From Micrococcales bacterium (GTDB lineage: Bacteria; Actinomycetota; Actinomycetes; S36-B12; UBA10799): a stretch of DNA of 64,000 bases. The notes under the pieces are model-generated. The model did no database searches. It saw only the letters and a list, made by a program, of their open reading frames with translations, and was not told where the DNA came from. The stretch is taken from positions 64,933 through 128,932 of the forward strand of contig JADJCR010000003.1 in the NCBI GenBank assembly GCA_016703125.1. The letters run 5' to 3'. Below, in pieces: positions 1-64,000 of this stretch (positions are counted from its first letter, which is position 1; the number at the start of each line of letters is the position of its first letter). The position numbers and the translations under genes were made by a program.

Positions 1-46
1 ATGGGCTGGTTCGGCGGGACCAAGGGCCCGGTGCGGTGCTGAGGAC

Positions 47-523
47 ATGGTCAAGGAGAAGGGCCGCAAGGTCATCGCGGTGAACCGCCGTGCGCGGCAC
101 GACTACGCCATCGAGGACACCTGGGAAGCAGGTCTGGTCCTGCGCGGGACCGAGGTCAAGTCCTTGCGTGCCGGCCGGGCGTCGCTGGTGGACGGGTACG
201 CCGAGGTCCGTGACGGCGAGGTGTGGCTGATGAACGTCCACATCCCGGAGTACGACCAGGGGACGTGGACCAACCATGAGCCGCGCCGGCCGCGCAAGTT
301 GCTGCTGCACGACTACGAGATCAACCGTCTGATCGGCAAGACCAAGCAGAGCGGCCTGACGCTGGTACCGATGAGCCTGTACTTCTCCGACGGCAAGGCC
401 AAGATCGAGATCGGTCTGGGCCGGGGCAAGAAGTCCCACGACAAGCGGCAGGACATCGCCGCGCGGGAGGCCAGGCGCGACGCCGAACGTGCGGTGGCTG
501 CGGCCCGACGCCGTGCTGACTGA
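47..523 (+). CDS. smpB: SsrA-binding protein SmpB
   Basis: 158-aa ORF with full-length SmpB family pattern ([16 protein letters not shown], LLLHxxEI, GKKxHDKR). Confidence 0.95.
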
Positions 524-1397
524 CGAGGACCTCCCCGCGCTCTGGCGTGAGTTGGGTATCCCGGGAATCGTCGACGTCCATACGCATTTCCTGCCGGCAC
601 CGGTGATGCGTGCGGTGTGGGCCTACTTCGACGAGGCGGAAGCCAACTACGGCGTGCCGTGGCCCATCACGTACCGCTGGCAGGACGACGCGCGGCTGGC
701 GCACCTGCGGGCGATGGGGGTGCTGAGGTTCACCGCCCTGGTCTACGCGCACAAGCCGGGCATGGCTCGGTGGCTCAACGACTGGTCGTTGGACTTCGCT
801 GCCAAGGTCCCGGACTGCCTGCCCACGGCGACGTTCTACCCGGAGGTGGGAGCTGCGGGGTACGTCCGGGACTCTCTGGATCGCGGCGCCCGGGTGTTCA
901 AGGTCCACGTCCAGGTGGGTGACTTCGACCCCCGGGACCGGCTCCTCGACCCGGTGTGGGATCTCCTCGCGCAAGCCCGCGCCCCCGTGGTGATCCACTG
1001 CGGCTCCGCGCCGCTGCCCGGCCGCTTCACCGGTCCCGGACCCATCGGCGAGGTGGCCCGGCGGTTCCCCGAGCTGCGGCTGATTGTGGCCCATCTGGGG
1101 GCGGGGGAATTCGCCGACTTCCTCCAGATGTGCCGGAGCCGACCGAACACCTGGCTGGACACGACCATGGGGCTCACGGACTTCATGGAGGAGATGACTG
1201 CGTATCCGCGGGAGTTGCTGCCCTCCCTACGGGAGGCCGCTGAGCAGGGCAAGGTGCTGTTCGGTTCGGACTTCCCGAACATCCCGTACCCCGTCGCCCA
1301 CCAGGTGCAGGTACTCATGGACCGCGACCTGGACATGCCGCAGATACTGTGGCACGCACCCGCTCATCTCTTCGGGCTGCAGGCCCCCGGGGCGTAG
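489..1397 (+). CDS. amidohydrolase-2 family metal-dependent hydrolase
   Basis: 302-aa ORF with an N-terminal DVHTHF metal-binding motif and a C-terminal GSDFP motif typical of the amidohydrolase_2 fold. Start is uncertain (GTG 489 or GTG 513); it overlaps the smpB stop. Confidence 0.7.
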
Positions 1398-1429
1398 CGC
1401 CTGGGCCGCGCACCTGGCCCGTGGCAGCC

Positions 1430-2203
1430 TCAGCCGGTGTGCCGCGCGACCAGCACGGAGCACGACGCGTGGTTCGCGACCCCCGTCGCTGTCGATCCCG
1501 CCCGGAAGAGGGCAGCCTCGTTCAGGGACTCCCAGCGCGTCATCCCGCGACTGCCGATGGCCACGAGGTCGGGCTGCCAGTCCGCGATGTGGCGCAGGAT
1601 GACGTCGCGGGGCCGGTAGAAGACCTCGAGGTCGTCGGGACCCACCACCACCACGTCGACCGCCGCGACTTGCCCTTCCAGTCGCGCCCGGGCCTCCTCG
1701 GTCACCTTCTCGGCATCGGAGGTGCCATCCGAGATCGACAGCACGCGTACCTCCACGCCGGCGGACCACGGCATGGCCAGGACGGCCTGCTCGGCGGCCA
1801 GGGCATGACGTGAGCCGTCGTGAGCGAGCAGCACCCGCTGCGTGCGGTGTGCGCCGCGCACGATCACCGTCGGCGCGGTGGGCATGTCGATGAGCCATTC
1901 CGCCGTGCTGCCGATGTGCAGGGCCTTGAGCAGGCCGCGTCCCTTGCTGCCGACCACGAGCAGGTCGTAGTCCTTGCCGCGGGTGTGCAGGGCGAAACGT
2001 GGGTCCTCCTTGACGGTCTGCTCGTGCACCTGCACGGCGACCTCGGGCCGCAGGAGTTCGCGCACCGGACGCGCCTCCGGCGGGCTGCTGCCACTGACCG
2101 CACGCAGAACGTCGATGTCCCACCCGGGCCACTCGTGGCTGTTCACCCAGAGCCATGCCGCATCAGCGGATGTTGAACCGTCGTCACCAAAGAGAATCTT
2201 CAC
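1430..2203 (-). CDS. tandem universal stress protein (UspA family)
   Basis: Two USP domains (LLVVGSKGRG; IGSRGMT...GSTATGVANHASCSVLV). GTG start at 2203 is preceded by AAGGGG; the longer ORF N-terminus looks non-coding. Confidence 0.8.
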   Translation of the reverse strand: MKILFGDDGSTSADAAWLWVNSHEWPGWDIDVLRAVSGSSPPEARPVRELLRPEVAVQVHEQTVKEDPRFALHTRGKDYDLLVVGSKGRGLLKALHIGSTAEWLIDMPTAPTVIVRGAHRTQRVLLAHDGSRHALAAEQAVLAMPWSAGVEVRVLSISDGTSDAEKVTEEARARLEGQVAAVDVVVVGPDDLEVFYRPRDVILRHIADWQPDLVAIGSRGMTRWESLNEAALFRAGSTATGVANHASCSVLVARHTG

Positions 2204-2225
2204 AACACCACCCCTTGGTTCCAAC

Positions 2226-3737
2226 CTAGGTGACCGCGTCGTTTTGCGGGGGTCGGCGTCCGGACAACGGACTTCCCGCCCGGTGTCCCGCCAGGTATCT
2301 GCGGAGATCGGTGCGTATCGTGGTGGCCGCATCGAGCACGTAGTTCTGGCGCATGCGCCACGGCGCGCGCGTGCCCTGCTTCGGCAGCAGCGCCACGGAG
2401 CGCTGGATGTAGCCGGACTTCAGATCCATGAGCGGGAGCGGATCGAGTTGCTGGCGGGGCTGCGGCACCACCCAGTCGTAACCCCGCGCATCCATGAACC
2501 GCAGGACCTTGCACACCAGGCGCGAGGTCAGATCGGCGCGCAGGGTCCACGACGCGTTGGTGTAGTCCACGGCGAACGCGAAGTTGGGCAGGCCGCTGAT
2601 CATGGCCCCGAGCAGCACGAACTGGGCGGGCAGGTCGACGGCCCGGCCGTTCACCGTCGCCTCGACGCCGCCGTTGGGGCGCAGAAGCAGCCCAGTGGCG
2701 GTCACGATGATGTCGGCGGCCAGGACGCGGCCGGAGCGCAGGCGAACGCCCTCGGCGACGATCCGATCGATCTCGTCGGTGACGACGTCGGCCCGGCCCG
2801 AGCGGATCGCCCGGAACAGGTCCCCGTCGGGTGCCACGCAGACCCGCTGGTCCCATACGTCGTAGTCCGGGGTGAAGTGCGCATCCACCAAGCCCTCGTC
2901 ACCGAGTTCCCTGACCGCGAGCCGGTGGAGTAGCTTCGCGGCCGCGGTGGGGTAGCGCCGGCTGAAGCGGTAGAACGCGGTGCTGAAGGCGATGTTCTTC
3001 GCGCGGATCAGGCGGTGGGCGACCTGTGGCGGCAGGTGCTTGCGGGCGGCATCAGCCAGCGGGTCGGTGCTTGGCAGTGGGCTGATCCACGTGGGCGAGC
3101 GCTGCACCATGGTGATGTGCTCGGCCGTCGGGGCCATGGCGGGGATGAGCGTCACGGCTGTGGCGCCGGAGCCGATGACGACCACGCGCTTACCGGCATA
3201 GTCGAGGTCCTCGGGCCAGAACTGCGGGTGCACGAGGGTTCCTTGGAAGTCCACGAGGCCCGGCAAGTCCGGCAGGTATGCCTGCTCGTAGTCGTAGTAG
3301 CCGGCGCAGGAGTACAGGAAGTTGCACGTGATCGTGCGGTGGTCCGACAGGGTCAGGGTCCACGTGGCCGTGTCGGTGTCGAAGCCGGCGCGTGTCACGC
3401 GGCTGCCGAACTGGATATGCCGGTCGATGCCGAACTGCGCGGCCGTGTCCTCGATATAGGCCTTGATCGCCGGCCCGTGGGCCAGCGACATCTCATCGCG
3501 CCAGGGTTTGAACGGGAAGCCGAAGGTGTACAGGTCGGAGTCCGACCGGATGCCCGGGTACCTGAACAGGTCCCAGGTGCCGCCCATCGCCGTCCGCGCC
3601 TCGAGGATCGTGTACCTCTTGTCCGGGCAGGTCCGCTGCAGGTGGTAGCCGGCGTCGATGCCGGACAGCCCGGCGCCGATGATGATGACGTCGAAGTCGG
3701 GGCGCACGCATCCAGTCTGCTCGGTCCGCGCTGCCAC
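2226..3737 (-). CDS. FAD-dependent Baeyer-Villiger/flavin-containing monooxygenase
   Basis: 503 aa with two Rossmann motifs (IIIGAGLSG, VVVIGSGATA) and the BVMO fingerprint FxGxxxHxxxW (FQGTLVHPQFWP). Confidence 0.85.
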   Translation of the reverse strand: MAARTEQTGCVRPDFDVIIIGAGLSGIDAGYHLQRTCPDKRYTILEARTAMGGTWDLFRYPGIRSDSDLYTFGFPFKPWRDEMSLAHGPAIKAYIEDTAAQFGIDRHIQFGSRVTRAGFDTDTATWTLTLSDHRTITCNFLYSCAGYYDYEQAYLPDLPGLVDFQGTLVHPQFWPEDLDYAGKRVVVIGSGATAVTLIPAMAPTAEHITMVQRSPTWISPLPSTDPLADAARKHLPPQVAHRLIRAKNIAFSTAFYRFSRRYPTAAAKLLHRLAVRELGDEGLVDAHFTPDYDVWDQRVCVAPDGDLFRAIRSGRADVVTDEIDRIVAEGVRLRSGRVLAADIIVTATGLLLRPNGGVEATVNGRAVDLPAQFVLLGAMISGLPNFAFAVDYTNASWTLRADLTSRLVCKVLRFMDARGYDWVVPQPRQQLDPLPLMDLKSGYIQRSVALLPKQGTRAPWRMRQNYVLDAATTIRTDLRRYLAGHRAGSPLSGRRPPQNDAVT

Positions 3738-3766
3738 CGGCTGCCCGGTTGACGCAAGATGCGTAG

Positions 3767-4627
3767 GTGATCGCCGCTGCTCTCGTCGTTGCCACCTTTG
3801 CCGGGTGCCCGGTGTTCCCGGCTGACAACTACTGGAACACCCCGGTGGCAGACCTTCCGGTCCATGCCTCGTCGCAGGCTTGGCTCGACGCGATCGGCGG
3901 CACCTTCCTGCATCCCGACTTCGGCGGGCCGTCGTACGGCATCCCGATCACGGTGACGACGAAGAAGGCCCGTACGAAGGTGCGGTTCGACTACGCCGAC
4001 GAGAGTGACCACCGCCGCTACCCGTTGCGCTCCAGTACCCGGATCGAGGCGGGCAGCGACCGGCACGCGGTCGTGGTCGACCGCAAGCGGTGCCGCCTGT
4101 TCGAGACGTGGAACACCCGCCGGACGGCCAGTGGCTGGCGGGCCGGCTCCGGGGCGGTCTGGAACCTGCGGTCCAACGCTCTGCGTCCGGCCGGCTGGAC
4201 CTCGGCGGACGCGGCGGGGCTGCCCATCCTGCCGGGCCTGCTGCGCTGGTCCGAGGTGCGCTCCGGGCGGGTCGACCACGCCATCCGGTTCACAGCGCCG
4301 ACGACCGCCCCCCGTTACGTCTGGCCGGCACGGCACCAGGCCGGGGACGACCCCGGCGCCCCGCCCATGGGAGCCCGCTTCCGGCTGCGCACCGACTTCG
4401 ACGTCAGCGGATTCTCGCCCCACGCCCGCACGGTGCTGACCGCGATGCGGGACTACGGGCTGGTCCTGGCTGACAACGGCAGCGCTTGGTACTTCCAGGG
4501 GGCTACGAACGCCGCGTGGCCGGAGGGGCTACTGGACGAGCTCAAGTCGGTGCCCGCCGGGGCCTTCGAGGCGGTGGACACGTCGGGGATGGTGGTGTCG
4601 CCGGATTCCGCCCGGGCGCGGCGGTGA
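3767..4627 (+). CDS. conserved hypothetical lipoprotein
   Basis: 286-aa ORF with high GC3 and a short signal peptide ending in the lipobox FAGC. I cannot name a domain. Confidence 0.55.
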   Translation: MIAAALVVATFAGCPVFPADNYWNTPVADLPVHASSQAWLDAIGGTFLHPDFGGPSYGIPITVTTKKARTKVRFDYADESDHRRYPLRSSTRIEAGSDRHAVVVDRKRCRLFETWNTRRTASGWRAGSGAVWNLRSNALRPAGWTSADAAGLPILPGLLRWSEVRSGRVDHAIRFTAPTTAPRYVWPARHQAGDDPGAPPMGARFRLRTDFDVSGFSPHARTVLTAMRDYGLVLADNGSAWYFQGATNAAWPEGLLDELKSVPAGAFEAVDTSGMVVSPDSARARR

Positions 4628-4707
4628 GGAATAGTCCACAGGGTGGCGGCGTTCACTCAGTGGACCGGTGTCGCAGGGCGCCGGTACGCTGCAAGTACAA
4701 CTCAACA

Positions 4708-5071
4708 GGGGGTGAACGGTTTCGACAGCGGATGCTTCGACGAGAGAAGCGGGCTGAGGACGACGGTTATCTCATTAACGATCCGTCAAAAACACAAGTG
4801 CCGATACCAATCGCGCTGACTTCGCCCTCGCTGCCTAAGCGAGCGTGAGTCCGTCGGCCTACGGGTGCCTTCCCCGTAGTTCCCGGCGTCATCCAGAAGG
4901 CTTGCTGAGCGCCCCGATCACGGGGGCGTGAGGGACTCCAACAGTGATGTAGGCCGTGTTGGCGGATGGGTCGCACGAACCCGCCAGGCCGAATGCACCA
5001 CACCGCGACTGCGCCCGGAGAATGCTCCGATTTGCACCGTTGGACCCGGGTTCGATTCCCGGCACCTCCAC
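4708..5071 (+). ncRNA. ssrA: transfer-messenger RNA (tmRNA)
   Basis: The 5' GGGGGUG pairs with the 3' CACCUCC, including the G3:U wobble. T-arm GGTTCGATTCCCGG and discriminator A are present. An internal tag ORF at 4800-4838 encodes ADTNRADFALAA followed by a stop. Only the first C of the terminal CCA is encoded. Confidence 0.92.
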
Positions 5072-5109
5072 AAAGAGAAGAACCCCCAGGCTTGGGGGTT
5101 CTTCTCTTT
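5072..5109 (+). terminator. intrinsic terminator of ssrA
   Basis: Perfect 17-bp stem (5072-5088 pairs with 5093-5109), 4-nt loop GGCT, and a T-rich 3' side (TCTTTGTT). Confidence 0.85.
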
Positions 5110-5162
5110 GTTCGGCTGATACGGCGGGAATCGGGAGGAGGGCGCCGGAGGCGGCCGACGGC

Positions 5163-5177
5163 TCCCGGCACCTCCAC
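5163..5177. repeat. direct repeat of the tmRNA 3' terminus (candidate att remnant)
   Basis: TCCCGGCACCTCCAC is identical to 5057-5071 (3' T-stem, acceptor 3' strand, discriminator and C), 106 nt downstream. Confidence 0.6.
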
Positions 5178-5231
5178 GACCCCTCGGCGCGAAGTTGGCG
5201 GGTCGCGGCCCCGCGCACACGGCGGGGGAAC

Positions 5232-5296
5232 GAGGATGCCGACCGGGTGATCGCGCGGGCGGACCAAACGATGTACAGCGCGAAGCAGTCGGTCGC
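5232..5296 (+). pseudogene. orphan 3' fragment of a GGDEF-domain gene
   Basis: Translates to EDADRVIARADQTMYSAKQS, which fits the terminal GGDEF helix pattern (DAxxLxxxADxAMYxAK). No upstream GGDEF body and no start codon. Confidence 0.35.
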
Positions 5297-5326
5297 AACA
5301 TCGTCGTGGTGGTCTTGGCCCTTACG

Positions 5327-7304
5327 TCACAAGGTCAATCCGTCCGGATGGATGCTGTCCTCGGTGTCGAGCGGTCCGGCTGACAGCCACACGCCGATCT
5401 GGTCGGCCGGTATGGGCCGCGACCACAGGAATCCCTGCGCGATCCGGCCGCCGAGTGATTGCAGGACGTGCAGTTGCTGCTCGTTCTCGACGCCCTCGGC
5501 GATCACGTCGAGTTGCAGCGCCGAGGCCAGGCTTGAGGATCGCGTCGGCGATGGGCCGGTCGGAATGGTCGTCGGCACCGCCCAGGCCGTCGACGAATGA
5601 TCGGTCGATCTTCAGGGTCGCCACCGGCAGGCGCTTCAGGTAGGACAGCGAGGAGTACCCCGTGCCGAAGTCGTCGACCGCGAGGTTCAGACCCAGCGCT
5701 CGCAGGGCGTCGAGCGTTGTCAGCACTGGGTCCAGGTCGCCCATGAGTGCCGACTCGGTGATCTCCAGGTGCACGGCACTGGGCGGCACGCCTGCCTGCA
5801 GCATGGAATGGGCGACGTGTTCGACCAGGAGCGGGTCGAGCAGTTGTCGTGACGAGAGGTTCACCGCGACCCAGAGGTCGCGGGCCTGTGGTATCTCCGC
5901 GCGCCAGCGGCACAGGTCCGCAAGTGCCGCCTCGAGGACCCAGTCCCCGATGGCCAGGATCAACCCGGTCTCCTCAGCGGCCGGGATGAACGCATTCGGC
6001 GTCACCACGCCACGCTGTGGGTCGTCCCAACGGATCAGGGCTTCCAGGCCGACGGTCAGACCGGTGGCGGTGTCGACGATCGGCTGGTAGAGAAGGCGGA
6101 ACTCGTCGTTCTCCAGCGCCCGGTGCAGACCCATCGAGTCCTGCAGGCGCACCTCGGCCTGCTGGTGTATCGCATCGTGGAAGAGGACGACTTGATTGCG
6201 TCCGCGTTCCTTTGCCCGGTACATCGCCGCATCCGCGTCCCTGAGCAGGGTGTGGGGGTCAGCGTCCGGGCCAGCCATGGCCACCCCGATGCTGGCACTC
6301 ACGCTGGCCTGGGTGTGATGGGTGGAGAAGGGCTCGCGCAGGGCGTCCGCGAAGCGTGCGGCGAGCGATCCGACCTCCGCCGCGGTGACGTCGTCACAGA
6401 CGATGACGAATTCGTCGCCGCCGAATCGAGCCAGGGTGTCGCCTGCCCGCACGGCCCGCTGCAGGCGTGCGGCAACATCGATGAGCAGCGCGTCACCGGC
6501 GTGGTGGCCCAGGCTGTCATTCACGACCTTGAACAGGTCGAGATCCAGGAACATCACGGTGACCGCCCCGCCGCTGCGACGCGACCGTGCCAGCGCCTGC
6601 TCGATCCGGTCGGTCAGCAGCAGTCGGTTCGGCAGGCCGGTCAGTGGATCGTGCAGCGCCTGATGCTCCTGCTGGCGTGACATCTCCGCGGCCTTCTGGA
6701 CCGCCAGCAGAGGCAGCAGGATGAGTGGCAGCAACGTCCATGACATGGGATAGGCGACCGCGACGATGGCGATGAGCGGGGACAGCGCCAGCACGGCCAT
6801 CGTGGACACCGTGTAGAACCAGAACTCGTCGGAGAAGTCCTCCCACCAGGTGGTGCCCTCGTCGGCCAGTCCGGCCACGAGGGCGAGGTTGACCACGTGG
6901 TACACCGCCCACGAGCCGAGGATCCAGCCCAGATCGAGGGCCACGAACTGCGCCTGCGGGGCACTCGCGGAGGGGGTGATCCCGGCGACGACCAGCACGA
7001 GCCATGCCGCCGTGAGGCTGACGATGTACTGACCGACGTTGAAGAGGATCTTCCAGAGGGGCTTGCGCTGCAGGATCTCGGACAGCAGGATCGACCCGGC
7101 AAAGAGCAGGACTGCGGGGTAGAGGCCCCACAGGTACATGGTCGCGAAGACGAAGGCCAGCGTGATCGACACCGGGTTGCCGGCCAGCCGGGTCATCACG
7201 ATGGGACGCAACTCGCTCAGCACGATGATCACGACGATCATGAGCAGGGGCTCGCCGACCGTGCGCAGGTCCGCGGGCCGGGCATGGGCCAGGGACAGCG
7301 CCAC
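5327..7304 (-). pseudogene. membrane-bound GGDEF-EAL c-di-GMP turnover protein, frameshifted in the EAL domain
   Basis: Multi-TM N-terminus, then GGDEF (RFGGDEF) and EAL (EALIRW). The EAL C-terminus (LQLDVIAEGVENEQQ...QGFLWSRP) continues in the frame of ORF 5327-5578. One extra base near 5533-5536. Confidence 0.85.
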
Positions 7305-7580
7305 GATGGCCCAGCCGAGCCGTGCACAACTGCCAGGTCAGCGCGAACCGGCCCGGTCGCACCAGCGAGGGTCGCACCGCCGACATCCCCCACCTCCCTC
7401 ACTACCGCGGAAGATACCGTGATCCGCGGTGTGGAGGCGTGCGGACCGGCGAATGGCCGCAGCGCGCAGTCCGCCCGAACGGGCCGATCAGCAGGAACCC
7501 TCCGCGCGCCGCCGCAGACCACGCCAGCCACGGCCCTAGGGTGATGCGGGGAACTTCCCCGATCCATGGAGGGAGACAAC

Positions 7581-7967
7581 ATGAGCAAGACCCGCACGGT
7601 GCTGGCGCTGGGTACATCTGTGGCGCTCGCGGGGGGTGCCCTGTTCATGGGCGCCGGCGTTGCCACCGCGGCCAGCGACCCTGGTTTCACCAAGATCAAG
7701 GCGCCGAAGACGGTCACGGCGGGCCAGACGTTCCTCGTGAAGTGCCAGCTGGACACCTCCCAGAACAACTGGACCGGCGCCGACGCCGAACTGCTCGAGA
7801 AGGGCGCTCTGGTCAACGCCCACCGCACAGTGTCGTCCAACGGCGACTGCAGCATGCACGTGGTCCTCACCGCCACCGGCAACCGCAAGATCCGGGTGGT
7901 CGTAGAGCAGAACCTCGGTGCGATCCAGACCAAGTGGCTGAAGGTCAAGGTCAACCCGGCCTCCTGA
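7581..7967 (+). CDS. small secreted hypothetical protein
   Basis: ATG at 7581 lies 6 nt after GGAGGGAG. Signal peptide ends in VATAAS. Beta-rich mature part. Confidence 0.55.
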   Translation: MSKTRTVLALGTSVALAGGALFMGAGVATAASDPGFTKIKAPKTVTAGQTFLVKCQLDTSQNNWTGADAELLEKGALVNAHRTVSSNGDCSMHVVLTATGNRKIRVVVEQNLGAIQTKWLKVKVNPAS

Positions 7968-8050
7968 CCACCCGCAGCCCCGGAGCCACGCCGGCACCGG
8001 GGCTGCGGCGTGTGCGGTGGGACAATGGGGATGGCTGTAGGGGAGGTGTC

Positions 8051-8491
8051 ATGGAACCGGTACGCAGTGCGGGTGCCTATCGCACGAACATGACAGCAAT
8101 GGGGGTCCGTCCAGGTGCTCTGACGTTGGCCGACGGCAGGTTGTCGTTCCTGGCCGACGACGGTCAGACCCTCTTCGACGCGCCGGTCGAGGAGTTCCAC
8201 TCGGTCGCGCTGGCGGAGATGAACGAGACCCTGGAGATCTGGCAGGGCGCAACCCGGCACCGGATCTCGCTGGCCGTGGGAGGTCCGTTGCTCGGGAACA
8301 TGGTCGGTGAGTTCGAGTCCGATACGCTCGCCAAGCGCTGGCGCGACCTCCTCGCGCCGCTCGTGGGTGCGGTGCCGCCCGGCGTGACGGTCAAGAAGCC
8401 GATGAGCAAGGGCGTGCAGTTGACCCTGGCCCTGCTGTTCAGTCTGGTCGTCGTGATCGCCGTTCTCGTCGCCGTGTTCATGCTGAGTTGA
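8051..8491 (+). CDS. hypothetical protein with C-terminal transmembrane anchor
   Basis: ATG preceded by GGGAGG; high GC3; C-terminal hydrophobic helix LTLALLFSLVVVIAVLVAVFML. Confidence 0.5.
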   Translation: MEPVRSAGAYRTNMTAMGVRPGALTLADGRLSFLADDGQTLFDAPVEEFHSVALAEMNETLEIWQGATRHRISLAVGGPLLGNMVGEFESDTLAKRWRDLLAPLVGAVPPGVTVKKPMSKGVQLTLALLFSLVVVIAVLVAVFMLS

Positions 8492-8527
8492 CCCCCGCGA
8501 GGTGCGGTCGGCGGTAGGTTCAGGCTC

Positions 8528-10048
8528 GTGACGGATCCCCTTGATGAACTGCGCCGCCGCCGGGCGCTCGGCGAGGACGCCGCCCGGCCCGACAAGGTCG
8601 CGGCCCGGCATGACCGCGGGGGCCGCACCGCTCGCGAGAACATCACCCACCTGCTCGATGCCGGTTCGTTCGTGGAGTACGGCCGACTGGCCACCGCGGC
8701 GCAGGAACAGGTGATGGCGGTGGAGGAGTTGATGGCACGCAGCCCTGCGGACGGACTGGTCGCCGGACTCGGATCGGTGGCGGGACGATCGTGCGCGGTG
8801 CTGTCGTACGACTACCTGGTCATGGCCGGCACGCAGGGCATCCGTGGCCACCACAAGTCCGATCGCCTGCTGGGGCTGATCGAGGATCTGGCGCTGCCGA
8901 CGGTGTTCTTCGCCGAGGGCGGCGGCGGCCGGCCCACGGACACCGACTACCCGGTGGTCTCGGCGCTGGATGTACGGACCTTCGCACTGTGGGCCAGGCT
9001 GTCGGGGGTGGTGCCCCGGATCGCGGTGGTGGCCGGGCGGTGTTTCGCCGGCAACGCGATCATTGCCGGGTCATCGGACCTGATCGTCGCCACCCGCACG
9101 TCCACCATGGGTGTGGCCGGGCCGGCGATGATAGCCGGTGCCGGGCTCGGCGATTATCGCGCCGAGCAGATCGGTCCGGCTGAGACGATGGCCGCCAACG
9201 GCGTCATCGATGTGCTCGTCGACGACGAGCAGCAGGCGGTGGCGGTCACCCGAGCACTGCTGTCGATGTTCGCCGGGGACGGCCCGGTGGCAGGGGCAGC
9301 CGATCAGAGAGTGCTGCGTGAGGCGCTGCCGGAGCGGGAACGACAGGCGTATGACGTGCGACCGATCATCAGCACGCTGGCGGACACGGATTCGGTGATC
9401 TTCCTTCGTGAGGCCTTCGCGCCGGAACTGGTCACCGCGTTCGCCCGGATCGGTGGGCGCCCGGTCGGGGTGATCGCCAACCAGACACTGCACATGGCCG
9501 GCGCGCTGACCGCGGATGCCGGGGACAAGGCCGCGCGGTTCGTGCAGTTGTGCGACGCGTTCGGCATCGCCCTGGTGTCGCTGGTCGACACACCGGGGAT
9601 CATGGCGGGTCCCGACGCCGAGCGGACCGCGATCGTGCGCCACGCCTCGCGCCTGCTGGTCGCCACCGCGCGGTTGAGCGTCCCCCTCATCGGCATCGTC
9701 CTGCGGCGCGGGTACGGGCTGGGTGCCCAGGCCATGCTCGGCGGCAGCACGAAGGAGCCGCTGATGACGCTGGCGTGGCCTGCCGGGCACATGGGCCCGA
9801 TGGGCCTCGAAGGTGCCGTCAGGCTGGCGATGGGTAAACAACTGGACATGATCGAGGACCCGGTGCAGCGCCAGGAGCGGACGCGGGAGGCGACGCAGGC
9901 CTACCGCGAGCACGTCACCGTGTTCAACGCGGCCCGGCTGTTCGAGATCGATGATGTGATCGACCCTGCCCAGACCCGGGACGTGATCGTGCGACTGCTG
10001 GCCGCGGCCCCGTCCACGCCGAGTGGTCGCGTCGTCGACACCTGGTGA
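8528..10048 (+). CDS. acyl-CoA carboxylase carboxyltransferase (beta) subunit family protein
   Basis: 506 aa with two carboxyltransferase halves (MAGTQG...FFAEGGGGR; VDTPGIMAG). No biotin carboxylase is adjacent. Confidence 0.85.
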   Translation: MTDPLDELRRRRALGEDAARPDKVAARHDRGGRTARENITHLLDAGSFVEYGRLATAAQEQVMAVEELMARSPADGLVAGLGSVAGRSCAVLSYDYLVMAGTQGIRGHHKSDRLLGLIEDLALPTVFFAEGGGGRPTDTDYPVVSALDVRTFALWARLSGVVPRIAVVAGRCFAGNAIIAGSSDLIVATRTSTMGVAGPAMIAGAGLGDYRAEQIGPAETMAANGVIDVLVDDEQQAVAVTRALLSMFAGDGPVAGAADQRVLREALPERERQAYDVRPIISTLADTDSVIFLREAFAPELVTAFARIGGRPVGVIANQTLHMAGALTADAGDKAARFVQLCDAFGIALVSLVDTPGIMAGPDAERTAIVRHASRLLVATARLSVPLIGIVLRRGYGLGAQAMLGGSTKEPLMTLAWPAGHMGPMGLEGAVRLAMGKQLDMIEDPVQRQERTREATQAYREHVTVFNAARLFEIDDVIDPAQTRDVIVRLLAAAPSTPSGRVVDTW

Positions 10049-10096
10049 ACGCGCTCAGCGATTGCCCCGCCGGTGATCCGGTGCTTGTGTGGGGAT

Positions 10097-10689
10097 GTGA
10101 CGGTGCTGCCGATGTTCCCTCTCGGCTCGGTGCTGCTTCCGCACATGCCGCTCGGACTGCGGTTGTTCGAGCCGCGGTACTTGCAGATGCTCGGTGAGTT
10201 GCTCGAGGAGCGCGAGCCGCAGTTCGGCGTCGTCCTCATCGAGCGTGGCCACGAGGTGGTGGCGGGGAACAGCGGTTCGCCGTGGGCACAGTGGCCCGGA
10301 TCATCGAGGTGGAGGCGCGACAGGACTTCATGGCCGTCGTCGCCCGCGGCACCACCCGCTTCGATGTCGCCGAGTGGTTGCCGGATCGGCCCTACCCCCG
10401 GGCCCGGATCCGCGAGATCGACGATTTCGCCTGGGACCCGGCGCTGGCCGGGCGGTGCGACGAGGTGGAGTCCCAGGTGCGGGCGGCGCTGACTCTGGCC
10501 GGTGCCGGAGCGGACATCGAACTGGCTGAGGAGCCGCTCCCACGGGCGTGGCAGATGGCGGGTCTGACGCCGGTGGGCCCGCTGGACCAGCAGCGACTGC
10601 TGGGCAGTTCGAGTCTGGCCGACCTGCTGGATACCACCGCACGCTTGACCGAGGAGGCGGTGGCCACCCTGCGGTACCTGGAGCCGTAG
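10097..10689 (+). pseudogene. LON N-terminal substrate-binding domain protein, frameshifted
   Basis: LPMFPLGSVLLPHMPLGLRLFEPRY in one frame continues as GEQRFAVGTVARI... in the frame of ORF 10282-10689. One base is missing in GGTGGTGG near 10265-10275. Confidence 0.75.
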
Positions 10690-10705
10690 GTCCGCGCAGA
10701 TTGCG

Positions 10706-11131
10706 TCAGGCGGGGCCCACGGTCAGGGAGATCGGCACAGCCCGCAGCGCCTGGCTCACCGGACAGTTGACCTTCGCATCCTCGGCGGCCGCTGCGAATC
10801 CCTCCGCGTCCAGACCGGGCACGTCGCCGACGACGTTGAGGCGGATGCCGGTGATCCCGGTCCCCGGCTGGAAGTCCACTTCGGCGGTGGTCTTCAACCT
10901 AGTGGCGGGAGTGCCGGCCTTCGCCAGGCCGTTGGACAGAGCCATCGAGAAGCAGGCGGAGTGCGCGGCGGCGATCAGTTCTTCGGGGCTGGTCTTTCCT
11001 GCGGGCTCCTCTGCGCGAGCGGGCCAGGAGACCGGGTAGGTGCCGATCCCGGACGACGACAGGGTGACCTCTCCTTCGCCCTCGAACAGGGTGCCGTTCC
11101 ACGTGGTGGTCGCGGTGCGTGTGGTTGCCAT
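10706..11131 (-). CDS. osmC: OsmC family peroxiredoxin
   Basis: 141 aa with both conserved Cys motifs (AAHSACF, VNCPVS). Confidence 0.9.
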   Translation of the reverse strand: MATTRTATTTWNGTLFEGEGEVTLSSSGIGTYPVSWPARAEEPAGKTSPEELIAAAHSACFSMALSNGLAKAGTPATRLKTTAEVDFQPGTGITGIRLNVVGDVPGLDAEGFAAAAEDAKVNCPVSQALRAVPISLTVGPA

Positions 11132-11160
11132 GCCTTCATGACTATCGCGGATCCGGCGTG

Positions 11161-11216
11161 CTGTCGACAGGGGGGTTGTCTGCAGACCATATTCATGTCA
11201 CTATGACTGACATGAA
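11161..11216. promoter_or_regulatory. cluster of three perfect palindromes in the osmC/tetR divergent region (candidate operators)
   Basis: CTGTCGACAG (11161-11170), GTCTGCAGAC (11178-11187) and TTCATGTCA-N7-TGACATGAA (11192-11216). The last spans the tetR start codon. Confidence 0.4.
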
Positions 11217-11811
11217 ATCAGCGGCCCCCAGGACCTACCGCATGCAGGCGCGGGCTGAGTCCTCCGAGCTCACGGCGCAGCGCATCCTGCGCGCCACCGT
11301 GGACATGTTCTGGGAGCGCCCCGGCGCTGACATGTCCCTGGACGACGTGGCCGGACGCGCCGGGGTCGCTACGCGCACAGTGATTCGCCGTTTCGGGTCC
11401 AAGGAGCAGTTGGTGGCTGCCGCGGCACAGTGGTCGGCCGACCAGGTGACCGCACAGCGGGCACAGGCGCCGGTGGGCGACATCCCGGGCAGTATCGACG
11501 TGCTGCTGGATCACTACGAGGAGTATGGCGACCGGGTCCTGCGGCTGCTGGCCGCCGAGGTCGAAGCCCCGGCGCTGGCGGCGGTCGCCGATCGGGGGCG
11601 GCAGGTGCATGTCCAGTGGTGCCGGGAGGTCTTCGCCCCGTACCTCGTGCGCGGCTCGGCCGCCACGCGACGACGCCGGCTCGCGCAGTTCGTCACGATC
11701 TGCGATGTCTACTCGTGGAAGCTGCTGCGCCGTGACTCCCGTCTGACCCGCTCGCAGACCCGGATGGCCCTGGTCGAAATGCTCATCCCTCTCACATTGG
11801 AGTCGTCATGA
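11203..11811 (+). CDS. TetR family transcriptional regulator
   Basis: N-terminal HTH (LDDVAGRAGVATRTVIRRFGSKEQL). The stop overlaps the GT1 start (ATGA). Confidence 0.85.
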   Translation: MTDMKSAAPRTYRMQARAESSELTAQRILRATVDMFWERPGADMSLDDVAGRAGVATRTVIRRFGSKEQLVAAAAQWSADQVTAQRAQAPVGDIPGSIDVLLDHYEEYGDRVLRLLAAEVEAPALAAVADRGRQVHVQWCREVFAPYLVRGSAATRRRRLAQFVTICDVYSWKLLRRDSRLTRSQTRMALVEMLIPLTLESS

Positions 11812-13046
11812 CCCGGATACTCGCCTACACCTCGCCTGCCCGGGGGCACCTCTACCCAGCGACCGCCATCCTGCTGGAACTGCGCGACCGCGGCCACGAC
11901 GTCGTGGTCCGCACGCTGGCATCCGAGGTGTCGATGCTGCGTGGTCTCGGACTGCGCGCGGATGCGGTCGACGGGCGGGTCGAGGCCGTGCTGCAGCAGG
12001 ACTGGCGCAAGCGTGGCGCACAGCAGGCGCTCAAGGCCAACGTGGCCACCTTCGTCGAGCGCGCGCAGTTCGACGGTCCTGACCTGGAGGACGCGATCGC
12101 GCGAGAGCGCCCTGACGTGGTGATCGTGGACATCAACACCTGGGGTGCCCTCGCGGCGGCGCAGAAGTGGGGTGGTCCTTGGGCGGCATTCTGCCCGTAC
12201 CCCATGCCCCTGCCGTCGGCAGACGTGCCACCTTTCGGGCCCGGTCTGCGGCCCGGTCGGTCTGCGGGAGCGCGGATGCGTGACGCCGTGCTGCGTCCGT
12301 TGATCACCGGGACCCTGGAGCGCGGGATGCTGCCCGGGCTGAACGACGGCCGGGCTCGGATGGGTCTGCCGCCACTCGCGCACCTCACCGGGCAGTTCCT
12401 GGCGCCGCCGCTGATGGTGTACCTCACGGCCGAACCGTTCGAGTACCACCGCAACGACTGGCCTGACAGCGTCGTCATGGTCGGGCCGTGTCCATGGGAG
12501 CCGCCTGCCGATGAGCCCGCGTGGCTCGACGGGATCACCGAGCCGCTCGTGGTGGTCACGACGTCCTCGGAGTTCCAGGACGACGGCCGCTTGGTCCATG
12601 TCGCGCTCGAGGCGCTGGCCGACCGGTCGCTGCAGGTTGTTGCCACCGTCCCGGCCGGCGACCCCGGATCCTTCCCGGTGCCCGCCAACGCGAAGGTGGT
12701 CTCGTTCGCGGCGCACGGTCCGCTGTTCCAGAGAGCCAGTGTGGTGGTCACCCACGGCGGGATGGGTGCCACGCAGAAGGCCCTGGCGAACCAGGTGCCG
12801 GTGGTGGCGGTGCCGTTCGGTCGTGACCAGTTGGAGGTGGCCCGTCGGGTCGAGGTCGCCGGTGCGGGCGTCCGCCTGCCCAGCCGCCGTCTGTCACCGC
12901 CCCGCCTGCAGTCGGCGGTCCAGCAGGCGATGGGCATGCGCGAAGGGGCGCAGCGGGTGGCGGCCGGGTACCGGTCCGCGGGCGGTCCGCGTGCCGCGGC
13001 CGACGCGGTGGAAGCGCGACTGCTGGGTGTGTCAGCGCGAACGTAG
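11808..13046 (+). CDS. GT1-family UDP-glycosyltransferase (MGT/macrolide-glycosyltransferase-like)
   Basis: 412 aa; N-terminal SPARGHLYP and C-terminal THGGMGATQKAL...PFGRDQ nucleotide-sugar motif. Confidence 0.85.
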   Translation: MTRILAYTSPARGHLYPATAILLELRDRGHDVVVRTLASEVSMLRGLGLRADAVDGRVEAVLQQDWRKRGAQQALKANVATFVERAQFDGPDLEDAIARERPDVVIVDINTWGALAAAQKWGGPWAAFCPYPMPLPSADVPPFGPGLRPGRSAGARMRDAVLRPLITGTLERGMLPGLNDGRARMGLPPLAHLTGQFLAPPLMVYLTAEPFEYHRNDWPDSVVMVGPCPWEPPADEPAWLDGITEPLVVVTTSSEFQDDGRLVHVALEALADRSLQVVATVPAGDPGSFPVPANAKVVSFAAHGPLFQRASVVVTHGGMGATQKALANQVPVVAVPFGRDQLEVARRVEVAGAGVRLPSRRLSPPRLQSAVQQAMGMREGAQRVAAGYRSAGGPRAAADAVEARLLGVSART

Positions 13047-13180
13047 CGTCCTGTGTCACGCGGGCCAGGTTGGAGTCCGTTCACGGCGCTGGAGGTGCCA
13101 CGTGTGCGTTCTCCAACCTCGTGGTCGTTCTCCAACGTCGCGGTGCTCGCCCCCCTGGCCAGGCCCGGTGCGCGACGAAC

Positions 13181-13891
13181 CTAGGTTCCACCCCTGAGGC
13201 CCGAGCCCAGGGCAAAGTCGGCTGCGGCGCGGGCGTGGAGGTAGGCGGTCGGGAAGAACGCGACGGGGACATCGCCGGGTCCGACGAGCAACTCGATCTC
13301 CGTGCAGCCGGCGATCACGCCCTGCGCTCCAGCCATTACGAGGCGCCGGATCGCCTCCACGTAGCGGGTTCGCGACTCCGCCACGACGACACCACGCACC
13401 AGCTCTGCGTAGATGATGTCGTGGATCATGCTCCGGTCCGGCTCGTCGGGGACGAGGACGTGCAGCCCGGCGGCGCGCAGGCGCTGGGAGATGAAGTCCT
13501 GCTCCATCGTGTAGCGGGTACCCAGCAGCGCGACCCGGTCGATGCCGGCGCGGGTCGCCGCACTCGCCGTGGCATCCGCGATGTGCAGCACGGGTACCGT
13601 GACCGCGGCCTGGATGTCGTCGAAGACCCGGTGCATGGTGTTCGTGCACAGCACGACACCTTCCGCGCCGGATCGCTGCAGGTCCTGCGCTGCGTCGCTG
13701 AGGACCGTGGCTGCGCCGGGCCAGTCGCCGGCCTCTTGCAGGGCCTCGATGTCCGCGAAGTTGAACGAGCGGATCACCAGATCGGCCGATGCCGTGCCGC
13801 CGAGTCTGTCGCGCACCGCTTCGTTGATCCATCGCTCGTACTGGATCGAGGATTCCCAGGACATCCCGCCGAGCAGGCCGAGCCTCTTCAT
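13181..13891 (-). CDS. aspartate/glutamate racemase family protein
   Basis: MKRLGLLGGMSWEST N-terminus and a second catalytic-Cys motif, IAGCTEIELL. Confidence 0.85.
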   Translation of the reverse strand: MKRLGLLGGMSWESSIQYERWINEAVRDRLGGTASADLVIRSFNFADIEALQEAGDWPGAATVLSDAAQDLQRSGAEGVVLCTNTMHRVFDDIQAAVTVPVLHIADATASAATRAGIDRVALLGTRYTMEQDFISQRLRAAGLHVLVPDEPDRSMIHDIIYAELVRGVVVAESRTRYVEAIRRLVMAGAQGVIAGCTEIELLVGPGDVPVAFFPTAYLHARAAADFALGSGLRGGT

Positions 13892-13914
13892 GGCCGCCAA
13901 CTTAGGCTCGAGGC

Positions 13915-14691
13915 ATGCATGACGTCCCCCTGGGCTGGCGTACCGACATCGAGGTGTTGCGCCGCTCCGGGGCGCAGATCACCGAGTCGGCCGGTCATGT
14001 CGTTGTGCGGTCCCCGGACAACCCGGGCTACTACTGGGGCAACTTCGTCTACATCGGCGACCCGGCGCTCGCCGCCGACCCCGAGGGGTGTCTGGCACTG
14101 ATGCGCCGGTCGGTCCCGGATGTCACGCACGTCGCGATCGGCCTTCCGGGGCCGCCGGCCGTCCCCGCGTGGCAGGCGCTCGGCATCACGGTGGAGTGTG
14201 ACGAGGTGCTGGTCGCCGATCGGCCACCGGCAGGTCGGCCGCTGCCGGAGGGTTACCACGCCCGGGAACTCCGTGACGCTGACGACTGGGAGCAGGCCGT
14301 CGGCAAGGAACTGGCCGAGGCGGGATCCCCGTCGGACCCGGCGTACGAGGAGTTCGTGCGCCGCCGTGTCGATTCCCGCCGCCGCATGGTGAGCAACGGC
14401 GACGCCGCGTTCATGGGGGTGTTCCTGGGCGACCGGCTCGTCGCGGACCTGGGGATCGTCCTGTGTGCCGGCCCCGCGCGGTACCAGAGCGTCGGCACCG
14501 ACCCCGCGCATCGTGGGCGGGGGCTCGCCTCGCACCTTCTGCACATGGCGGGCGAGTGGGCCGAGGGTCGCGGGGCCACCCGGTGGGTGATCGTGGCGGA
14601 CCGCGGCAGCGATGCCGCACGGCTCTACCGGCGCTGCGGCCTGCGCCCGGCCGGGCATTCGTGGCAGGTGTACCGGACGGGGGAGACGTGA
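13915..14691 (+). CDS. GNAT family N-acetyltransferase
   Basis: C-terminal acetyl-CoA motif (HRGRGLASHLL). Confidence 0.75.
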   Translation: MHDVPLGWRTDIEVLRRSGAQITESAGHVVVRSPDNPGYYWGNFVYIGDPALAADPEGCLALMRRSVPDVTHVAIGLPGPPAVPAWQALGITVECDEVLVADRPPAGRPLPEGYHARELRDADDWEQAVGKELAEAGSPSDPAYEEFVRRRVDSRRRMVSNGDAAFMGVFLGDRLVADLGIVLCAGPARYQSVGTDPAHRGRGLASHLLHMAGEWAEGRGATRWVIVADRGSDAARLYRRCGLRPAGHSWQVYRTGET

Positions 14692-15159
14692 GCGCGCGTC
14701 ACAGCGCGGGGCTGCTGCCTGTGCGCCACACGCCGGCCGGGCCCGAGATCTTCCTGGTTCACATGGCCGGCCCGCACTGGGCCCACAAGGATGCTGGAGC
14801 CTGGTCGATCGCCAAAGGGGAGTACGACCCGGCCACCGAGGACCCCTGGCAGGTGGCCGTGCGGGAATTCGGCGAGGAGGTCGGCATGCCCGCGCCCGAG
14901 GGGCCGGTCTCGGACATCGGGGAGCACCGCATGCCCAGTGGCAAGCGCGTGCGCGTCTTCGTGGTGGAGACGACACAGGACCTGCGATTCGTCTCGAGCA
15001 ATCTGTTCGCCATGGAGTGGCGCGCGCGGTTCCGGCCGGCTCGAGGAGTTCCCCGAGACCGATGGTGCGGCGTGGTTCTCGCTGGATGAGGCCGCCCGCA
15101 GACTCGTCTCGGGGCAACTGGCGATCCTCGCCGCGGTGCGCGCGCATCTGGATCACTGA
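14688..15159 (+). pseudogene. NUDIX hydrolase, frameshifted
   Basis: Nudix box (REFGEEVG). GTG start overlaps the GNAT stop. The C-terminus (SGRLEEFPETDGAAWFSLDEA...) is in the frame of ORF 14791-15159. Extra T near 15030. Confidence 0.75.
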
Positions 15160-15165
15160 TCCGGC

Positions 15166-15762
15166 TCAACCGCGGCCGGTCTCCACCCGTGCCATGTGGT
15201 GGGACCATTCCTCCACGTCCGCGCGGCCCGGCCCGTCGGTCTGGGCCACGACCTGGATCGTGAGGCCGTCCAGGAGTGCCAGCAGACGCCAGGCGGAGGC
15301 GCGGGGGTCCGGGCAGTCGAACTCGCCCGCTTCCACCCCGGCCCGCAGGATCTCCTCGAGCAGGCCCTGCCAGCCGGCGTTCAGTTTCGCCGCGATGTCG
15401 CGCACCGCCGGGTGACGCGCCGAACTGCTCCAGGCATCCATCCACCACTGGAACTGCCAGGCGTCGCGCGCGGGCTGGAACTCGGACACGATGGCGTCCA
15501 GTTGTTCGCTCGGTGTGTCCAGCCCGCCGACCACGGCGCGTGCGCGCTGCAGGTCCTCGGCGGCGACCCGTTCGAAGGCCGCCGCCATGAGGTCGTCGTA
15601 ACTGTCGAAGTAGTGGTGCATGAGGCCGGTGCTGACACCGGCCTCCGCAGCCACCGTGCGGGTGCTCGACTCGAGCATGCCGTTGCGACGGATCGCGCGC
15701 ACCGCCGCGGCGATCAGCGCCTCACGCCGATCGCCCGCGGACATGTGCACCTGGGTCTTCAC
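15166..15762 (-). CDS. TetR family transcriptional regulator
   Basis: HTH ([20 protein letters not shown]). The start overlaps the aguA stop by 4 nt. Confidence 0.85.
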
Positions 15763-16856
15763 GGCCCGCCCGGTTCCTGCTGGGTGATGCAGTGGACGTT
15801 GCCGCCGCCGAGCAGGATCTCCCGACCCGGGACGGTGACGATCTCGCGGTCGGGGAACAACCGCTTGTACGTCAGTATCGCGTCCTCGTCGTGCGGGTCG
15901 TCGAAGACCGGCAGCACGACCACGCCGTTGCCGATGAACGAATTGACGTACGAGCCGGCGAGTCGTTCACCCTCCACGCGCGGTTGCACCCCCGGGATGT
16001 GATCGACGCCGGCGGCCTCCTCGGCCGTGATGAAGATCGGTCCGGGCTGGTGCAGTTTCACGACCTCCAGCGGGCGGCCCCGGGCGTCGGTCTCAGCCTG
16101 CAGGATCTCCAGCGCCTCGTTGCTGATCTCCCACTGCGGGTCGCTGCGGTCGTCGGTCCAGGTCAGCATCACGACCCCGGGTGCCGCGAAGCGCGCGAAG
16201 TTGTCCACGTGGCCGTCGGTCTCGTCGAGGTACACCCCGTGCGGCAGCCAGATCACCTTGTCCGCACCGAGGTACTCGCACAGGTTGTGCTCGATCTCCT
16301 GTTTGCTCAGGTGCGGGTTGCGGTTGTGGTTGAGCAGGCACTCCTCAGTGGTGAGTACGGTGCCCTGCCCGTCCACGTCGATCGACCCGCCCTCGAGGAC
16401 GAAGTCCGCGCGGTACATCGCGACCCCCTCCATCTCGAGGACCTTGCGCGCTACCAGGTCGTCGTGGTCCCACGGGAAGTACAGGCCGCCTTCGAGGCCA
16501 CCCCAGGCGTTGAACCGCCAGTCCACCCCGCGCAACTCCCCGGCGTCGTTGATGACGAATGTCGGCCCGGTGTCGCGCATCCACGAGTCGTCGGTGGACA
16601 TCTCCACCTCCCTGACCTGGGCCGGAAGATGTTGGCGGGCGTTGAGGTACTGCTGCCCGGAAACCACCATGGTCAGCGGTTCGTGGTCGCAGATGGCCGC
16701 CGCCACCTGGCTGAACGCATCCTGGGCGGGCTTGGCCCCCAGTCGCCAGTTGTCGGGGCGCTCGGGCCAGACCATCCAGCAGTTGCACTGCCGCTCCCAT
16801 TCCGCCGGCATGCGGAAGCCGTCGGCTTTGGGCGTGCCGTCGAGGACGCGGGTCAT
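15759..16856 (-). CDS. aguA: agmatine deiminase
   Basis: 365 aa; MPAEWE N-terminus and C-terminal catalytic [11 protein letters not shown]. Confidence 0.9.
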
Positions 16857-18346
16857 CGCCGCTCACCCCCGTGGGCTTCGTAGGTCCGGTCGATACCGGC
16901 CGGGGTGTCCGGAGCGATCCCTTCGAGATCCACCGCCGCCCCCGCCTCCGGGTGTTCGGTGCGCTTCCAGTGCGGCGAGCGCCACACCAGCAGCTCCTGG
17001 GCGACGAACGTCGCGGCGAGGCCACCGAGGATCAGCCACGTGGTCGTGGCATCGAACTCCACCCACGGGTTCCACACGAAGAAGAACACAGCGGCGGCCA
17101 GCAGTACGACGACCAGCGTGGCCGACAGCCAGGCGCCGAACGCCTTGCCCGGCACGGTGTACGGCCGGTGTGCGTCCGGGTCGATCCGGCGCAGGCGCAG
17201 GAACGCCAGCGACATGGCCACGTAAGGCAGCAGGAACACGATCGAGCTGAACGCGAACAGGCTCCAGAAGAGAGCGTCGATGTCACCGTTCGTCAGGGAG
17301 AACAGCACTCCGTAGACCAGCGTGATGGCGGCGCTGACCAGAGCGGTGAAGCCGGCGGCTCCCACCGGTGTGCGGCGCTTCGCGCTCATGTGCTTGAACA
17401 CCGGCGGCAGGTCGCCCTGCTCGGCAGCCTCCGCAGCGGCCCGGTTCGCCCCTATCGTCCATGGGATGAGCGCGGCGAAGAACGCGTACAGGATCCCGAT
17501 GCCGAGCACGGTCGTGAACACTCCGGCGCCGAACACCGTCGTGAGCGCATCCAGCAGGCCGCTGGTCTCCGAGATCTCCTCCGCCGGCACGATGACCTGC
17601 ATCCCGATGGTCGAGATCAGGTAGAACGCGCCGATCAGCACACCGGCGATCACGATCGTGCGGGGCACGTCGCGGCGCGGATTGCGCATCTCGTTCGAGG
17701 CGCTGCTCATCAGTTCGAAGCCGAGGAAGTTGTAGATGATGATCGGTAGTGCGAGCGCCACGGTCGGTGCGGTCGGGATCATGGACTCGGTCGTCCACGT
17801 GAAGTTCGTCGCCGATCCGTCGCCGGACCACGCCACGAACCCCGCCACGCCGATCAGGACGATGACTCCCACGGTGATCATGGCGCCGAGGTTCGACACC
17901 CACTTGCCGGTGTCGAGCGTGAGAACGTTGACCAGCCAGTTGACGCCGATCAGCACCAGGGCGATGCCCACCTGCGGCCAGAATCCGAGTCCGGGGAAGA
18001 ACATGTCGGACAGGACCACCGAGAACATCAGGTAGACCGAGGGGACCCACAGCGCGACGTTGAGCCAGTACCACCAGGACACCCGGGTCCCCCACCGGTT
18101 CCCGAACGCCCTCACGATCCACGCGTAGATGCCGCCGGTGTCCGGGTAGGTGGAACCGAGTTCGGCGGTCATCAGCCCGTACGGCAGGAAGAAGGCTGCG
18201 ATCATCACCACGGTCCATACGACCGCGGACGGTCCGATCTGCGCGGTGAGCGTGACCTGGCTGAGCAGCAGGATCGCGCAGACGCTGAACAGGATCATGT
18301 CGAACATCCGCAGCGCGCGCGGTGTGCTCGTCTCTTGTGTGGTCAT
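16853..18346 (-). CDS. APC-family amino acid/polyamine permease (putative agmatine:putrescine antiporter)
   Basis: 497 aa with about 12 TM helices, sitting between ptcA and aguA. Its stop overlaps the aguA start. Confidence 0.8.
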
Positions 18347-18359
18347 GTTCCGGCTCCCC

Positions 18360-19384
18360 TCAGATGCTCACGGTGTCGTGGAGGAAGGACTCGATGCGTC
18401 CTTCGTGGTAGGCGCGCAGCGCAGCGGTCGGCTGCTCCAGGCGCGGCATGATGTACCAGGCCAGAGGCCCTTCTCGGTGTGCAGCCGGTTCTCGCTCTGG
18501 TCGTAGATGATCGACTGGGCGGAATCCATGACCTCGTCGGTCGCCTCGACCCCGCGTGATGCCGGCAGGCAGTGCATGAACCTGGCGTGCTCCGGTGCGC
18601 GGGCGAGCAGGCCGGCGTTGACCTGGTAGCGCGGCTTGAATGCCTTCACGCGATCCGGGATCTCGTCCTCCTGGCCGAACCACCACCAGAGGTCGGTGTA
18701 GATGAAGTCGGCGTTGACGACCGCATCCTCGACGTCCTCCGTCTCGAGGTACCGCCCGCCGTACGTCTCCTGGTTCTTGGCGAGTTCGTCGAGCACCGTC
18801 GGCCACTGGGCTTTGATGCCGTACTGCTCGGGCCGGGCGTGGATGAACGTTCCGCCCAGCATGGTGACGATCTGGGCCGTCGAGGTGCAGACGTTGGTGG
18901 CGTCGCCGACGAAGACGACCGTGAGATCCGAGAACGGCTTGTCGGTGTGCTCGGTCATCGTGAACACGTCGCACACGGCCTGGGTGGGGTGGTTGTAGTC
19001 GGTGAGTCCGTTGATGACGGGGACCTCGGCGTGCTCGGCGAAGTCGGTGACCGTCGCATGCTTGAATGCGCGGATCTCGACCGCATCCACCATGCGGGAC
19101 AGGACCTGCGCGGTGTCCTTGATGTTCTCCTTGGCCCCGAGGTGGATCTCGCCGGGCTTGAGGTACAGGGCGTGGCCGCCGAGTTTGGTCATCGCGACCT
19201 CGAACGAGACGCGGGTGCGGGTGGAGGCTTCCTCGAAGATCATTCCGAGGGAGGCGCCCTCCAACAACCGCGGGCAGGCGTTCTGTTTGTCGGCCTGCTT
19301 GAGCAGCGAGATCAGGGACATCTGGGCGCGGATGGTCTCCGGCCCCAGGTCCTGGGTGTCGATGAAGTTGCGAGCAGTTCGCAT
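18360..19384 (-). pseudogene. ptcA: putrescine carbamoyltransferase-like transcarbamylase, frameshifted near the C-terminus
   Basis: STRTR and HCLP motifs are present. The ornithine SMG loop is replaced by DLWWWFGQ. A C-terminal extension (LAWYIMPRLEQ...FLHDTVSI) is in the frame of ORF 18360-19484. One base is missing near 18463-18468. Confidence 0.75.
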
Positions 19385-19578
19385 CGAAGAGACAACCTTC
19401 CTGTCGAGAGGTCGTCGAGAGCGGCGGACGGGTGGGCCTCGCCCGCCCCGGTCGGCGGTCCCTTTGTGAGGGAACATCCACCACTGTACGCCGGACTTGA
19501 GCGTGCGCTCAACTCGGGTCCACAACGGGAAAACGCCACCCCGTGGCGCTTACCGTGATCGTGAAGGGGGGTAGGTCC

Positions 19579-22408
19579 ATGACGCAGGAGGGCTCGCGAC
19601 CGCCCACGGTGATCGACATCGAGAGCCTCCCCGACCCGCACATGGTCCTGACGGCTGTGCGCGACGACGCCCGGCGCATCGTTGACTTCGTGTACACCGG
19701 GGTCAACGAGGCAGCCCTGGCAGATCTGGGTATCCCACGGGAGAAGGTGCTGGGTTCCACACTGCTCGAACTGGCGCCGCTGACCGGTGACGACGTGCTG
19801 CTGGAGCGGTTCATCGAGGTGGTGGACAACGACACGGTGCTGGTTCTGGACAGTTTCCAGTATCCCGACTCGTCCCCGAACCGTGCGCTGCGCTCCTACG
19901 ACGTCAGCGCCACGAGGATCGGAGACGGTCTCGGCTGCTCCTGGTGGGAGGTCACGCAGCGTGACCGCAACGAACGGGAACTTGCCCGCGCGGAAGCCAG
20001 GATGCGTACGACGCTGGACTCCCTGCTCGATCCCCACGAGATGCTCACGCCCATCCGCGACGACGCCGGTCACATCGTGGATCTGGAGTACGTGCAGGTT
20101 AACCGTGCCAGTTGCCGCTACCTGGGCATGTCGCGCGACGAGCTGGAGGGACATCGCCTCGGCGACATCTGGTCCGGCGCGGCCAAGGACTTCGTGATGC
20201 AGTGCGCCCGGCAGGTGCTGGCGACCGGTCAGCCGCTGCGGGTGGACGAGCAGGAGGTTGTCACGCCGCGCGGTGACATCCGGGTGTTCGACATCCGCGG
20301 CGTGCTCATCGACGAAGCCTTGAGTTTCACCTACCGGGACGTGACCAAGCGGGTCGCGCAGGCACGGGAGGTGGCGCAGTCACGGGAGTACTACCGCTTG
20401 GTGGCCGAGAACGCCTCGGAGATGGTCTTCCGCTCGGAGTCCGACGGCACGCTGTCGTGGGTCAGCCCGTCGGTCGCCCGCACCTCGGGTGGCCCATCGA
20501 CCAGATCCAGGGGCAGAGTTTGCGCGATCTCATCCATCCCGACGACCTGCCGGTCGTCACGGAACTGCAGAAGTCGGCTATCGCGGCCGGTGAACTCACC
20601 GGGAACGTACAGTGCCGGATGGCCACTGCCGATGGTGGCTGGCGCTGGATGAGTGTCCTGGGCCGGTCAATCGTCGACGAGCGCGGCCAGGTGATCGGCG
20701 GTGTGGACGCCATCCGGGACATCCAGGCCGAGCACGACGCGCTGGTGGCACTCGCCGAGTCCGAGGAGCGCTTCCGCCGTTCGATGATGGACGCGGCGAT
20801 CGGCATGGCCATGGTCGGTGTTGACGGCAGGTTCGTGAGTGTCAATCCCGCACTCTGTGCCTTGTTGGCCCGTGACGAGCGCACCTTGATGGGCAGTACG
20901 TGGCAGGAGTTGACTCACCCCGACGACCTCACCACGGACGCATCCCTGGTGGATGACGTGTTCGCCGGCCGCCGTGACACCTACCGATTGGCCAAGCGCT
21001 ACCTGCGCCCCGATGGCACTGTGGTCTGGGCCGACCTCACGGTCTCCGGTGTGCGGGCGGAGGACGGTCGGCTCGCGCATCTCATGGCACAGGTCGTCGA
21101 CATCACCGAGAGTGTGCACGCCCGGGAGGCGCTGGCGCGCAGCGAGGAGCACTTCCGCCTGCTGGCCGAGAACTCTTCGGATGTCGTGTTCCGCGCCTCG
21201 TCGGCCGCCGTGCTGGAGTGGGTCTCGCCGTCGGTGATGGACGTCCTGGGCTTCGCGCCGCGCGAGGTTGTGGGGGCGCCGGTTCTCGACTTCGTGGAGC
21301 CGGAGGACCTCCCGCCCGATCTGCACCTGGACCCTCGCAACGCGGACACCATCGACTTCGTGGGCAGAGTCCGCACCGCCGCGGGTGCGTCGTTGTGGAT
21401 GGACATCGCCGCGCGTCCGGTGCTCGGCGAGGACGGGTCGGTCATCGGCCGGGTCGGCCGGCTGCGGGACGTGCAGGCGCAGCACGACGCGCAGGAGGCG
21501 TTGCGGCGCAGTGAGCAACTGTTCCGCACGGCCATGGAATCGGCGCCGACGGGGATGGCGGTGGTCGGCTTGGACCGGGAGTTCCTCCAAGTGAACCCGG
21601 CGCTGTGCCGTCTGCTCGGGCGCACGGAGGAGTGGTTGCTCGGGCGCAGCGTCAGTGACGTGCTCGACCCCCTCGACGACGACCTCGACCGCCGGCTTCG
21701 TTCCCAGATCCTGGCCGGTCTGATGGCGTCGCTGACTCGCGACCACCAGATGATCCGCTCGGATGGTGAGCGGGTGCTCGTCGAGCAGTCCATCGGCCTG
21801 CTGCGTGACGAGCAGGGCCGGGCCACCGCCTACGTGTCGCAGTTCGCCGACGTCACCGAGGCCAGGGCGACCCGTGAGCAACTGCGGTTCCTCGCCACGC
21901 ACGACTCCTTGACCGAGTTGCTCAACCGCCGGGAACTGGTCACGCGGATCTCCGGGGTCTCGCGCAGACTCCCCGCACCGGGATCCACGTGGGTGTGCTG
22001 TTCATCGACCTCGACGGACTGAAGTCGGTGAACGACACCTACGGGCATGCCGTCGGCGACGAGGTGATCGTGACCGTCGCCCGCCGCGTCCGGGACAGGG
22101 TGCGGGTCAACGACGTGCTGGCCCGCTTCGGCGGAGACGAGTTCGTCCTGGTGCTGCCAGCCATCCACGGCGTCGATGACGTGGCGCGCATCTGCGAGGA
22201 GTTGCATCGGGCGGTGACGCAGCCGATGGCCGTCGGCGAGCGCACCATCGTCATGACCATGAGCGTCGGCGTGGCCGTGGTGTCGCCGGGAGAGGATCCG
22301 GACAGCGCCTTGCGCCGGGCCGATGCGGCGTTGTACCGGGCGAAGCGGGAAGGCCGGGCCCGCACGGTCGTCTACGACCCCCGGCTCGATGCCACCGAGC
22401 CTGCCTGA
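19579..22408 (+). pseudogene. multi-PAS sensor diguanylate cyclase (GGDEF), two frameshifts
   Basis: Three consecutive ORFs (19543-20652, 20457-22022, 21989-22408) encode contiguous PAS repeats and then GGDEF (RFGGDEF). Junctions lie near 20470-20476 and 21945-21965. ATG 19579 follows GAAGGGGGG. Confidence 0.85.
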
Positions 22409-22453
22409 AGGTAGCCTCAGCGCCCGCGACGGGTTGCGGTTAGTCTGCGGATC

Positions 22454-23572
22454 ATGGCCCGAGTACTGAAACTGATCCTGCCGCTGGCGATGGCGACCAG
22501 CGTGCTGGCGGCTCCGGCGGTGGCCCACGCCGACACGGTGTGGCTGTGCCGTCCCGGGGCGAGCCCCAACCCCTGTGATGGATCGCTGAAGACGACGATC
22601 CGCACCCCCGGCAAGGCGCCGCGGGTCGTGACGCCCAAGCCCGCCAAGAAGCCGGCGATCGACTGCTTCTACGTGTACCCGACGGTCAGTGAGCAGCCCA
22701 CGGTCGTTGCCGACCTGGCCAAGGACCCGCAGGAGATCGTCATCGCCAAGCACCAGGCGGCGCGCTTCAGTCAGGTCTGCGATGTGTACGCACCGATGTA
22801 CCGGCAGATCACCCTGAAGGCGATCCTGGGGACCGCGACTCCCACCCCGCAGGACCGGGAGGTCGGCTTCGACGACGTGAAGGCGGCATTCGCCGAGTAC
22901 CGTGCCGCGCATCCTGATCGGGGATACGTCCTCATCGGGCACTCGCAGGGGTCGGGGGTACTGAAGCGGCTGATCCGGGAGGTCATCGAACCCGATGCGG
23001 CACTGCGCGCGGACATGGTCTCGGCGCTGCTGCTCGGCACCAGTGTCGCGGTGCCGGTCGGGAAGGCGGTGGGCGGTGACTTCAGCAGTGTGCCGTTGTG
23101 CACCCGGCCCCGGCAGGTCAACTGCGTCATCTCCTACTCGACCTTCGGTCAGGAGCCGCCGGACAGTTCCTTCGGCCGGGTGCGTCCCGACAGCGTCGGC
23201 CTGGACCCGAACGTGCAGTACGAGGCGGCCTGCACGAATCCGGCGGCGCTGAAGGGCGGTTGGTCGCGCATCGACACGATCCTGCGGACCGAGCCGATCC
23301 CGGGCCTGCTGGGTGTGGCGACGGGTATCACCTACGGCGGGACCCCGCCCACGGCGAAGACCGCGTGGCTGACCCCCAAGGGCCGCTACAAGGCCAAGTG
23401 CATGCGCTCCAACGGCGCCCACGTGCTCATGGTCAAGGGTGTCGGGAAGGCCAAGGCACTCCAGCCCGCACCGACCCCGACGTGGGGGCTGCACCTGCTC
23501 GACGCGAACCTGCCGCTCGGGGACCTCATCGACGTGGTGCGCGTGCAGTCCAAGGCGTTCAGCGCGCGATGA
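22454..23572 (+). CDS. secreted DUF3089-type alpha/beta hydrolase
   Basis: Signal peptide, CFYVYPT motif and nucleophile elbow GHSQG. Confidence 0.7.
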   Translation: MARVLKLILPLAMATSVLAAPAVAHADTVWLCRPGASPNPCDGSLKTTIRTPGKAPRVVTPKPAKKPAIDCFYVYPTVSEQPTVVADLAKDPQEIVIAKHQAARFSQVCDVYAPMYRQITLKAILGTATPTPQDREVGFDDVKAAFAEYRAAHPDRGYVLIGHSQGSGVLKRLIREVIEPDAALRADMVSALLLGTSVAVPVGKAVGGDFSSVPLCTRPRQVNCVISYSTFGQEPPDSSFGRVRPDSVGLDPNVQYEAACTNPAALKGGWSRIDTILRTEPIPGLLGVATGITYGGTPPTAKTAWLTPKGRYKAKCMRSNGAHVLMVKGVGKAKALQPAPTPTWGLHLLDANLPLGDLIDVVRVQSKAFSAR

Positions 23573-24414
23573 CGCGGATCGTCGCGCTCGCACGGGCCGA
23601 CGTGGACACTCTGCTGGAATGGGCGGCCGCTGAGGGCTGGAATCCCGGGGACGAGGCCGAGGTGTTCTGGAACACCGACCCGCAGGCCTACCTCGGTGTG
23701 CGCGACGACGACGGCCGTCTCATCGGTGCCGTCGCCACTGTCGACTACGGCGGGCGGCTCGGCGTGATGGGCCTGTTCATCGTGGCGCCGCCGCACCGGG
23801 GCCGCGGATTGGGCCGGCAGTTGTGGTATCACGGCCGGGACACGCTGCTGGAGCGACTCGAACCGGGCGCGCCGATCGCCATCGATGCCGTGCCCGCGAT
23901 GGCCCGCTTCTACCGGGACAGTGGTTTCAGGCAGACCCACGACCATCGCCGCATGCGCATCCTCAGCACCGTCGAGGACGTGCCGGCCGCAGTGCGCCGG
24001 GTCACCGCGCCGCTGGGCAGTCTGCCCGACCTGGACACCCGATGTTTCGGCGCTCCGCGCCCGGGGTTCCTCGGGCCCTGGTTGGCGCAGCCGGATCACG
24101 TGGCTGTCGCCCATGTGGATGACCGCTTGAGCGGATACGGGGTATTGCGTGGCTGCCGGCACGGATTCAAGGTCGGGCCGCTGTTCGCGCAGTCGGCGGC
24201 AACGGCTGATGCGCTGTTCCGGGGACTGACTGCGGGGATCCCGGCAGGCTCCGACGTGTTCGTGGATGTCCCCTCCGTCAACGAGTCGGCGGTGCAGTGG
24301 GCCGCGCGCCGTGGTGGCCAGGAAGTGTTCACCTGCGCCCGGATGTACCACGGTGCGGCGCCGGCGGCCGATTGGGCCTCGGTGTTCGGGGTCACCACTC
24401 TCGAACTCGGTTGA
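23569..24414 (+). CDS. GNAT family N-acetyltransferase
   Basis: ATGA overlap with the upstream gene; acetyl-CoA motif HRGRGLGRQL. Confidence 0.7.
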   Translation: MTRIVALARADVDTLLEWAAAEGWNPGDEAEVFWNTDPQAYLGVRDDDGRLIGAVATVDYGGRLGVMGLFIVAPPHRGRGLGRQLWYHGRDTLLERLEPGAPIAIDAVPAMARFYRDSGFRQTHDHRRMRILSTVEDVPAAVRRVTAPLGSLPDLDTRCFGAPRPGFLGPWLAQPDHVAVAHVDDRLSGYGVLRGCRHGFKVGPLFAQSAATADALFRGLTAGIPAGSDVFVDVPSVNESAVQWAARRGGQEVFTCARMYHGAAPAADWASVFGVTTLELG

Positions 24415-24564
24415 TGCCTGTGCCGCACCAGGTTGTTGCGGCGTGCAGGTCAGTGTGATCGCCGTCACCAGTGGGCGTGTCCTAGGTCACGCGTAGACAG
24501 GTATCAGCGAGGGAATCACCGAAGCGACCTCAAATGTCGTCGTCGTCGAGGAGTTCCCCGACCC

Positions 24565-25125
24565 ATGAACACAAAGACCCTGGTCGCCGGCATCGCCGCA
24601 GCGCCCGTGTTCCTCGGTGCAGCCGTCGTGCCCAGCACCGCAGCGGTGCAGCCCGCCACGTCCGCGGCTGCTGCGCCGGCTGTCAAAGCCAAATCCACCG
24701 ACCGGACCAAGCGCGCCTCGCGTGCCGCCGGTGTCTCCATGCGCACCAAGGGAACGCAGTACAGCCCCACCCGGGCCGCGATGCGCCTGGAGCGCTGGGC
24801 CAAGCGTGGTACGCGCGGGTACCACAACCAGTGCCTGCGTCTGGCTGACAACGCTTACCAGCCGAAGGGCAACCGCACCAGCACGGCCTTGAGCCAGTGG
24901 AAGCGGGCCAAGCGCAAGGGATATGCCCATCCGCACAACCGCCGGCCCCCGGTGGGGGCGCAGATGTTTTGGCGGACCTCCAACCCCGCCGGCCACATCG
25001 CGACCTACGTCGGTAACGGCAAGGCCGTGACTAACATGCCGGGCGGCGCGGTCCGCAAGATCAACTGGAAGCGCATGAACCAATGGGGTCCCTACCTCGG
25101 CTGGGCCGAGCCGTTCTACGGCTGA
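24565..25125 (+). CDS. secreted CHAP/NlpC-P60-like cysteine peptidase-fold protein (paralogue 1)
   Basis: Signal peptide, then a conserved C-terminal block with Cys (NQCLRLAD) and His (AGHIATYVG). GAGGAG lies upstream of the ATG. Confidence 0.65.
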   Translation: MNTKTLVAGIAAAPVFLGAAVVPSTAAVQPATSAAAAPAVKAKSTDRTKRASRAAGVSMRTKGTQYSPTRAAMRLERWAKRGTRGYHNQCLRLADNAYQPKGNRTSTALSQWKRAKRKGYAHPHNRRPPVGAQMFWRTSNPAGHIATYVGNGKAVTNMPGGAVRKINWKRMNQWGPYLGWAEPFYG

Positions 25126-25191
25126 GACACGTCGCGAATACAGCCCTGCCGCGGGCCACCTCGACCATCGAAGAACCGTCTGGAGAACACT

Positions 25192-25809
25192 GTGAAACGC
25201 ACCGCTTCGCTGATCGCCGGCGTCATGGCGGTGCCGGTGCTAGCCGGTTCCGTCGCCGCCTCCACCCCCCAGGCCCCGGCGCAGCCACAGATCCACCTGG
25301 CAACCGCGGGCACTCTGGTGGCCGCGACTCCGGGCAGTGCACGTGACACGGACCTCGTCCACGCCGCAGCCTGGGCCGAGCAGGACGATGCTCGCCAACT
25401 CCGGCGGGCTGCGCGGTCCGCGGTCTTGCGCACCTACGGCACGGCGAACACGGCCGAGGAGGCCGTGGGCCTGCTGAAGAAGTGGGCACGCGAGGGCGTC
25501 GGCGGATACCCCAACCAGTGCCTGCGCCTGGCCGATGACGCCTACCGCGCCTCCGCGCGCACCACGACCGCGCTGGCACAGTCGAGCCGGGCCAAGGAGG
25601 CCGGAGTCGCCTACCCGGACAGTCGCGACATCCCGGTGGGTGCGCACATGTTCTGGCGGACCGATCACCCGGCCGGGCACATCGCCACCTACGTGGGGGA
25701 CGGCAAGGTCGTCACCAACATGCCGGGCGGCAGCATCAAGATCGTCGATTGGCACAAACTCAACGAGTGGGGTCCCTACCTCGGCTGGGCCAACCCGTAC
25801 TATCGCTAG
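25192..25809 (+). CDS. secreted CHAP/NlpC-P60-like protein (paralogue 2)
   Basis: Same C-terminal block (NQCLRLADDAY ... AGHIATYVGDGK ... WGPYLGWA). GTG start after GGAGA. Confidence 0.65.
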   Translation: MKRTASLIAGVMAVPVLAGSVAASTPQAPAQPQIHLATAGTLVAATPGSARDTDLVHAAAWAEQDDARQLRRAARSAVLRTYGTANTAEEAVGLLKKWAREGVGGYPNQCLRLADDAYRASARTTTALAQSSRAKEAGVAYPDSRDIPVGAHMFWRTDHPAGHIATYVGDGKVVTNMPGGSIKIVDWHKLNEWGPYLGWANPYYR

Positions 25810-25842
25810 CCTCCCCGGGTCGGCGCCCACGATGATGGGCGG

Positions 25843-27540
25843 GTGACCGCCTCGTTCCTGCGCACCTGGCTGCCCGGCCTGACGCCGGAACTGCGCCCCT
25901 TCGAGCGGCACAACGTCATCGCCGGGCTCACCGTCACCGCCTACCTCGTGCCCCAGGTGATGGCCTACGCGATCCTCGCCGGACTCTCCCCGGTCACCGG
26001 TCTGTGGGCCGCCTTGGTCGCGGTTCCGCTGTACGCCCTGCTCGGGACGTCGCGCTGGCTCAGTTTCGGGCCAGAGTCCAGCGTCGCCGTGACCGCCGCA
26101 GTGATCGTGCCGGCGGTGGCCGCCGGCGGCACCTCCCCGGCCGCGGTCGCTTCGGCGCTGGCGTTGGCGGTCGGTGTGGTGGGCCTGCTGGCAAGCCTCC
26201 TGCGGATGTCGTTCGTGGCGGACCTGCTCGGCCGGCCCATCCTCGTCGGGTACATGGCGGGCATCGCGGTGCTCATGATCGACAGCCAGCTCGAACGTGT
26301 GACCGGCGAGTCGGTACCTGGCGACCCGGGGGTCCTCGAGCATCTCTGGCTGGTGATCGGTACGACCCCGCAGTGGTCGGCGGTGATCACCGCGGCCGGG
26401 GTGCTGGCCGTGCTGGTGGGGTTCGCCCGCACGCGTCTGCGCCCGTTCGCGCCATTGATCTCCCTAGTGGTGGGCGCCGCGATTGCAGCGGCGCTGTCGG
26501 CAAGTGGCCAGCCGGTGGAACTGCTCGGCGACATCCCGGCGGGACTACCCACCCCTGCGCTCCCGTCGGTACCCGCGTCGCTCGTGCCGGATCTCATGCT
26601 GGCCGCGGTGGGGGTATTGCTCGTGGCGTTCGCCGATGCCACGCTGACCGGGCGGTCGTTCCACCTCGTGCAGGACCCGCCTCTGCGGGCCCCCACCGAG
26701 TTGCGGGCCTTGGCGGTGGTGAACGTGGCCGCGGGATTCTTCCGCGGGATGCCGGTGTCCACCAGCGGCAGTCGCTCAGCGGTTGCCCGCGCGAGCGGTG
26801 CCACATCGCAGGGCTACTCGATCGCCGCCGCATTGTTCCTCGCCGTGGTCCTGCTCGTGGCCGGTCCCGTCCTCGAGGTAGTTCCGCAGGCGGCGCTGGG
26901 TGCGCTGGTGGTGTACGCGGCGGTGCTGCTCATCGACGTGCCGGGGTTCCGGGGGTTGTGGCGGTTCCAGCGCTCGGAGTTCCTCGTGGCCCTCGTGACC
27001 ACGGCCGGCGTGCTGGTGTTCGGGGTCCTGTACGGGGTGCTCATCGCCGTGGGTCTCTCGGTGCTCCTGCTGCTCTTCGAGGTGGCTCGGCCGCACTCGG
27101 CGGTACTGGGTTTCGTGCCGGACCTCGCGGGCATGCACGACATCACCGACTTCCCCCAGACCCGCGAGGAGCCGGGCCTGCTGATCTTCCGGTACGACTC
27201 GCCCCTCTTCTTCGCCAACGCTGACAACTTCCTCACGAATGCGCGCACGGCGGTCCAGGAGCGGATGCCGGGCGTGGAGTGGTTCGCGCTGCAGAGCGAG
27301 GCGATCGTCGAGGTGGATTCGACCGCGGTGGAAGCCCTCGAGGTGCTCGTGCGAGAGCTGCGAGCCGCCGGCGTCCGCTTCGTGCTGGTGCGGGCCAAGA
27401 GCGAGTTGCTCGACGACCTGTCCCGAACTTCACTGATCGGCGAGATCGGCGAGGAGTACATCTTCCCGACCCTGCCGACACTGGTCGGCGCCTTCCGGTC
27501 CCGGAAGTTCTCCGAGCCCGGAAGCGACGAGTCATCCTGA
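25843..27540 (+). CDS. SulP family anion transporter with C-terminal STAS domain
   Basis: 565 aa; polytopic membrane domain plus STAS (FRYDSPLFFANA). Confidence 0.9.
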   Translation: MTASFLRTWLPGLTPELRPFERHNVIAGLTVTAYLVPQVMAYAILAGLSPVTGLWAALVAVPLYALLGTSRWLSFGPESSVAVTAAVIVPAVAAGGTSPAAVASALALAVGVVGLLASLLRMSFVADLLGRPILVGYMAGIAVLMIDSQLERVTGESVPGDPGVLEHLWLVIGTTPQWSAVITAAGVLAVLVGFARTRLRPFAPLISLVVGAAIAAALSASGQPVELLGDIPAGLPTPALPSVPASLVPDLMLAAVGVLLVAFADATLTGRSFHLVQDPPLRAPTELRALAVVNVAAGFFRGMPVSTSGSRSAVARASGATSQGYSIAAALFLAVVLLVAGPVLEVVPQAALGALVVYAAVLLIDVPGFRGLWRFQRSEFLVALVTTAGVLVFGVLYGVLIAVGLSVLLLLFEVARPHSAVLGFVPDLAGMHDITDFPQTREEPGLLIFRYDSPLFFANADNFLTNARTAVQERMPGVEWFALQSEAIVEVDSTAVEALEVLVRELRAAGVRFVLVRAKSELLDDLSRTSLIGEIGEEYIFPTLPTLVGAFRSRKFSEPGSDESS

Positions 27541-29294
27541 CAGGTTGTACAGCGTCACACCGTCGACGGTGACGGACGGGAAGTTCTGCTGTACCCAGGT
27601 GCTGATCTGGGAACTCGTCTGCCCGCCGGCGATGAACCAGTGGATCCGCCCGTCCGCCACGTACTGCTGGAACCGCTCGAGGGTGGGGGAGGGGTCACTG
27701 CCGTTGAAGCCACCGATCGCCATCACGGGGTGGCCGGTGGCCAACTGGTAGCCCGCGGCGGTCTGACTGCCCACCCCGGCGGCGACCCACGTGTAGTCGG
27801 CCGCGTCCTGGGCGAGAGTGGTCACGAGGTCGCCGCTGACGTCGGGGGAGTCCAGCAGCCCGCCCGGGCCGCCAGCGGGCACGCGTTGCCATTTCCTCCG
27901 GTGCCGCCGGGCCACCCACTGTGGCGCCGCCGGCTCAGGCCGGCAGTGGGTAGCGCCCCGCTGGTCACCCGGGATGCGGTCTGCAGGCTGAAGGCCGGAC
28001 CGGACAGCAGCATCGCGACAATCAGGGTGCCCGCCAACGCGGTGCGCACCCTCGGCCCGCTGAGGTCGCCGAGTCCGAGGGCGATTCCGGCCACCACGGC
28101 CACCGCGATGACCAGCCAGCCGAGCAGGTCGTAGTCGCGCGCACGAGCAACGTGCCGCCGTACAGCGCGGAGCAGGCCAGAAACACCGCGAGGCCGCATA
28201 GGCCCCGCGCCGCCACAGCAGGGTGACCGCCGTGGCCCGCCAGCACAGCGATCGCCGGTGCCAGCGCAACCGCGTAGTACTGGTGGATGATGCCCTGGCT
28301 GAAGCGAAGACGGCAAACGTCACGACCAGCCAGCCGCCCCACAGGATCGTGGACACCCGCTGCATCCGGCCGTCGGCCAGCACCCAGGCGAAGACGATCG
28401 CCGCGAGCGCCGCAGGCGGCGATCTGCCGGCCCAGTCGGCGTCGAACATCCGGTGCCAGCTCGGCGTCCCCAGCCACCGCCGCCCGCCCGGCACCGCCGC
28501 CCACGCTGCCGGTCTCATCGCCGGTCCGCCGCCCCAGGCCGTTGTAACCGAGGATGAGTTCGAGTGCGGAGTCGGTCTGCGAGCCGCCGATGTACGGGCG
28601 GATCGACGCGGGCACGAGTTCCACCACGGCCACCCACCATCCGCCGGCGACCACCAGGGCCGGCTGCAGTGGTCAGCATCGCGATCCGCCGCCGCGAGTG
28701 GACCAGGATGGCTGCGACGAACGCGGGGAGGACCAGGAAGGCCTGCAGACTCTTGGTGAGGAACGCGAGCGACCGCCGCCAGGACGATCAGCGCAGCCGC
28801 TCGGTTCGGTGCCCGCGCCACGGCGTAGGTCGCGGCGACCAGCAGCGGACCGCGGCATCGGGGTTGTTGAACCGGAACATCAGCGTGGCCACCGGCGTGG
28901 TGGCGAGGATGACCCCGGCGAGCAGTCCGGCTGGCCTACCGAAGTAGCGCGCCACGAACAGATACAGCAGTCCGACGGTCGCCACGCCCATCAGCGCCTG
29001 CCGGGCGAGATGCTCAGGAACTGAGGCCGAACAGGCGCACGACAGGGCCATGACCCAGATGGCGGCAGGCGGCTTGTCGATTGTGATCGCGTTGGCGGCA
29101 TCGCTGGAGCCGAAGAAGAAGGCCTCCCAGTTCTGCGAGCCGGCCTGCGCGGCCGCGGGTAAGCTGCTGGCCCAGCCGGACAGGCCCCAGATGTACAGCA
29201 CAGCGGTACCGGCAAGTGCGCCGCAGGGCCGGACGTGTCGGTCGCGGGCCTCGGCGGGGGTGGTGGCGGCGGCCCGTTCGAGCGTGGCGGTCAT
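27532..29294 (-). pseudogene. GT39/ArnT-like (GT-C) glycosyltransferase, multiply frameshifted
   Basis: Family blocks appear in alternating frames: FFFGSSDAANAITIDKPP, FRFNNPDA, ARAPNRAAALIVLAAVA, GGWWVAVVELVP...GYNGLGR, GTPSWHRMFDADWAG, SQGIIHQYYAVALAP, RDYDLLGWLVIAV, YTWVAAGVGS...MAIGGFNGSDPSPTLERF. Confidence 0.8.
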
Positions 29295-30438
29295 CGAGTC
29301 CTCCTCGGAAGATCCAGTGGCGGAACAGGACGAACCGCACAAGGGTGGCGATCGAGTTGGCGGCGGTGAGGACGGCCAGTTCCATGCCTCTGCTCAAGGT
29401 CTCCGGGAGCAGGGCTGCCGTCGCGCTCGTGATGACCAGCGCGACGGCCAGCACCGCGTAGCCCTTGGCCTGGTGCAGCCACCAGTCGGCGCGCCCCGAG
29501 ATGCCGAACGTGAAGCGGCGGTTCACCGCGGTGTTGGTTGCGGTCGCCAGGAGCAGGGCAGCGACGTTGGCGACCACCGGCTCCACCAGGGTGCGCGCCA
29601 ACAGGTAGAGGACGGCGTAAACGGCGGTCGAGCCCAGGCCCACGGCCACGAACCGCAGCACCTGACCCGGCCCACGATCCTGGGGGACGTCGGCCATGCG
29701 GATGCGCCCGGAGGCGATGTCACGACCCAGGCGGGCGATCCCACGAAGGTCAGCCAGCGCGGTGGCCATGATGTCCACGCTGGAATCCGGGTCGTCCACC
29801 CAGTCCACGGGCACTCGTGGATGCGCAGGCCGGTGCGTTCGGCGATCACGAGCAGTTCGGTGTCGAAGAACCAGTCTTCATCCTTGACCTGCGCCAGCAG
29901 CGCGGGCAGCCGGTCGGCTCGCACAGCCTTGAACCCGCACTGGGCGTCAGAGAACCGTGACCGCAGAGTCAGCCGCAGCAGCCGGTTGTAGCTGCGTGAG
30001 ATGAACTCCCGCTTCTGGCCCCGGGTGACTCGTGACGCCGTGCTCAGGCGCGTGCCGATGGCGACGTCGGAGTGCCCGACAGCAGTGGCGCGACCAGGAC
30101 CGGCACGAGGCCGGTGGAGAGGTCGACATCCATGTAGGCGACCACCCTGGCGGCCGCACCGCCCCAGGCCTGGCGCAGTGCGCGCCCGCGACCCTTCTGC
30201 TCCAGGCGCAGGTACTCCACCTCCCGGAAGGCCGGTCGCAAGTTCCCGGGCGATCCGCGGAGTCGCATCGTTGCTCGCGTTGTCCGCGATCAGGATGCGA
30301 TGGGTCCAGGTTGCGCCCGCGCGTATTCGACCAGGTCAGATGCTGCGACGCAGCGCATTGCTCGTTGTACACGGGGACGACGATCTCACGTCGACCAGGC
30401 GGGTCCGGGGTGTCCCAGGCGACGTCGGTGGCTGTCAT
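29291..30438 (-). pseudogene. GT2 polyprenyl-phosphate glycosyltransferase fused to a GtrA domain, multiply frameshifted
   Basis: IVVPVYNEQ, RILIADNASNDATPRIAREL, LEQKGRGRALRQAW...YMDVDLST, QCGFKAVRADR...DWFFDTELL and the GtrA block (NTAVNRRFTF) lie in different frames. ATGA overlaps occur at both ends. Confidence 0.8.
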
Positions 30439-30885
30439 CTGACCTGATCCTCGGCGGAACCTGCGGCGGCGGCGGCGTCCGCCTGCTCCTGGGTGAGTTC
30501 GGGTTCGTGACGGCGGTCTCCAGGAATCCGTCGGGACCACCGGGCAATCGGCCGAGGAACTCCTGGAGCAGGTCCTGGTTGACGGTGCCATCGGCGTTGA
30601 ACAGCATGGCGGCCAGGTCCTCCCCCTGGCTGGTGACATGCCCGGTTGGGCCGGGCCGAACTGGCCGGGACCGCCGAACTGTCCTGGACCGGTCGTGGCT
30701 GAGGCACCGGTGTTGCTGAGCCCCCATGCGCCTGCCGCCACCGCCAGCAGCGAGGCGGCGACCGTGGTGGCGCCCAGGATGTGGGCCTTGCGACGTTCGC
30801 TGGTGTAGAGGGCGTACCAGCGGCTCTGTGCGGCGGGTTCGGTCTGCGGGTCCGGGGATGCCTGGGGGTTCGGTGCGGTGTCCAT
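30435..30885 (-). pseudogene. small membrane-anchored hypothetical protein, apparently frameshifted
   Basis: The N-terminal TM (ILGATTVAASLLAVAAGAW), the middle (DLAAMLFNADGTVNQDLLQEF) and the tail (ELTQEQADAAAA...VR, stop) sit in three frames. The stop overlaps the GT2 start. Confidence 0.45.
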
Positions 30886-30991
30886 GTCCGCACTGTGCGG
30901 CGTGCAGGTCGGAACCAGTCGGGAGGACGGTGAGAGTCCGGTGAGGAGCCTCGGACGTGGTCGGGCCGCGTAGAACACCTAGGGTGGGGCG

Positions 30992-32203
30992 GTGCCGGTC
31001 AACCCCACCCGTCGCCTGGCGGTCCTCACCGCGCTGCGGTGGTTCCCGGTCGGGCTCGTGGTCCCGGTCTTGGTGCTGCTGCTCGGGGCCCGCGGCCTGC
31101 CACTGGACCAGGTCGGGCAGGCGATGGCCCTCTACGGCATCGTGACCCTGTCCTTGGAACTGCCGACCGGTGGGTTGGCCGACGCGTGGGGGCGACGTCC
31201 CGTGGTGGTGGTCGCTGCGGTGCTCAACGCGGCCGGGCTGCTGGTCCTGGCGTTCTTCGGCGCACTGCCCGCGATCCTGGGCGGGATCGCCATGCTGGCA
31301 TCGGCCCGGGCACTGTCGTCCGGGCCGATGGAATCCTGGTTCGTCGACTTCATGCACGAACTGGGGGATCACCACATCGAACCCGGCCTGGCCAGGGGGC
31401 AGATCGCCGAGTCCTTGGCCCTCGGGCTCGGCTCGGTGATCGGTGGCCTGCTGCCCGTGGCGTTCGCTTCCCTGCCCCACACCGGTCAGGGTTTCCTGTC
31501 CTTGTCCGTGCCCTTTGTGCTGGCGGCGTGCATGCAGGTGGTCTTCGCGGTGGCCGCCGTGTTGCTGCTGACCGGGGAGACTGCACGGGAGCGGACCTCC
31601 GTGGCCTCGACGGTGGTAGCCGGTGCCCGGCGCAGTGTGAAGGACGCACCTGTGCGGCGGGTCATGGTCGTGGCCATGTGTCTAGGGGTCATGCTCAGCG
31701 GCATCGAACTGCTGGCGCCCAACACTTTCGCGGATCTGCTCGGCAGTCCGACTGCCGCATCGGGGCTGTACGGCGTGCTGACAGCGGTGGCCTTCGGCAC
31801 CGCCGCGCTCGGTGCCGCGATGAGCGCCCGGATCCCGGGGCGGCGTCCCGCGGTGGCTGCCGGGGCTTACGTCACCGGTGCCGGGATCGTGCTGCTGGTC
31901 GGGGTGCCGCTGATCGGCGTGGCCGCGGCGGCCTTCTTGCTCTTCTACGTGGTGATCGGAGTGCAGGGTCCGGTCATGGCCGGGCTGCTGCATGACCGCG
32001 TGGACTCGACGGTGCGCAGCACGATGATGTCCGTCGAGAGCCTTGCCCTGCAGGGTGGCGGCGCGTTCGCGAGCCTGGTGGTCGGTGCGCTGTCGGCGGG
32101 TGTGGGACTGGTGGCCGGCCTCGCAGTCATCGCCGTCGCGGCGGTGGCCGCCGCCGGCGCCCTGTGGCGCGATCTGGGGCAGTCAAGCTCCTCGCGGGTG
32201 TGA
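30992..32203 (+). CDS. MFS transporter
   Basis: 403 aa, about 12 TM helices, MFS loop motif GGLADAWGRRP. Confidence 0.85.
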   Translation: MPVNPTRRLAVLTALRWFPVGLVVPVLVLLLGARGLPLDQVGQAMALYGIVTLSLELPTGGLADAWGRRPVVVVAAVLNAAGLLVLAFFGALPAILGGIAMLASARALSSGPMESWFVDFMHELGDHHIEPGLARGQIAESLALGLGSVIGGLLPVAFASLPHTGQGFLSLSVPFVLAACMQVVFAVAAVLLLTGETARERTSVASTVVAGARRSVKDAPVRRVMVVAMCLGVMLSGIELLAPNTFADLLGSPTAASGLYGVLTAVAFGTAALGAAMSARIPGRRPAVAAGAYVTGAGIVLLVGVPLIGVAAAAFLLFYVVIGVQGPVMAGLLHDRVDSTVRSTMMSVESLALQGGGAFASLVVGALSAGVGLVAGLAVIAVAAVAAAGALWRDLGQSSSSRV

Positions 32204-32259
32204 CGGATGTCACGTGAATACCGGTACTTCGGGACGCGAAATGTGGGTCACTGGAAAAT

Positions 32260-32793
32260 GTGCGCCGCCTTCTGTGCGCGGGAATCCTCGCCTTGCTGCC
32301 CCTCGGGGTGACTCCTGCGCAGGCCGCGCCCGGCTTCGGGATCGGCACGGAGATTGGGGCCGGTTGGTCGCAGGATCGCGAACTGCAGGTCTCCCGGGAC
32401 GAGCCGATGCGGCCCATCGGGGTGACCCGTTCCCCGCAGAAGGCGGTGGCCTACCTGCAGAAGCTGGCCGAGGATCGCGCCAGCGGGTACTACGACCAGT
32501 GCCTGCGGCTGGCCGATGACGCCTACCTGCCCAAAGGCCCCCGGGTGGCCACGGCCTTCGATCAGTGGCGGCGGGCCAAGCGGGCCGGGGTCGCGCACCC
32601 CGATGACCGCGAACCCCCGTTGGGGGCGCAGATGTTCTGGGATCCCGGCCATGATGCCGGGCACGTCGCTACCTACGTGGGGGACGACCGGGCAGTGACC
32701 AACATGCCCGATGGCACCGTCAAGCGCATCAAGTGGCGAGAGATGAACGACTGGGGCCCGTACCTGGGCGGGGCCCTGCCGTACTACAAGTAG
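32260..32793 (+). CDS. secreted CHAP/NlpC-P60-like protein (paralogue 3)
   Basis: Signal peptide plus the same Cys/His block (DQCLRLADDAY ... AGHVATYVGDDR ... WGPYLGG). Confidence 0.65.
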   Translation: MRRLLCAGILALLPLGVTPAQAAPGFGIGTEIGAGWSQDRELQVSRDEPMRPIGVTRSPQKAVAYLQKLAEDRASGYYDQCLRLADDAYLPKGPRVATAFDQWRRAKRAGVAHPDDREPPLGAQMFWDPGHDAGHVATYVGDDRAVTNMPDGTVKRIKWREMNDWGPYLGGALPYYK

Positions 32794-32853
32794 CCGTCCA
32801 CAGATTCTGAGCGGGATCTTCCGGCCGACGGGCGCAGTCGGTGGACTGGACCC

Positions 32854-33726
32854 ATGCCGCTGAGTGCCACCGTCGACGAGGAACTGCTCTGCGCCCCGCT
32901 GCTCGACGAGGCCGCCTGGTCGCGGCTGCGGGGCCGCACCATCGTCCTGCAGCCGTGCGGCCATTCCGGCTTCCGCGGGTGTCCCCCACTGGGCACCCGC
33001 CGCTTCGTGCACGCCCGCGACAGTGCGTGTGCAGCCCGTGAGTCGCCCGAGCATCTGCACCTCAAAGCGGTGGTCGCCCGGGCAGCGGCCCAGGCCGGGT
33101 GGCAGGCCGACACCGAGGTGCCCGGAGACGGCTTCGTGGCCGACGTGCTCACCCGCGGCCCGTCCGGTCAGGTGGCTTTCGAGGTCCAGCGCTCCGCGCA
33201 GATCCTGCGCGAGTACGAGCGCCGGCAGGCCGGCTACGAGGCGGCTGGCATCCGCTGCGTCTGGCTGGTCGCGCGCATCCCCACCGGTCACCGGGCCGGA
33301 GCGGGGTTGCCCCTGTTCCTCGTGGACGGATGGCGGGAGCAGCCACGATGCGTCGTCAGCGGGCGGTCGATGGCGGTGCCGGTCTTCGTGCAGGCACTGC
33401 TGGCGGGGCAGTGCCGGTGGCGCGACAGTGTGCCGGGGCGGGCAGTGACCGTGGAGACGCTGCGCCAGATGTGCCCGGTGTGTGCCACCGAGCGGGAGGT
33501 GGAAGTGGCCCGCTGGTCGCGCGGCGCCTGTGTCTGCGGGCTGCCCATCCTGCACAGCACCGGTAGCATCGGATGGTCGCAGGCGCGCAGGTGCTGCGGT
33601 CATTGGGGACCCATGCTCACACTGGCCGCGGCAGTGCGAACCGAACCGAGCGCCCGGGAAGTGCCCGCCGGGCGTTGGTGCGTCAGTTCTTCAGAATCCC
33701 GTCTGTCACCAGAGCCGCCCGGGTGA
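32854..33726 (+). CDS. CoiA-like competence-family nuclease (PD-(D/E)xK) with Zn-ribbon tail
   Basis: CoiA-type arrangement: N-terminal Cys/His cluster, ESPEHLHLK, ADV...AFEVQRS, and a C-terminal CPVC...CVCG. Confidence 0.55.
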   Translation: MPLSATVDEELLCAPLLDEAAWSRLRGRTIVLQPCGHSGFRGCPPLGTRRFVHARDSACAARESPEHLHLKAVVARAAAQAGWQADTEVPGDGFVADVLTRGPSGQVAFEVQRSAQILREYERRQAGYEAAGIRCVWLVARIPTGHRAGAGLPLFLVDGWREQPRCVVSGRSMAVPVFVQALLAGQCRWRDSVPGRAVTVETLRQMCPVCATEREVEVARWSRGACVCGLPILHSTGSIGWSQARRCCGHWGPMLTLAAAVRTEPSAREVPAGRWCVSSSESRLSPEPPG

Positions 33727-34615
33727 GGGTGTCCACGGCCCCGCTGGTCGGCAGGTTCTCACGTTGTTGGTAAGCCAGCACGGCGCGCATCGTGGCTGGG
33801 CCGAAAAAGCCGTTGGCACCCGGCACTCCGAGCGCCTTCTGCACCGCCAGGACCTCCTTGGACTGGCTGCCGCGCCACAGCCGCGGGCCGGGGTTCGCCG
33901 ACGTGCGGGTCAGGCGTGGTGGATAGCCACAAGGTCGCCGGTTCGGCTGCCCGGGGTGCAGTGGCGCCGGTTCGTTCTGGAAGACGCGGCAGGGTCCGTA
34001 GTCGGTGGGAGCCGGCGTGCCGTCCCAGAAGCTGGTCCGGCCCAACGCGCCCGCCCACGAGAACGAGAAATGGACGTGGTCGGTGTGGGGGTTGGAGTTG
34101 GTGAGTCTGCGCCAGCCGTCGGACGCCCGGTAGGCGCCCCAGATGCGGTGGTTGTAACCGATGTACATGATCCCGAGCCGGCGGGCCCAGTAAGCCTGCT
34201 GGCCATCCGGCCCCTTCGCCATGAGCCAGTTGATGAGGTCGGTCGCCGCGGCGAACGCCTTGGGGTTCTTCACGTCTGCATGCCAGTCCCACGCCCGGCC
34301 GTCGAGGTGTTCGCTCGTGCCGTCGTCGGTGCAGTTGCGGGTCGAGCCCCAGTCCTGGGTCTGCGGGTAGGTCTTCATGACCAGGTCGCGGAACCCCTTG
34401 ATGCCCTTGCGCCATTTGGGGTCGCAACTGGTCTGTGGCACGTAGGCGGTGAACCCCTCGACCCGGCCCGCCGGTGCGGCGTACTGGCCCAGGCCGCTGC
34501 TGTTGTCCATCACGGGCACCGGCAGCCGTTGTGGCTTCGCCTGGCTGGGCAGAGTGGCCAGCCCCGGTGCGGCGGCGACACAGCACAGGGCTGCGACGAA
34601 TGCGATCTTGCTCAC
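33683..34615 (-). CDS. secreted M15/LAS-family zinc peptidase-like protein with C-terminal peptidoglycan-binding domain
   Basis: GTG 34615 follows GAAGGAG. Signal peptide; SxHxxGxAxD (SEHLDGRAWD) plus HxH (HVH); C-terminal PG_binding_1-like repeat. Confidence 0.6.
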   Translation of the reverse strand: MSKIAFVAALCCVAAAPGLATLPSQAKPQRLPVPVMDNSSGLGQYAAPAGRVEGFTAYVPQTSCDPKWRKGIKGFRDLVMKTYPQTQDWGSTRNCTDDGTSEHLDGRAWDWHADVKNPKAFAAATDLINWLMAKGPDGQQAYWARRLGIMYIGYNHRIWGAYRASDGWRRLTNSNPHTDHVHFSFSWAGALGRTSFWDGTPAPTDYGPCRVFQNEPAPLHPGQPNRRPCGYPPRLTRTSANPGPRLWRGSQSKEVLAVQKALGVPGANGFFGPATMRAVLAYQQRENLPTSGAVDTLTRAALVTDGILKN

Positions 34616-34829
34616 CCGTGCTCCTTCGTCCTGTTGCGCGCCAGACTGTACAGGTTGAGTGCGCAATTGCGCCAAACGCAAGGCAATCGGGTGACCTGCG
34701 CGCCGGGCATCGTCACTGGGCGTGACCGGGGCGTCTGCACGTGACGGGGTGCGGCGGGCGCTCGCGGGCGCCCCATCGTTGTCCCGCCGCCACGTGCGCC
34801 CTCGCCGCCGGGTCAGCGGGCAGGCGGCA

Positions 34830-35282
34830 TCAGCAGCAGGCGCTGGCCGAACTGACCGTCAAGGTCTGTGGGGTGCAGCAGCCCGCAGGCTGAGCTCTGT
34901 CCACGGGGTTGTCATCGGTGATCGTGTAGACCTCCCAAGGTGCGCCGGCCGGGTCGTTGACCCACACCTTGTCCTGCTGTGCGTAGCAGCAGACCGTGTC
35001 CATCTCCTCGGTGGTCTGCAGGCCCTCGTCGCTGAGGCGGTCAACGGCTGCCTGCACATCGGCGGTGGAGTCCACCTCGACACCGAGGTGGTTCAGGGCT
35101 CCTTCGGTGCCCGTGCCTCGGTCGGCGTTTTCGATGAGCACCAGCTTGAGCGGCGGATCCTGGATGGCGAAGTTCGCATATCCGGGGCGCCGCTTGTGGG
35201 GGGAGACACCGAACAACTTGCTGTAGAACTCGACCGACCCCTCGAGGTCGGCGACATTGAGTGCGAGTTGGACTCTGGACAT
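34830..35282 (-). CDS. arsI: ArsI/CadI-family VOC metalloenzyme (C-As lyase-like)
   Basis: 150 aa glyoxalase fold with a vicinal Cys pair (TVCCYAQQDKVW) and a Cys-rich tail. Confidence 0.8.
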   Translation of the reverse strand: MSRVQLALNVADLEGSVEFYSKLFGVSPHKRRPGYANFAIQDPPLKLVLIENADRGTGTEGALNHLGVEVDSTADVQAAVDRLSDEGLQTTEEMDTVCCYAQQDKVWVNDPAGAPWEVYTITDDNPVDRAQPAGCCTPQTLTVSSASACC

Positions 35283-35297
35283 GGGGCAGACTCCTCG

Positions 35298-35347
35298 TAT
35301 CGATGACTGTCAATGTGACCTTAGACAGAATATCGACTCTCGTCAAT
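35298..35347. promoter_or_regulatory. direct repeat TATCGA-N5-GTCAAT x2 in the arsI/arsR divergent region (candidate ArsR operators)
   Basis: 35298-35314 and 35331-35347 match at 12 of 17 positions, 33 bp apart, in an AT-richer intergenic stretch. Confidence 0.3.
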
Positions 35348-35478
35348 ATATGGCTCGATCCCTGGGCGACCGCGGCCTGTCGCCACGATGTTGGGAAGCG
35401 GCATCCGCGTCGGCGGCGATGCTCCTGCTGAGCCATGAGCGTTTGACTTCGGCCCAGTGCGGGAGGCACGATCGCTCA

Positions 35479-36156
35479 ATGGGCACTGAGAAGCCTCCAG
35501 GCGCAGATCTGGTGCGACGCGCGGCCGGACATGCCGCGTTGGGGGATGTGGGGCGACTGCAGGTGGTGGACGCCCTGGGGGTTGGGGACCGCAGTCCCAG
35601 CGACCTTGCTGCAGAGCTGGGAATGCCGTCGAATCTGTTGGCCCATCACCTCGGAGTGCTGGAGTCTGCCGGTCTGGTGACGAGGGCCCGATCGGAAGCC
35701 GACCGGCGTCGGACCTACGTCCGCCTGGTCCCCGCGGCGATGCGACATCTCGGTCACGTTCCTGGCCCCGACGTTCCCTCCGGCCGTGTGGTATTCGTGT
35801 GCACGGCGAATTCCGCGCGGTCGCAACTGGCGGCGGCGGTGTGGGCGGATCGAGCGGGATCAGCTGCGTCGGCAGGGACGCATCCGGCGGCCCGCATCCA
35901 CCCAGGCGCGGTAAGGGTTGCCCGCTCCCACGGGTTGGACCTGACGGCTGACCGGCCAACGGCTCTCGATCACGTGTGGCGGCCCGAGGACACCGTCGTC
36001 ACCGTCTGCGATTCCGCGGATCGCGAGGTGGAGGTCACCCATCTGCACTGGTCCGTGGCGGATCCGGTCCCGGCGGGCAGCGCTCGAGCGTTCGAGCAGG
36101 CGCTCACGCAGATCACGGGTCGGATCGACCAGTGGCTCACGCTGCGGTCGAGGTAG
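35479..36156 (+). CDS. ArsR-type HTH fused to an LMW-PTP/arsenate-reductase domain
   Basis: ArsR wHTH (PSDLAAELGMPSNLLAHHLGVLESAGLV) followed by a CX5R P-loop (VCTANSARS). Confidence 0.8.
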   Translation: MGTEKPPGADLVRRAAGHAALGDVGRLQVVDALGVGDRSPSDLAAELGMPSNLLAHHLGVLESAGLVTRARSEADRRRTYVRLVPAAMRHLGHVPGPDVPSGRVVFVCTANSARSQLAAAVWADRAGSAASAGTHPAARIHPGAVRVARSHGLDLTADRPTALDHVWRPEDTVVTVCDSADREVEVTHLHWSVADPVPAGSARAFEQALTQITGRIDQWLTLRSR

Positions 36157-36254
36157 TCCGCGCCGACGCCGTCCCGCAGCGGCTGGATCGGCTGTCTCCT
36201 GCAGGTCTTCGCCAACTCGTCGAACGCGTCGTGAGTAACGCTGAAATGCTGCTG

Positions 36255-36659
36255 TCACTGCGGGGCGATCTCCGAAATGAGGGTTTCGATGCGCCGGCGG
36301 ATGTCGTCGCGTATGGGCCGAACGGCCTCCACGCCCTGGCCGGCCGGGTCGTCGAGTTGCCAGTCCTCGTAGCGTTTCCCGGGGTAGATCGGGCAGGTGT
36401 CGCCACACCCCATGGTGATGACGACGTCCGAGGCCAGGACCGCATCGTTGGTGAGCACCTTCGGGATCTCAGCCGACATGTCGATGCCTTCCTCGGCCAT
36501 GGCCGCGACCGCCGCGGGGTTGACCGACTCGGCGGGTGCGGAACCGGCCGAGCGCACCTCCACCCGATCCCCGGCCAGGTGAGTCAGGTAGGCGGCTGCC
36601 ATCTGGGACCGTCCGGCGTTGTGGACGCAGACGAACAGGACACTGGGTTTGTCGCTCAT
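36255..36659 (-). CDS. arsC: arsenate reductase, LMW-PTP type
   Basis: 134 aa; P-loop CVHNAGRS and downstream Cys pair GCGDTCP. Confidence 0.9.
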   Translation of the reverse strand: MSDKPSVLFVCVHNAGRSQMAAAYLTHLAGDRVEVRSAGSAPAESVNPAAVAAMAEEGIDMSAEIPKVLTNDAVLASDVVITMGCGDTCPIYPGKRYEDWQLDDPAGQGVEAVRPIRDDIRRRIETLISEIAPQ

Positions 36660-36693
36660 GGTCTTTCTCCTTGTTTGGGTAGCGGTGTTGCGG

Positions 36694-37410
36694 TCAAGAG
36701 TCGTCGTGAACGGGGCCCGGCAGGTCGAGTGGCTCTGGGATGACGCCGACGCGTGGGTGGAAGAGTTCGGTCTGCGCCGCGCCGATCGCCGCGCCGAGCA
36801 TCTGGGCCACGATGAACGGGAACAGAGAAGCCGGGGCGATGCCGGCGAAGGTGTCGGTGAATGCGCGTCCGATGGTCACGGCGGGGTTGGCGAAGGATGT
36901 CGACGACGTGAAGAAGTACGCGGCACCGATCCACGCGGGCACCAGCGCTGGCCCGAGACGGCCGTGCCCGGTGCGCGTCAGGGCTCCGATGATCCAGAGC
37001 AGCCCGGCCGTGGCCACCACCTCGCCGAGCAGGATTCCGGTGCCACCGCGGGTGTGGGTGGAGATCTGGATGGCGGGCAGGTCGAACATCACGTTGGCCA
37101 GGGCGCAGCCGGTGATCGCCCCGGCTATCTGGGCAGGGACGTAGGCCGCGCCCTCGCCTGGATGCATCTCTCGGCGGGCCATGGCCACGCCGGTGACAGC
37201 CGGGTTGAAGTGGGCGCCGGAAATCGGGCCCAGGGTCCAAATGAGCAGGCCCAGCACCAGCACCGTGGCAAGCATGTTCATCAGCAGCTGTACGCCGACA
37301 TCATCGGACAGCAGGGAGGCCATGATGCCGGACCCGACGACTGCCGCCACCAGGATCATCGTGCCCAGGAACTCGGCAGCCACCCGTCGCTGCACCACGC
37401 TGATACTCAA
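36694..37410 (-). CDS. MIP-family channel (aquaglyceroporin, AqpS-like)
   Basis: Two NPA boxes (HFNPAV, FANPAV). TTG start at 37410 after GGGTGGGA. Lies directly upstream of arsC. Confidence 0.85.
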   Translation of the reverse strand: MSISVVQRRVAAEFLGTMILVAAVVGSGIMASLLSDDVGVQLLMNMLATVLVLGLLIWTLGPISGAHFNPAVTGVAMARREMHPGEGAAYVPAQIAGAITGCALANVMFDLPAIQISTHTRGGTGILLGEVVATAGLLWIIGALTRTGHGRLGPALVPAWIGAAYFFTSSTSFANPAVTIGRAFTDTFAGIAPASLFPFIVAQMLGAAIGAAQTELFHPRVGVIPEPLDLPGPVHDDS

Positions 37411-37785
37411 AGTCCCACCCCGGCCCGCCGGCAGCGACGCCCGGCCGCGGTTTCGTGCTCGCGCCGGAAACCGGCGACATTCCGGCGATGGACCACCATC
37501 TTGGCGAGCTGGGCGTTGCGCACGGCCTGCGCTGCGAGCCGTCCAACTATGACAATGCCCATTGAGTAATCGTGCCCTACGGCCGTTTCGGCGTGGCAAT
37601 CAGGGGCGGATTCCAGGTCGGGAGGCGGGACCCGTGGTTTGAGGCCGGTTGCGGGTACGCGTCGCGACGACGCGATTCCGGCCAGAAGCCCACCCCGGGA
37701 GAACCCGGCCGTGCGTGCGCCACGTCTGTGGACTCGACGTGGTCGGCTGCCTGGTCGTCCTGCAGGGCAGCTGATTCCCGGTGAT

Positions 37786-37798
37786 ACAATTCGATTGT
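37786..37798. promoter_or_regulatory. palindrome ACAAT-TCG-ATTGT overlapping a TACAAT -10-like hexamer upstream of arsR
   Basis: Perfect 5-3-5 inverted repeat 11 nt upstream of the arsR ATG. Confidence 0.35.
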
Positions 37799-37808
37799 GA
37801 TCGAAGCG

Positions 37809-38115
37809 ATGGTGTTCGAAGTTTCGGAACAACGTCTCAAGGAATCGCTGGCCGTGATGACGGCGGCGGCGGACCCGGTGCGTTGGCGACTCCTGGCCGA
37901 GTTGGCGTCGGCAGGGACCCGTTGTCTGTGATCTGCAGCCCGTGGCCAAAGTCGCGCCCAATGTGTTGTCCTACCACCTCAAAGTGCTGAGGGAGTCCGG
38001 CCTGGTGACCTCGGCGAAGCGGGGCCGGTGGGTCGACTACACCCTGGCGCCGGACGCTCACGACCGGCTGCAGCGGGCGCTGCCGACCGCGGGTGTGCTG
38101 ATCGGGAGTTCCTGA
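37809..38115 (+). pseudogene. arsR: ArsR/SmtB family repressor, frameshifted inside the Cys-x-Cys sensing motif
   Basis: Frame 0 reads ...LASAGTRCL then a stop at 37929. The next frame continues CDLQPVAKVAPNVLSYHLKVLRESGLVTSAKRGRWVDYTL. The junction is TGT-C-TGT at 37923-37929. Confidence 0.75.
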
Positions 38116-39179
38116 TGAGCCTCGTCGAGCGAGTACCGGAGACTCGTAGCCGCCTTGGGGGCCTGGTGGCCGCCGCCGCCGGGCTGTGGGTACTTGCGTA
38201 CTGGCTCAATGAGCGGATTTGGGACTGGGTCTTCTATGACGCGCTCGGGATGGCGCCGGATGATCGGTTGACCGAGACCCTGCACTTCTTCTTCTACGAC
38301 ACCGTCAAGATCGGGCTGCTACTGACTGGGATCATCTTCGTGGTCACGATCCTGCGCTCGTTCATGAGTGTGGAGCGCACCCGCCAGCTGCTCGGCGGCA
38401 AGCGCGAGGGCGCGGGCAACGTGATGGCCGCTGGGCTCGGTGTGGTCACCCCGTTCTGCTCGTGCAGCGCGGTGCCGGCGTTCATCGGTTTCGTGTCGGC
38501 AGGGGTGCCGATCGGGGTGACGCTGAGTTTCCTGATCGCCTCACCGCTGGCCAACGAGATCGCTATCGGATTGCTGTGGAGTCTGTTCGGGTGGCAGATC
38601 GCCGCCTTGTACGTGGCGGCCGGGGTGACGATCGCGATCGTCGCCGGCTGGGTCCTGGGGCGCATGGGTGTTGAGCGGTGGGTGGAGCCGTTCGTCTTCG
38701 AGACCAAGCTGAAAGGTCAGGCGATCGACCCGTCGCAGGGGTTGACGATGAGCCAGCGCGTCCAGATGGGCGTCGAGGAGGTCGGCACCATCTGGCGCAA
38801 GATCTGGCCGTTCCTGCTGGTCGGTATCGGGTTGGGCGCGGTCATCCACGGTTGGGTCCCCACCGACTTCTTCACCACCTACGCCAACTCGGACAACCCG
38901 TTCGGTGTGCTGGTTGCCGTGGTCATCGGCGTGCCGTTGTACTCCAACGCCGCCGGCGTCATGCCACTGGTCGAGGTGCTCTACAACAAGGGCTTGCCGA
39001 TGGGCACGGTTCTCGCGTTCATGATGAGTGTCGTGGCGCTGTCGCTGCCGGAGTTGATCCTGCTGCGCCGCGTGCTCAAACCCCAACTGCTGGCCGCATT
39101 CGTGGCGGTCGTAGCCACCGGCATCGTCGCGGTGGGCTACTTGTTCAACCTCGTTCTGGGCTCGGGGGTACCGGGATGA
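38115..39179 (+). CDS. COG0701-type permease (ArsP-like)
   Basis: About 354 aa, polytopic, with a TPFCSCS motif. The ATG overlaps the arsR stop. Confidence 0.75.
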   Translation: MSLVERVPETRSRLGGLVAAAAGLWVLAYWLNERIWDWVFYDALGMAPDDRLTETLHFFFYDTVKIGLLLTGIIFVVTILRSFMSVERTRQLLGGKREGAGNVMAAGLGVVTPFCSCSAVPAFIGFVSAGVPIGVTLSFLIASPLANEIAIGLLWSLFGWQIAALYVAAGVTIAIVAGWVLGRMGVERWVEPFVFETKLKGQAIDPSQGLTMSQRVQMGVEEVGTIWRKIWPFLLVGIGLGAVIHGWVPTDFFTTYANSDNPFGVLVAVVIGVPLYSNAAGVMPLVEVLYNKGLPMGTVLAFMMSVVALSLPELILLRRVLKPQLLAAFVAVVATGIVAVGYLFNLVLGSGVPG

Positions 39180-39466
39180 CCATGAACATCAAGGTCCTGG
39201 GGACGGGATGCCGCAAGTGCCTGACTCTCGACCGGATCACTCGGGAGGCGGTGGCCGATCTCGGTCTCGATGCCGACGTGGCAACGGTCGAAGACTATGG
39301 CCAGACCATGGCCTATGGCGTGATGACCACTCCGGCGCTCGTCATCGACGAGCACGTGCTGACAGTCGGTCGCATCCCCACCCCCACCGCGCTCAGACAG
39401 TTGCTGACGCAGGCCGCCGCAGCCCACACATCCCCCGAAGACCCCATCGAAAGGAACCCGTCATGA
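39176..39466 (+). CDS. thioredoxin-fold redox-active disulfide protein (MTH895/TM0996-like), copy 1
   Basis: MNIKVLGTGCRKC CxxC motif; ATGA overlap with the permease. Confidence 0.75.
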   Translation: MTMNIKVLGTGCRKCLTLDRITREAVADLGLDADVATVEDYGQTMAYGVMTTPALVIDEHVLTVGRIPTPTALRQLLTQAAAAHTSPEDPIERNPS

Positions 39467-39702
39467 TCATCAAGGTTCTCGGCCCCGGCTGCGCCAACTG
39501 CCAACGGCTGGAGGCCCACACTCACGAAGCCCTGGCCGCCCTGGGCCTGGAGGCCACCGTGGAGAAGGTCACCGACTACGGCGAGATCGCCAGCTACGGC
39601 ATCATGCGGACGCCGGGTCTGGTCGTCGACGAGCAGGTGGTGGTGTCGGGCCGCGTGCCGACAGCGGCTGAGATCAGCGAACTACTCTCGACGACCCTCT
39701 GA
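39463..39702 (+). CDS. thioredoxin-fold redox-active disulfide protein, copy 2
   Basis: MIIKVLGPGCANC CxxC motif; ATGA overlap with copy 1; paralogous over its full length. Confidence 0.8.
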   Translation: MIIKVLGPGCANCQRLEAHTHEALAALGLEATVEKVTDYGEIASYGIMRTPGLVVDEQVVVSGRVPTAAEISELLSTTL

Positions 39703-39716
39703 CCGGAAGGACAGGC

Positions 39717-40820
39717 GTGACCCCCGAAGAAGTCGGCACCGCCACGACCACCGACGACACGTCGGAGGTCGTCGGACGGCTCTCGACCCTGGACCGGTTC
39801 CTGCCGGTGTGGATCCTGCTGGCTATGGCCGGCGGGCTGCTGCTGGGCAGGTTGGTGCCGTCGGTGCAGACGGCACTGGACGCGGTGAAGGTCGATCAGA
39901 CCTCGCTGCCGATCGCGCTGGGCCTGCTGCTGATGATGTACCCGGTGCTGGCGAAGGTGCGCTACGAGGACATGAGCCATGTCACCGGGGACCGGAAACT
40001 GCTGTGGTGGTCGCTGCTGCTCAACTGGGTCATCGGCCCGCTGCTCATGTTCGCCCTGGCGTGGGTATTCCTGGCCGACTACCCGGCCTTCCGTACCGGG
40101 CTGATCGTCATCGGTCTGGCACGCTGCATCGCCATGGTGCTGATCTGGAACGATCTGGCCTGCGGGGACCGGGAGGCAGGGGCCCTGCTGGTTGCCATCA
40201 ACTCGGTGTTCCAGATCCTCGCCTACGCGCTGCTCGGAACGTTCTACCTGAAGATCCTGCCGGATTGGCTGGCCCTGGATTCCCAGGACGTGGCATTCTC
40301 CACCTGGGAGATCACCAAGTCCGTGTTGATCTTCCTCGGAATTCCCCTGCTTGCCGGCTACCTCACCCGGCGCATCGGTCTGCGGGTCAAGGGCAAGGAC
40401 TGGTACGACACCGTGTTCGTCCCGCGGATCGGCCCGCTGGCCCTGTACGGACTCTTGTTCACGATCGTGGTGATGTTTGCTCTGCAGGGCGATGCGATCA
40501 TCAGCGACCCGCTGTCTGTGGTGCGTATCGCGGTCCCGTTGCTCGTGTACTTCGCGATCATGTGGAGTGTGGCGTTCTTCGTCGGCAACCGTGCCCGGCT
40601 CGGCTACCCCAAGACCGCCACCCTCGCCTTCACCGCCGCCGGAAACAACTTCGAGCTGGCGATCGCTGTCAGTATCGGGGTGTGGGGGGTGACCTCGGGG
40701 CAGGCCTTGACCGGCGTGATCGGGCCGCTGATCGAAGTGCCGGCCCTCGTCGCCCTGGTGTACCTGTCGCTGTGGCTGCACCGACGGCTGTCCTGGCCCA
40801 ACACGCAACGCTCGACCTGA
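39717..40820 (+). CDS. acr3: ACR3-family arsenite efflux transporter
   Basis: 367 aa with a conserved ACR3 pattern (GLARCIAMV; GNNFELAIAV). Confidence 0.9.
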   Translation: MTPEEVGTATTTDDTSEVVGRLSTLDRFLPVWILLAMAGGLLLGRLVPSVQTALDAVKVDQTSLPIALGLLLMMYPVLAKVRYEDMSHVTGDRKLLWWSLLLNWVIGPLLMFALAWVFLADYPAFRTGLIVIGLARCIAMVLIWNDLACGDREAGALLVAINSVFQILAYALLGTFYLKILPDWLALDSQDVAFSTWEITKSVLIFLGIPLLAGYLTRRIGLRVKGKDWYDTVFVPRIGPLALYGLLFTIVVMFALQGDAIISDPLSVVRIAVPLLVYFAIMWSVAFFVGNRARLGYPKTATLAFTAAGNNFELAIAVSIGVWGVTSGQALTGVIGPLIEVPALVALVYLSLWLHRRLSWPNTQRST

Positions 40821-40842
40821 GTTCCCGTCCCAAGGACGACAT

Positions 40843-41034
40843 CGCGAACTGGTCGGCTCGGGTGGCCTTCCGATGACTCTCGTGGACGGGGTGACGGTGA
40901 TGACCGGCGGGTATCCGACCCGCGAGCAGTTGATCAGTCACTCCGGGCTCGCTGTCACCGCCCCGGCCGGTGTGCAGGAGCTGGGGTTGGCTGCGGACTC
41001 CGACAGGTGCTGTGGCTCAGGCGGATGCTGCTGA
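40843..41034 (+). pseudogene. arsD: 5'-truncated arsD (arsenic metallochaperone) relic
   Basis: Translates to GLPMTLVDGVTVMTGGYPTREQL...CCGSGGCC, matching the C-terminal half of ArsD as I recall it (GLPLLLLDGETVMAGRYPKRAEL...CCGGNTSCC). The N-terminal Cys12/13/18 region is absent; acr3 occupies that position. Confidence 0.5.
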
Positions 41035-41098
41035 CATGACTGCACGCCGCAGTTCCTGACCGACCCGCCCGGTTCCTGTTCCCGGGCTTGACGGAGAT

Positions 41099-41139
41099 TT
41101 TGGCTCAGTCTAGATTAGTTCAAGGAGCACTGAGCCAAA
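41099..41139. repeat. 11-bp perfect inverted repeat with an AT-rich 19-nt spacer
   Basis: TTTGGCTCAGT (41099-41109) pairs with ACTGAGCCAAA (41129-41139). Low-GC spacer CTAGATTAGTTCAAGGAGC. No U-tract on either strand. Confidence 0.5.
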
Positions 41140-41604
41140 TGTGCGATCTCGCCTGCGGTTCCAGCGCATGGGGGCTGCTCTGGCGCAACTCCTCGGACCT
41201 GATCTGCACCCGGTGCTGCGACTGCTCCACGACCAGCCCCTCACCGTCCCAGACGTGCTCGGCCGCCGCGACGAAACTCTGACTGAGTCCGTCGTGGTTT
41301 CTCAGCGGGAGTGGTCTTCTGGACAGTGAACCCGGAGGCCGCGACCTCTTCCGGCGCGACCGACGCGGTACACCCGAGGTCCGTCCCGATCGGCGTAGGC
41401 AACTGCGGGCGTGGGCAGGCAACCCGGACCAGTCTCGATTTGCCACATAGGCCGCTGGGACCGTGTGAACATCGAGTGAAGGGCAGACCCCGGGGCTGCT
41501 TCACCGGGCCCGCCATGGCAAAGTGGGGGGACAGGCATCGCGCAGCCACGTCGGCGCCGACACCGCGCCGTTACCATCCGACCGCGCGGAGACGGAGTGC
41601 ACAG

Positions 41605-43437
41605 ATGACGATCGCAGGTTTGGAAAACCCCCCCACGAAGAACAAGAAGTTGCTCGAGTGGGTCGAGGAGGTCGCCAACCTCACACAGCCGGACCGCATC
41701 GAATGGTGTGACGGCTCAGACGCCGAGTGGGAGCGCCTCACCCAGGAGATGGTCGACGCAGGCACCTTCACCCGGCTGAACCCGGAACTGCGGCCCAACT
41801 CGTTCCTGGCCCGTTCTGACCCCTCCGACGTCGCCCGCGTCGAGGACCGCACCTTCATCTGCTCGCTGCGCGAGGAGGACGCCGGCCCGACGAACAACTG
41901 GCAGGACCCGGTACAGATGCGGGGCACCCTGAAGGAACTGTTCGCTGGCTGCATGCGCGGCCGCACGATGTACGTGATCCCGTTCTCCATGGGTCCGCTC
42001 GGCTCGCACATCGCCGAACTCGGCGTCGAGCTCACTGACTCCCCGTACGTCGTGACCAACATGCGGATCATGACCCGCATGGGGCGCGAGGCACTCGACC
42101 TCATCGGTGAGGACGGCGACTTCGTCCCGGCGCTGCACTCCGTCGGTTACCCGCTGGTCGACGCCGATGGCAACCCCCGCGAAGAGGTGGCGTGGCCGTG
42201 CAACGACACCAAGTACATCGTGCACTTCCCGGAGAGTCGCGAGATCTGGTCGTACGGCTCCGGCTACGGCGGCAACGCACTGCTGGGCAAGAAGTGCTTC
42301 GCGCTGCGGATCGCCTCGGCGATGGCCCGCGACGAGGGCTGGATGGCCGAGCACATGCTCATCCTCAAGCTCACCGCGCCGGACGGCGACGTGAAGTACC
42401 TGGCCGCCGCGTTCCCGTCGGCCTGCGGCAAGACCAACCTCGCCATGCTCGAGCCCACCGTTCCCGGCTGGAAGGTCGAGACGGTCGGTGACGACATCGC
42501 GTGGATGCGCTTCGGTGACGACGGCCGGCTGTACGCGATCAACCCGGAGGCCGGCTTCTTCGGGGTGGCTCCGGGCACCGGGGAGAAGACCAACGCCAAC
42601 GCGATCAAGACGCTGTCGGGCAACTGCATCTACACCAACGTCGCGCTGACCGACGACGGCGACATCTGGTGGGAGGGGCTCACCGACGAACCGCCGGCGC
42701 ACCTGATCGACTGGAAGGGCCGGGACTGGACGCCGGACTCCGACGAGCCGAGCAGCCACCCCAACGCCCGGTTCACCGCACCGGCGTCCCAGTGCCCGTC
42801 GATCGCGGACAACTGGGAGGACCCGGCAGGTGTGCCGATCTCCGCGATCCTGTTCGGCGGCCGGCGCGCCACCAACGTGCCGCTGGTCAACGAGGCGCGC
42901 GACTGGGCGCACGGCGTGTTCATCGGTGCCACCGTCTCCTCGGAGATGACCGCGGCAGCCGTGGGTGGGATGGGTCAATTGCGCCGCGACCCGTTCGCCA
43001 TGCTGCCGTTCTGCGGATACAACATGGCCGACTACTGGGGACACTGGCTCAAGATCGGTCAGAAGGCCGACCCGGCGAAGCTCCCGAAGATCTACCAGGT
43101 GAACTGGTTCCGCAAGGACGAGAACGGCAAGTTCATCTGGCCGGGCTTCGGCGAGAACAGCCGGGTGCTGGCCTGGATCATCGAGCGGGTGGAGGGCCGC
43201 ACCGACGCTGAGAAGACGGCCATCGGCGGCAAGCCGAAGGAGGGCGACCTCTACGTCGACGGGCTTGACCTCAGCGCAGAGCAGCTGGCCGAGTTGTTCG
43301 CCGTGGACGCGGACTCCTGGCTGGCCGAGTGCGACCTCACCGAGGAGTACTTCGAGCAGTTCGGCGACAGCGTCCCACAGGCTCTGCGCGACGAACTCGA
43401 CGGCCTGCGGCAGCGCCTCGAGGCCGCGAAGGCCTGA
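41605..43437 (+). CDS. pckG: phosphoenolpyruvate carboxykinase (GTP)
   Basis: 610 aa from ATG 41605 (GGAGACGGAG upstream). GTP-PEPCK motifs: FPSACGKTN and WMRF. Confidence 0.95.
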
Positions 43438-43446
43438 CCACCGCGC

Positions 43447-43481
43447 ACGGCGCCTCCACTCCCTTGTGGGTGGGGCGCCGT
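43447..43481. terminator. hairpin between convergent pckG and sulfatase genes
   Basis: ACGGCGCC pairs with GGCGCCGT (8 bp), extended by TCCAC/GTGGG. No clear T-tract. Confidence 0.35.
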
Positions 43482-43495
43482 CTCGTTCCGCGCGC

Positions 43496-45007
43496 CTACG
43501 CCCGGCTGACGCGGTCGGTGTCGGGCTCTGGTTCCGGCGGCGGCGCGGTACCCGATCGCTTGGGGCGCCAGCGGGGGAGATCGAACGTCGGGCCGAAGCC
43601 TGGCGGCGGTTTCGCGCACGCACCCCGGGCCAGGCCACGCAACTGCTCGATGCGGTCACGGGCTGTCGGATCGTCGATGCGGTTGCCCAGTTCCAGGGGG
43701 TCCGTCCGGTAGTCGTAGAACTCCTCCTCGCCTGACCCGTAGCGCACGAACAACTCCTCATTCGTGCGCCATGCGCAGAAGGGAGGCCGCACGACCCGAC
43801 TGGTGGATTCCGCACCGACCAGCTGCACCCCTTGCTGGTTCCGGTCGTTGAGCACCGAAGTCCCGGCGCCGGTGTTGGGCAGTCCGGCCGCCTGCAGGAC
43901 CGTGGCGTGGATGTCCACGTTGGCGATGGTCAACCGGTCGTCGGTGCCGGCCGATCCCTTCCCCCAGCGCATGACCAGTGGCACGTTCGTGGACTTCAGG
44001 TACGGGTAGCCCTTGCCCTCCAACCGGTGCTCGCCGTGCATATAGCCGTTGTCGGAGACGTAGACGAACAGCGTGCGATCCAGTCGCCCGCGGGCCTTGA
44101 CCGCGTCGTACAGCGCCCGGACCTGGTCGTCGACACTGCGCAGGGTGTCCATCTGCCGGGCCAGGTTGACCCCCGGCGACTGTCCCTCCACCGACGACGA
44201 CGGCGGGAGGTCACGCACGTAGGAGGGCTTGTCGGAGACGTCCTGCTCGAGCACAGCAGGGTTGAAGTAGTCGGCCGGGACCCTGCTGGTGGCGCGGTAC
44301 CCGGGCTGCGCGTTGAAGGGGGAGTGCGGCGCGTAGGGCGCGAAGACGGTGAACTGAGGCCTGCCCGGTGCGGCCGAGCGGATGTGGTCGGCCGCCTCCT
44401 GCCCGAAGAACGTCGTCGAGTACTTCTTGATGAACTCCTGGTCGACGCGTCGAGGGGTCTGCCCGAAGGGGACGGCAAGGGTGACCCCGTACCGGCGGTA
44501 CTTGCCGCTCTGCTGCGTGGTGAAGGAGCGCCACGTGTCCCAGCCGGGGGGAGCGGTACCGTCGTACGCCGCACCGTACTCGTTGAGGTACTTGCCGAAG
44601 TACGCAGTGTCGTAGCCGGCCGCGTCCAATGCCGTGGCCAGGGTGGCGTTCTCCAGGCCGGAGGCCTTGAGAGCCGGGTAGCCGCCGTATCCCGTGTTGG
44701 ACTCGTTGCTGTAAATCCCGGCGGTGGGAGCCAGTTGACCCGTGAGCAGGCTGGTACGGCTCGGACAGCAGAGGCTGGTGGGTACCACGGCGTTGGTGTA
44801 GTTCACCCCCTTGCCGATCAGCAGTCGGTTGAGGTTGGGCATGGCTGCCAGCGTCCCCACCGGTTGGTCGTCGGTGAGGATCAGCACGACGTCCCACTGC
44901 TTGTCGTCCGGCGCCCGCTTGGCTGCGCCGGCGAACTGGGAGGTGCCGCCGACAAGCAACAACAGGGTCAGGATGACCCCGGTGACCGCTGTCAGGACTC
45001 GCCGCAC
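43496..45007 (-). CDS. secreted Cys-type (formylglycine-dependent) sulfatase
   Basis: Signal peptide; LTDDQ; CxPSR motif (LCCPSRTSLLTGQ). Confidence 0.9.
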   Translation of the reverse strand: MRRVLTAVTGVILTLLLLVGGTSQFAGAAKRAPDDKQWDVVLILTDDQPVGTLAAMPNLNRLLIGKGVNYTNAVVPTSLCCPSRTSLLTGQLAPTAGIYSNESNTGYGGYPALKASGLENATLATALDAAGYDTAYFGKYLNEYGAAYDGTAPPGWDTWRSFTTQQSGKYRRYGVTLAVPFGQTPRRVDQEFIKKYSTTFFGQEAADHIRSAAPGRPQFTVFAPYAPHSPFNAQPGYRATSRVPADYFNPAVLEQDVSDKPSYVRDLPPSSSVEGQSPGVNLARQMDTLRSVDDQVRALYDAVKARGRLDRTLFVYVSDNGYMHGEHRLEGKGYPYLKSTNVPLVMRWGKGSAGTDDRLTIANVDIHATVLQAAGLPNTGAGTSVLNDRNQQGVQLVGAESTSRVVRPPFCAWRTNEELFVRYGSGEEEFYDYRTDPLELGNRIDDPTARDRIEQLRGLARGACAKPPPGFGPTFDLPRWRPKRSGTAPPPEPEPDTDRVSRA

Positions 45008-45026
45008 TCATCGAGTCTAAGGCGCG

Positions 45027-46189
45027 TCAGCCTACGTCGGGCGCAAGTGCGATGTCCGGACGGGGCAGCCGTGCCGCAGCCACCCACACGATGATCGCTC
45101 CCACCAGGGCCGCACACCCGGCGACCACCCACATCAGCGACCAGTCCCGGTTGGCCAGCAGGCCGAGCGTCAGCGGCCCCAGCAGCAACCCGATCGCCAC
45201 CCCGGTCTGGGCCACGCCGCTGGCGGCAGCGGTCGACGTGGGGAACCGCCGGGCCACGGCCAGGTGCTGCAGTCCCGGCCAGCCCCAGCCGAACGCATTG
45301 GCCACCACGAGGCCTACGACGAACAGCAACTCGGTCCCCGTGGCCATGAGGAACCATCCGGCGGCCCCGAGCACGCACAGAACCACCACCCCGCGCAGGG
45401 GGTCGAAGGCGTTCTTGTCCGCCCGCAGACCGGCGAGCAGTCGCACGGCCAGGCCCGCGAGGCCGCCGGCGGCCACCAGGTATCCGGCGGTGGCCTCGCT
45501 CAGCCCGACCTGGACCCCACCGGCCGCGCCGAGCGCGCCGATGGACGTCGCTGCCAGAACCGCGGCCACCATGCCGGCTGCGAGCAGCCACAACCCGGAG
45601 ACCAGTTCCGGCGGCACCTGTTGCTCGCTGCGGCCGGTGCGGGCTGGCAGGTCGGGGGGCACCATCAGTACGGCTACGACGGCGGCGGCCGCGGCCAGGA
45701 CGTACGCGAATCGCCAGCCGATGGTCAGCGCGATCAGTGGCACCGCCAGGCCTCCGAGCAGGGTGGCTAGCGGTATGCCCGACTGCTTGATCGCAAAACC
45801 GAGTCCGAAGCGCTCGGGACGCACCTGCGCGGCGACCAGCGCGTTGCCGGCGGGCTGCCCGATCGCGTTTCCCAGACCGCCGACGAAGAGTGCGGCGGCC
45901 AGCATCGGGATCGATGAACTCGCCGCGCAGGAAAGCAGCGCGACACTCGAGGCAGCCGTGGCGACCCACATGCTGCGGCGCACCGAGCCGGCGCACCTGG
46001 CGGCCCAGAAGGTGCGCGGCCCGCCGAGGTGGCCAAGGCGAAGACGGATGCCAGGGCGCCGATGCTGGCCGGGGCCACGCCATACTCCCGGCCGATCTGC
46101 ACGGACATCGCACCGGTGAGGAACAGCGCCAGCACGCCCATGAGGTTGACGGCTACCGCCGCCAGTACCGCGCGCCGCCCACTGGTCAC
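45027..46189 (-). pseudogene. MFS transporter, frameshifted
   Basis: The N-terminal 90 aa or so (ORF 45767-46189) continues as RRSMWVATAAS... in ORF 45027-45983. Junction near 46.02-46.04 kb. Confidence 0.7.
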
Positions 46190-46225
46190 AGCAACAGGCT
46201 AGTCAGGGCCGTTCCGCCGCCCGGA

Positions 46226-47224
46226 TCACTCCTGGTCTGCTGCAAGGCGTGTGGTGCTGTGCCGGACGACCAGCCGGGTGGGCAGCACCACGTCGCTCAC
46301 TTCGCCCCCGGCAAGCAGTTGTCCAACCATGGCGGCGGCGCTGAGACCCTGCTCGAATCCCGACTGCCGGATGGTCGTGAGGTCCAGCCACTGGGACATG
46401 GGGTGATCGTCGATGGCCACGACCGACATGGCCCAGGGGACGGTGAGGCCTGCCCGGCGAAGCGTCCGCAACGCGCCGAAGGCCACCTCGTCGGAGAAGC
46501 AGAACACCGCGGTCGGCGGGTTGTGGAGGCTGAGCAGGTGTTCCATCCCGTCGGCGCCGCCCTGACTTCCCCACGGTTCGGCGACCAGCAGCGCGTCGTC
46601 CAGCGGCAGCCCGGCACGCGTGTGCGCTTGGCGGTAGCCCTCGATCCGCTCGGTGTCGGCCGCGGGCGAGACCCCGGCACCGGCCCGACTGCTGATCATC
46701 GCGATCCGCACGTGGCCCGCCCGGATCACGTGCTCGACGGCCTGCCGCGCGGCGTGACGGTCGTCGATGCGCACGGATGCGAAGGACTGGGCGCGGTCGC
46801 CGATCAGCACTACCGGCAACCCGAGGGCCGACAGCCGGGATTGGGCGCGGGTGTCGAGCACGAACCCGGCGACGATCACCGCGTCCACCTTGCGGCGCAG
46901 GGGGAGGCGCTCGAAGAAGTCGAACTGCTCGCGGGGTGAGGCCAGGCGGTGCAACAACAGGTCCAGACCGCGAACTCGTAATCCTTCCTCCGCGCCTGCC
47001 ACGACGGCCGCGTGGAACCACGACTCGATCCGGGGTACCAGCACGGCGACCTGCCCGGTGGACCCACTCGCCAGTGCTGCAGCGGCCGGCGACACCACGT
47101 AGGACAGCGCCTCGGCAGCGCTGAGAACCCGGCGACGGGTCTCCTCGGCCACACCGGGCATTCCCCGCAGCGCCCGCGAGACGGTTGCCGGCGAGACGCC
47201 GGCCCGCTCGGCGACGTCATGCAT
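46226..47224 (-). CDS. LacI family transcriptional regulator
   Basis: HTH MHDVAERAGVSPATVSRALRG plus a periplasmic-binding-fold effector domain. Confidence 0.85.
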   Translation of the reverse strand: MHDVAERAGVSPATVSRALRGMPGVAEETRRRVLSAAEALSYVVSPAAAALASGSTGQVAVLVPRIESWFHAAVVAGAEEGLRVRGLDLLLHRLASPREQFDFFERLPLRRKVDAVIVAGFVLDTRAQSRLSALGLPVVLIGDRAQSFASVRIDDRHAARQAVEHVIRAGHVRIAMISSRAGAGVSPAADTERIEGYRQAHTRAGLPLDDALLVAEPWGSQGGADGMEHLLSLHNPPTAVFCFSDEVAFGALRTLRRAGLTVPWAMSVVAIDDHPMSQWLDLTTIRQSGFEQGLSAAAMVGQLLAGGEVSDVVLPTRLVVRHSTTRLAADQE

Positions 47225-47384
47225 CGACACGTGTGGCTGGGGTATCACACGGTCATTGTGCTGACCTGTGCCCTGGACTACAAATACTTTCACTTGGCGG
47301 TGGCTGACTATCTGCCTTCGAGAATCTCCCGATCTGGCCAGTTGGGGGTTGACTCTCAGGCAGATTCTGCGCCAGAGTTGCGCG

Positions 47385-47398
47385 CGGAAGCGTTTGCA
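47385..47398. promoter_or_regulatory. candidate LacI-family operator
   Basis: CGGAAGCGTTTGCA fits the generic TGnAAnCGnTTnCA pattern at 13 of 14 positions, 27 nt upstream of the binding-protein ATG. Confidence 0.4.
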
Positions 47399-47424
47399 TG
47401 TTCGAAAGACATGAGGAGTGCCCC

Positions 47425-48723
47425 ATGGCAGGATCCCGGTCTAAGCGGCGATTCATCGTCGGTGTCTGCGCCGGTGCATTGGCGGCCGCTGCCCTGACCG
47501 GGTGTAGCCAGGAAGCCGGCACCCCCACACTGACGTGGTTCATCAACCCCGACAACGGCGGCCAGGCGCAGTTCGCGCAGGAGTGCGCGGATGCCTCCGG
47601 GGGCGCCTACCAGGTGCGCATCGAGACCTTGCCGAACGACGCGACGGCACAGCGCGAGCAGCTCGTGCGGCGACTCGCGGCCAAGGACTCGTCGATCGAC
47701 ATCATGAGTCTGGACGTCATCTACACCGCGGAGTTCGCCAACGCCGGATTCCTGCTGCCCTACTCCCAGGAAGATGCCGACCAGATGACCCAGGGGATGC
47801 TCGACGCTCCGATCGAGACCGGGGAATGGAAAGGGACCCTCTACGCGGTGCCGTTCAAGTCGAACGCGCAACTGCTCTGGTACCGCAAGGCCCTGGCCGA
47901 AGAGGCTGGTGTCGATCCCACCTCGGAGAACTTCACGTGGGACGACATGCAGAAGGCCGCCGACGAGATGGGCAAGAAGATCTCCGAGCAGGGGGCACGC
48001 TATGAGGGCTTCATGGTGTGGATCAACGCCCTGATCCTCTCCGGCGGCGGGCAGATCCTCACCGATCCGGAAGCGGGCCAGGACGCGATCCCGAGCATGG
48101 CAGGTGAGGCCGGGACCAAGGCCGCCCAGATCGTGAGCACGCTGGCCAACTCGCAGGCGGCGCCCGCCGACCTCTCCGTAGCGCAGGAGGAACAGGGCCG
48201 GGCAGTCTTCCAGACCGACCAGGGCATGTTCATGCTGAACTGGCCGTACGTTCTGGCCGCCGCGCGGGCCGCCGTGGAGGAAGGCACCCTCGACCAGTCA
48301 GTGGTCGACGACATCGGCTACGCCCGCTACCCGCGCGTGTTCGCCGACACCCCCAGCCAGCCGCCGCTCGGCGGGGTCAACCTCTCCGTCGGTGCGTTCA
48401 CGAAGTACCCCGACTTGGCAATGGATCTGGTCAAATGCGCCAGCACTCCGGAACACGCCACGCAGTACATGCTCGAGGAGGGGGAGCCCTCGCCGTACGC
48501 GGCCAGCTACGACGACCCCGAGGTGCGCAAGGCGTACCCCAACGCCGACCTGATCCGGGAGTCGATCAACGACGCCGGGCCCCGGCCGATCACCCCGTAC
48601 TACGTGGACGTGGCCGGGTCGATCATCAACACCTGGCACCCGCCCGGCTCGGTGAACGACGACACGCCCGCCGAGACCGACCAGTTCATGTCCGACGTTC
48701 TCCAAGGGCGGCGACTGCTATGA
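47425..48723 (+). CDS. ABC transporter sugar-binding lipoprotein (family 1 SBP)
   Basis: GAGGAG RBS; signal peptide with lipobox LTGC; SBP_bac_1-like. Confidence 0.9.
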   Translation: MAGSRSKRRFIVGVCAGALAAAALTGCSQEAGTPTLTWFINPDNGGQAQFAQECADASGGAYQVRIETLPNDATAQREQLVRRLAAKDSSIDIMSLDVIYTAEFANAGFLLPYSQEDADQMTQGMLDAPIETGEWKGTLYAVPFKSNAQLLWYRKALAEEAGVDPTSENFTWDDMQKAADEMGKKISEQGARYEGFMVWINALILSGGGQILTDPEAGQDAIPSMAGEAGTKAAQIVSTLANSQAAPADLSVAQEEQGRAVFQTDQGMFMLNWPYVLAAARAAVEEGTLDQSVVDDIGYARYPRVFADTPSQPPLGGVNLSVGAFTKYPDLAMDLVKCASTPEHATQYMLEEGEPSPYAASYDDPEVRKAYPNADLIRESINDAGPRPITPYYVDVAGSIINTWHPPGSVNDDTPAETDQFMSDVLQGRRLL

Positions 48724-48748
48724 GCAGCGCGACAGGAAGGAACGCGAA

Positions 48749-49666
48749 GTGACTGCAACGACAACCGACCGACCTCCGCAGCCAGTCGTCTCCGAGCGGG
48801 TCAAGGGCGAGCGCCGGCTCGGGCTATGGCTTTCCGCACCGTCGTTCGTCGTGATGATCCTGGTGACCGCCTACCCCTTGGTGTACGCGGTGGTGCTGTC
48901 GCTGTACAACTACCGGCTCACCGACCCGGGCGGCCGCGAGTTCGTGGGACTGAGCAATTACTTCGTCATCCTGCAGGACCCGCTGTGGTGGAACGACTTC
49001 ATGACCACCCTGGTGATTACGGTGGTGACGGTGGCCATCGAGTTGGTGATCGGCTTCATGTTCGCCTACGTGATGCTGCGGATCATCCGTGGCCGTGGCC
49101 CCTTGCGCACGGCGATCCTCGTCCCGTACGGGATCGTGACGGTGGTCTCCGCGTTCATCTGGCGGTACGCCTTCGCCGTCGACTCCGGGTTCGTCAACCA
49201 GTGGCTGGCCCTCGGTGACTTCAACTGGTTCGGGGACCGCTGGTCGGCGCTGTTCGTGATCTGCCTCTCGGAGATCTGGAAGACCACGCCGTTCATCTCC
49301 CTGCTGCTGCTCGCGGGCCTGGTGCAGGTCCCCGAGGACATGCAGGAGGCCGCCAAGGTGGACGGTGCCACGGCCTGGCAGCGGCTGTGGAAGGTGACAC
49401 TGCCGAACATGAAGGCCGCGATCATGGTCGCCCTGCTGTTCCGCACCCTGGACGCATGGCGGATCTTCGACAACCCGTTCGTCATGACTCGCGGCGCGAA
49501 CAACACGGAGACGATCTCGTTCCTGGCCTACCGGCAGAACGTCACACTGGTCAATCTCGGGATGGGATCGGCGGTGTCTGTGCTGTTGTTCCTCACTGTC
49601 GTGGCCATCGCCTGGATCTTCGTCAAAGGATTCAAGACCGATCTCTCCCAGGTACGGGGTGACTGA
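48749..49666 (+). CDS. carbohydrate ABC transporter permease
   Basis: 6 TM helices with an EAA-type loop (EAAKVDGATAWQRLWKVTLP). Confidence 0.9.
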   Translation: MTATTTDRPPQPVVSERVKGERRLGLWLSAPSFVVMILVTAYPLVYAVVLSLYNYRLTDPGGREFVGLSNYFVILQDPLWWNDFMTTLVITVVTVAIELVIGFMFAYVMLRIIRGRGPLRTAILVPYGIVTVVSAFIWRYAFAVDSGFVNQWLALGDFNWFGDRWSALFVICLSEIWKTTPFISLLLLAGLVQVPEDMQEAAKVDGATAWQRLWKVTLPNMKAAIMVALLFRTLDAWRIFDNPFVMTRGANNTETISFLAYRQNVTLVNLGMGSAVSVLLFLTVVAIAWIFVKGFKTDLSQVRGD

Positions 49667-50490
49667 TGAAGACAAGTCGTTGGTGGACGGTCGCCGGGAT
49701 CGTCATCGTCCTCTACAGCCTGTTCCCGTTGCTGTGGATGCTGAGCCTGTCCTTGAAGCCCCCGTCGGACATCGTGTCCGGGCAGCCGCAGTTCCTGCCC
49801 ACCGCATCGACGTTCGACAACTTCACCGAGGTCTTCAGCCAGTCGCTGTTCACCCGTGCCCTGATCAACTCGATCGGGATCTCCCTGATCGCCACGCTCT
49901 TCGCGGTCATCGTCGCGATGTTCGCGGCGTACGCGATCGCGCGACTGGACTTCCGAGGTAAGCGTCTGCTGCTGTCGCTGGCACTCGGGATCGCGATGTT
50001 CCCGCAGGCCGCCCTGGTCGGACCACTGTTCAACATGTGGCGCAACATCGGCATCTACGACACCTGGATCGGGTTGATCATCCCCTACCTGACCTTCGCC
50101 CTGCCGCTGTCCATCTGGACCATGTCGGCCTTCTTCCGGCAGATCCCGTGGGAGATGGAGCAGGCCGCCCAGGTCGATGGGGCGACCGCCTGGCAGGCGT
50201 TCCGGAAGGTGATCGTGCCGCTGGCGGCGCCCGGCGTGTTCACCACGGCCATCCTGACCTTCTTCTTCTGCTGGAACGACTTCCTGTTCGCCATCTCGCT
50301 GACGTCCACTGACGCGGCGAGGACCGTCCCGGCGGCGCTGGCGTTCTTCCAGGGCGCGTCGCAGTTCGAGTCGGCGGTGCCGTACATCATGGCCGCGTCA
50401 GTGGTCGTGACCATCCCCGTTGTGGTGCTGGTGCTGCTGTTCCAGCGCCGGATCGTTGCAGGACTCACCTCCGGAGCAGTGAAGGGCTGA
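49666..50490 (+). CDS. carbohydrate ABC transporter permease
   Basis: EAA loop (EQAAQVDGATAWQAFRKVIVP); the start abuts the upstream stop. Confidence 0.9.
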   Translation: MKTSRWWTVAGIVIVLYSLFPLLWMLSLSLKPPSDIVSGQPQFLPTASTFDNFTEVFSQSLFTRALINSIGISLIATLFAVIVAMFAAYAIARLDFRGKRLLLSLALGIAMFPQAALVGPLFNMWRNIGIYDTWIGLIIPYLTFALPLSIWTMSAFFRQIPWEMEQAAQVDGATAWQAFRKVIVPLAAPGVFTTAILTFFFCWNDFLFAISLTSTDAARTVPAALAFFQGASQFESAVPYIMAASVVVTIPVVVLVLLFQRRIVAGLTSGAVKG

Positions 50491-50492
50491 CC

Positions 50493-51665
<1,173 letters not shown>

Positions 51666-51668
51666 TGC

Positions 51669-52937
51669 ATGGCCGCACCTGAGATCCGGCTGCGCTCGAC
51701 CTCCCCGGAACTGATCGCGCTGCCCTGGCACATGCCCCTGGCGCACTGGTCGATGCCAGAGGTGCCGTTGCGCGACGTCGCGGTGGGCCCGAGCCGCCAC
51801 CTGGTGAAGTTCGTGGCGGCCGACGGCCGGCTGTGGGCGCTCAAGAGCTTGGACCCGCGCCTGGCGGTGCGCGAGTACGAGGCCCTGAGGCGGATGGAGG
51901 ACATGGCCCTGCCGGCCGTGCGACCGGCCGGCCTTGTGCGGCAGGACGGCGAGGACGCGATCCTGGTGACCGAGTTCCTCACCGCCTCCTGGCAGTACCG
52001 ACGCCTATTCATGCGGCTGCCGCCCGGCCAGTCCGTCCACCGCGCGCGGCTACTCGACGCCATGGCCGGTCTGTTGGTGGAACTGCATCGGCACGGGGTC
52101 TTCTGGGGTGATTGTTCGCTTGCCAACACCCTGTTCACCCGCGACGGACAGGTGCTGCAGGCCTGGCTGGTGGACGCCGAGACCAGCGAGGTGCACGATC
52201 ACCTCAGTGACGGGCAGCGGTCCCTGGACCTCGAGATCCTGACGGAGAATGTGGCCCTGGGCATGATCGATCTCGCGGTCCGGCTCGAACGACCGGCCGA
52301 GATGCACGGCAAGCTCATCGCGGAGGCCCGCGGCATCGCTGACCGCTATGCCGAGTTGTGGGACCTGCTGCACGCAGCGCCCACGTTCGAGTTCACCGAC
52401 CGGTACCGGGTCGAGTCGACCGTGCGCAGACTGAACGAGCTGGGATTCGCCGTTGACGAGGTGTCCCTGCGTCCGGTGAGTCAGGAGGACCTGCAACTCA
52501 GCGTCCGGGTCGGCGACCGGCGCTTCCACGCCCAGCACCTGAAGGACCTCACCGGTCTCGATGTCGGCGAGGGCCAGGCCATGGTCCTGCTGGGGGACCT
52601 GCGCGCCTACCGCCGCCTCATGCAGCAGGAGGCAGACGAGGAGGTGACGGAACACGAAGCAGCCGCCCGCTGGATGACGAACGTCCTGCGACCCGGGATG
52701 CAGCAGGCGCACGCCGCGGTTGGTGCAGCGGGAAGCCCCATCCAGGCCTACTGCGACCTGCTGGAAGTCCGCTGGCTGCTCAGCGAGAGTGCAAGACACG
52801 ACGTGGGCAGCGAGGCCGCGCTGGCGGCCTTGCGGATCCAGGGACCACCTCGGGACGCGGCTGCCGCCATGGGGGTCGCCGAGAAGCAGACCAGTCAGTT
52901 CCCGGCCCTCGACGATGAAAGGGGCGAGCTCACATGA
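51669..52937 (+). CDS. DUF4032-type protein with an N-terminal Kdo/RIO-like kinase fold
   Basis: 422 aa. Kinase-like residues are visible: WALK (Lys), REYEAL (Glu), HGVFWGDCSLAN (Asp/Asn), LVDAET (Asp). ATGA overlap with the GH13 gene. Confidence 0.65.
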   Translation: MAAPEIRLRSTSPELIALPWHMPLAHWSMPEVPLRDVAVGPSRHLVKFVAADGRLWALKSLDPRLAVREYEALRRMEDMALPAVRPAGLVRQDGEDAILVTEFLTASWQYRRLFMRLPPGQSVHRARLLDAMAGLLVELHRHGVFWGDCSLANTLFTRDGQVLQAWLVDAETSEVHDHLSDGQRSLDLEILTENVALGMIDLAVRLERPAEMHGKLIAEARGIADRYAELWDLLHAAPTFEFTDRYRVESTVRRLNELGFAVDEVSLRPVSQEDLQLSVRVGDRRFHAQHLKDLTGLDVGEGQAMVLLGDLRAYRRLMQQEADEEVTEHEAAARWMTNVLRPGMQQAHAAVGAAGSPIQAYCDLLEVRWLLSESARHDVGSEAALAALRIQGPPRDAAAAMGVAEKQTSQFPALDDERGELT

Positions 52938-54571
52938 CAGCTACCGACGATGCCCGGTGGTACCGCGAGGCGGTGGTCTACCAGGTGTATCTGCGCAGTT
53001 TCGCCGACGGCGACGGTGACGGGGTCGGCGACATCGCCGGTCTGCGCAGCCGCCTACCGTATCTGGTGGACCTCGGCGTGGACGCGATCTGGATCAACCC
53101 CTGGTACCCCTCGCCGATGGCCGATGCCGGCTATGACGTCATCGACCAGCGCGCGATCGACCCGGCCTTCGGCACGCTCGCCGCCGCCGAAGCCCTGATC
53201 CAGGAGGCTCATGACCACGGCCTACGGGTGATCCTGGACGTCGTCCCCAACCACACCTCTGAACGGCGGCCCTGGTTCCTGGAAGCCGTCGCGGGCGGGC
53301 CCGGGTGCGCCGCTCGCAGCCGGTACCACTTCCGCGACGGCCGCGGTGAGCACGGGGATCTGCCGCCCAACAACTGGGTCAGTGAGTTCGGCGGGTCGGC
53401 GTGGACCCGGGTCACCGAACCCGACGGCACGCCCGGGCAGTGGTATCTGCACCTGTTCTCCCCGCAGCAGCCCGACCTGAACTGGGACCACCCCGAGGTG
53501 CGCGCGGACTTCGAACACACTCTGCGCTTCTGGTTCGACCGCGGGGTCGACGGATTCCGGATCGATGTGGCCCACTACTTGGTCAAGGGCCACGACCTCC
53601 CGGATCTGCAGGAGGGCGGGCATGCCACCGGCGAGCACCCGCACTGGGACCGCGAGGCATTGCACGACATCTACCGGCGATGGCGCCAGATCGCTGACAC
53701 CTACGACCCGCCGCGCACCTTCGTGGCCGAGGTGTGGGTGGCCAGCGCCCAGCGACTGGTGCGGTACGTGCGGCCCGATGAGTTGCACACAGCGTTCAAC
53801 TTCGACTTCCTGGCCTCCCCGTGGTTGCCCGGTGCCCAGCACGACGTGATCGAGGAGACGCTGACCACGCATGCCCGGGTGGGCGCCGCAGCCACCTGGG
53901 TGCTGTCCAACCACGACGTTGCCCGGCACGTGTCCCGGTTCGCCCGGCCCCAGCTACCGGGCGTCGCCCGCTTTCTCGACGACTATCTCGACCGGCCCGT
54001 GGACCTCGCGCTCGGCACGCGGCGGGCGCGGGCGGCGCTGCTGCAGATGCTGGCGCTGCCGGGAAGTGCCTACGTCTACCTGGGGGAGGAACTCGGCCTG
54101 CCAGAAGTCGAGGATCTGCCGGAGGACGCGTTGCTGGACCCGATGTTCGAGCGCTCCGGGCGGATCAGCCGGGGCCGGGACGGCTGCCGTGTCCCGTTGC
54201 CCTGGTCGGGGGACAGTCCGCCGTACGGCTTCTCGCAGCCAGGGGTGCGTACATGGCTGCCCCAGCCCACCGACTGGGCGCGATACTCCGTGACCGCTCA
54301 GCAGGGGCACCCGGGATCGATGCTCGAGTTCTACCGGGCCGCGCTGCATCTGCGGCGTGCCCACCCCGCGCTCGGCGACGGGTCGATGCAGTGGCTCGAC
54401 ACCCCGGAGGGGGTGCTCGGGTTCGCCCGTGAGCCAGGGTTGCACTGTTTGGTGAACTACTCCCGGGTGCCATACGCGCTGCCGCCGGACGCCGAGATCC
54501 TGCTCGCCAGTTCGGACTTTGACATCGCCGACGGTCTGCCGGGGGACACCGCGGTGTGGCTGGGGGTATGA
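52934..54571 (+). CDS. GH13 alpha-glucosidase (oligo-1,6-glucosidase/trehalose-6-P hydrolase-like)
   Basis: 545 aa; DGDGDGVGD, DVVPNH, GFRIDVAH and EVW motifs. Confidence 0.9.
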   Translation: MTATDDARWYREAVVYQVYLRSFADGDGDGVGDIAGLRSRLPYLVDLGVDAIWINPWYPSPMADAGYDVIDQRAIDPAFGTLAAAEALIQEAHDHGLRVILDVVPNHTSERRPWFLEAVAGGPGCAARSRYHFRDGRGEHGDLPPNNWVSEFGGSAWTRVTEPDGTPGQWYLHLFSPQQPDLNWDHPEVRADFEHTLRFWFDRGVDGFRIDVAHYLVKGHDLPDLQEGGHATGEHPHWDREALHDIYRRWRQIADTYDPPRTFVAEVWVASAQRLVRYVRPDELHTAFNFDFLASPWLPGAQHDVIEETLTTHARVGAAATWVLSNHDVARHVSRFARPQLPGVARFLDDYLDRPVDLALGTRRARAALLQMLALPGSAYVYLGEELGLPEVEDLPEDALLDPMFERSGRISRGRDGCRVPLPWSGDSPPYGFSQPGVRTWLPQPTDWARYSVTAQQGHPGSMLEFYRAALHLRRAHPALGDGSMQWLDTPEGVLGFAREPGLHCLVNYSRVPYALPPDAEILLASSDFDIADGLPGDTAVWLGV

Positions 54572-54595
54572 GTCGCAACCACGCCCCGGACACAC

Positions 54596-54632
54596 GACGG
54601 CCGGGGAGCCATGTGCTGGGTCCCCGGCCGTC
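54596..54632. terminator. hairpin between convergent GH13 and arcB genes
   Basis: Perfect 12-bp stem GACGGCCGGGGA pairing with TCCCCGGCCGTC, 13-nt loop, no T-tract. Confidence 0.45.
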
Positions 54633-54644
54633 GAGTGGGAGCGG

Positions 54645-55649
54645 TCAGTCGCCGATGGTGGCCACCATGATCGCCTTGATCGTGTGCAGCCGGTTCTCGG
54701 CCTGGTCGAAGGCGATGTTCGAGGTCGACTCGAAGACGTCGTTGGTGACCTCGAGGCCGTTCTCCATCCCCGTGGACGCGGCGACATCCTTGCCGACCTT
54801 CGTGTTGGTGTCGTGGAACGCCGGCAGGCAGTGCATGAACTTCGCGTCGCGCTGACCGGTCTTCTCGAGCGCCGCGCGGTTCACCTGGTAGGGCGTCAGC
54901 AACTTCACGCGCTCGTCCCACACCTCCTTGGGCTCGCCCATGGACACCCACACGTCGGTGTGCAGGAACATCGCACCCGGGATCGCCTCGTCCGGGTCCT
55001 CGGTCAGCGTCACCTTCGCGCCCGACTGCTCGGCGCGTTCGAGGGCGGCGTCATGCACTTCCTGGGAGGGCCAGAGGTCCCGCGGCGAGCAGATGCGTAC
55101 GTCGGAACCCATGATGGCGCCCATGATCAGCAGGGAGTTGCCCATGTTGGAACGGGCGTCGCCCATGTAGGCGTAGGTGATCTCATGGGTCGGGCGGTGG
55201 CTGTGCTCGATCATCGTCAGGAAGTCGGCGAGCATCTGTGTGGGGTGCCACTCGTCGGTCAGGCCGTTCCACACCGGCACGTCGGAGAACTCCGCGAGTT
55301 CTTCGACGTTGGTGTGGGCGCTGCCGCGGTACTCGATCCCGTCGTAGAACCGGGACAGCACACGGGCGGTGTCGGCGATGGACTCCTTGTGGCCCAGTTG
55401 CGAGCCACTGGGGTCCAAGTAGGTCACCCCGGCGCCCTGGTCATAGGCGCCGACCTCGAATGCGCAACGTGTGCGGGTCGAGGTCTTCTCGAAGATGAGG
55501 GCGACGTTCTTGCCCTGCATGCGCCGGCGCTCGTTGCCGGTGTACTTGGCGCGCTTCAGGTCGCGGGACAGGTCGAGCAGGAACTGCAGTTCCTGGGTGG
55601 TGAAGTCGAGTTCCTTGAGGAAATCGCGGTTGCGAAGATTGACAGGCAC
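54645..55649 (-). CDS. arcB: ornithine carbamoyltransferase (catabolic type)
   Basis: GTG 55649 follows GAAGGAGA. STRTR, canonical SMG loop (DVWVSMGE) and HCLP motifs. Confidence 0.9.
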
Positions 55650-55721
55650 TGGTTCTCCTTCTGGTTGAAATGGTCGGTACATGCGTGTGGGGTGACCCTG
55701 GGGCCACCCCACACGTGAGGA

Positions 55722-56954
55722 CTACTGCGCCGGACCGCGTACGATCGGGCAGCTCATGCAGCGTGGGCCACCCCGGCCGCGGCCGAGTTCCGATCCCACG
55801 ATCGTCACGATCTCGATGCCCTCCTTGCGCAGGAAGGTGTTCGTCGTCGTGTTGCGCTCGTACCCGAAGATGACCCCGGGTGCCACGGCCAGGAAGTTGT
55901 TCCCGTCGTCCCACTGCTCGCGCTGGGCGCCGAGTTCGTCGATGGGGGTCTTGAGGACCCGCATCTCGTCGACCCCGACCGCGTCGGCCACCACCGGCCA
56001 CAACTCCTCGTTCTCCTTGACCGTGAACTCGCCACCGTCACCGATGGGCTCCAGGGTGTAGGAGCGCAGGTGGTCGGGCAGGTAGGGGTAGCAGGAGAAC
56101 GCGTCCTTGTCGATCATCGTCATCGCGGTGTCGAGGTGCATGAAGGCGCGCGTCTTCGGCAGTTCCACCACGATCACCTTGGTGATCTGGCCCCCGCCGA
56201 ACTGGAAGTACTTGCGGGCCAGGACCTCCACGCCTTGTGGTGTCGTGCGCTCACCCATGCCGACCATGACTGCACCGTTGCCGATCACGAGGATGTCGCC
56301 ACCCTCGATGGTCGCCGGCTCGTGGTGCAAGTCGTCGTTGCCGTAGTAGAAGTTCAGCCCCGCGTCGGCGAAGCGCGGGTGGAAGTTCCAGATGGTGCGC
56401 GAGTGCAGCGTCTCGCGCTTGCGTGCCGGCTTGGCCATCGGGTTGACGCTCAGGCCGTCGTAGACGAACGCGGTGTTGTCCCGCTGGAACAAGTGGTTCG
56501 GCAACGGGGTGAGGATGAAGTCGTAGTCATCCAGGTAACTCCACAGCAGGCTCTGCGTGTGGGGCAGGTGCAGGTCCTTCTTCAGGACGCCACCGATGAG
56601 GACCTCGGACAGCAGTTCCGCGTCCTGCTGCATCACCAACTCGGTCAGCGGTTCGTCCAGGGCTGGGCCCACCTGGGTGGCGTTGGTCAGGCGCTCGTCG
56701 AGGAACTCCCGGGCGCCGGGTGCGTCCAGGGCCTCCTTCAGCAGTGTCTGGAAGTGCAGGACCTCGATACCCTTGTCCCGCAACTTCTGGGTGAAGGCGT
56801 CGTGCTCCTCACGGGCGCGTGCCGCCCACATGACGTCGTCGAAGAGCAGGTCCTCGACGTTCGACGGTGTCAGGCGGGCCAATTCGAGGCCAGGCCGGTG
56901 CACGATGACCGACTCGAGCCGTCCCACCTCCGAGTCGACGTGGTACTCAGACAT
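55722..56954 (-). CDS. arcA: arginine deiminase
   Basis: 410 aa from [13 protein letters not shown], with the catalytic Cys near the C-terminus (GGPRCMSCP). Confidence 0.9.
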
Positions 56955-57171
56955 ACACGATTCCCTTCGTGGCGTCCCGCCATGTGCGGGATGCTTCGAT
57001 CTTGCTTCACAAAACCTGTCGATGCCAGGCGAGCACGTTCTGCGGCCCTCGGCGGTGGCAGGTGGCCGGTTTTGTGCAACACGCCTCTGTGGACGAGACA
57101 CCGCGGTTGCGCACCTGCTAGACCGGGATCGCGCACTGTTGCCCACAGGTGCGAAGGATCTGGGAGGAACG

Positions 57172-58809
57172 ATGGCAACCGACACCGCGCCACCGGTGGA
57201 ATCAGAGCCCGAGAAGAAGAAGGGCTTCAAATTCCCCACGGCCTACACGGTCTTGTTCTTCGTTCTGCTGTTGGTGTTCGCCCTCACATTCGTGATCAAG
57301 CCGGGCGCGTACCAGTACGTCTCCTGTGACGGCGGCAATGCCAAGCCGATCCCGGGGTCGTACCAGCAGACCGACACCAGCATGACCTTTAAAGAGCGGC
57401 TATACGACCTGTGGCTGTCCCCGGTCAACGGGTTGTACGGCATCCGTGAGGTCTCGGAGCCCGCCGAGGAGGTGACCCCCGAGCAGCAGGCCGAGGCGGA
57501 TGCCATCTGTGACGGCACTCCCGCTGAGGTCGTCACGGCACCCGGCAACACCGGCCCGTACAACGAGGGGTCGCTGTTCGGCGCCGCCCAGGTGTTCTTC
57601 TTCGTCCTGGCCATCGGTGCGTTCATCACCGTGACCATCAAGACCGGGGCCATGGACGCCGGCATCGCCCGGTTGACGCACAGGTTCCGGACCCGCGCCA
57701 ACGTACTCATAGTCGTGCTGATGTTGATCTTCTCGATCGGCGGCACGACGTACGGGATGGCAGAGGAGACATTGGGCTTCTACGCCCTGATCGTGCCAAT
57801 ATTCGTGGCCCTCGGGTATGACCGCATGTTGGGAGCGGTGGTCATCCTCGTGGGCGCAGGCACCGGCACCATGGCATCCACGGTCAACCCGTTCGCCACC
57901 GGTGTGGCATCCGACGCCGCGGGGATCGACCTCGGAAACGGCATCGTCCTGCGGTTCCTCATGTGGATCGTGCTGACCGCCACATCCATCGCCTTCGTCC
58001 TGTGGTATGCCCGGCGGATCAAGGGCCACCCGGAGAAGATGATGGTCCCCTGGACCGAGGAGGACCGCTCGCTGGAGATGGAGAGCGAGGGCGAGCCCCC
58101 GGTCATGACCGGTGCCCAGAAGGCCGTGATGTGGGTCTTCGCGCTGTCCTTCGTGCTCATGATCTTCTCGGTCGTGCCGTGGGCGGACCTGCCCGGACTC
58201 GGTGACATCTCGTGGATGGAGCGGATCACGCTCTACTGGTACTTCCCCGAGTTGGCCGCCCTGTTCCTCGTGGCCGCGATCATCATCGGCCTCATCGGGA
58301 AGCTCGGCGAGGAGGGGATGGTCAACGCCATCATCTCCGGCATGGGCGACTTCATCGGCGCGGCGTTCATCATCGCCTTCGCCCGTGGTGTGACGGTCGT
58401 GATGAACAACTCCGGAATCACCGACACCGTGCTCCACTCCTTGGAGAGCCTGGTCACGGGCCTGTCGGGTGCGGTGTTCGCGGTGATGATGTTCATCGTG
58501 AACATCCCACTGGCCTTCTTGGTCCCGTCGTCGTCCGGTCACGCGACGCTCGCGATGCCCATCATGGCGCCGCTGGGCGACTTCGCGACCGTCAGCCGGG
58601 CGATCGTGGTCACCGCCTACCAGTCGGCCTCGGGATGGGTGAACCTGTTCACACCCACCTCCGCGATCGTCATGGGTGGTCTGGCCATCGCCAAGGTGCG
58701 CTATGACCGCTACCTGAAGTTCGTGTGGCCGCTGCTGCTCGCCCTGTTCGTGCTGACCTGCCTGCTGCTGGCACTCGGAACGGTGGTGCCGGCGCTGGGT
58801 GGCACCTGA
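57172..58809 (+). CDS. YfcC/DcuC-family transporter (putative arginine/ornithine exchanger)
   Basis: 545 aa, polytopic, GGGAGG RBS, divergent from arcA. Confidence 0.75.
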
Positions 58810-58818
58810 GCCGGATGA

Positions 58819-58863
58819 ACGGAGGACGGCCCCCGGGAAACCGGGGGCCGTCCTCCGTTTGTG
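58819..58863 (+). terminator. intrinsic terminator
   Basis: Perfect 18-bp stem (58819-58836 pairs with 58841-58858), GAAA loop, followed by TTTGTGT. Confidence 0.8.
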
Positions 58864-58902
58864 TCGAGCGCGGCAACGTCGTGAGCCGCTACTCTCGCCA
58901 CC

Positions 58903-59109
58903 GTGAGCGGAGCTGCAAAGTCCAACGTGCTGATGTTCCTGACCGCGATGTGCGCGATGGGTGCGGTGTGGGTGGGTATCGTCGCGGTCACCGGCCCCGA
59001 TCCGCTCTATGCGCTGATGGCCGCCCTTCTGCTGGTCGCCACCGTCGTCGCCTTCCGCGCCTACCGCACGGTTCTGCGGGAGCTCGACGAGCAGGAGCGC
59101 CGGACATGA
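58903..59109 (+). CDS. small two-TM hypothetical membrane protein
   Basis: 68-aa ORF with two hydrophobic helices. No family recognised. Confidence 0.4.
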   Translation: MSGAAKSNVLMFLTAMCAMGAVWVGIVAVTGPDPLYALMAALLLVATVVAFRAYRTVLRELDEQERRT

Positions 59110-59152
59110 CGAAGCGCCGCCGGCCGAGGTGACCGACGGCGCTTCGCGAGAT

Positions 59153-59527
59153 TCAGGAAACGACGCCCAAAGCGCCGGGGGAAACAGCCGCCGAGATCTC
59201 GGCGGCGGCAGCCACGGCACCTTCGCCACGTTGCCGGGGGAACTGGGCCACGGCGATGCGCACGTACACGCGCTCGCGCTCCTCCTCGGTCAGCCCGCCC
59301 CACACGCCGTAGGGCTCGCGGGCCCGGATCGCGTAGTCGGCACATTCGATGCGCACTGAGCAGTGGGAGCACACGGCCTTCGCAGCGCGGTCACGGCGCA
59401 TGCGGGCCAGCCCGCGCTCGTTCTGGGGGTGGAAGAACAACTCTGGGTCGGCCTCGCGGCAGGATCCGATCTCCTGCCAGTCCCAGGTGGCGTCGGCCGG
59501 CACTTGTGACAGAGGTTGCTGTGGCAT
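59153..59527 (-). CDS. WhiB-family Fe-S transcription factor (WhiB3/WhiD-like)
   Basis: ATG 59527 follows GGAGAAGG. WDWQ...C...FFHP...ERG...C..C.....C and GVWGG motifs. Confidence 0.85.
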   Translation of the reverse strand: MPQQPLSQVPADATWDWQEIGSCREADPELFFHPQNERGLARMRRDRAAKAVCSHCSVRIECADYAIRAREPYGVWGGLTEEERERVYVRIAVAQFPRQRGEGAVAAAAEISAAVSPGALGVVS

Positions 59528-59870
59528 GTACACCTTCTCCAATCAGCCGACGGGAAGCCGGCGACCGCCACTCACACCTACTGCGAGTGGATTCCCTCGC
59601 TCTCTAGAACAATCGGAGAGCGCTGACCACGCCTTGAACGCTACTGACAGTGAGCGGTCGCTGCATCGTACGTTCGGGTGATCTCCGTCTCCATCGTTCG
59701 TCGCCATTATGCGCAGAGTAATCACCCTCGCGTCAAGCAAGTGTCGAATTCCTCATGGCATTCGCCAACGAACACACAGCGTCACACTGTGAGGATTCAA
59801 CGGGATCTCCGGCGGCCCAGGATCCGGTGTGAAGCATCCTTACACACGGTGAAATCGACCCCGTTCTCCG

Positions 59871-59886
59871 TGTGAAGTGGCTCACG
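59871..59886. promoter_or_regulatory. CRP/FNR-type site TGTGA-N6-TCACG
   Basis: Matches 9 of 10 positions of the TGTGA-N6-TCACA consensus, in the 357-nt AT-richer whiB/DUF3039 intergenic region. Confidence 0.4.
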
Positions 59887-59899
59887 TAGACTCGTCCGT

Positions 59900-60175
59900 A
59901 TGGCTGCTTCCGATCCGCTGGAAAGCCCAGGGCTGTCCGGCGACACCCTGGTCGAGACCGAGACCCGAACCGAGGAGGGTGACCACGAGCGGTTCGCCCA
60001 TTACGTCAAGAAGGACAAGATCGTGGCCAGCGCGGTGCTCGGGGAGTCGGTCATCGCCTTGTGCGGCAAGGTCTGGGTCCCCAACCGGGACCCCTCCCGC
60101 TTCCCCGTGTGCCCCACATGCGAGGCGATCTACAAGGGGATGTCCGGCGGCGGGGACGACAGCGACAAGACGTAG
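59900..60175 (+). CDS. DUF3039 domain protein
   Basis: 91 aa; ERFAHYVKKDKI...ALCGKVWVP.RDP..FPVCP.C pattern. Confidence 0.85.
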   Translation: MAASDPLESPGLSGDTLVETETRTEEGDHERFAHYVKKDKIVASAVLGESVIALCGKVWVPNRDPSRFPVCPTCEAIYKGMSGGGDDSDKT

Positions 60176-60280
60176 GTCGTGCGGGGCATGGAATCCCGAA
60201 AGCCGGATACAGGCTCGCTGACGCCGACACGGCGCGGCAGGTGATGGCCACCGCCGCTCATCGGCGAGAAAGTGGTGGTG

Positions 60281-60910
60281 ATGACTGCTGAGACCTCGCA
60301 GACCCTGGACCGGGGACTGACCCTGCTGACGCTGCTGGCCGACCACCCCGAGGGGATGCGGGTCAGCGAGATCGCGACCGAACTTGGGATCGGCCGCACT
60401 GTCGTCTACCGGCTCGTGGTCACTCTGGAGAAGCACGCGCTGCTGCGCCGCGCCGCGGATGGCCGGTGCCACGTGGGCCTCGGGCTCATCGGGCTGGCAC
60501 GGCAGGTGCAACCGCTGCTGCGCGAGGCGGCCATCCCGCCCCTGCGCCGGCTGGCCGATGTCACCACCGCGACTGCCCACCTGACCATCACCGACGGCGC
60601 CGATGGTCTGGTGGTGGTGGCAGTGGCCGAACCTCCCCGCGCCGAGGTGTTCGTGGGACTGCGGGTGGGGTCGCGGTCGGTCCTGGAGGACAGCGCTGCG
60701 GGTCAGGCGGTCTTGCTGTCGCGGCGTGGGGACACGCGGCCGGTGGTCTCCCCCTCTCGCACACCGGGCTCGGTGGCGTCGGCTGCCGCGGCCCTGTCCG
60801 TGCCCGGGATCGACGCGGTCGTCGGGGTGTACATGCTGACCGCCCCTGACGAGAAGGTGCTCAGCGAGTTGATCGCTGCCCGCGACGCGATCGCCTCGCG
60901 CCTGCGGTGA
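60281..60910 (+). CDS. IclR-like transcriptional regulator
   Basis: N-terminal IclR wHTH (LDRGLTLLTLLADHPEGMRVSEIATELGIGRTVVYRLV). Alternative GTG start at 60272. Confidence 0.7.
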   Translation: MTAETSQTLDRGLTLLTLLADHPEGMRVSEIATELGIGRTVVYRLVVTLEKHALLRRAADGRCHVGLGLIGLARQVQPLLREAAIPPLRRLADVTTATAHLTITDGADGLVVVAVAEPPRAEVFVGLRVGSRSVLEDSAAGQAVLLSRRGDTRPVVSPSRTPGSVASAAAALSVPGIDAVVGVYMLTAPDEKVLSELIAARDAIASRLR

Positions 60911-60919
60911 CTCACGGGC

Positions 60920-62365
60920 TCAGTTCCCCGGGGGCTGGCCGGTCTTCTGCGTCGGGCCCCAGCACCCGTTGACCGTGGCCACGAGCCCGTCGACGGCCTG
61001 TCGCGTGGAGAGCGGGCTGTACTGCTGCGGGCGGTCGTTGACCAGTGCGGAGAACACCTTCAACTCCCCATCCGCGCCGCGGGTGTAGCCGGACAGACCG
61101 ATGGTGTCGAACAGCGTGCCGGTCTTGGCGAACACCTGGCCGGCGGCGCACTTGCTCGGGCTCGTGGTGAACCGGGCCGTACTCGCGGACAGCGTCCCCG
61201 TGCGCCCGCCGACGGGCAGTGCCTCGAGGAACGACGCGAACTGCGGGTACGTGTCGGTGTCCAGTGCGACGCGCAACAGTTCGGTGAGGAAGCGCGGCGT
61301 CAAGCGGTCGTCGCGAGAGACACCGCTGCCGTCCAGGAGTCTGAGCCCGTTGGTGTCCAGCCCGAGTTCCCGCAGGCTGTCGCGGGCTGCGAGCCGGGCG
61401 CCCTTGAAGGTGCCCTTGCGGCCGCGCTCGACCGCGACCTGCCGGAAGAGCATCTCCGCGATGTTGTTCTCGCTCACCTGCATCATCTGGCGGACCTGGG
61501 CGGCCACCGTCTGACCGCTGACCTGCGCGGCCACGGTGGCCCCCGCCGGGGCATCCCGGTGGCCCGCGGTGCTCGCTTTGATGCCCTTCGAACGCAAAGC
61601 CGCGGTGAACACCGAGCCCGCCTCCTGGGCGCTGTCCCACTGGTAGACGCCGATGCGCCCCAGCGGGCGGACAGGGCGGACCACGGACGGCTGGTACGAA
61701 CCGGTCCAGCCCGGGCCGCGCTTGGGTTTGCCGTAGAGGGAGTCATCCACGTAGACCTTCACCGCCGGGCGCACCTTGTCCGGTGTGATCAAGGGGCAGG
61801 GGTTCTTGCGCGTCGACTTGCGGGACTTGCCGTTGACGGTGCACGAGCTCGGCCGGTATTCCGGTGGCTGCGCGAGCGCGGGGAGCAGGTCGTTGGTTCG
61901 CAGGTACCTGGCGGTGCGCTTGGCCAGGCGGGTCAGCCCGGTGACGCCGAGGGTGGTGTCCCCGCCCCCGCGCAGGATGACGGTTCCCGGTTCGAGGACC
62001 AGAGTGTCGGTGGTCATCCGCGTGTCAGGGCCGAGGACCCGCAGGGCGTTCAGCGCCGTCACGATCTTCATGTTGGACGCCGGTCGCAGGGGGGTAGTGG
62101 CCATCCGCGAGTAGATGGCGTCCCCGGTGCTGGCGTCGACCACGTCGAACCCGAACGTCGAGCCGATGCGAGGGTTGCTGATGCGTAGCGGGACGAGGAA
62201 GGCGATGGCGGCATTGGCCTGCGCACTGGAGACTCGGGCGCTCAGTTTCGCAGAGGCGGCGGCGGCATCGGCGCGCTCGGCCAGGGAGGGTGGGTCGGCG
62301 ACCGCCGGACCGGCGGAGAAGACCAGGGCCGTGGTGCACACGGCGATGACGGATCGCATGGACAC
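60920..62365 (-). CDS. dacB: D-alanyl-D-alanine carboxypeptidase/endopeptidase (PBP4, S13 family)
   Basis: 481 aa; signal peptide; SxxK (ASNMK) and KTG (FAKTGTL) motifs. Confidence 0.9.
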   Translation of the reverse strand: MSMRSVIAVCTTALVFSAGPAVADPPSLAERADAAAASAKLSARVSSAQANAAIAFLVPLRISNPRIGSTFGFDVVDASTGDAIYSRMATTPLRPASNMKIVTALNALRVLGPDTRMTTDTLVLEPGTVILRGGGDTTLGVTGLTRLAKRTARYLRTNDLLPALAQPPEYRPSSCTVNGKSRKSTRKNPCPLITPDKVRPAVKVYVDDSLYGKPKRGPGWTGSYQPSVVRPVRPLGRIGVYQWDSAQEAGSVFTAALRSKGIKASTAGHRDAPAGATVAAQVSGQTVAAQVRQMMQVSENNIAEMLFRQVAVERGRKGTFKGARLAARDSLRELGLDTNGLRLLDGSGVSRDDRLTPRFLTELLRVALDTDTYPQFASFLEALPVGGRTGTLSASTARFTTSPSKCAAGQVFAKTGTLFDTIGLSGYTRGADGELKVFSALVNDRPQQYSPLSTRQAVDGLVATVNGCWGPTQKTGQPPGN

Positions 62366-62558
62366 TCACGGTAGCCCGCGCCCGGCGGTGGTGGGTGGCC
62401 ATGGGGGCCGTACGGGGCGATGCATCCCTACCAACCGACCGGAAACCGGACGAGGGAGCCTCCCAGAGCCGTCCGGTTTACACTGACAGAGACGCAGTTC
62501 AGGAATTGTCTCTGCGTGTCGAAGTACTCTGTGTAGGCACACGATGCTGGGAGGCTGG

Positions 62559-64000
62559 ATGAAGCGCCGAGGCGTGGCTGTCGCCGCCGCGTTCGCGGCC
62601 GGCTGCCTGACCGCCACCGCAGTCGCACCCCTGCATGCCGCTCCAGAGCCGCGGCGCTACCTGTCTGGGTGGTTGCCCTACTGGTCCACCCAGACCTCCA
62701 CCGCCAGTTTCCTGACCAACTCCGACCTGTTCAGCGACATCTCCCCGTTCTGGCACGACGCGCGCTGGGACGGCTCGAAGGTGTACATCCACAACCACCT
62801 GTCGCCCACCGCGCAGGCCGCCGCCCTGGCGAAACTGCAGGGACAGGGAGTCAAGGTCCTGCCGTCCATTACCGACGGGTCGGGCAAGGGCCGCATGGCC
62901 GACACGCTGTCCTCGGACACCAAGCGGGCCGCCCACGTCAAGGACATCGTCAGCCTCGTGCTGAGCAATGGCTACGACGGCATCGACCTGGACTACGAGG
63001 CGTTCGCCTTCTCCGACGGCAGTTCCTCATGGGCGGCCACCCGGCCGAACTGGGTGAAGTTCATCGCCGAGCTGTCCGATGCGCTGCACGCCGAGGGCAA
63101 GCTGCTCGCGGTCACGGTGCCGCCGATGTATGACGCCGACTACGACTCCTCCAGCGGCTACTGGGTCTACGACTACAAGGCCATGGGCGAGCACGCGGAC
63201 CTGCTGCGGATCATGGCCTACGACTACTCGGTGGGTAGCCCTGGCCCGATCGCGCCCCTGAGCTGGGTGCAGAAGGTGGCCGCGTTCGCGCCGACCCAGT
63301 TGCCGGGCAGCAAGGTGCAACTGGGGATCCCCGTGTACGGCCGCAACTGGTTCACCGGCAAGACCGGCAAGTGCCCGGTGGGCCAGGAGATCAAGGACTC
63401 GAACTACTCGATGACCGCGGCCAATGCGCTCAGCCTGCTCGCCGAGGACGGTGTGGCTCCCAGTCAGATCGGCCGTGACGCAGCCTCCGGCGAACTCACC
63501 GTGTCCTACTCGATCGTGTACAAAGGGCTGACCGCCAAGGGCGACAAGACCGAGTGCACGGTCTCCCGCAAGGCGTTCTTCGCCGACGCCAAGTCGGTGG
63601 CCGACCGCGTACGGGTGGCCCGGTCAGCCGGGCTGGCCGGCGCAGCGCTGTGGACCATCGGCGGGGAGCCCTCCGACCAGTGGCCCGCCGTGCGCGAGGT
63701 CGTTGGCGTGCAGAAGGACAAGCCGGGGGCCCGTAAGGGGGCCGCGGTCAAGATCGGCGCACCGCGCTTCGTGACCCGGGGGCAGAAGGGGTCGATCACC
63801 GCCAAGGTCACCGTGGACGGATCGCCGAGTTCAGGCGGCAAAGCGGCACTGCAGGCCAACCCCACCGGCAAGGGTGGCTGGCGCACGGTGGCGCGCAAGC
63901 AGGTGCCGAAGTCCGGCCAGGTCGTCTTCAGCCATTCCCCCAAGCGCTCCTCGGCGTTCCGCGTGAAGGTCTCCGCGACCGGGACCCGCAAAGCCGCCCG
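62559..64000 (+). CDS. secreted GH18 glycoside hydrolase (chitinase-like), 3'-partial
   Basis: Open frame from ATG 62559 (GGGAGG RBS) to the window end with no stop, so it is absent from the ORF track. Signal peptide; catalytic DGIDLDYE; MAYDY motif. Confidence 0.8.
   Translation, partial: MKRRGVAVAAAFAAGCLTATAVAPLHAAPEPRRYLSGWLPYWSTQTSTASFLTNSDLFSDISPFWHDARWDGSKVYIHNHLSPTAQAAALAKLQGQGVKVLPSITDGSGKGRMADTLSSDTKRAAHVKDIVSLVLSNGYDGIDLDYEAFAFSDGSSSWAATRPNWVKFIAELSDALHAEGKLLAVTVPPMYDADYDSSSGYWVYDYKAMGEHADLLRIMAYDYSVGSPGPIAPLSWVQKVAAFAPTQLPGSKVQLGIPVYGRNWFTGKTGKCPVGQEIKDSNYSMTAANALSLLAEDGVAPSQIGRDAASGELTVSYSIVYKGLTAKGDKTECTVSRKAFFADAKSVADRVRVARSAGLAGAALWTIGGEPSDQWPAVREVVGVQKDKPGARKGAAVKIGAPRFVTRGQKGSITAKVTVDGSPSSGGKAALQANPTGKGGWRTVARKQVPKSGQVVFSHSPKRSSAFRVKVSATGTRKAA

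Follow-up and report, generated by a model that had tools for sequence, protein, structure and literature searches.

Two-step lipid-linked sugar systems pair a GT2 enzyme with a GT-C glycosyltransferase, and include ArnC/ArnT, the GtrA/GtrB/Gtr-type systems, CsbB/GtcA/YfhO, YkcC/YkcB of B. subtilis, and the mycobacterial PpgS/Rv3632/Rv3779. A comparable module was found on the minus strand of the window (the whole 64,000-nucleotide stretch of DNA that was analysed), where positions 27532–30885 are occupied by genes for a small protein with an N-terminal membrane anchor, a GT2 protein with a GtrA domain, and a GT-C protein with PMT_2 and YkcB_C domains (Table 1). The likeness lies in a GT2 with a GtrA-type membrane domain that is translationally coupled to a PMT_2 + YkcB_C GT-C; the ATGA stop/start overlaps noted in the initial annotation at 30435–30438 and 29291–29294 are indeed retained in the sequence. 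The locus differs from the described systems by the fusion of GT2 and GtrA in one polypeptide, by a third partner that is a conserved but family-less membrane-anchored protein of ~160 aa, and by scores below the NCBIfam equivalog cutoffs for PpgS (NF058614, 25.3 vs 370 bits), ArnC (NF007986, 26.1 vs 529) and ArnT (NF009784, 24.5 vs 567). Judging from the families, the GT2-GtrA protein would attach a sugar to polyprenyl phosphate on the cytoplasmic side of the membrane, and on the outer side the ArnT/PMT-like GT-C would pass this sugar to an acceptor in the envelope. Wherever the operon is present, it is expected to be functional.

In the window, the peptide blocks of the three genes are spread across all three reading frames. 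The uncorrected GT2-GtrA gene is not scorable as one protein, and the domain scores were taken on the ortholog in L087, one of four related lineages (L081, L087, L088, and L089) in whose short-read assemblies intact syntenic operons were found. The intact GT2-GtrA ortholog (L087:6726–7886) scored 84.6 bits for PF00535 (cutoff 23.3) and 41.7 bits for PF04138 (cutoff 26.1), thus exceeding both Pfam gathering scores and belonging to this family, and its top match among solved structures was DPMS (5mlz, 1.7e-11). The GT-C ortholog (L087:7886–9703) scored 112.5 bits for PF13231 and 111.8 bits for PF24878, which identifies it as a PMT_2 + YkcB_C protein, with ArnT as top structural match (5ezm, 1e-6). 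After frame correction, the GT2-GtrA and GT-C genes of the window are 92 and 91.4% identical to those of L087, respectively, and contain zero stops. No Pfam or NCBIfam family matched the small protein, orthologs of which (140–160 aa) precede the GT2 gene in L081, L083, and L087–L089. The family-level assignment made beforehand, namely a GT2-GtrA polyprenyl-phosphate sugar synthase, an ArnT/PMT-like GT-C, and a small membrane protein, is thus upheld by the Pfam and structure matches.

Table 1. Coordinates of the operon, its flanking genes, the strain-variable segment and further indels in the window.
Feature	Position	Strand	Remarks
SulP/STAS anion transporter gene, intact, convergent with the GT-C gene	25843..27540	+	565 aa; overlaps the GT-C stop
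GT-C glycosyltransferase gene, PMT_2 + YkcB_C	27532..29294	-	~30 frameshifting indels, 29297 to 27883
GT2 + GtrA/DPMS-TM fusion gene, polyprenyl-phosphate sugar synthase type	29294..30438	-	~14 frameshifting indels
Small membrane-anchored protein gene, ~160 aa, operon gene 1	30438..30885	-	tblastn with L081 ortholog; frame track
MFS transporter gene, intact, divergent from the operon	30992..32203	+	403 aa
Strain-variable segment, ~2.96 kb, present here, missing from three conspecific assemblies	~27737..30692		holds 48 of 48 frameshifting indels
Background single-base deletions of the tract's error class: 18464 GG>G, 20483 CCC>CC, 21959 CC>C	18464..21959		differ from all three conspecifics
Further window-specific indels: 32973/32983 and 34705 (1 bp), 37923 (2-bp loss)			relative to all three conspecifics

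Indels were counted by DNA-DNA alignment to the L087 operon, the closest intact syntenic one (~93% DNA identity), and the comparisons with L088 and L089 agree. This alignment to intact orthologs replaced tblastn, by which the frameshifts were bridged with low identity and hence could not be counted. Relative to L087, the tract from 27742 to 30690 contains 53 gap events, 48 of them not multiples of 3, with the first and last frameshifts at 30649 and 27883. The small gene is open down to ~30650 and frameshifted beyond, and the last ~350 bp of the GT-C gene (the C-terminal YkcB_C part) stay in a single frame throughout. Between stretches that keep one frame for 30 bp or more, 16 frame switches were counted. 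The initial annotation had counted at least a dozen frame jumps by eye, which proved to be an underestimate: all 12 listed junctions were recovered (at 30355, 30225, 30078, 29814, 29297, 28853, 28768, 28661, 28486, 28305, 28136, and 27883), and the frame-aware alignment revealed more junctions, not fewer. Bases are missing from the window in 47 events and extra in 6 (101 vs 16 bases in total), and 39 of the 47 losses are of 1 bp (n = 29) or 2 bp (n = 10). As for the sequence context of the junctions, the 1-bp losses occurred at run lengths of 1 (n = 13), 2 (n = 14), and at least 4 (n = 2); since 27 of 29 thus fall at run length 1–2, they do not reflect slippage at long runs. Near the gaps, the frequency of mismatches is raised only slightly, so that sequencing errors, if these are the cause, would need to consist almost entirely of deletions.

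Both flanking genes are uninterrupted and of full length, as had been stated from the first reading of the sequence. The SulP protein is identical at 565 of 565 positions to a database protein (P0241, MBK6762614.1, “MAG: Micrococcales bacterium”) and 88.5% identical to the L081 ortholog across its full length, and its gene shows 0 gaps other than multiples of 3 relative to L087. The MFS transporter shares 85.6% identity with its L081 ortholog (residues 1–395) and has the same 403 aa in the conspecific assemblies L084–L086; its gene contains two such gaps relative to L087, which are C-terminal and mutually compensating. Exact-sequence look-ups with the SulP and MFS ORFs of the window yielded no recorded protein. 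The background rate rests on the 21.7 kb of flanking sequence that are comparable with the three conspecific assemblies, in which ~7 window-specific indels other than multiples of 3 were found (~0.3–0.4 per kb). This rate predicts ~1 event for the tract, compared to 48 observed, and the tract's density of ~16–18 per kb represents a ~45-fold enrichment, which is far beyond chance. The window-specific 1-bp indels outside the tract fall in short G/C runs and are mostly single-base losses. Those at 18464, 20483, and 21959 break the genes of an OTCase and a PAS sensor; the PAS protein has 943 aa in L084 and is represented in the window by ORFs of 369, 521, and 139 aa. Another 1-bp loss, at 36204, is seen in the comparisons with L085 and L086 alone. 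The entire window was also surveyed without recourse to homology, by GC3 phase switching and the tiling of high-GC3 ORFs, but this census did not tell the tract from ordinary gene boundaries and was dropped.

The frameshifts coincide with a structural variant. L084, L085, and L086 align at 99.0–99.7% identity to positions 15845–27736 and 30691–40497 of the window and skip the segment in between, with breakpoints at 27733–27736 and 30689–30694 that show 2–5 bp of microhomology. One junction is common to these three independent assemblies, and each bears SNPs of its own there. The deletion removes the entire GT2-GtrA gene and most of the small and GT-C genes. In the operon remnants outside the segment (27535–27736 and 30693–30885; 395 bp) 0 frameshifts were found, whereas ~6.4 are expected at the density of the tract (P about 0.002). 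An intact conspecific operon (identity of at least 99%) was not found in the GTDB species representatives, the JGI metagenome contigs, or the closest GT2 cluster: the GTDB species representatives, scanned with a GT2 fragment, yielded relatives of at most 61% identity; the JGI metagenome contigs, scanned with the L087 GT-C protein, contained matches of at most 76%; and every member of the closest GT2 cluster is 93.2% identical to the window fragment, which leaves no hidden conspecific allele there. The locus resembles strain-variable envelope-glycosylation islands in being present in some genomes and cleanly absent from others, with fixed breakpoints and conserved core flanks, but large replaceable islands differ from this small module of three genes, whose loss is a simple deletion at microhomologies, and neither mobile elements nor alternative cassettes were detected at the deletion site. 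Biologically, the locus shows a presence/absence polymorphism of an ordinary kind, in which a GT2-GtrA + GT-C envelope-glycosylation operon is either retained or missing. In this species, the operon is genuinely lost in other strains through the clean 2.96-kb deletion and not through frameshifts.

In its substitutions, the tract looks like an ordinary gene. Identity to L087–L089, counting substitutions, is 93.0% in the tract and 87–91% in flanking genes. With L081 as outgroup, 104 substitutions in the tract are specific to the window branch and 79 to the L087 branch, a ratio like that in the flanks (SulP 74/56, h186 26/16, PAS 117/104). Among 1077 frame-corrected codons 0 in-frame stops were found. 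The dN/dS of the frame-corrected operon is 0.20–0.34 with a bias to third positions, compared to 0.05–0.22 in the flanks, and the codon-position profile of the intact L087 branch is similar to that of the window tract. This is the pattern of a gene under purifying selection. The earlier impression of many indels and few substitutions, unlike an old decaying pseudogene, is thereby put on a quantitative footing, with 53 indels facing at most 104 substitutions and no excess on the window branch.

The frameshifted operon is very probably the product of a poor long-read consensus on a strain-variable segment and not a biologically inactivated pathway. This reading is preferred because small losses dominate, substitutions are not elevated, the frameshifts are confined to the variable segment, whose borders match the structural variant, and like errors occur elsewhere in the assembly. 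Caution is advised by the dN/dS of the tract, which is somewhat above that of the flanks, and by the dispensability of the operon in the species. The window would derive from a long-read MAG, most likely of nanopore R9 type, of an uncultured high-GC actinobacterium; the platform is suggested by the identity of SulP to a MAG protein, MBK6762614.1, whose accession series may belong to an activated-sludge nanopore MAG set. The SulP-MFS interval is polymorphic within the species, with operon-bearing strains beside strains carrying the ~2.96-kb deletion, and the assembler would have built the contig through the operon-bearing allele. The operon segment was probably backed by few reads from a minor sub-population, and because of this scarcity long- and short-read polishing may have failed there and left a near-raw, deletion-dominated consensus. 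The outcome is ~50 small deletions confined exactly to the variable segment, between well-polished flanks common to all strains.

Errors of this kind are familiar from low-coverage or microdiverse nanopore MAGs of the R9.4.1 era, in which deletion-dominated 1–2-bp errors fragment gene calls, and the single-base losses scattered over short G/C runs elsewhere on the contig are a further likeness. The tract differs from these cases by its density (~17 events per kb), which is far above that of typical polished consensus sequences, and by many losses at non-repeated bases instead of long homopolymers; both features point to a near-raw consensus from very few reads and not to the usual systematic homopolymer error. 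Nanopore indel errors depend on local coverage and polishing, and consensus indel frameshifts have been documented below ~40x coverage (PMC9262707). The pipeline of the activated-sludge set, which would apply to the window if the accession series does belong there, combined CANU with corMinCoverage=0 and Racon with --include-unpolished, by which poorly covered stretches are left uncorrected (PMC8012365). A cluster of apparent pseudogenes in a MAG can arise wholly from local consensus failure on a strain-variable segment, and such clusters would inflate pseudogene counts or suggest the loss of a pathway that was not lost. The signature could be sought in other MAGs without access to the reads: numerous short deletions unaccompanied by extra substitutions, their restriction to a segment missing in conspecifics, and like errors at low density elsewhere in the assembly. 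What underlies the cluster here is ordinary microdiversity of surface structures, represented by a GT2-GtrA + GT-C module in an uncultured actinobacterium.

Two explanations had been offered initially, a localised consensus or assembly failure and a recent, indel-biased inactivation of the pathway. The former is strongly supported, and the latter is disfavoured by the selected substitution record, the high indel ratio, and the coincidence with the segment. Genuine pseudogenes, that is, an operon deleted in some strains and decaying neutrally in the strain represented by the window, are very improbable. The deletion alleles of the three conspecific assemblies show that the operon is dispensable, which raises the prior for a retained copy being a real pseudogene; the slightly raised dN/dS points in the same direction, and so does L083, a related long-read MAG whose GT-C gene is likewise split. 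The natural ratio of indels to substitutions in bacteria is ~0.05–0.2 according to mutation-accumulation and pseudogene studies. In the tract this ratio is at least 0.5, ~5–25 times that of natural decay if this range is applied, and the 53 indels are accompanied by at most ~100 substitutions on the window branch, essentially no more than on the intact sister branch. Natural decay with ~50 indels would imply several hundred neutral substitutions (9–18% of additional divergence), but divergence is lower in the tract than in its flanks, no rise in the substitution rate is seen, and dN/dS does not approach 1. Nonsense codons are likewise lacking, the 1-bp losses do not cluster at long homopolymers, the lesions do not extend over the whole of the supposedly dead genes, as the intact remnants demonstrate, and the difference of only 0.3–1% from the deletion strains in the flanks leaves little time for decay. 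The substitutions thus led to the rejection of old-pseudogene decay. It is also very unlikely that the ~50 deletions are real products of a localised, almost purely deletion-type mutational process that left no accompanying substitutions, or of an unknown repair defect acting on this segment, running parallel to the outright deletion in sister strains.

Real, deletion-biased hypermutation localised to the glycosylation operon, or programmed frame-switching or contingency behaviour, would account for the extreme local density and the strong deletion bias, that is, for the raw pattern only, and is hardly credible. The 48 switches within ~2.8 kb (27883–30649) could not be decoded by any known recoding mechanism, like single-base losses occur sporadically in unrelated housekeeping genes of the same assembly, and we know of no process that yields almost only 1–2-bp deletions without substitutions. 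A contingency locus or programmed frameshift was rejected, as simple-sequence tracts and long homopolymers are absent at the sites and the switches are far too many. A chimeric misassembly, in which a 2.96-kb tract from a co-occurring lineage (for example one like L087) was spliced in at low coverage, is very improbable as well. It would explain why the tract has a lower dS to L087 (0.14–0.20) than most flanking genes (0.25–0.57), and the contig of L090, a 96%-identical lineage with a short-read assembly, terminates 5 bp short of the breakpoint, as if the assembly graph branched there. However, identity to L087 runs smoothly across the borders, with the remnants that the conspecific deletion strains also have, at 27541–27741 (96%) and 30691–30990 (91%), bracketing the 93% of the tract, the tract still differs from L087 by 7%, and the remnant ends join it in register. 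Whether the tract is chimeric or not, the frameshifts themselves would still be artefacts.

At ~68–70% G + C, the window is high-GC actinobacterial DNA. Between the SulP and MFS transporter genes lie three minus-strand genes whose conceptual peptides are spread across all three reading frames, and related metagenome contigs hold an uninterrupted syntenic version of this SulP-operon-MFS locus. In L081, the related contig used as outgroup, the order runs from MFS (minus strand) through genes for proteins of 155 aa, 387 aa (GT2+GtrA), and 601 aa (PMT_2+YkcB_C) to SulP (minus strand); in L087, the closest intact syntenic operon, and the similar L088 and L089 the operon products have lengths of 160, 387, and 606 aa. 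The intact L087 proteins matched PF00535 and PF04138 (GT2) and PF13231 and PF24878 (GT-C) above the Pfam cutoffs. For the GT2 protein, archaeal dolichol-phosphate mannose synthase (5mlz) and ArnC were the nearest solved structures; for the GT-C protein, it was ArnT (5ezm). No Pfam family matched the small protein of L087, and an NCBIfam search of the operon proteins gave no equivalog model at cutoff. The GT2-GtrA synthase and GT-C transferase named in the initial annotation hold at the family level according to the Pfam and structure matches, and at this level the predicted coupling of a polyprenyl-phosphate sugar synthase to a GT-C transferase is sound. Three secreted paralogues (~177–205 aa, mutual identity ~47–50%) bracket the SulP-operon-MFS block. 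Their orthologs at related loci gave only a weak CHAP (PF05257) match; they look like a small cell-wall hydrolase-like family, which adjoins the glycosylation locus in all relatives.

Genes flanking the three-gene operon (window coordinates)
Feature	Position	Strand	State
Secreted paralogue	24565–25125	+	
Secreted paralogue	25192–25809	+	
SulP/STAS transporter gene	25843–27540	+	intact
MFS transporter gene	30992–32203	+	intact
Secreted paralogue	32260–32793	+	

As tblastn spanned frame changes and was unusable for counts, DNA alignment to intact operons was used instead. Against L087 this yielded 53 gap events in 27742–30690, 48 of them with a length not divisible by three, and the comparisons with L088 and L089 agree. 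The at least 12 junctions initially claimed were thus an understatement, and the frame-aware alignment increased rather than reduced their number; all 12 listed junctions are among the 16 frame switches that stay visible when stretches of less than 30 bp in one frame are disregarded. Bases are missing from the window in 47 gaps (29 of 1 bp, 10 of 2 bp, 8 longer) and extra in the other six, amounting to 101 missing and 16 extra bases in the tract. The 1-bp losses are outside slippage-prone sites: 13 occur at unrepeated bases and 14 at 2-base runs (27/29 at run length 1–2), and only two at runs of at least four. Both ATGA stop/start overlaps reported as preserved were found, and the flanking genes proved uninterrupted as described, SulP having no frameshifting gap relative to L087 and MFS only a compensated C-terminal pair.

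The window SulP protein is identical over 565/565 residues to MBK6762614.1 (“MAG: Micrococcales bacterium”), and the window therefore comes from a metagenome-assembled genome (MAG). Three further assemblies of the same species, L084 (GCA_963853255.1), L085 (a 3.45-Mb contig), and L086, share 99.0–99.7% DNA identity with it over 15845–27736 and 30691–40497, and window ~27737–30692 is missing from all three. They have a common deletion junction (breakpoints 27733–27736 and 30689–30694, 2–5 bp microhomology), around which each carries private SNPs. Since the segment is missing from three conspecifics with private SNPs at one junction, the species is genuinely polymorphic for presence or absence of the operon. 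All that the deletion alleles keep is an N-terminal stub of ~67 aa from the small gene and a YkcB_C stub of 63–74 aa. A Gly-rich linker in the C-terminal part of the GT-C gene is also polymorphic for an in-frame indel of 33 bp (window ~27623–27631), even where this gene is a stub: L085, L086, and L081 have the insert, the window and L084 lack it, and L087 carries 24 bp at this site. L090 (JGI 3300001213), a short-read contig from a lineage with 96% identity, ends at window 27731, 5 bp before the breakpoint; branching of the assembly graph between operon-present and operon-absent alleles would produce such a stop. Exact look-ups of the window proteins, a genome-collection scan, a metagenome scan, and the nearest protein cluster gave no intact conspecific operon, which would have permitted a direct demonstration of “intact sequence plus errors.”

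All 48 frameshifting events are located between 30649 and 27883, within the segment missing from the conspecifics. The operon remnants outside it (27535–27736 and 30693–30885; 395 bp) contain none, compared to ~6.4 expected at tract density (P ~0.002). Pseudogene decay would not be expected to stop at the segment boundary; a consensus problem arising from a change of read support at that point would. Genuine neutral decay of the operon genes, for which the evident dispensability of the operon is the sole argument, is highly improbable, being contradicted by this match of frameshifts and boundary, by how little the window has diverged from the deletion strains, and by the substitution record. 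The tract has a substitution identity of 93.0% to L087–L089, above the 87–91% of the flanking genes. With L081 as outgroup, the three operon genes show 104 substitutions on the window branch vs. 79 on the intact L087 branch, and the asymmetry is similarly modest in flanking genes (SulP 74/56, h186 26/16, PAS 117/104). The frame-corrected operon has no stop in 1077 codons, a dN/dS of 0.20–0.34, and a retained third-position bias, and the mismatch rate is barely raised near gaps (8% vs. 6–7%). The early impression of many indels with few substitutions was thus borne out. On the window branch the ratio of indels to substitutions is 0.5 or more, and counting excess substitutions alone makes it far higher. 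Natural ratios in bacterial mutation spectra and pseudogene decay are roughly 0.05–0.2; fifty real indels would therefore bring several hundred neutral substitutions, which are missing from the tract.

Of the two alternatives originally offered, localised consensus failure is thus strongly favored by the boundary coincidence and the substitution record, and recent indel-biased inactivation is disfavored by the missing neutral substitutions. Localised deletion-only hypermutation or programmed recoding finds no support beyond the raw indel pattern. A chimeric splice of the tract from another lineage, which would likewise make the frameshifts an artefact, is unlikely given that identity to L087 shifts smoothly at the boundaries, from 96% and 91% in the two shared remnants to 93% in the tract. 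The operon frameshifts are real in the sequence file but very probably not in the organism; on this reading they are a localised consensus artefact over a strain-level presence/absence polymorphism, itself ordinary, of an envelope-glycosylation operon. Operon-bearing and operon-free strains would both have been in the sample, the operon path would have been retained in assembly although few reads backed it, and polishing would then have left a near-raw, deletion-rich consensus exactly over the minor-allele segment; low read support and failed polishing are what we infer here. The MBK6762614.1 accession series may belong to an activated-sludge MAG project. An activated-sludge MAG pipeline, whose settings bear on the window only if this assignment holds, combined CANU corMinCoverage=0 with Racon --include-unpolished and retained uncorrectable sequence (PMC8012365). 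The proposed mechanism is supported by the documented need of nanopore consensus for ~40x coverage or for polishing with short reads if frameshifts from indels are to be avoided (PMC9262707). The tract provides a worked example of recognising such artefacts without reads.

Elsewhere, the window shows the same fault in mild form, with private indels relative to all three conspecifics at 18464 (GG>G), 20483 (CCC>CC), 21959 (CC>C), 32973/32983, 34705, and 37923, and a 1-bp loss at 36204 relative to L085 and L086 only. We equate these with the “about eight” frameshifts noted initially outside the operon. The private indels are of 1–2 bp, lie mostly in short G/C runs, and probably are errors of the ordinary kind that remain after assembly. 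The ornithine carbamoyltransferase gene is broken up at 18464, and at 20483 and 21959 a PAS sensor gene of 943 aa falls into ORFs of 369, 521, and 139 aa. Their background density is ~0.3–0.4 per kb vs. ~16–18 per kb in the tract; a census by GC3 phase, made across the whole window with no use of homology, failed to set the tract apart. In L087, a short-read contig, the SulP gene neighboring the intact operon is called in two pieces of 227 and 330 aa and has an in-frame TAG (L087:10381–10418) in place of the window's Ser codon, either a true nonsense mutation or possibly a mistake in the sequence. The GT-C gene of the 77%-identical MAG lineage L083 (GCA_964267805.1) has one frameshift at ~11862, a single event and no burst, with gene calls of 274 and 320 aa for its two parts. 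Downstream, at window ~35.3–40.5 kb as placed by alignment to L084 16031–21701, lies an arsenic/redox-type cluster, annotated in the conspecific L084 locus only, with an ArsR/HTH_5-LMWPc fusion, an LMWPc phosphatase, a MIP channel, an HTH_5 regulator, an ArsP_1 permease, two Thioredoxin_3 ORFs, and an SBF/ACR3-type transporter.
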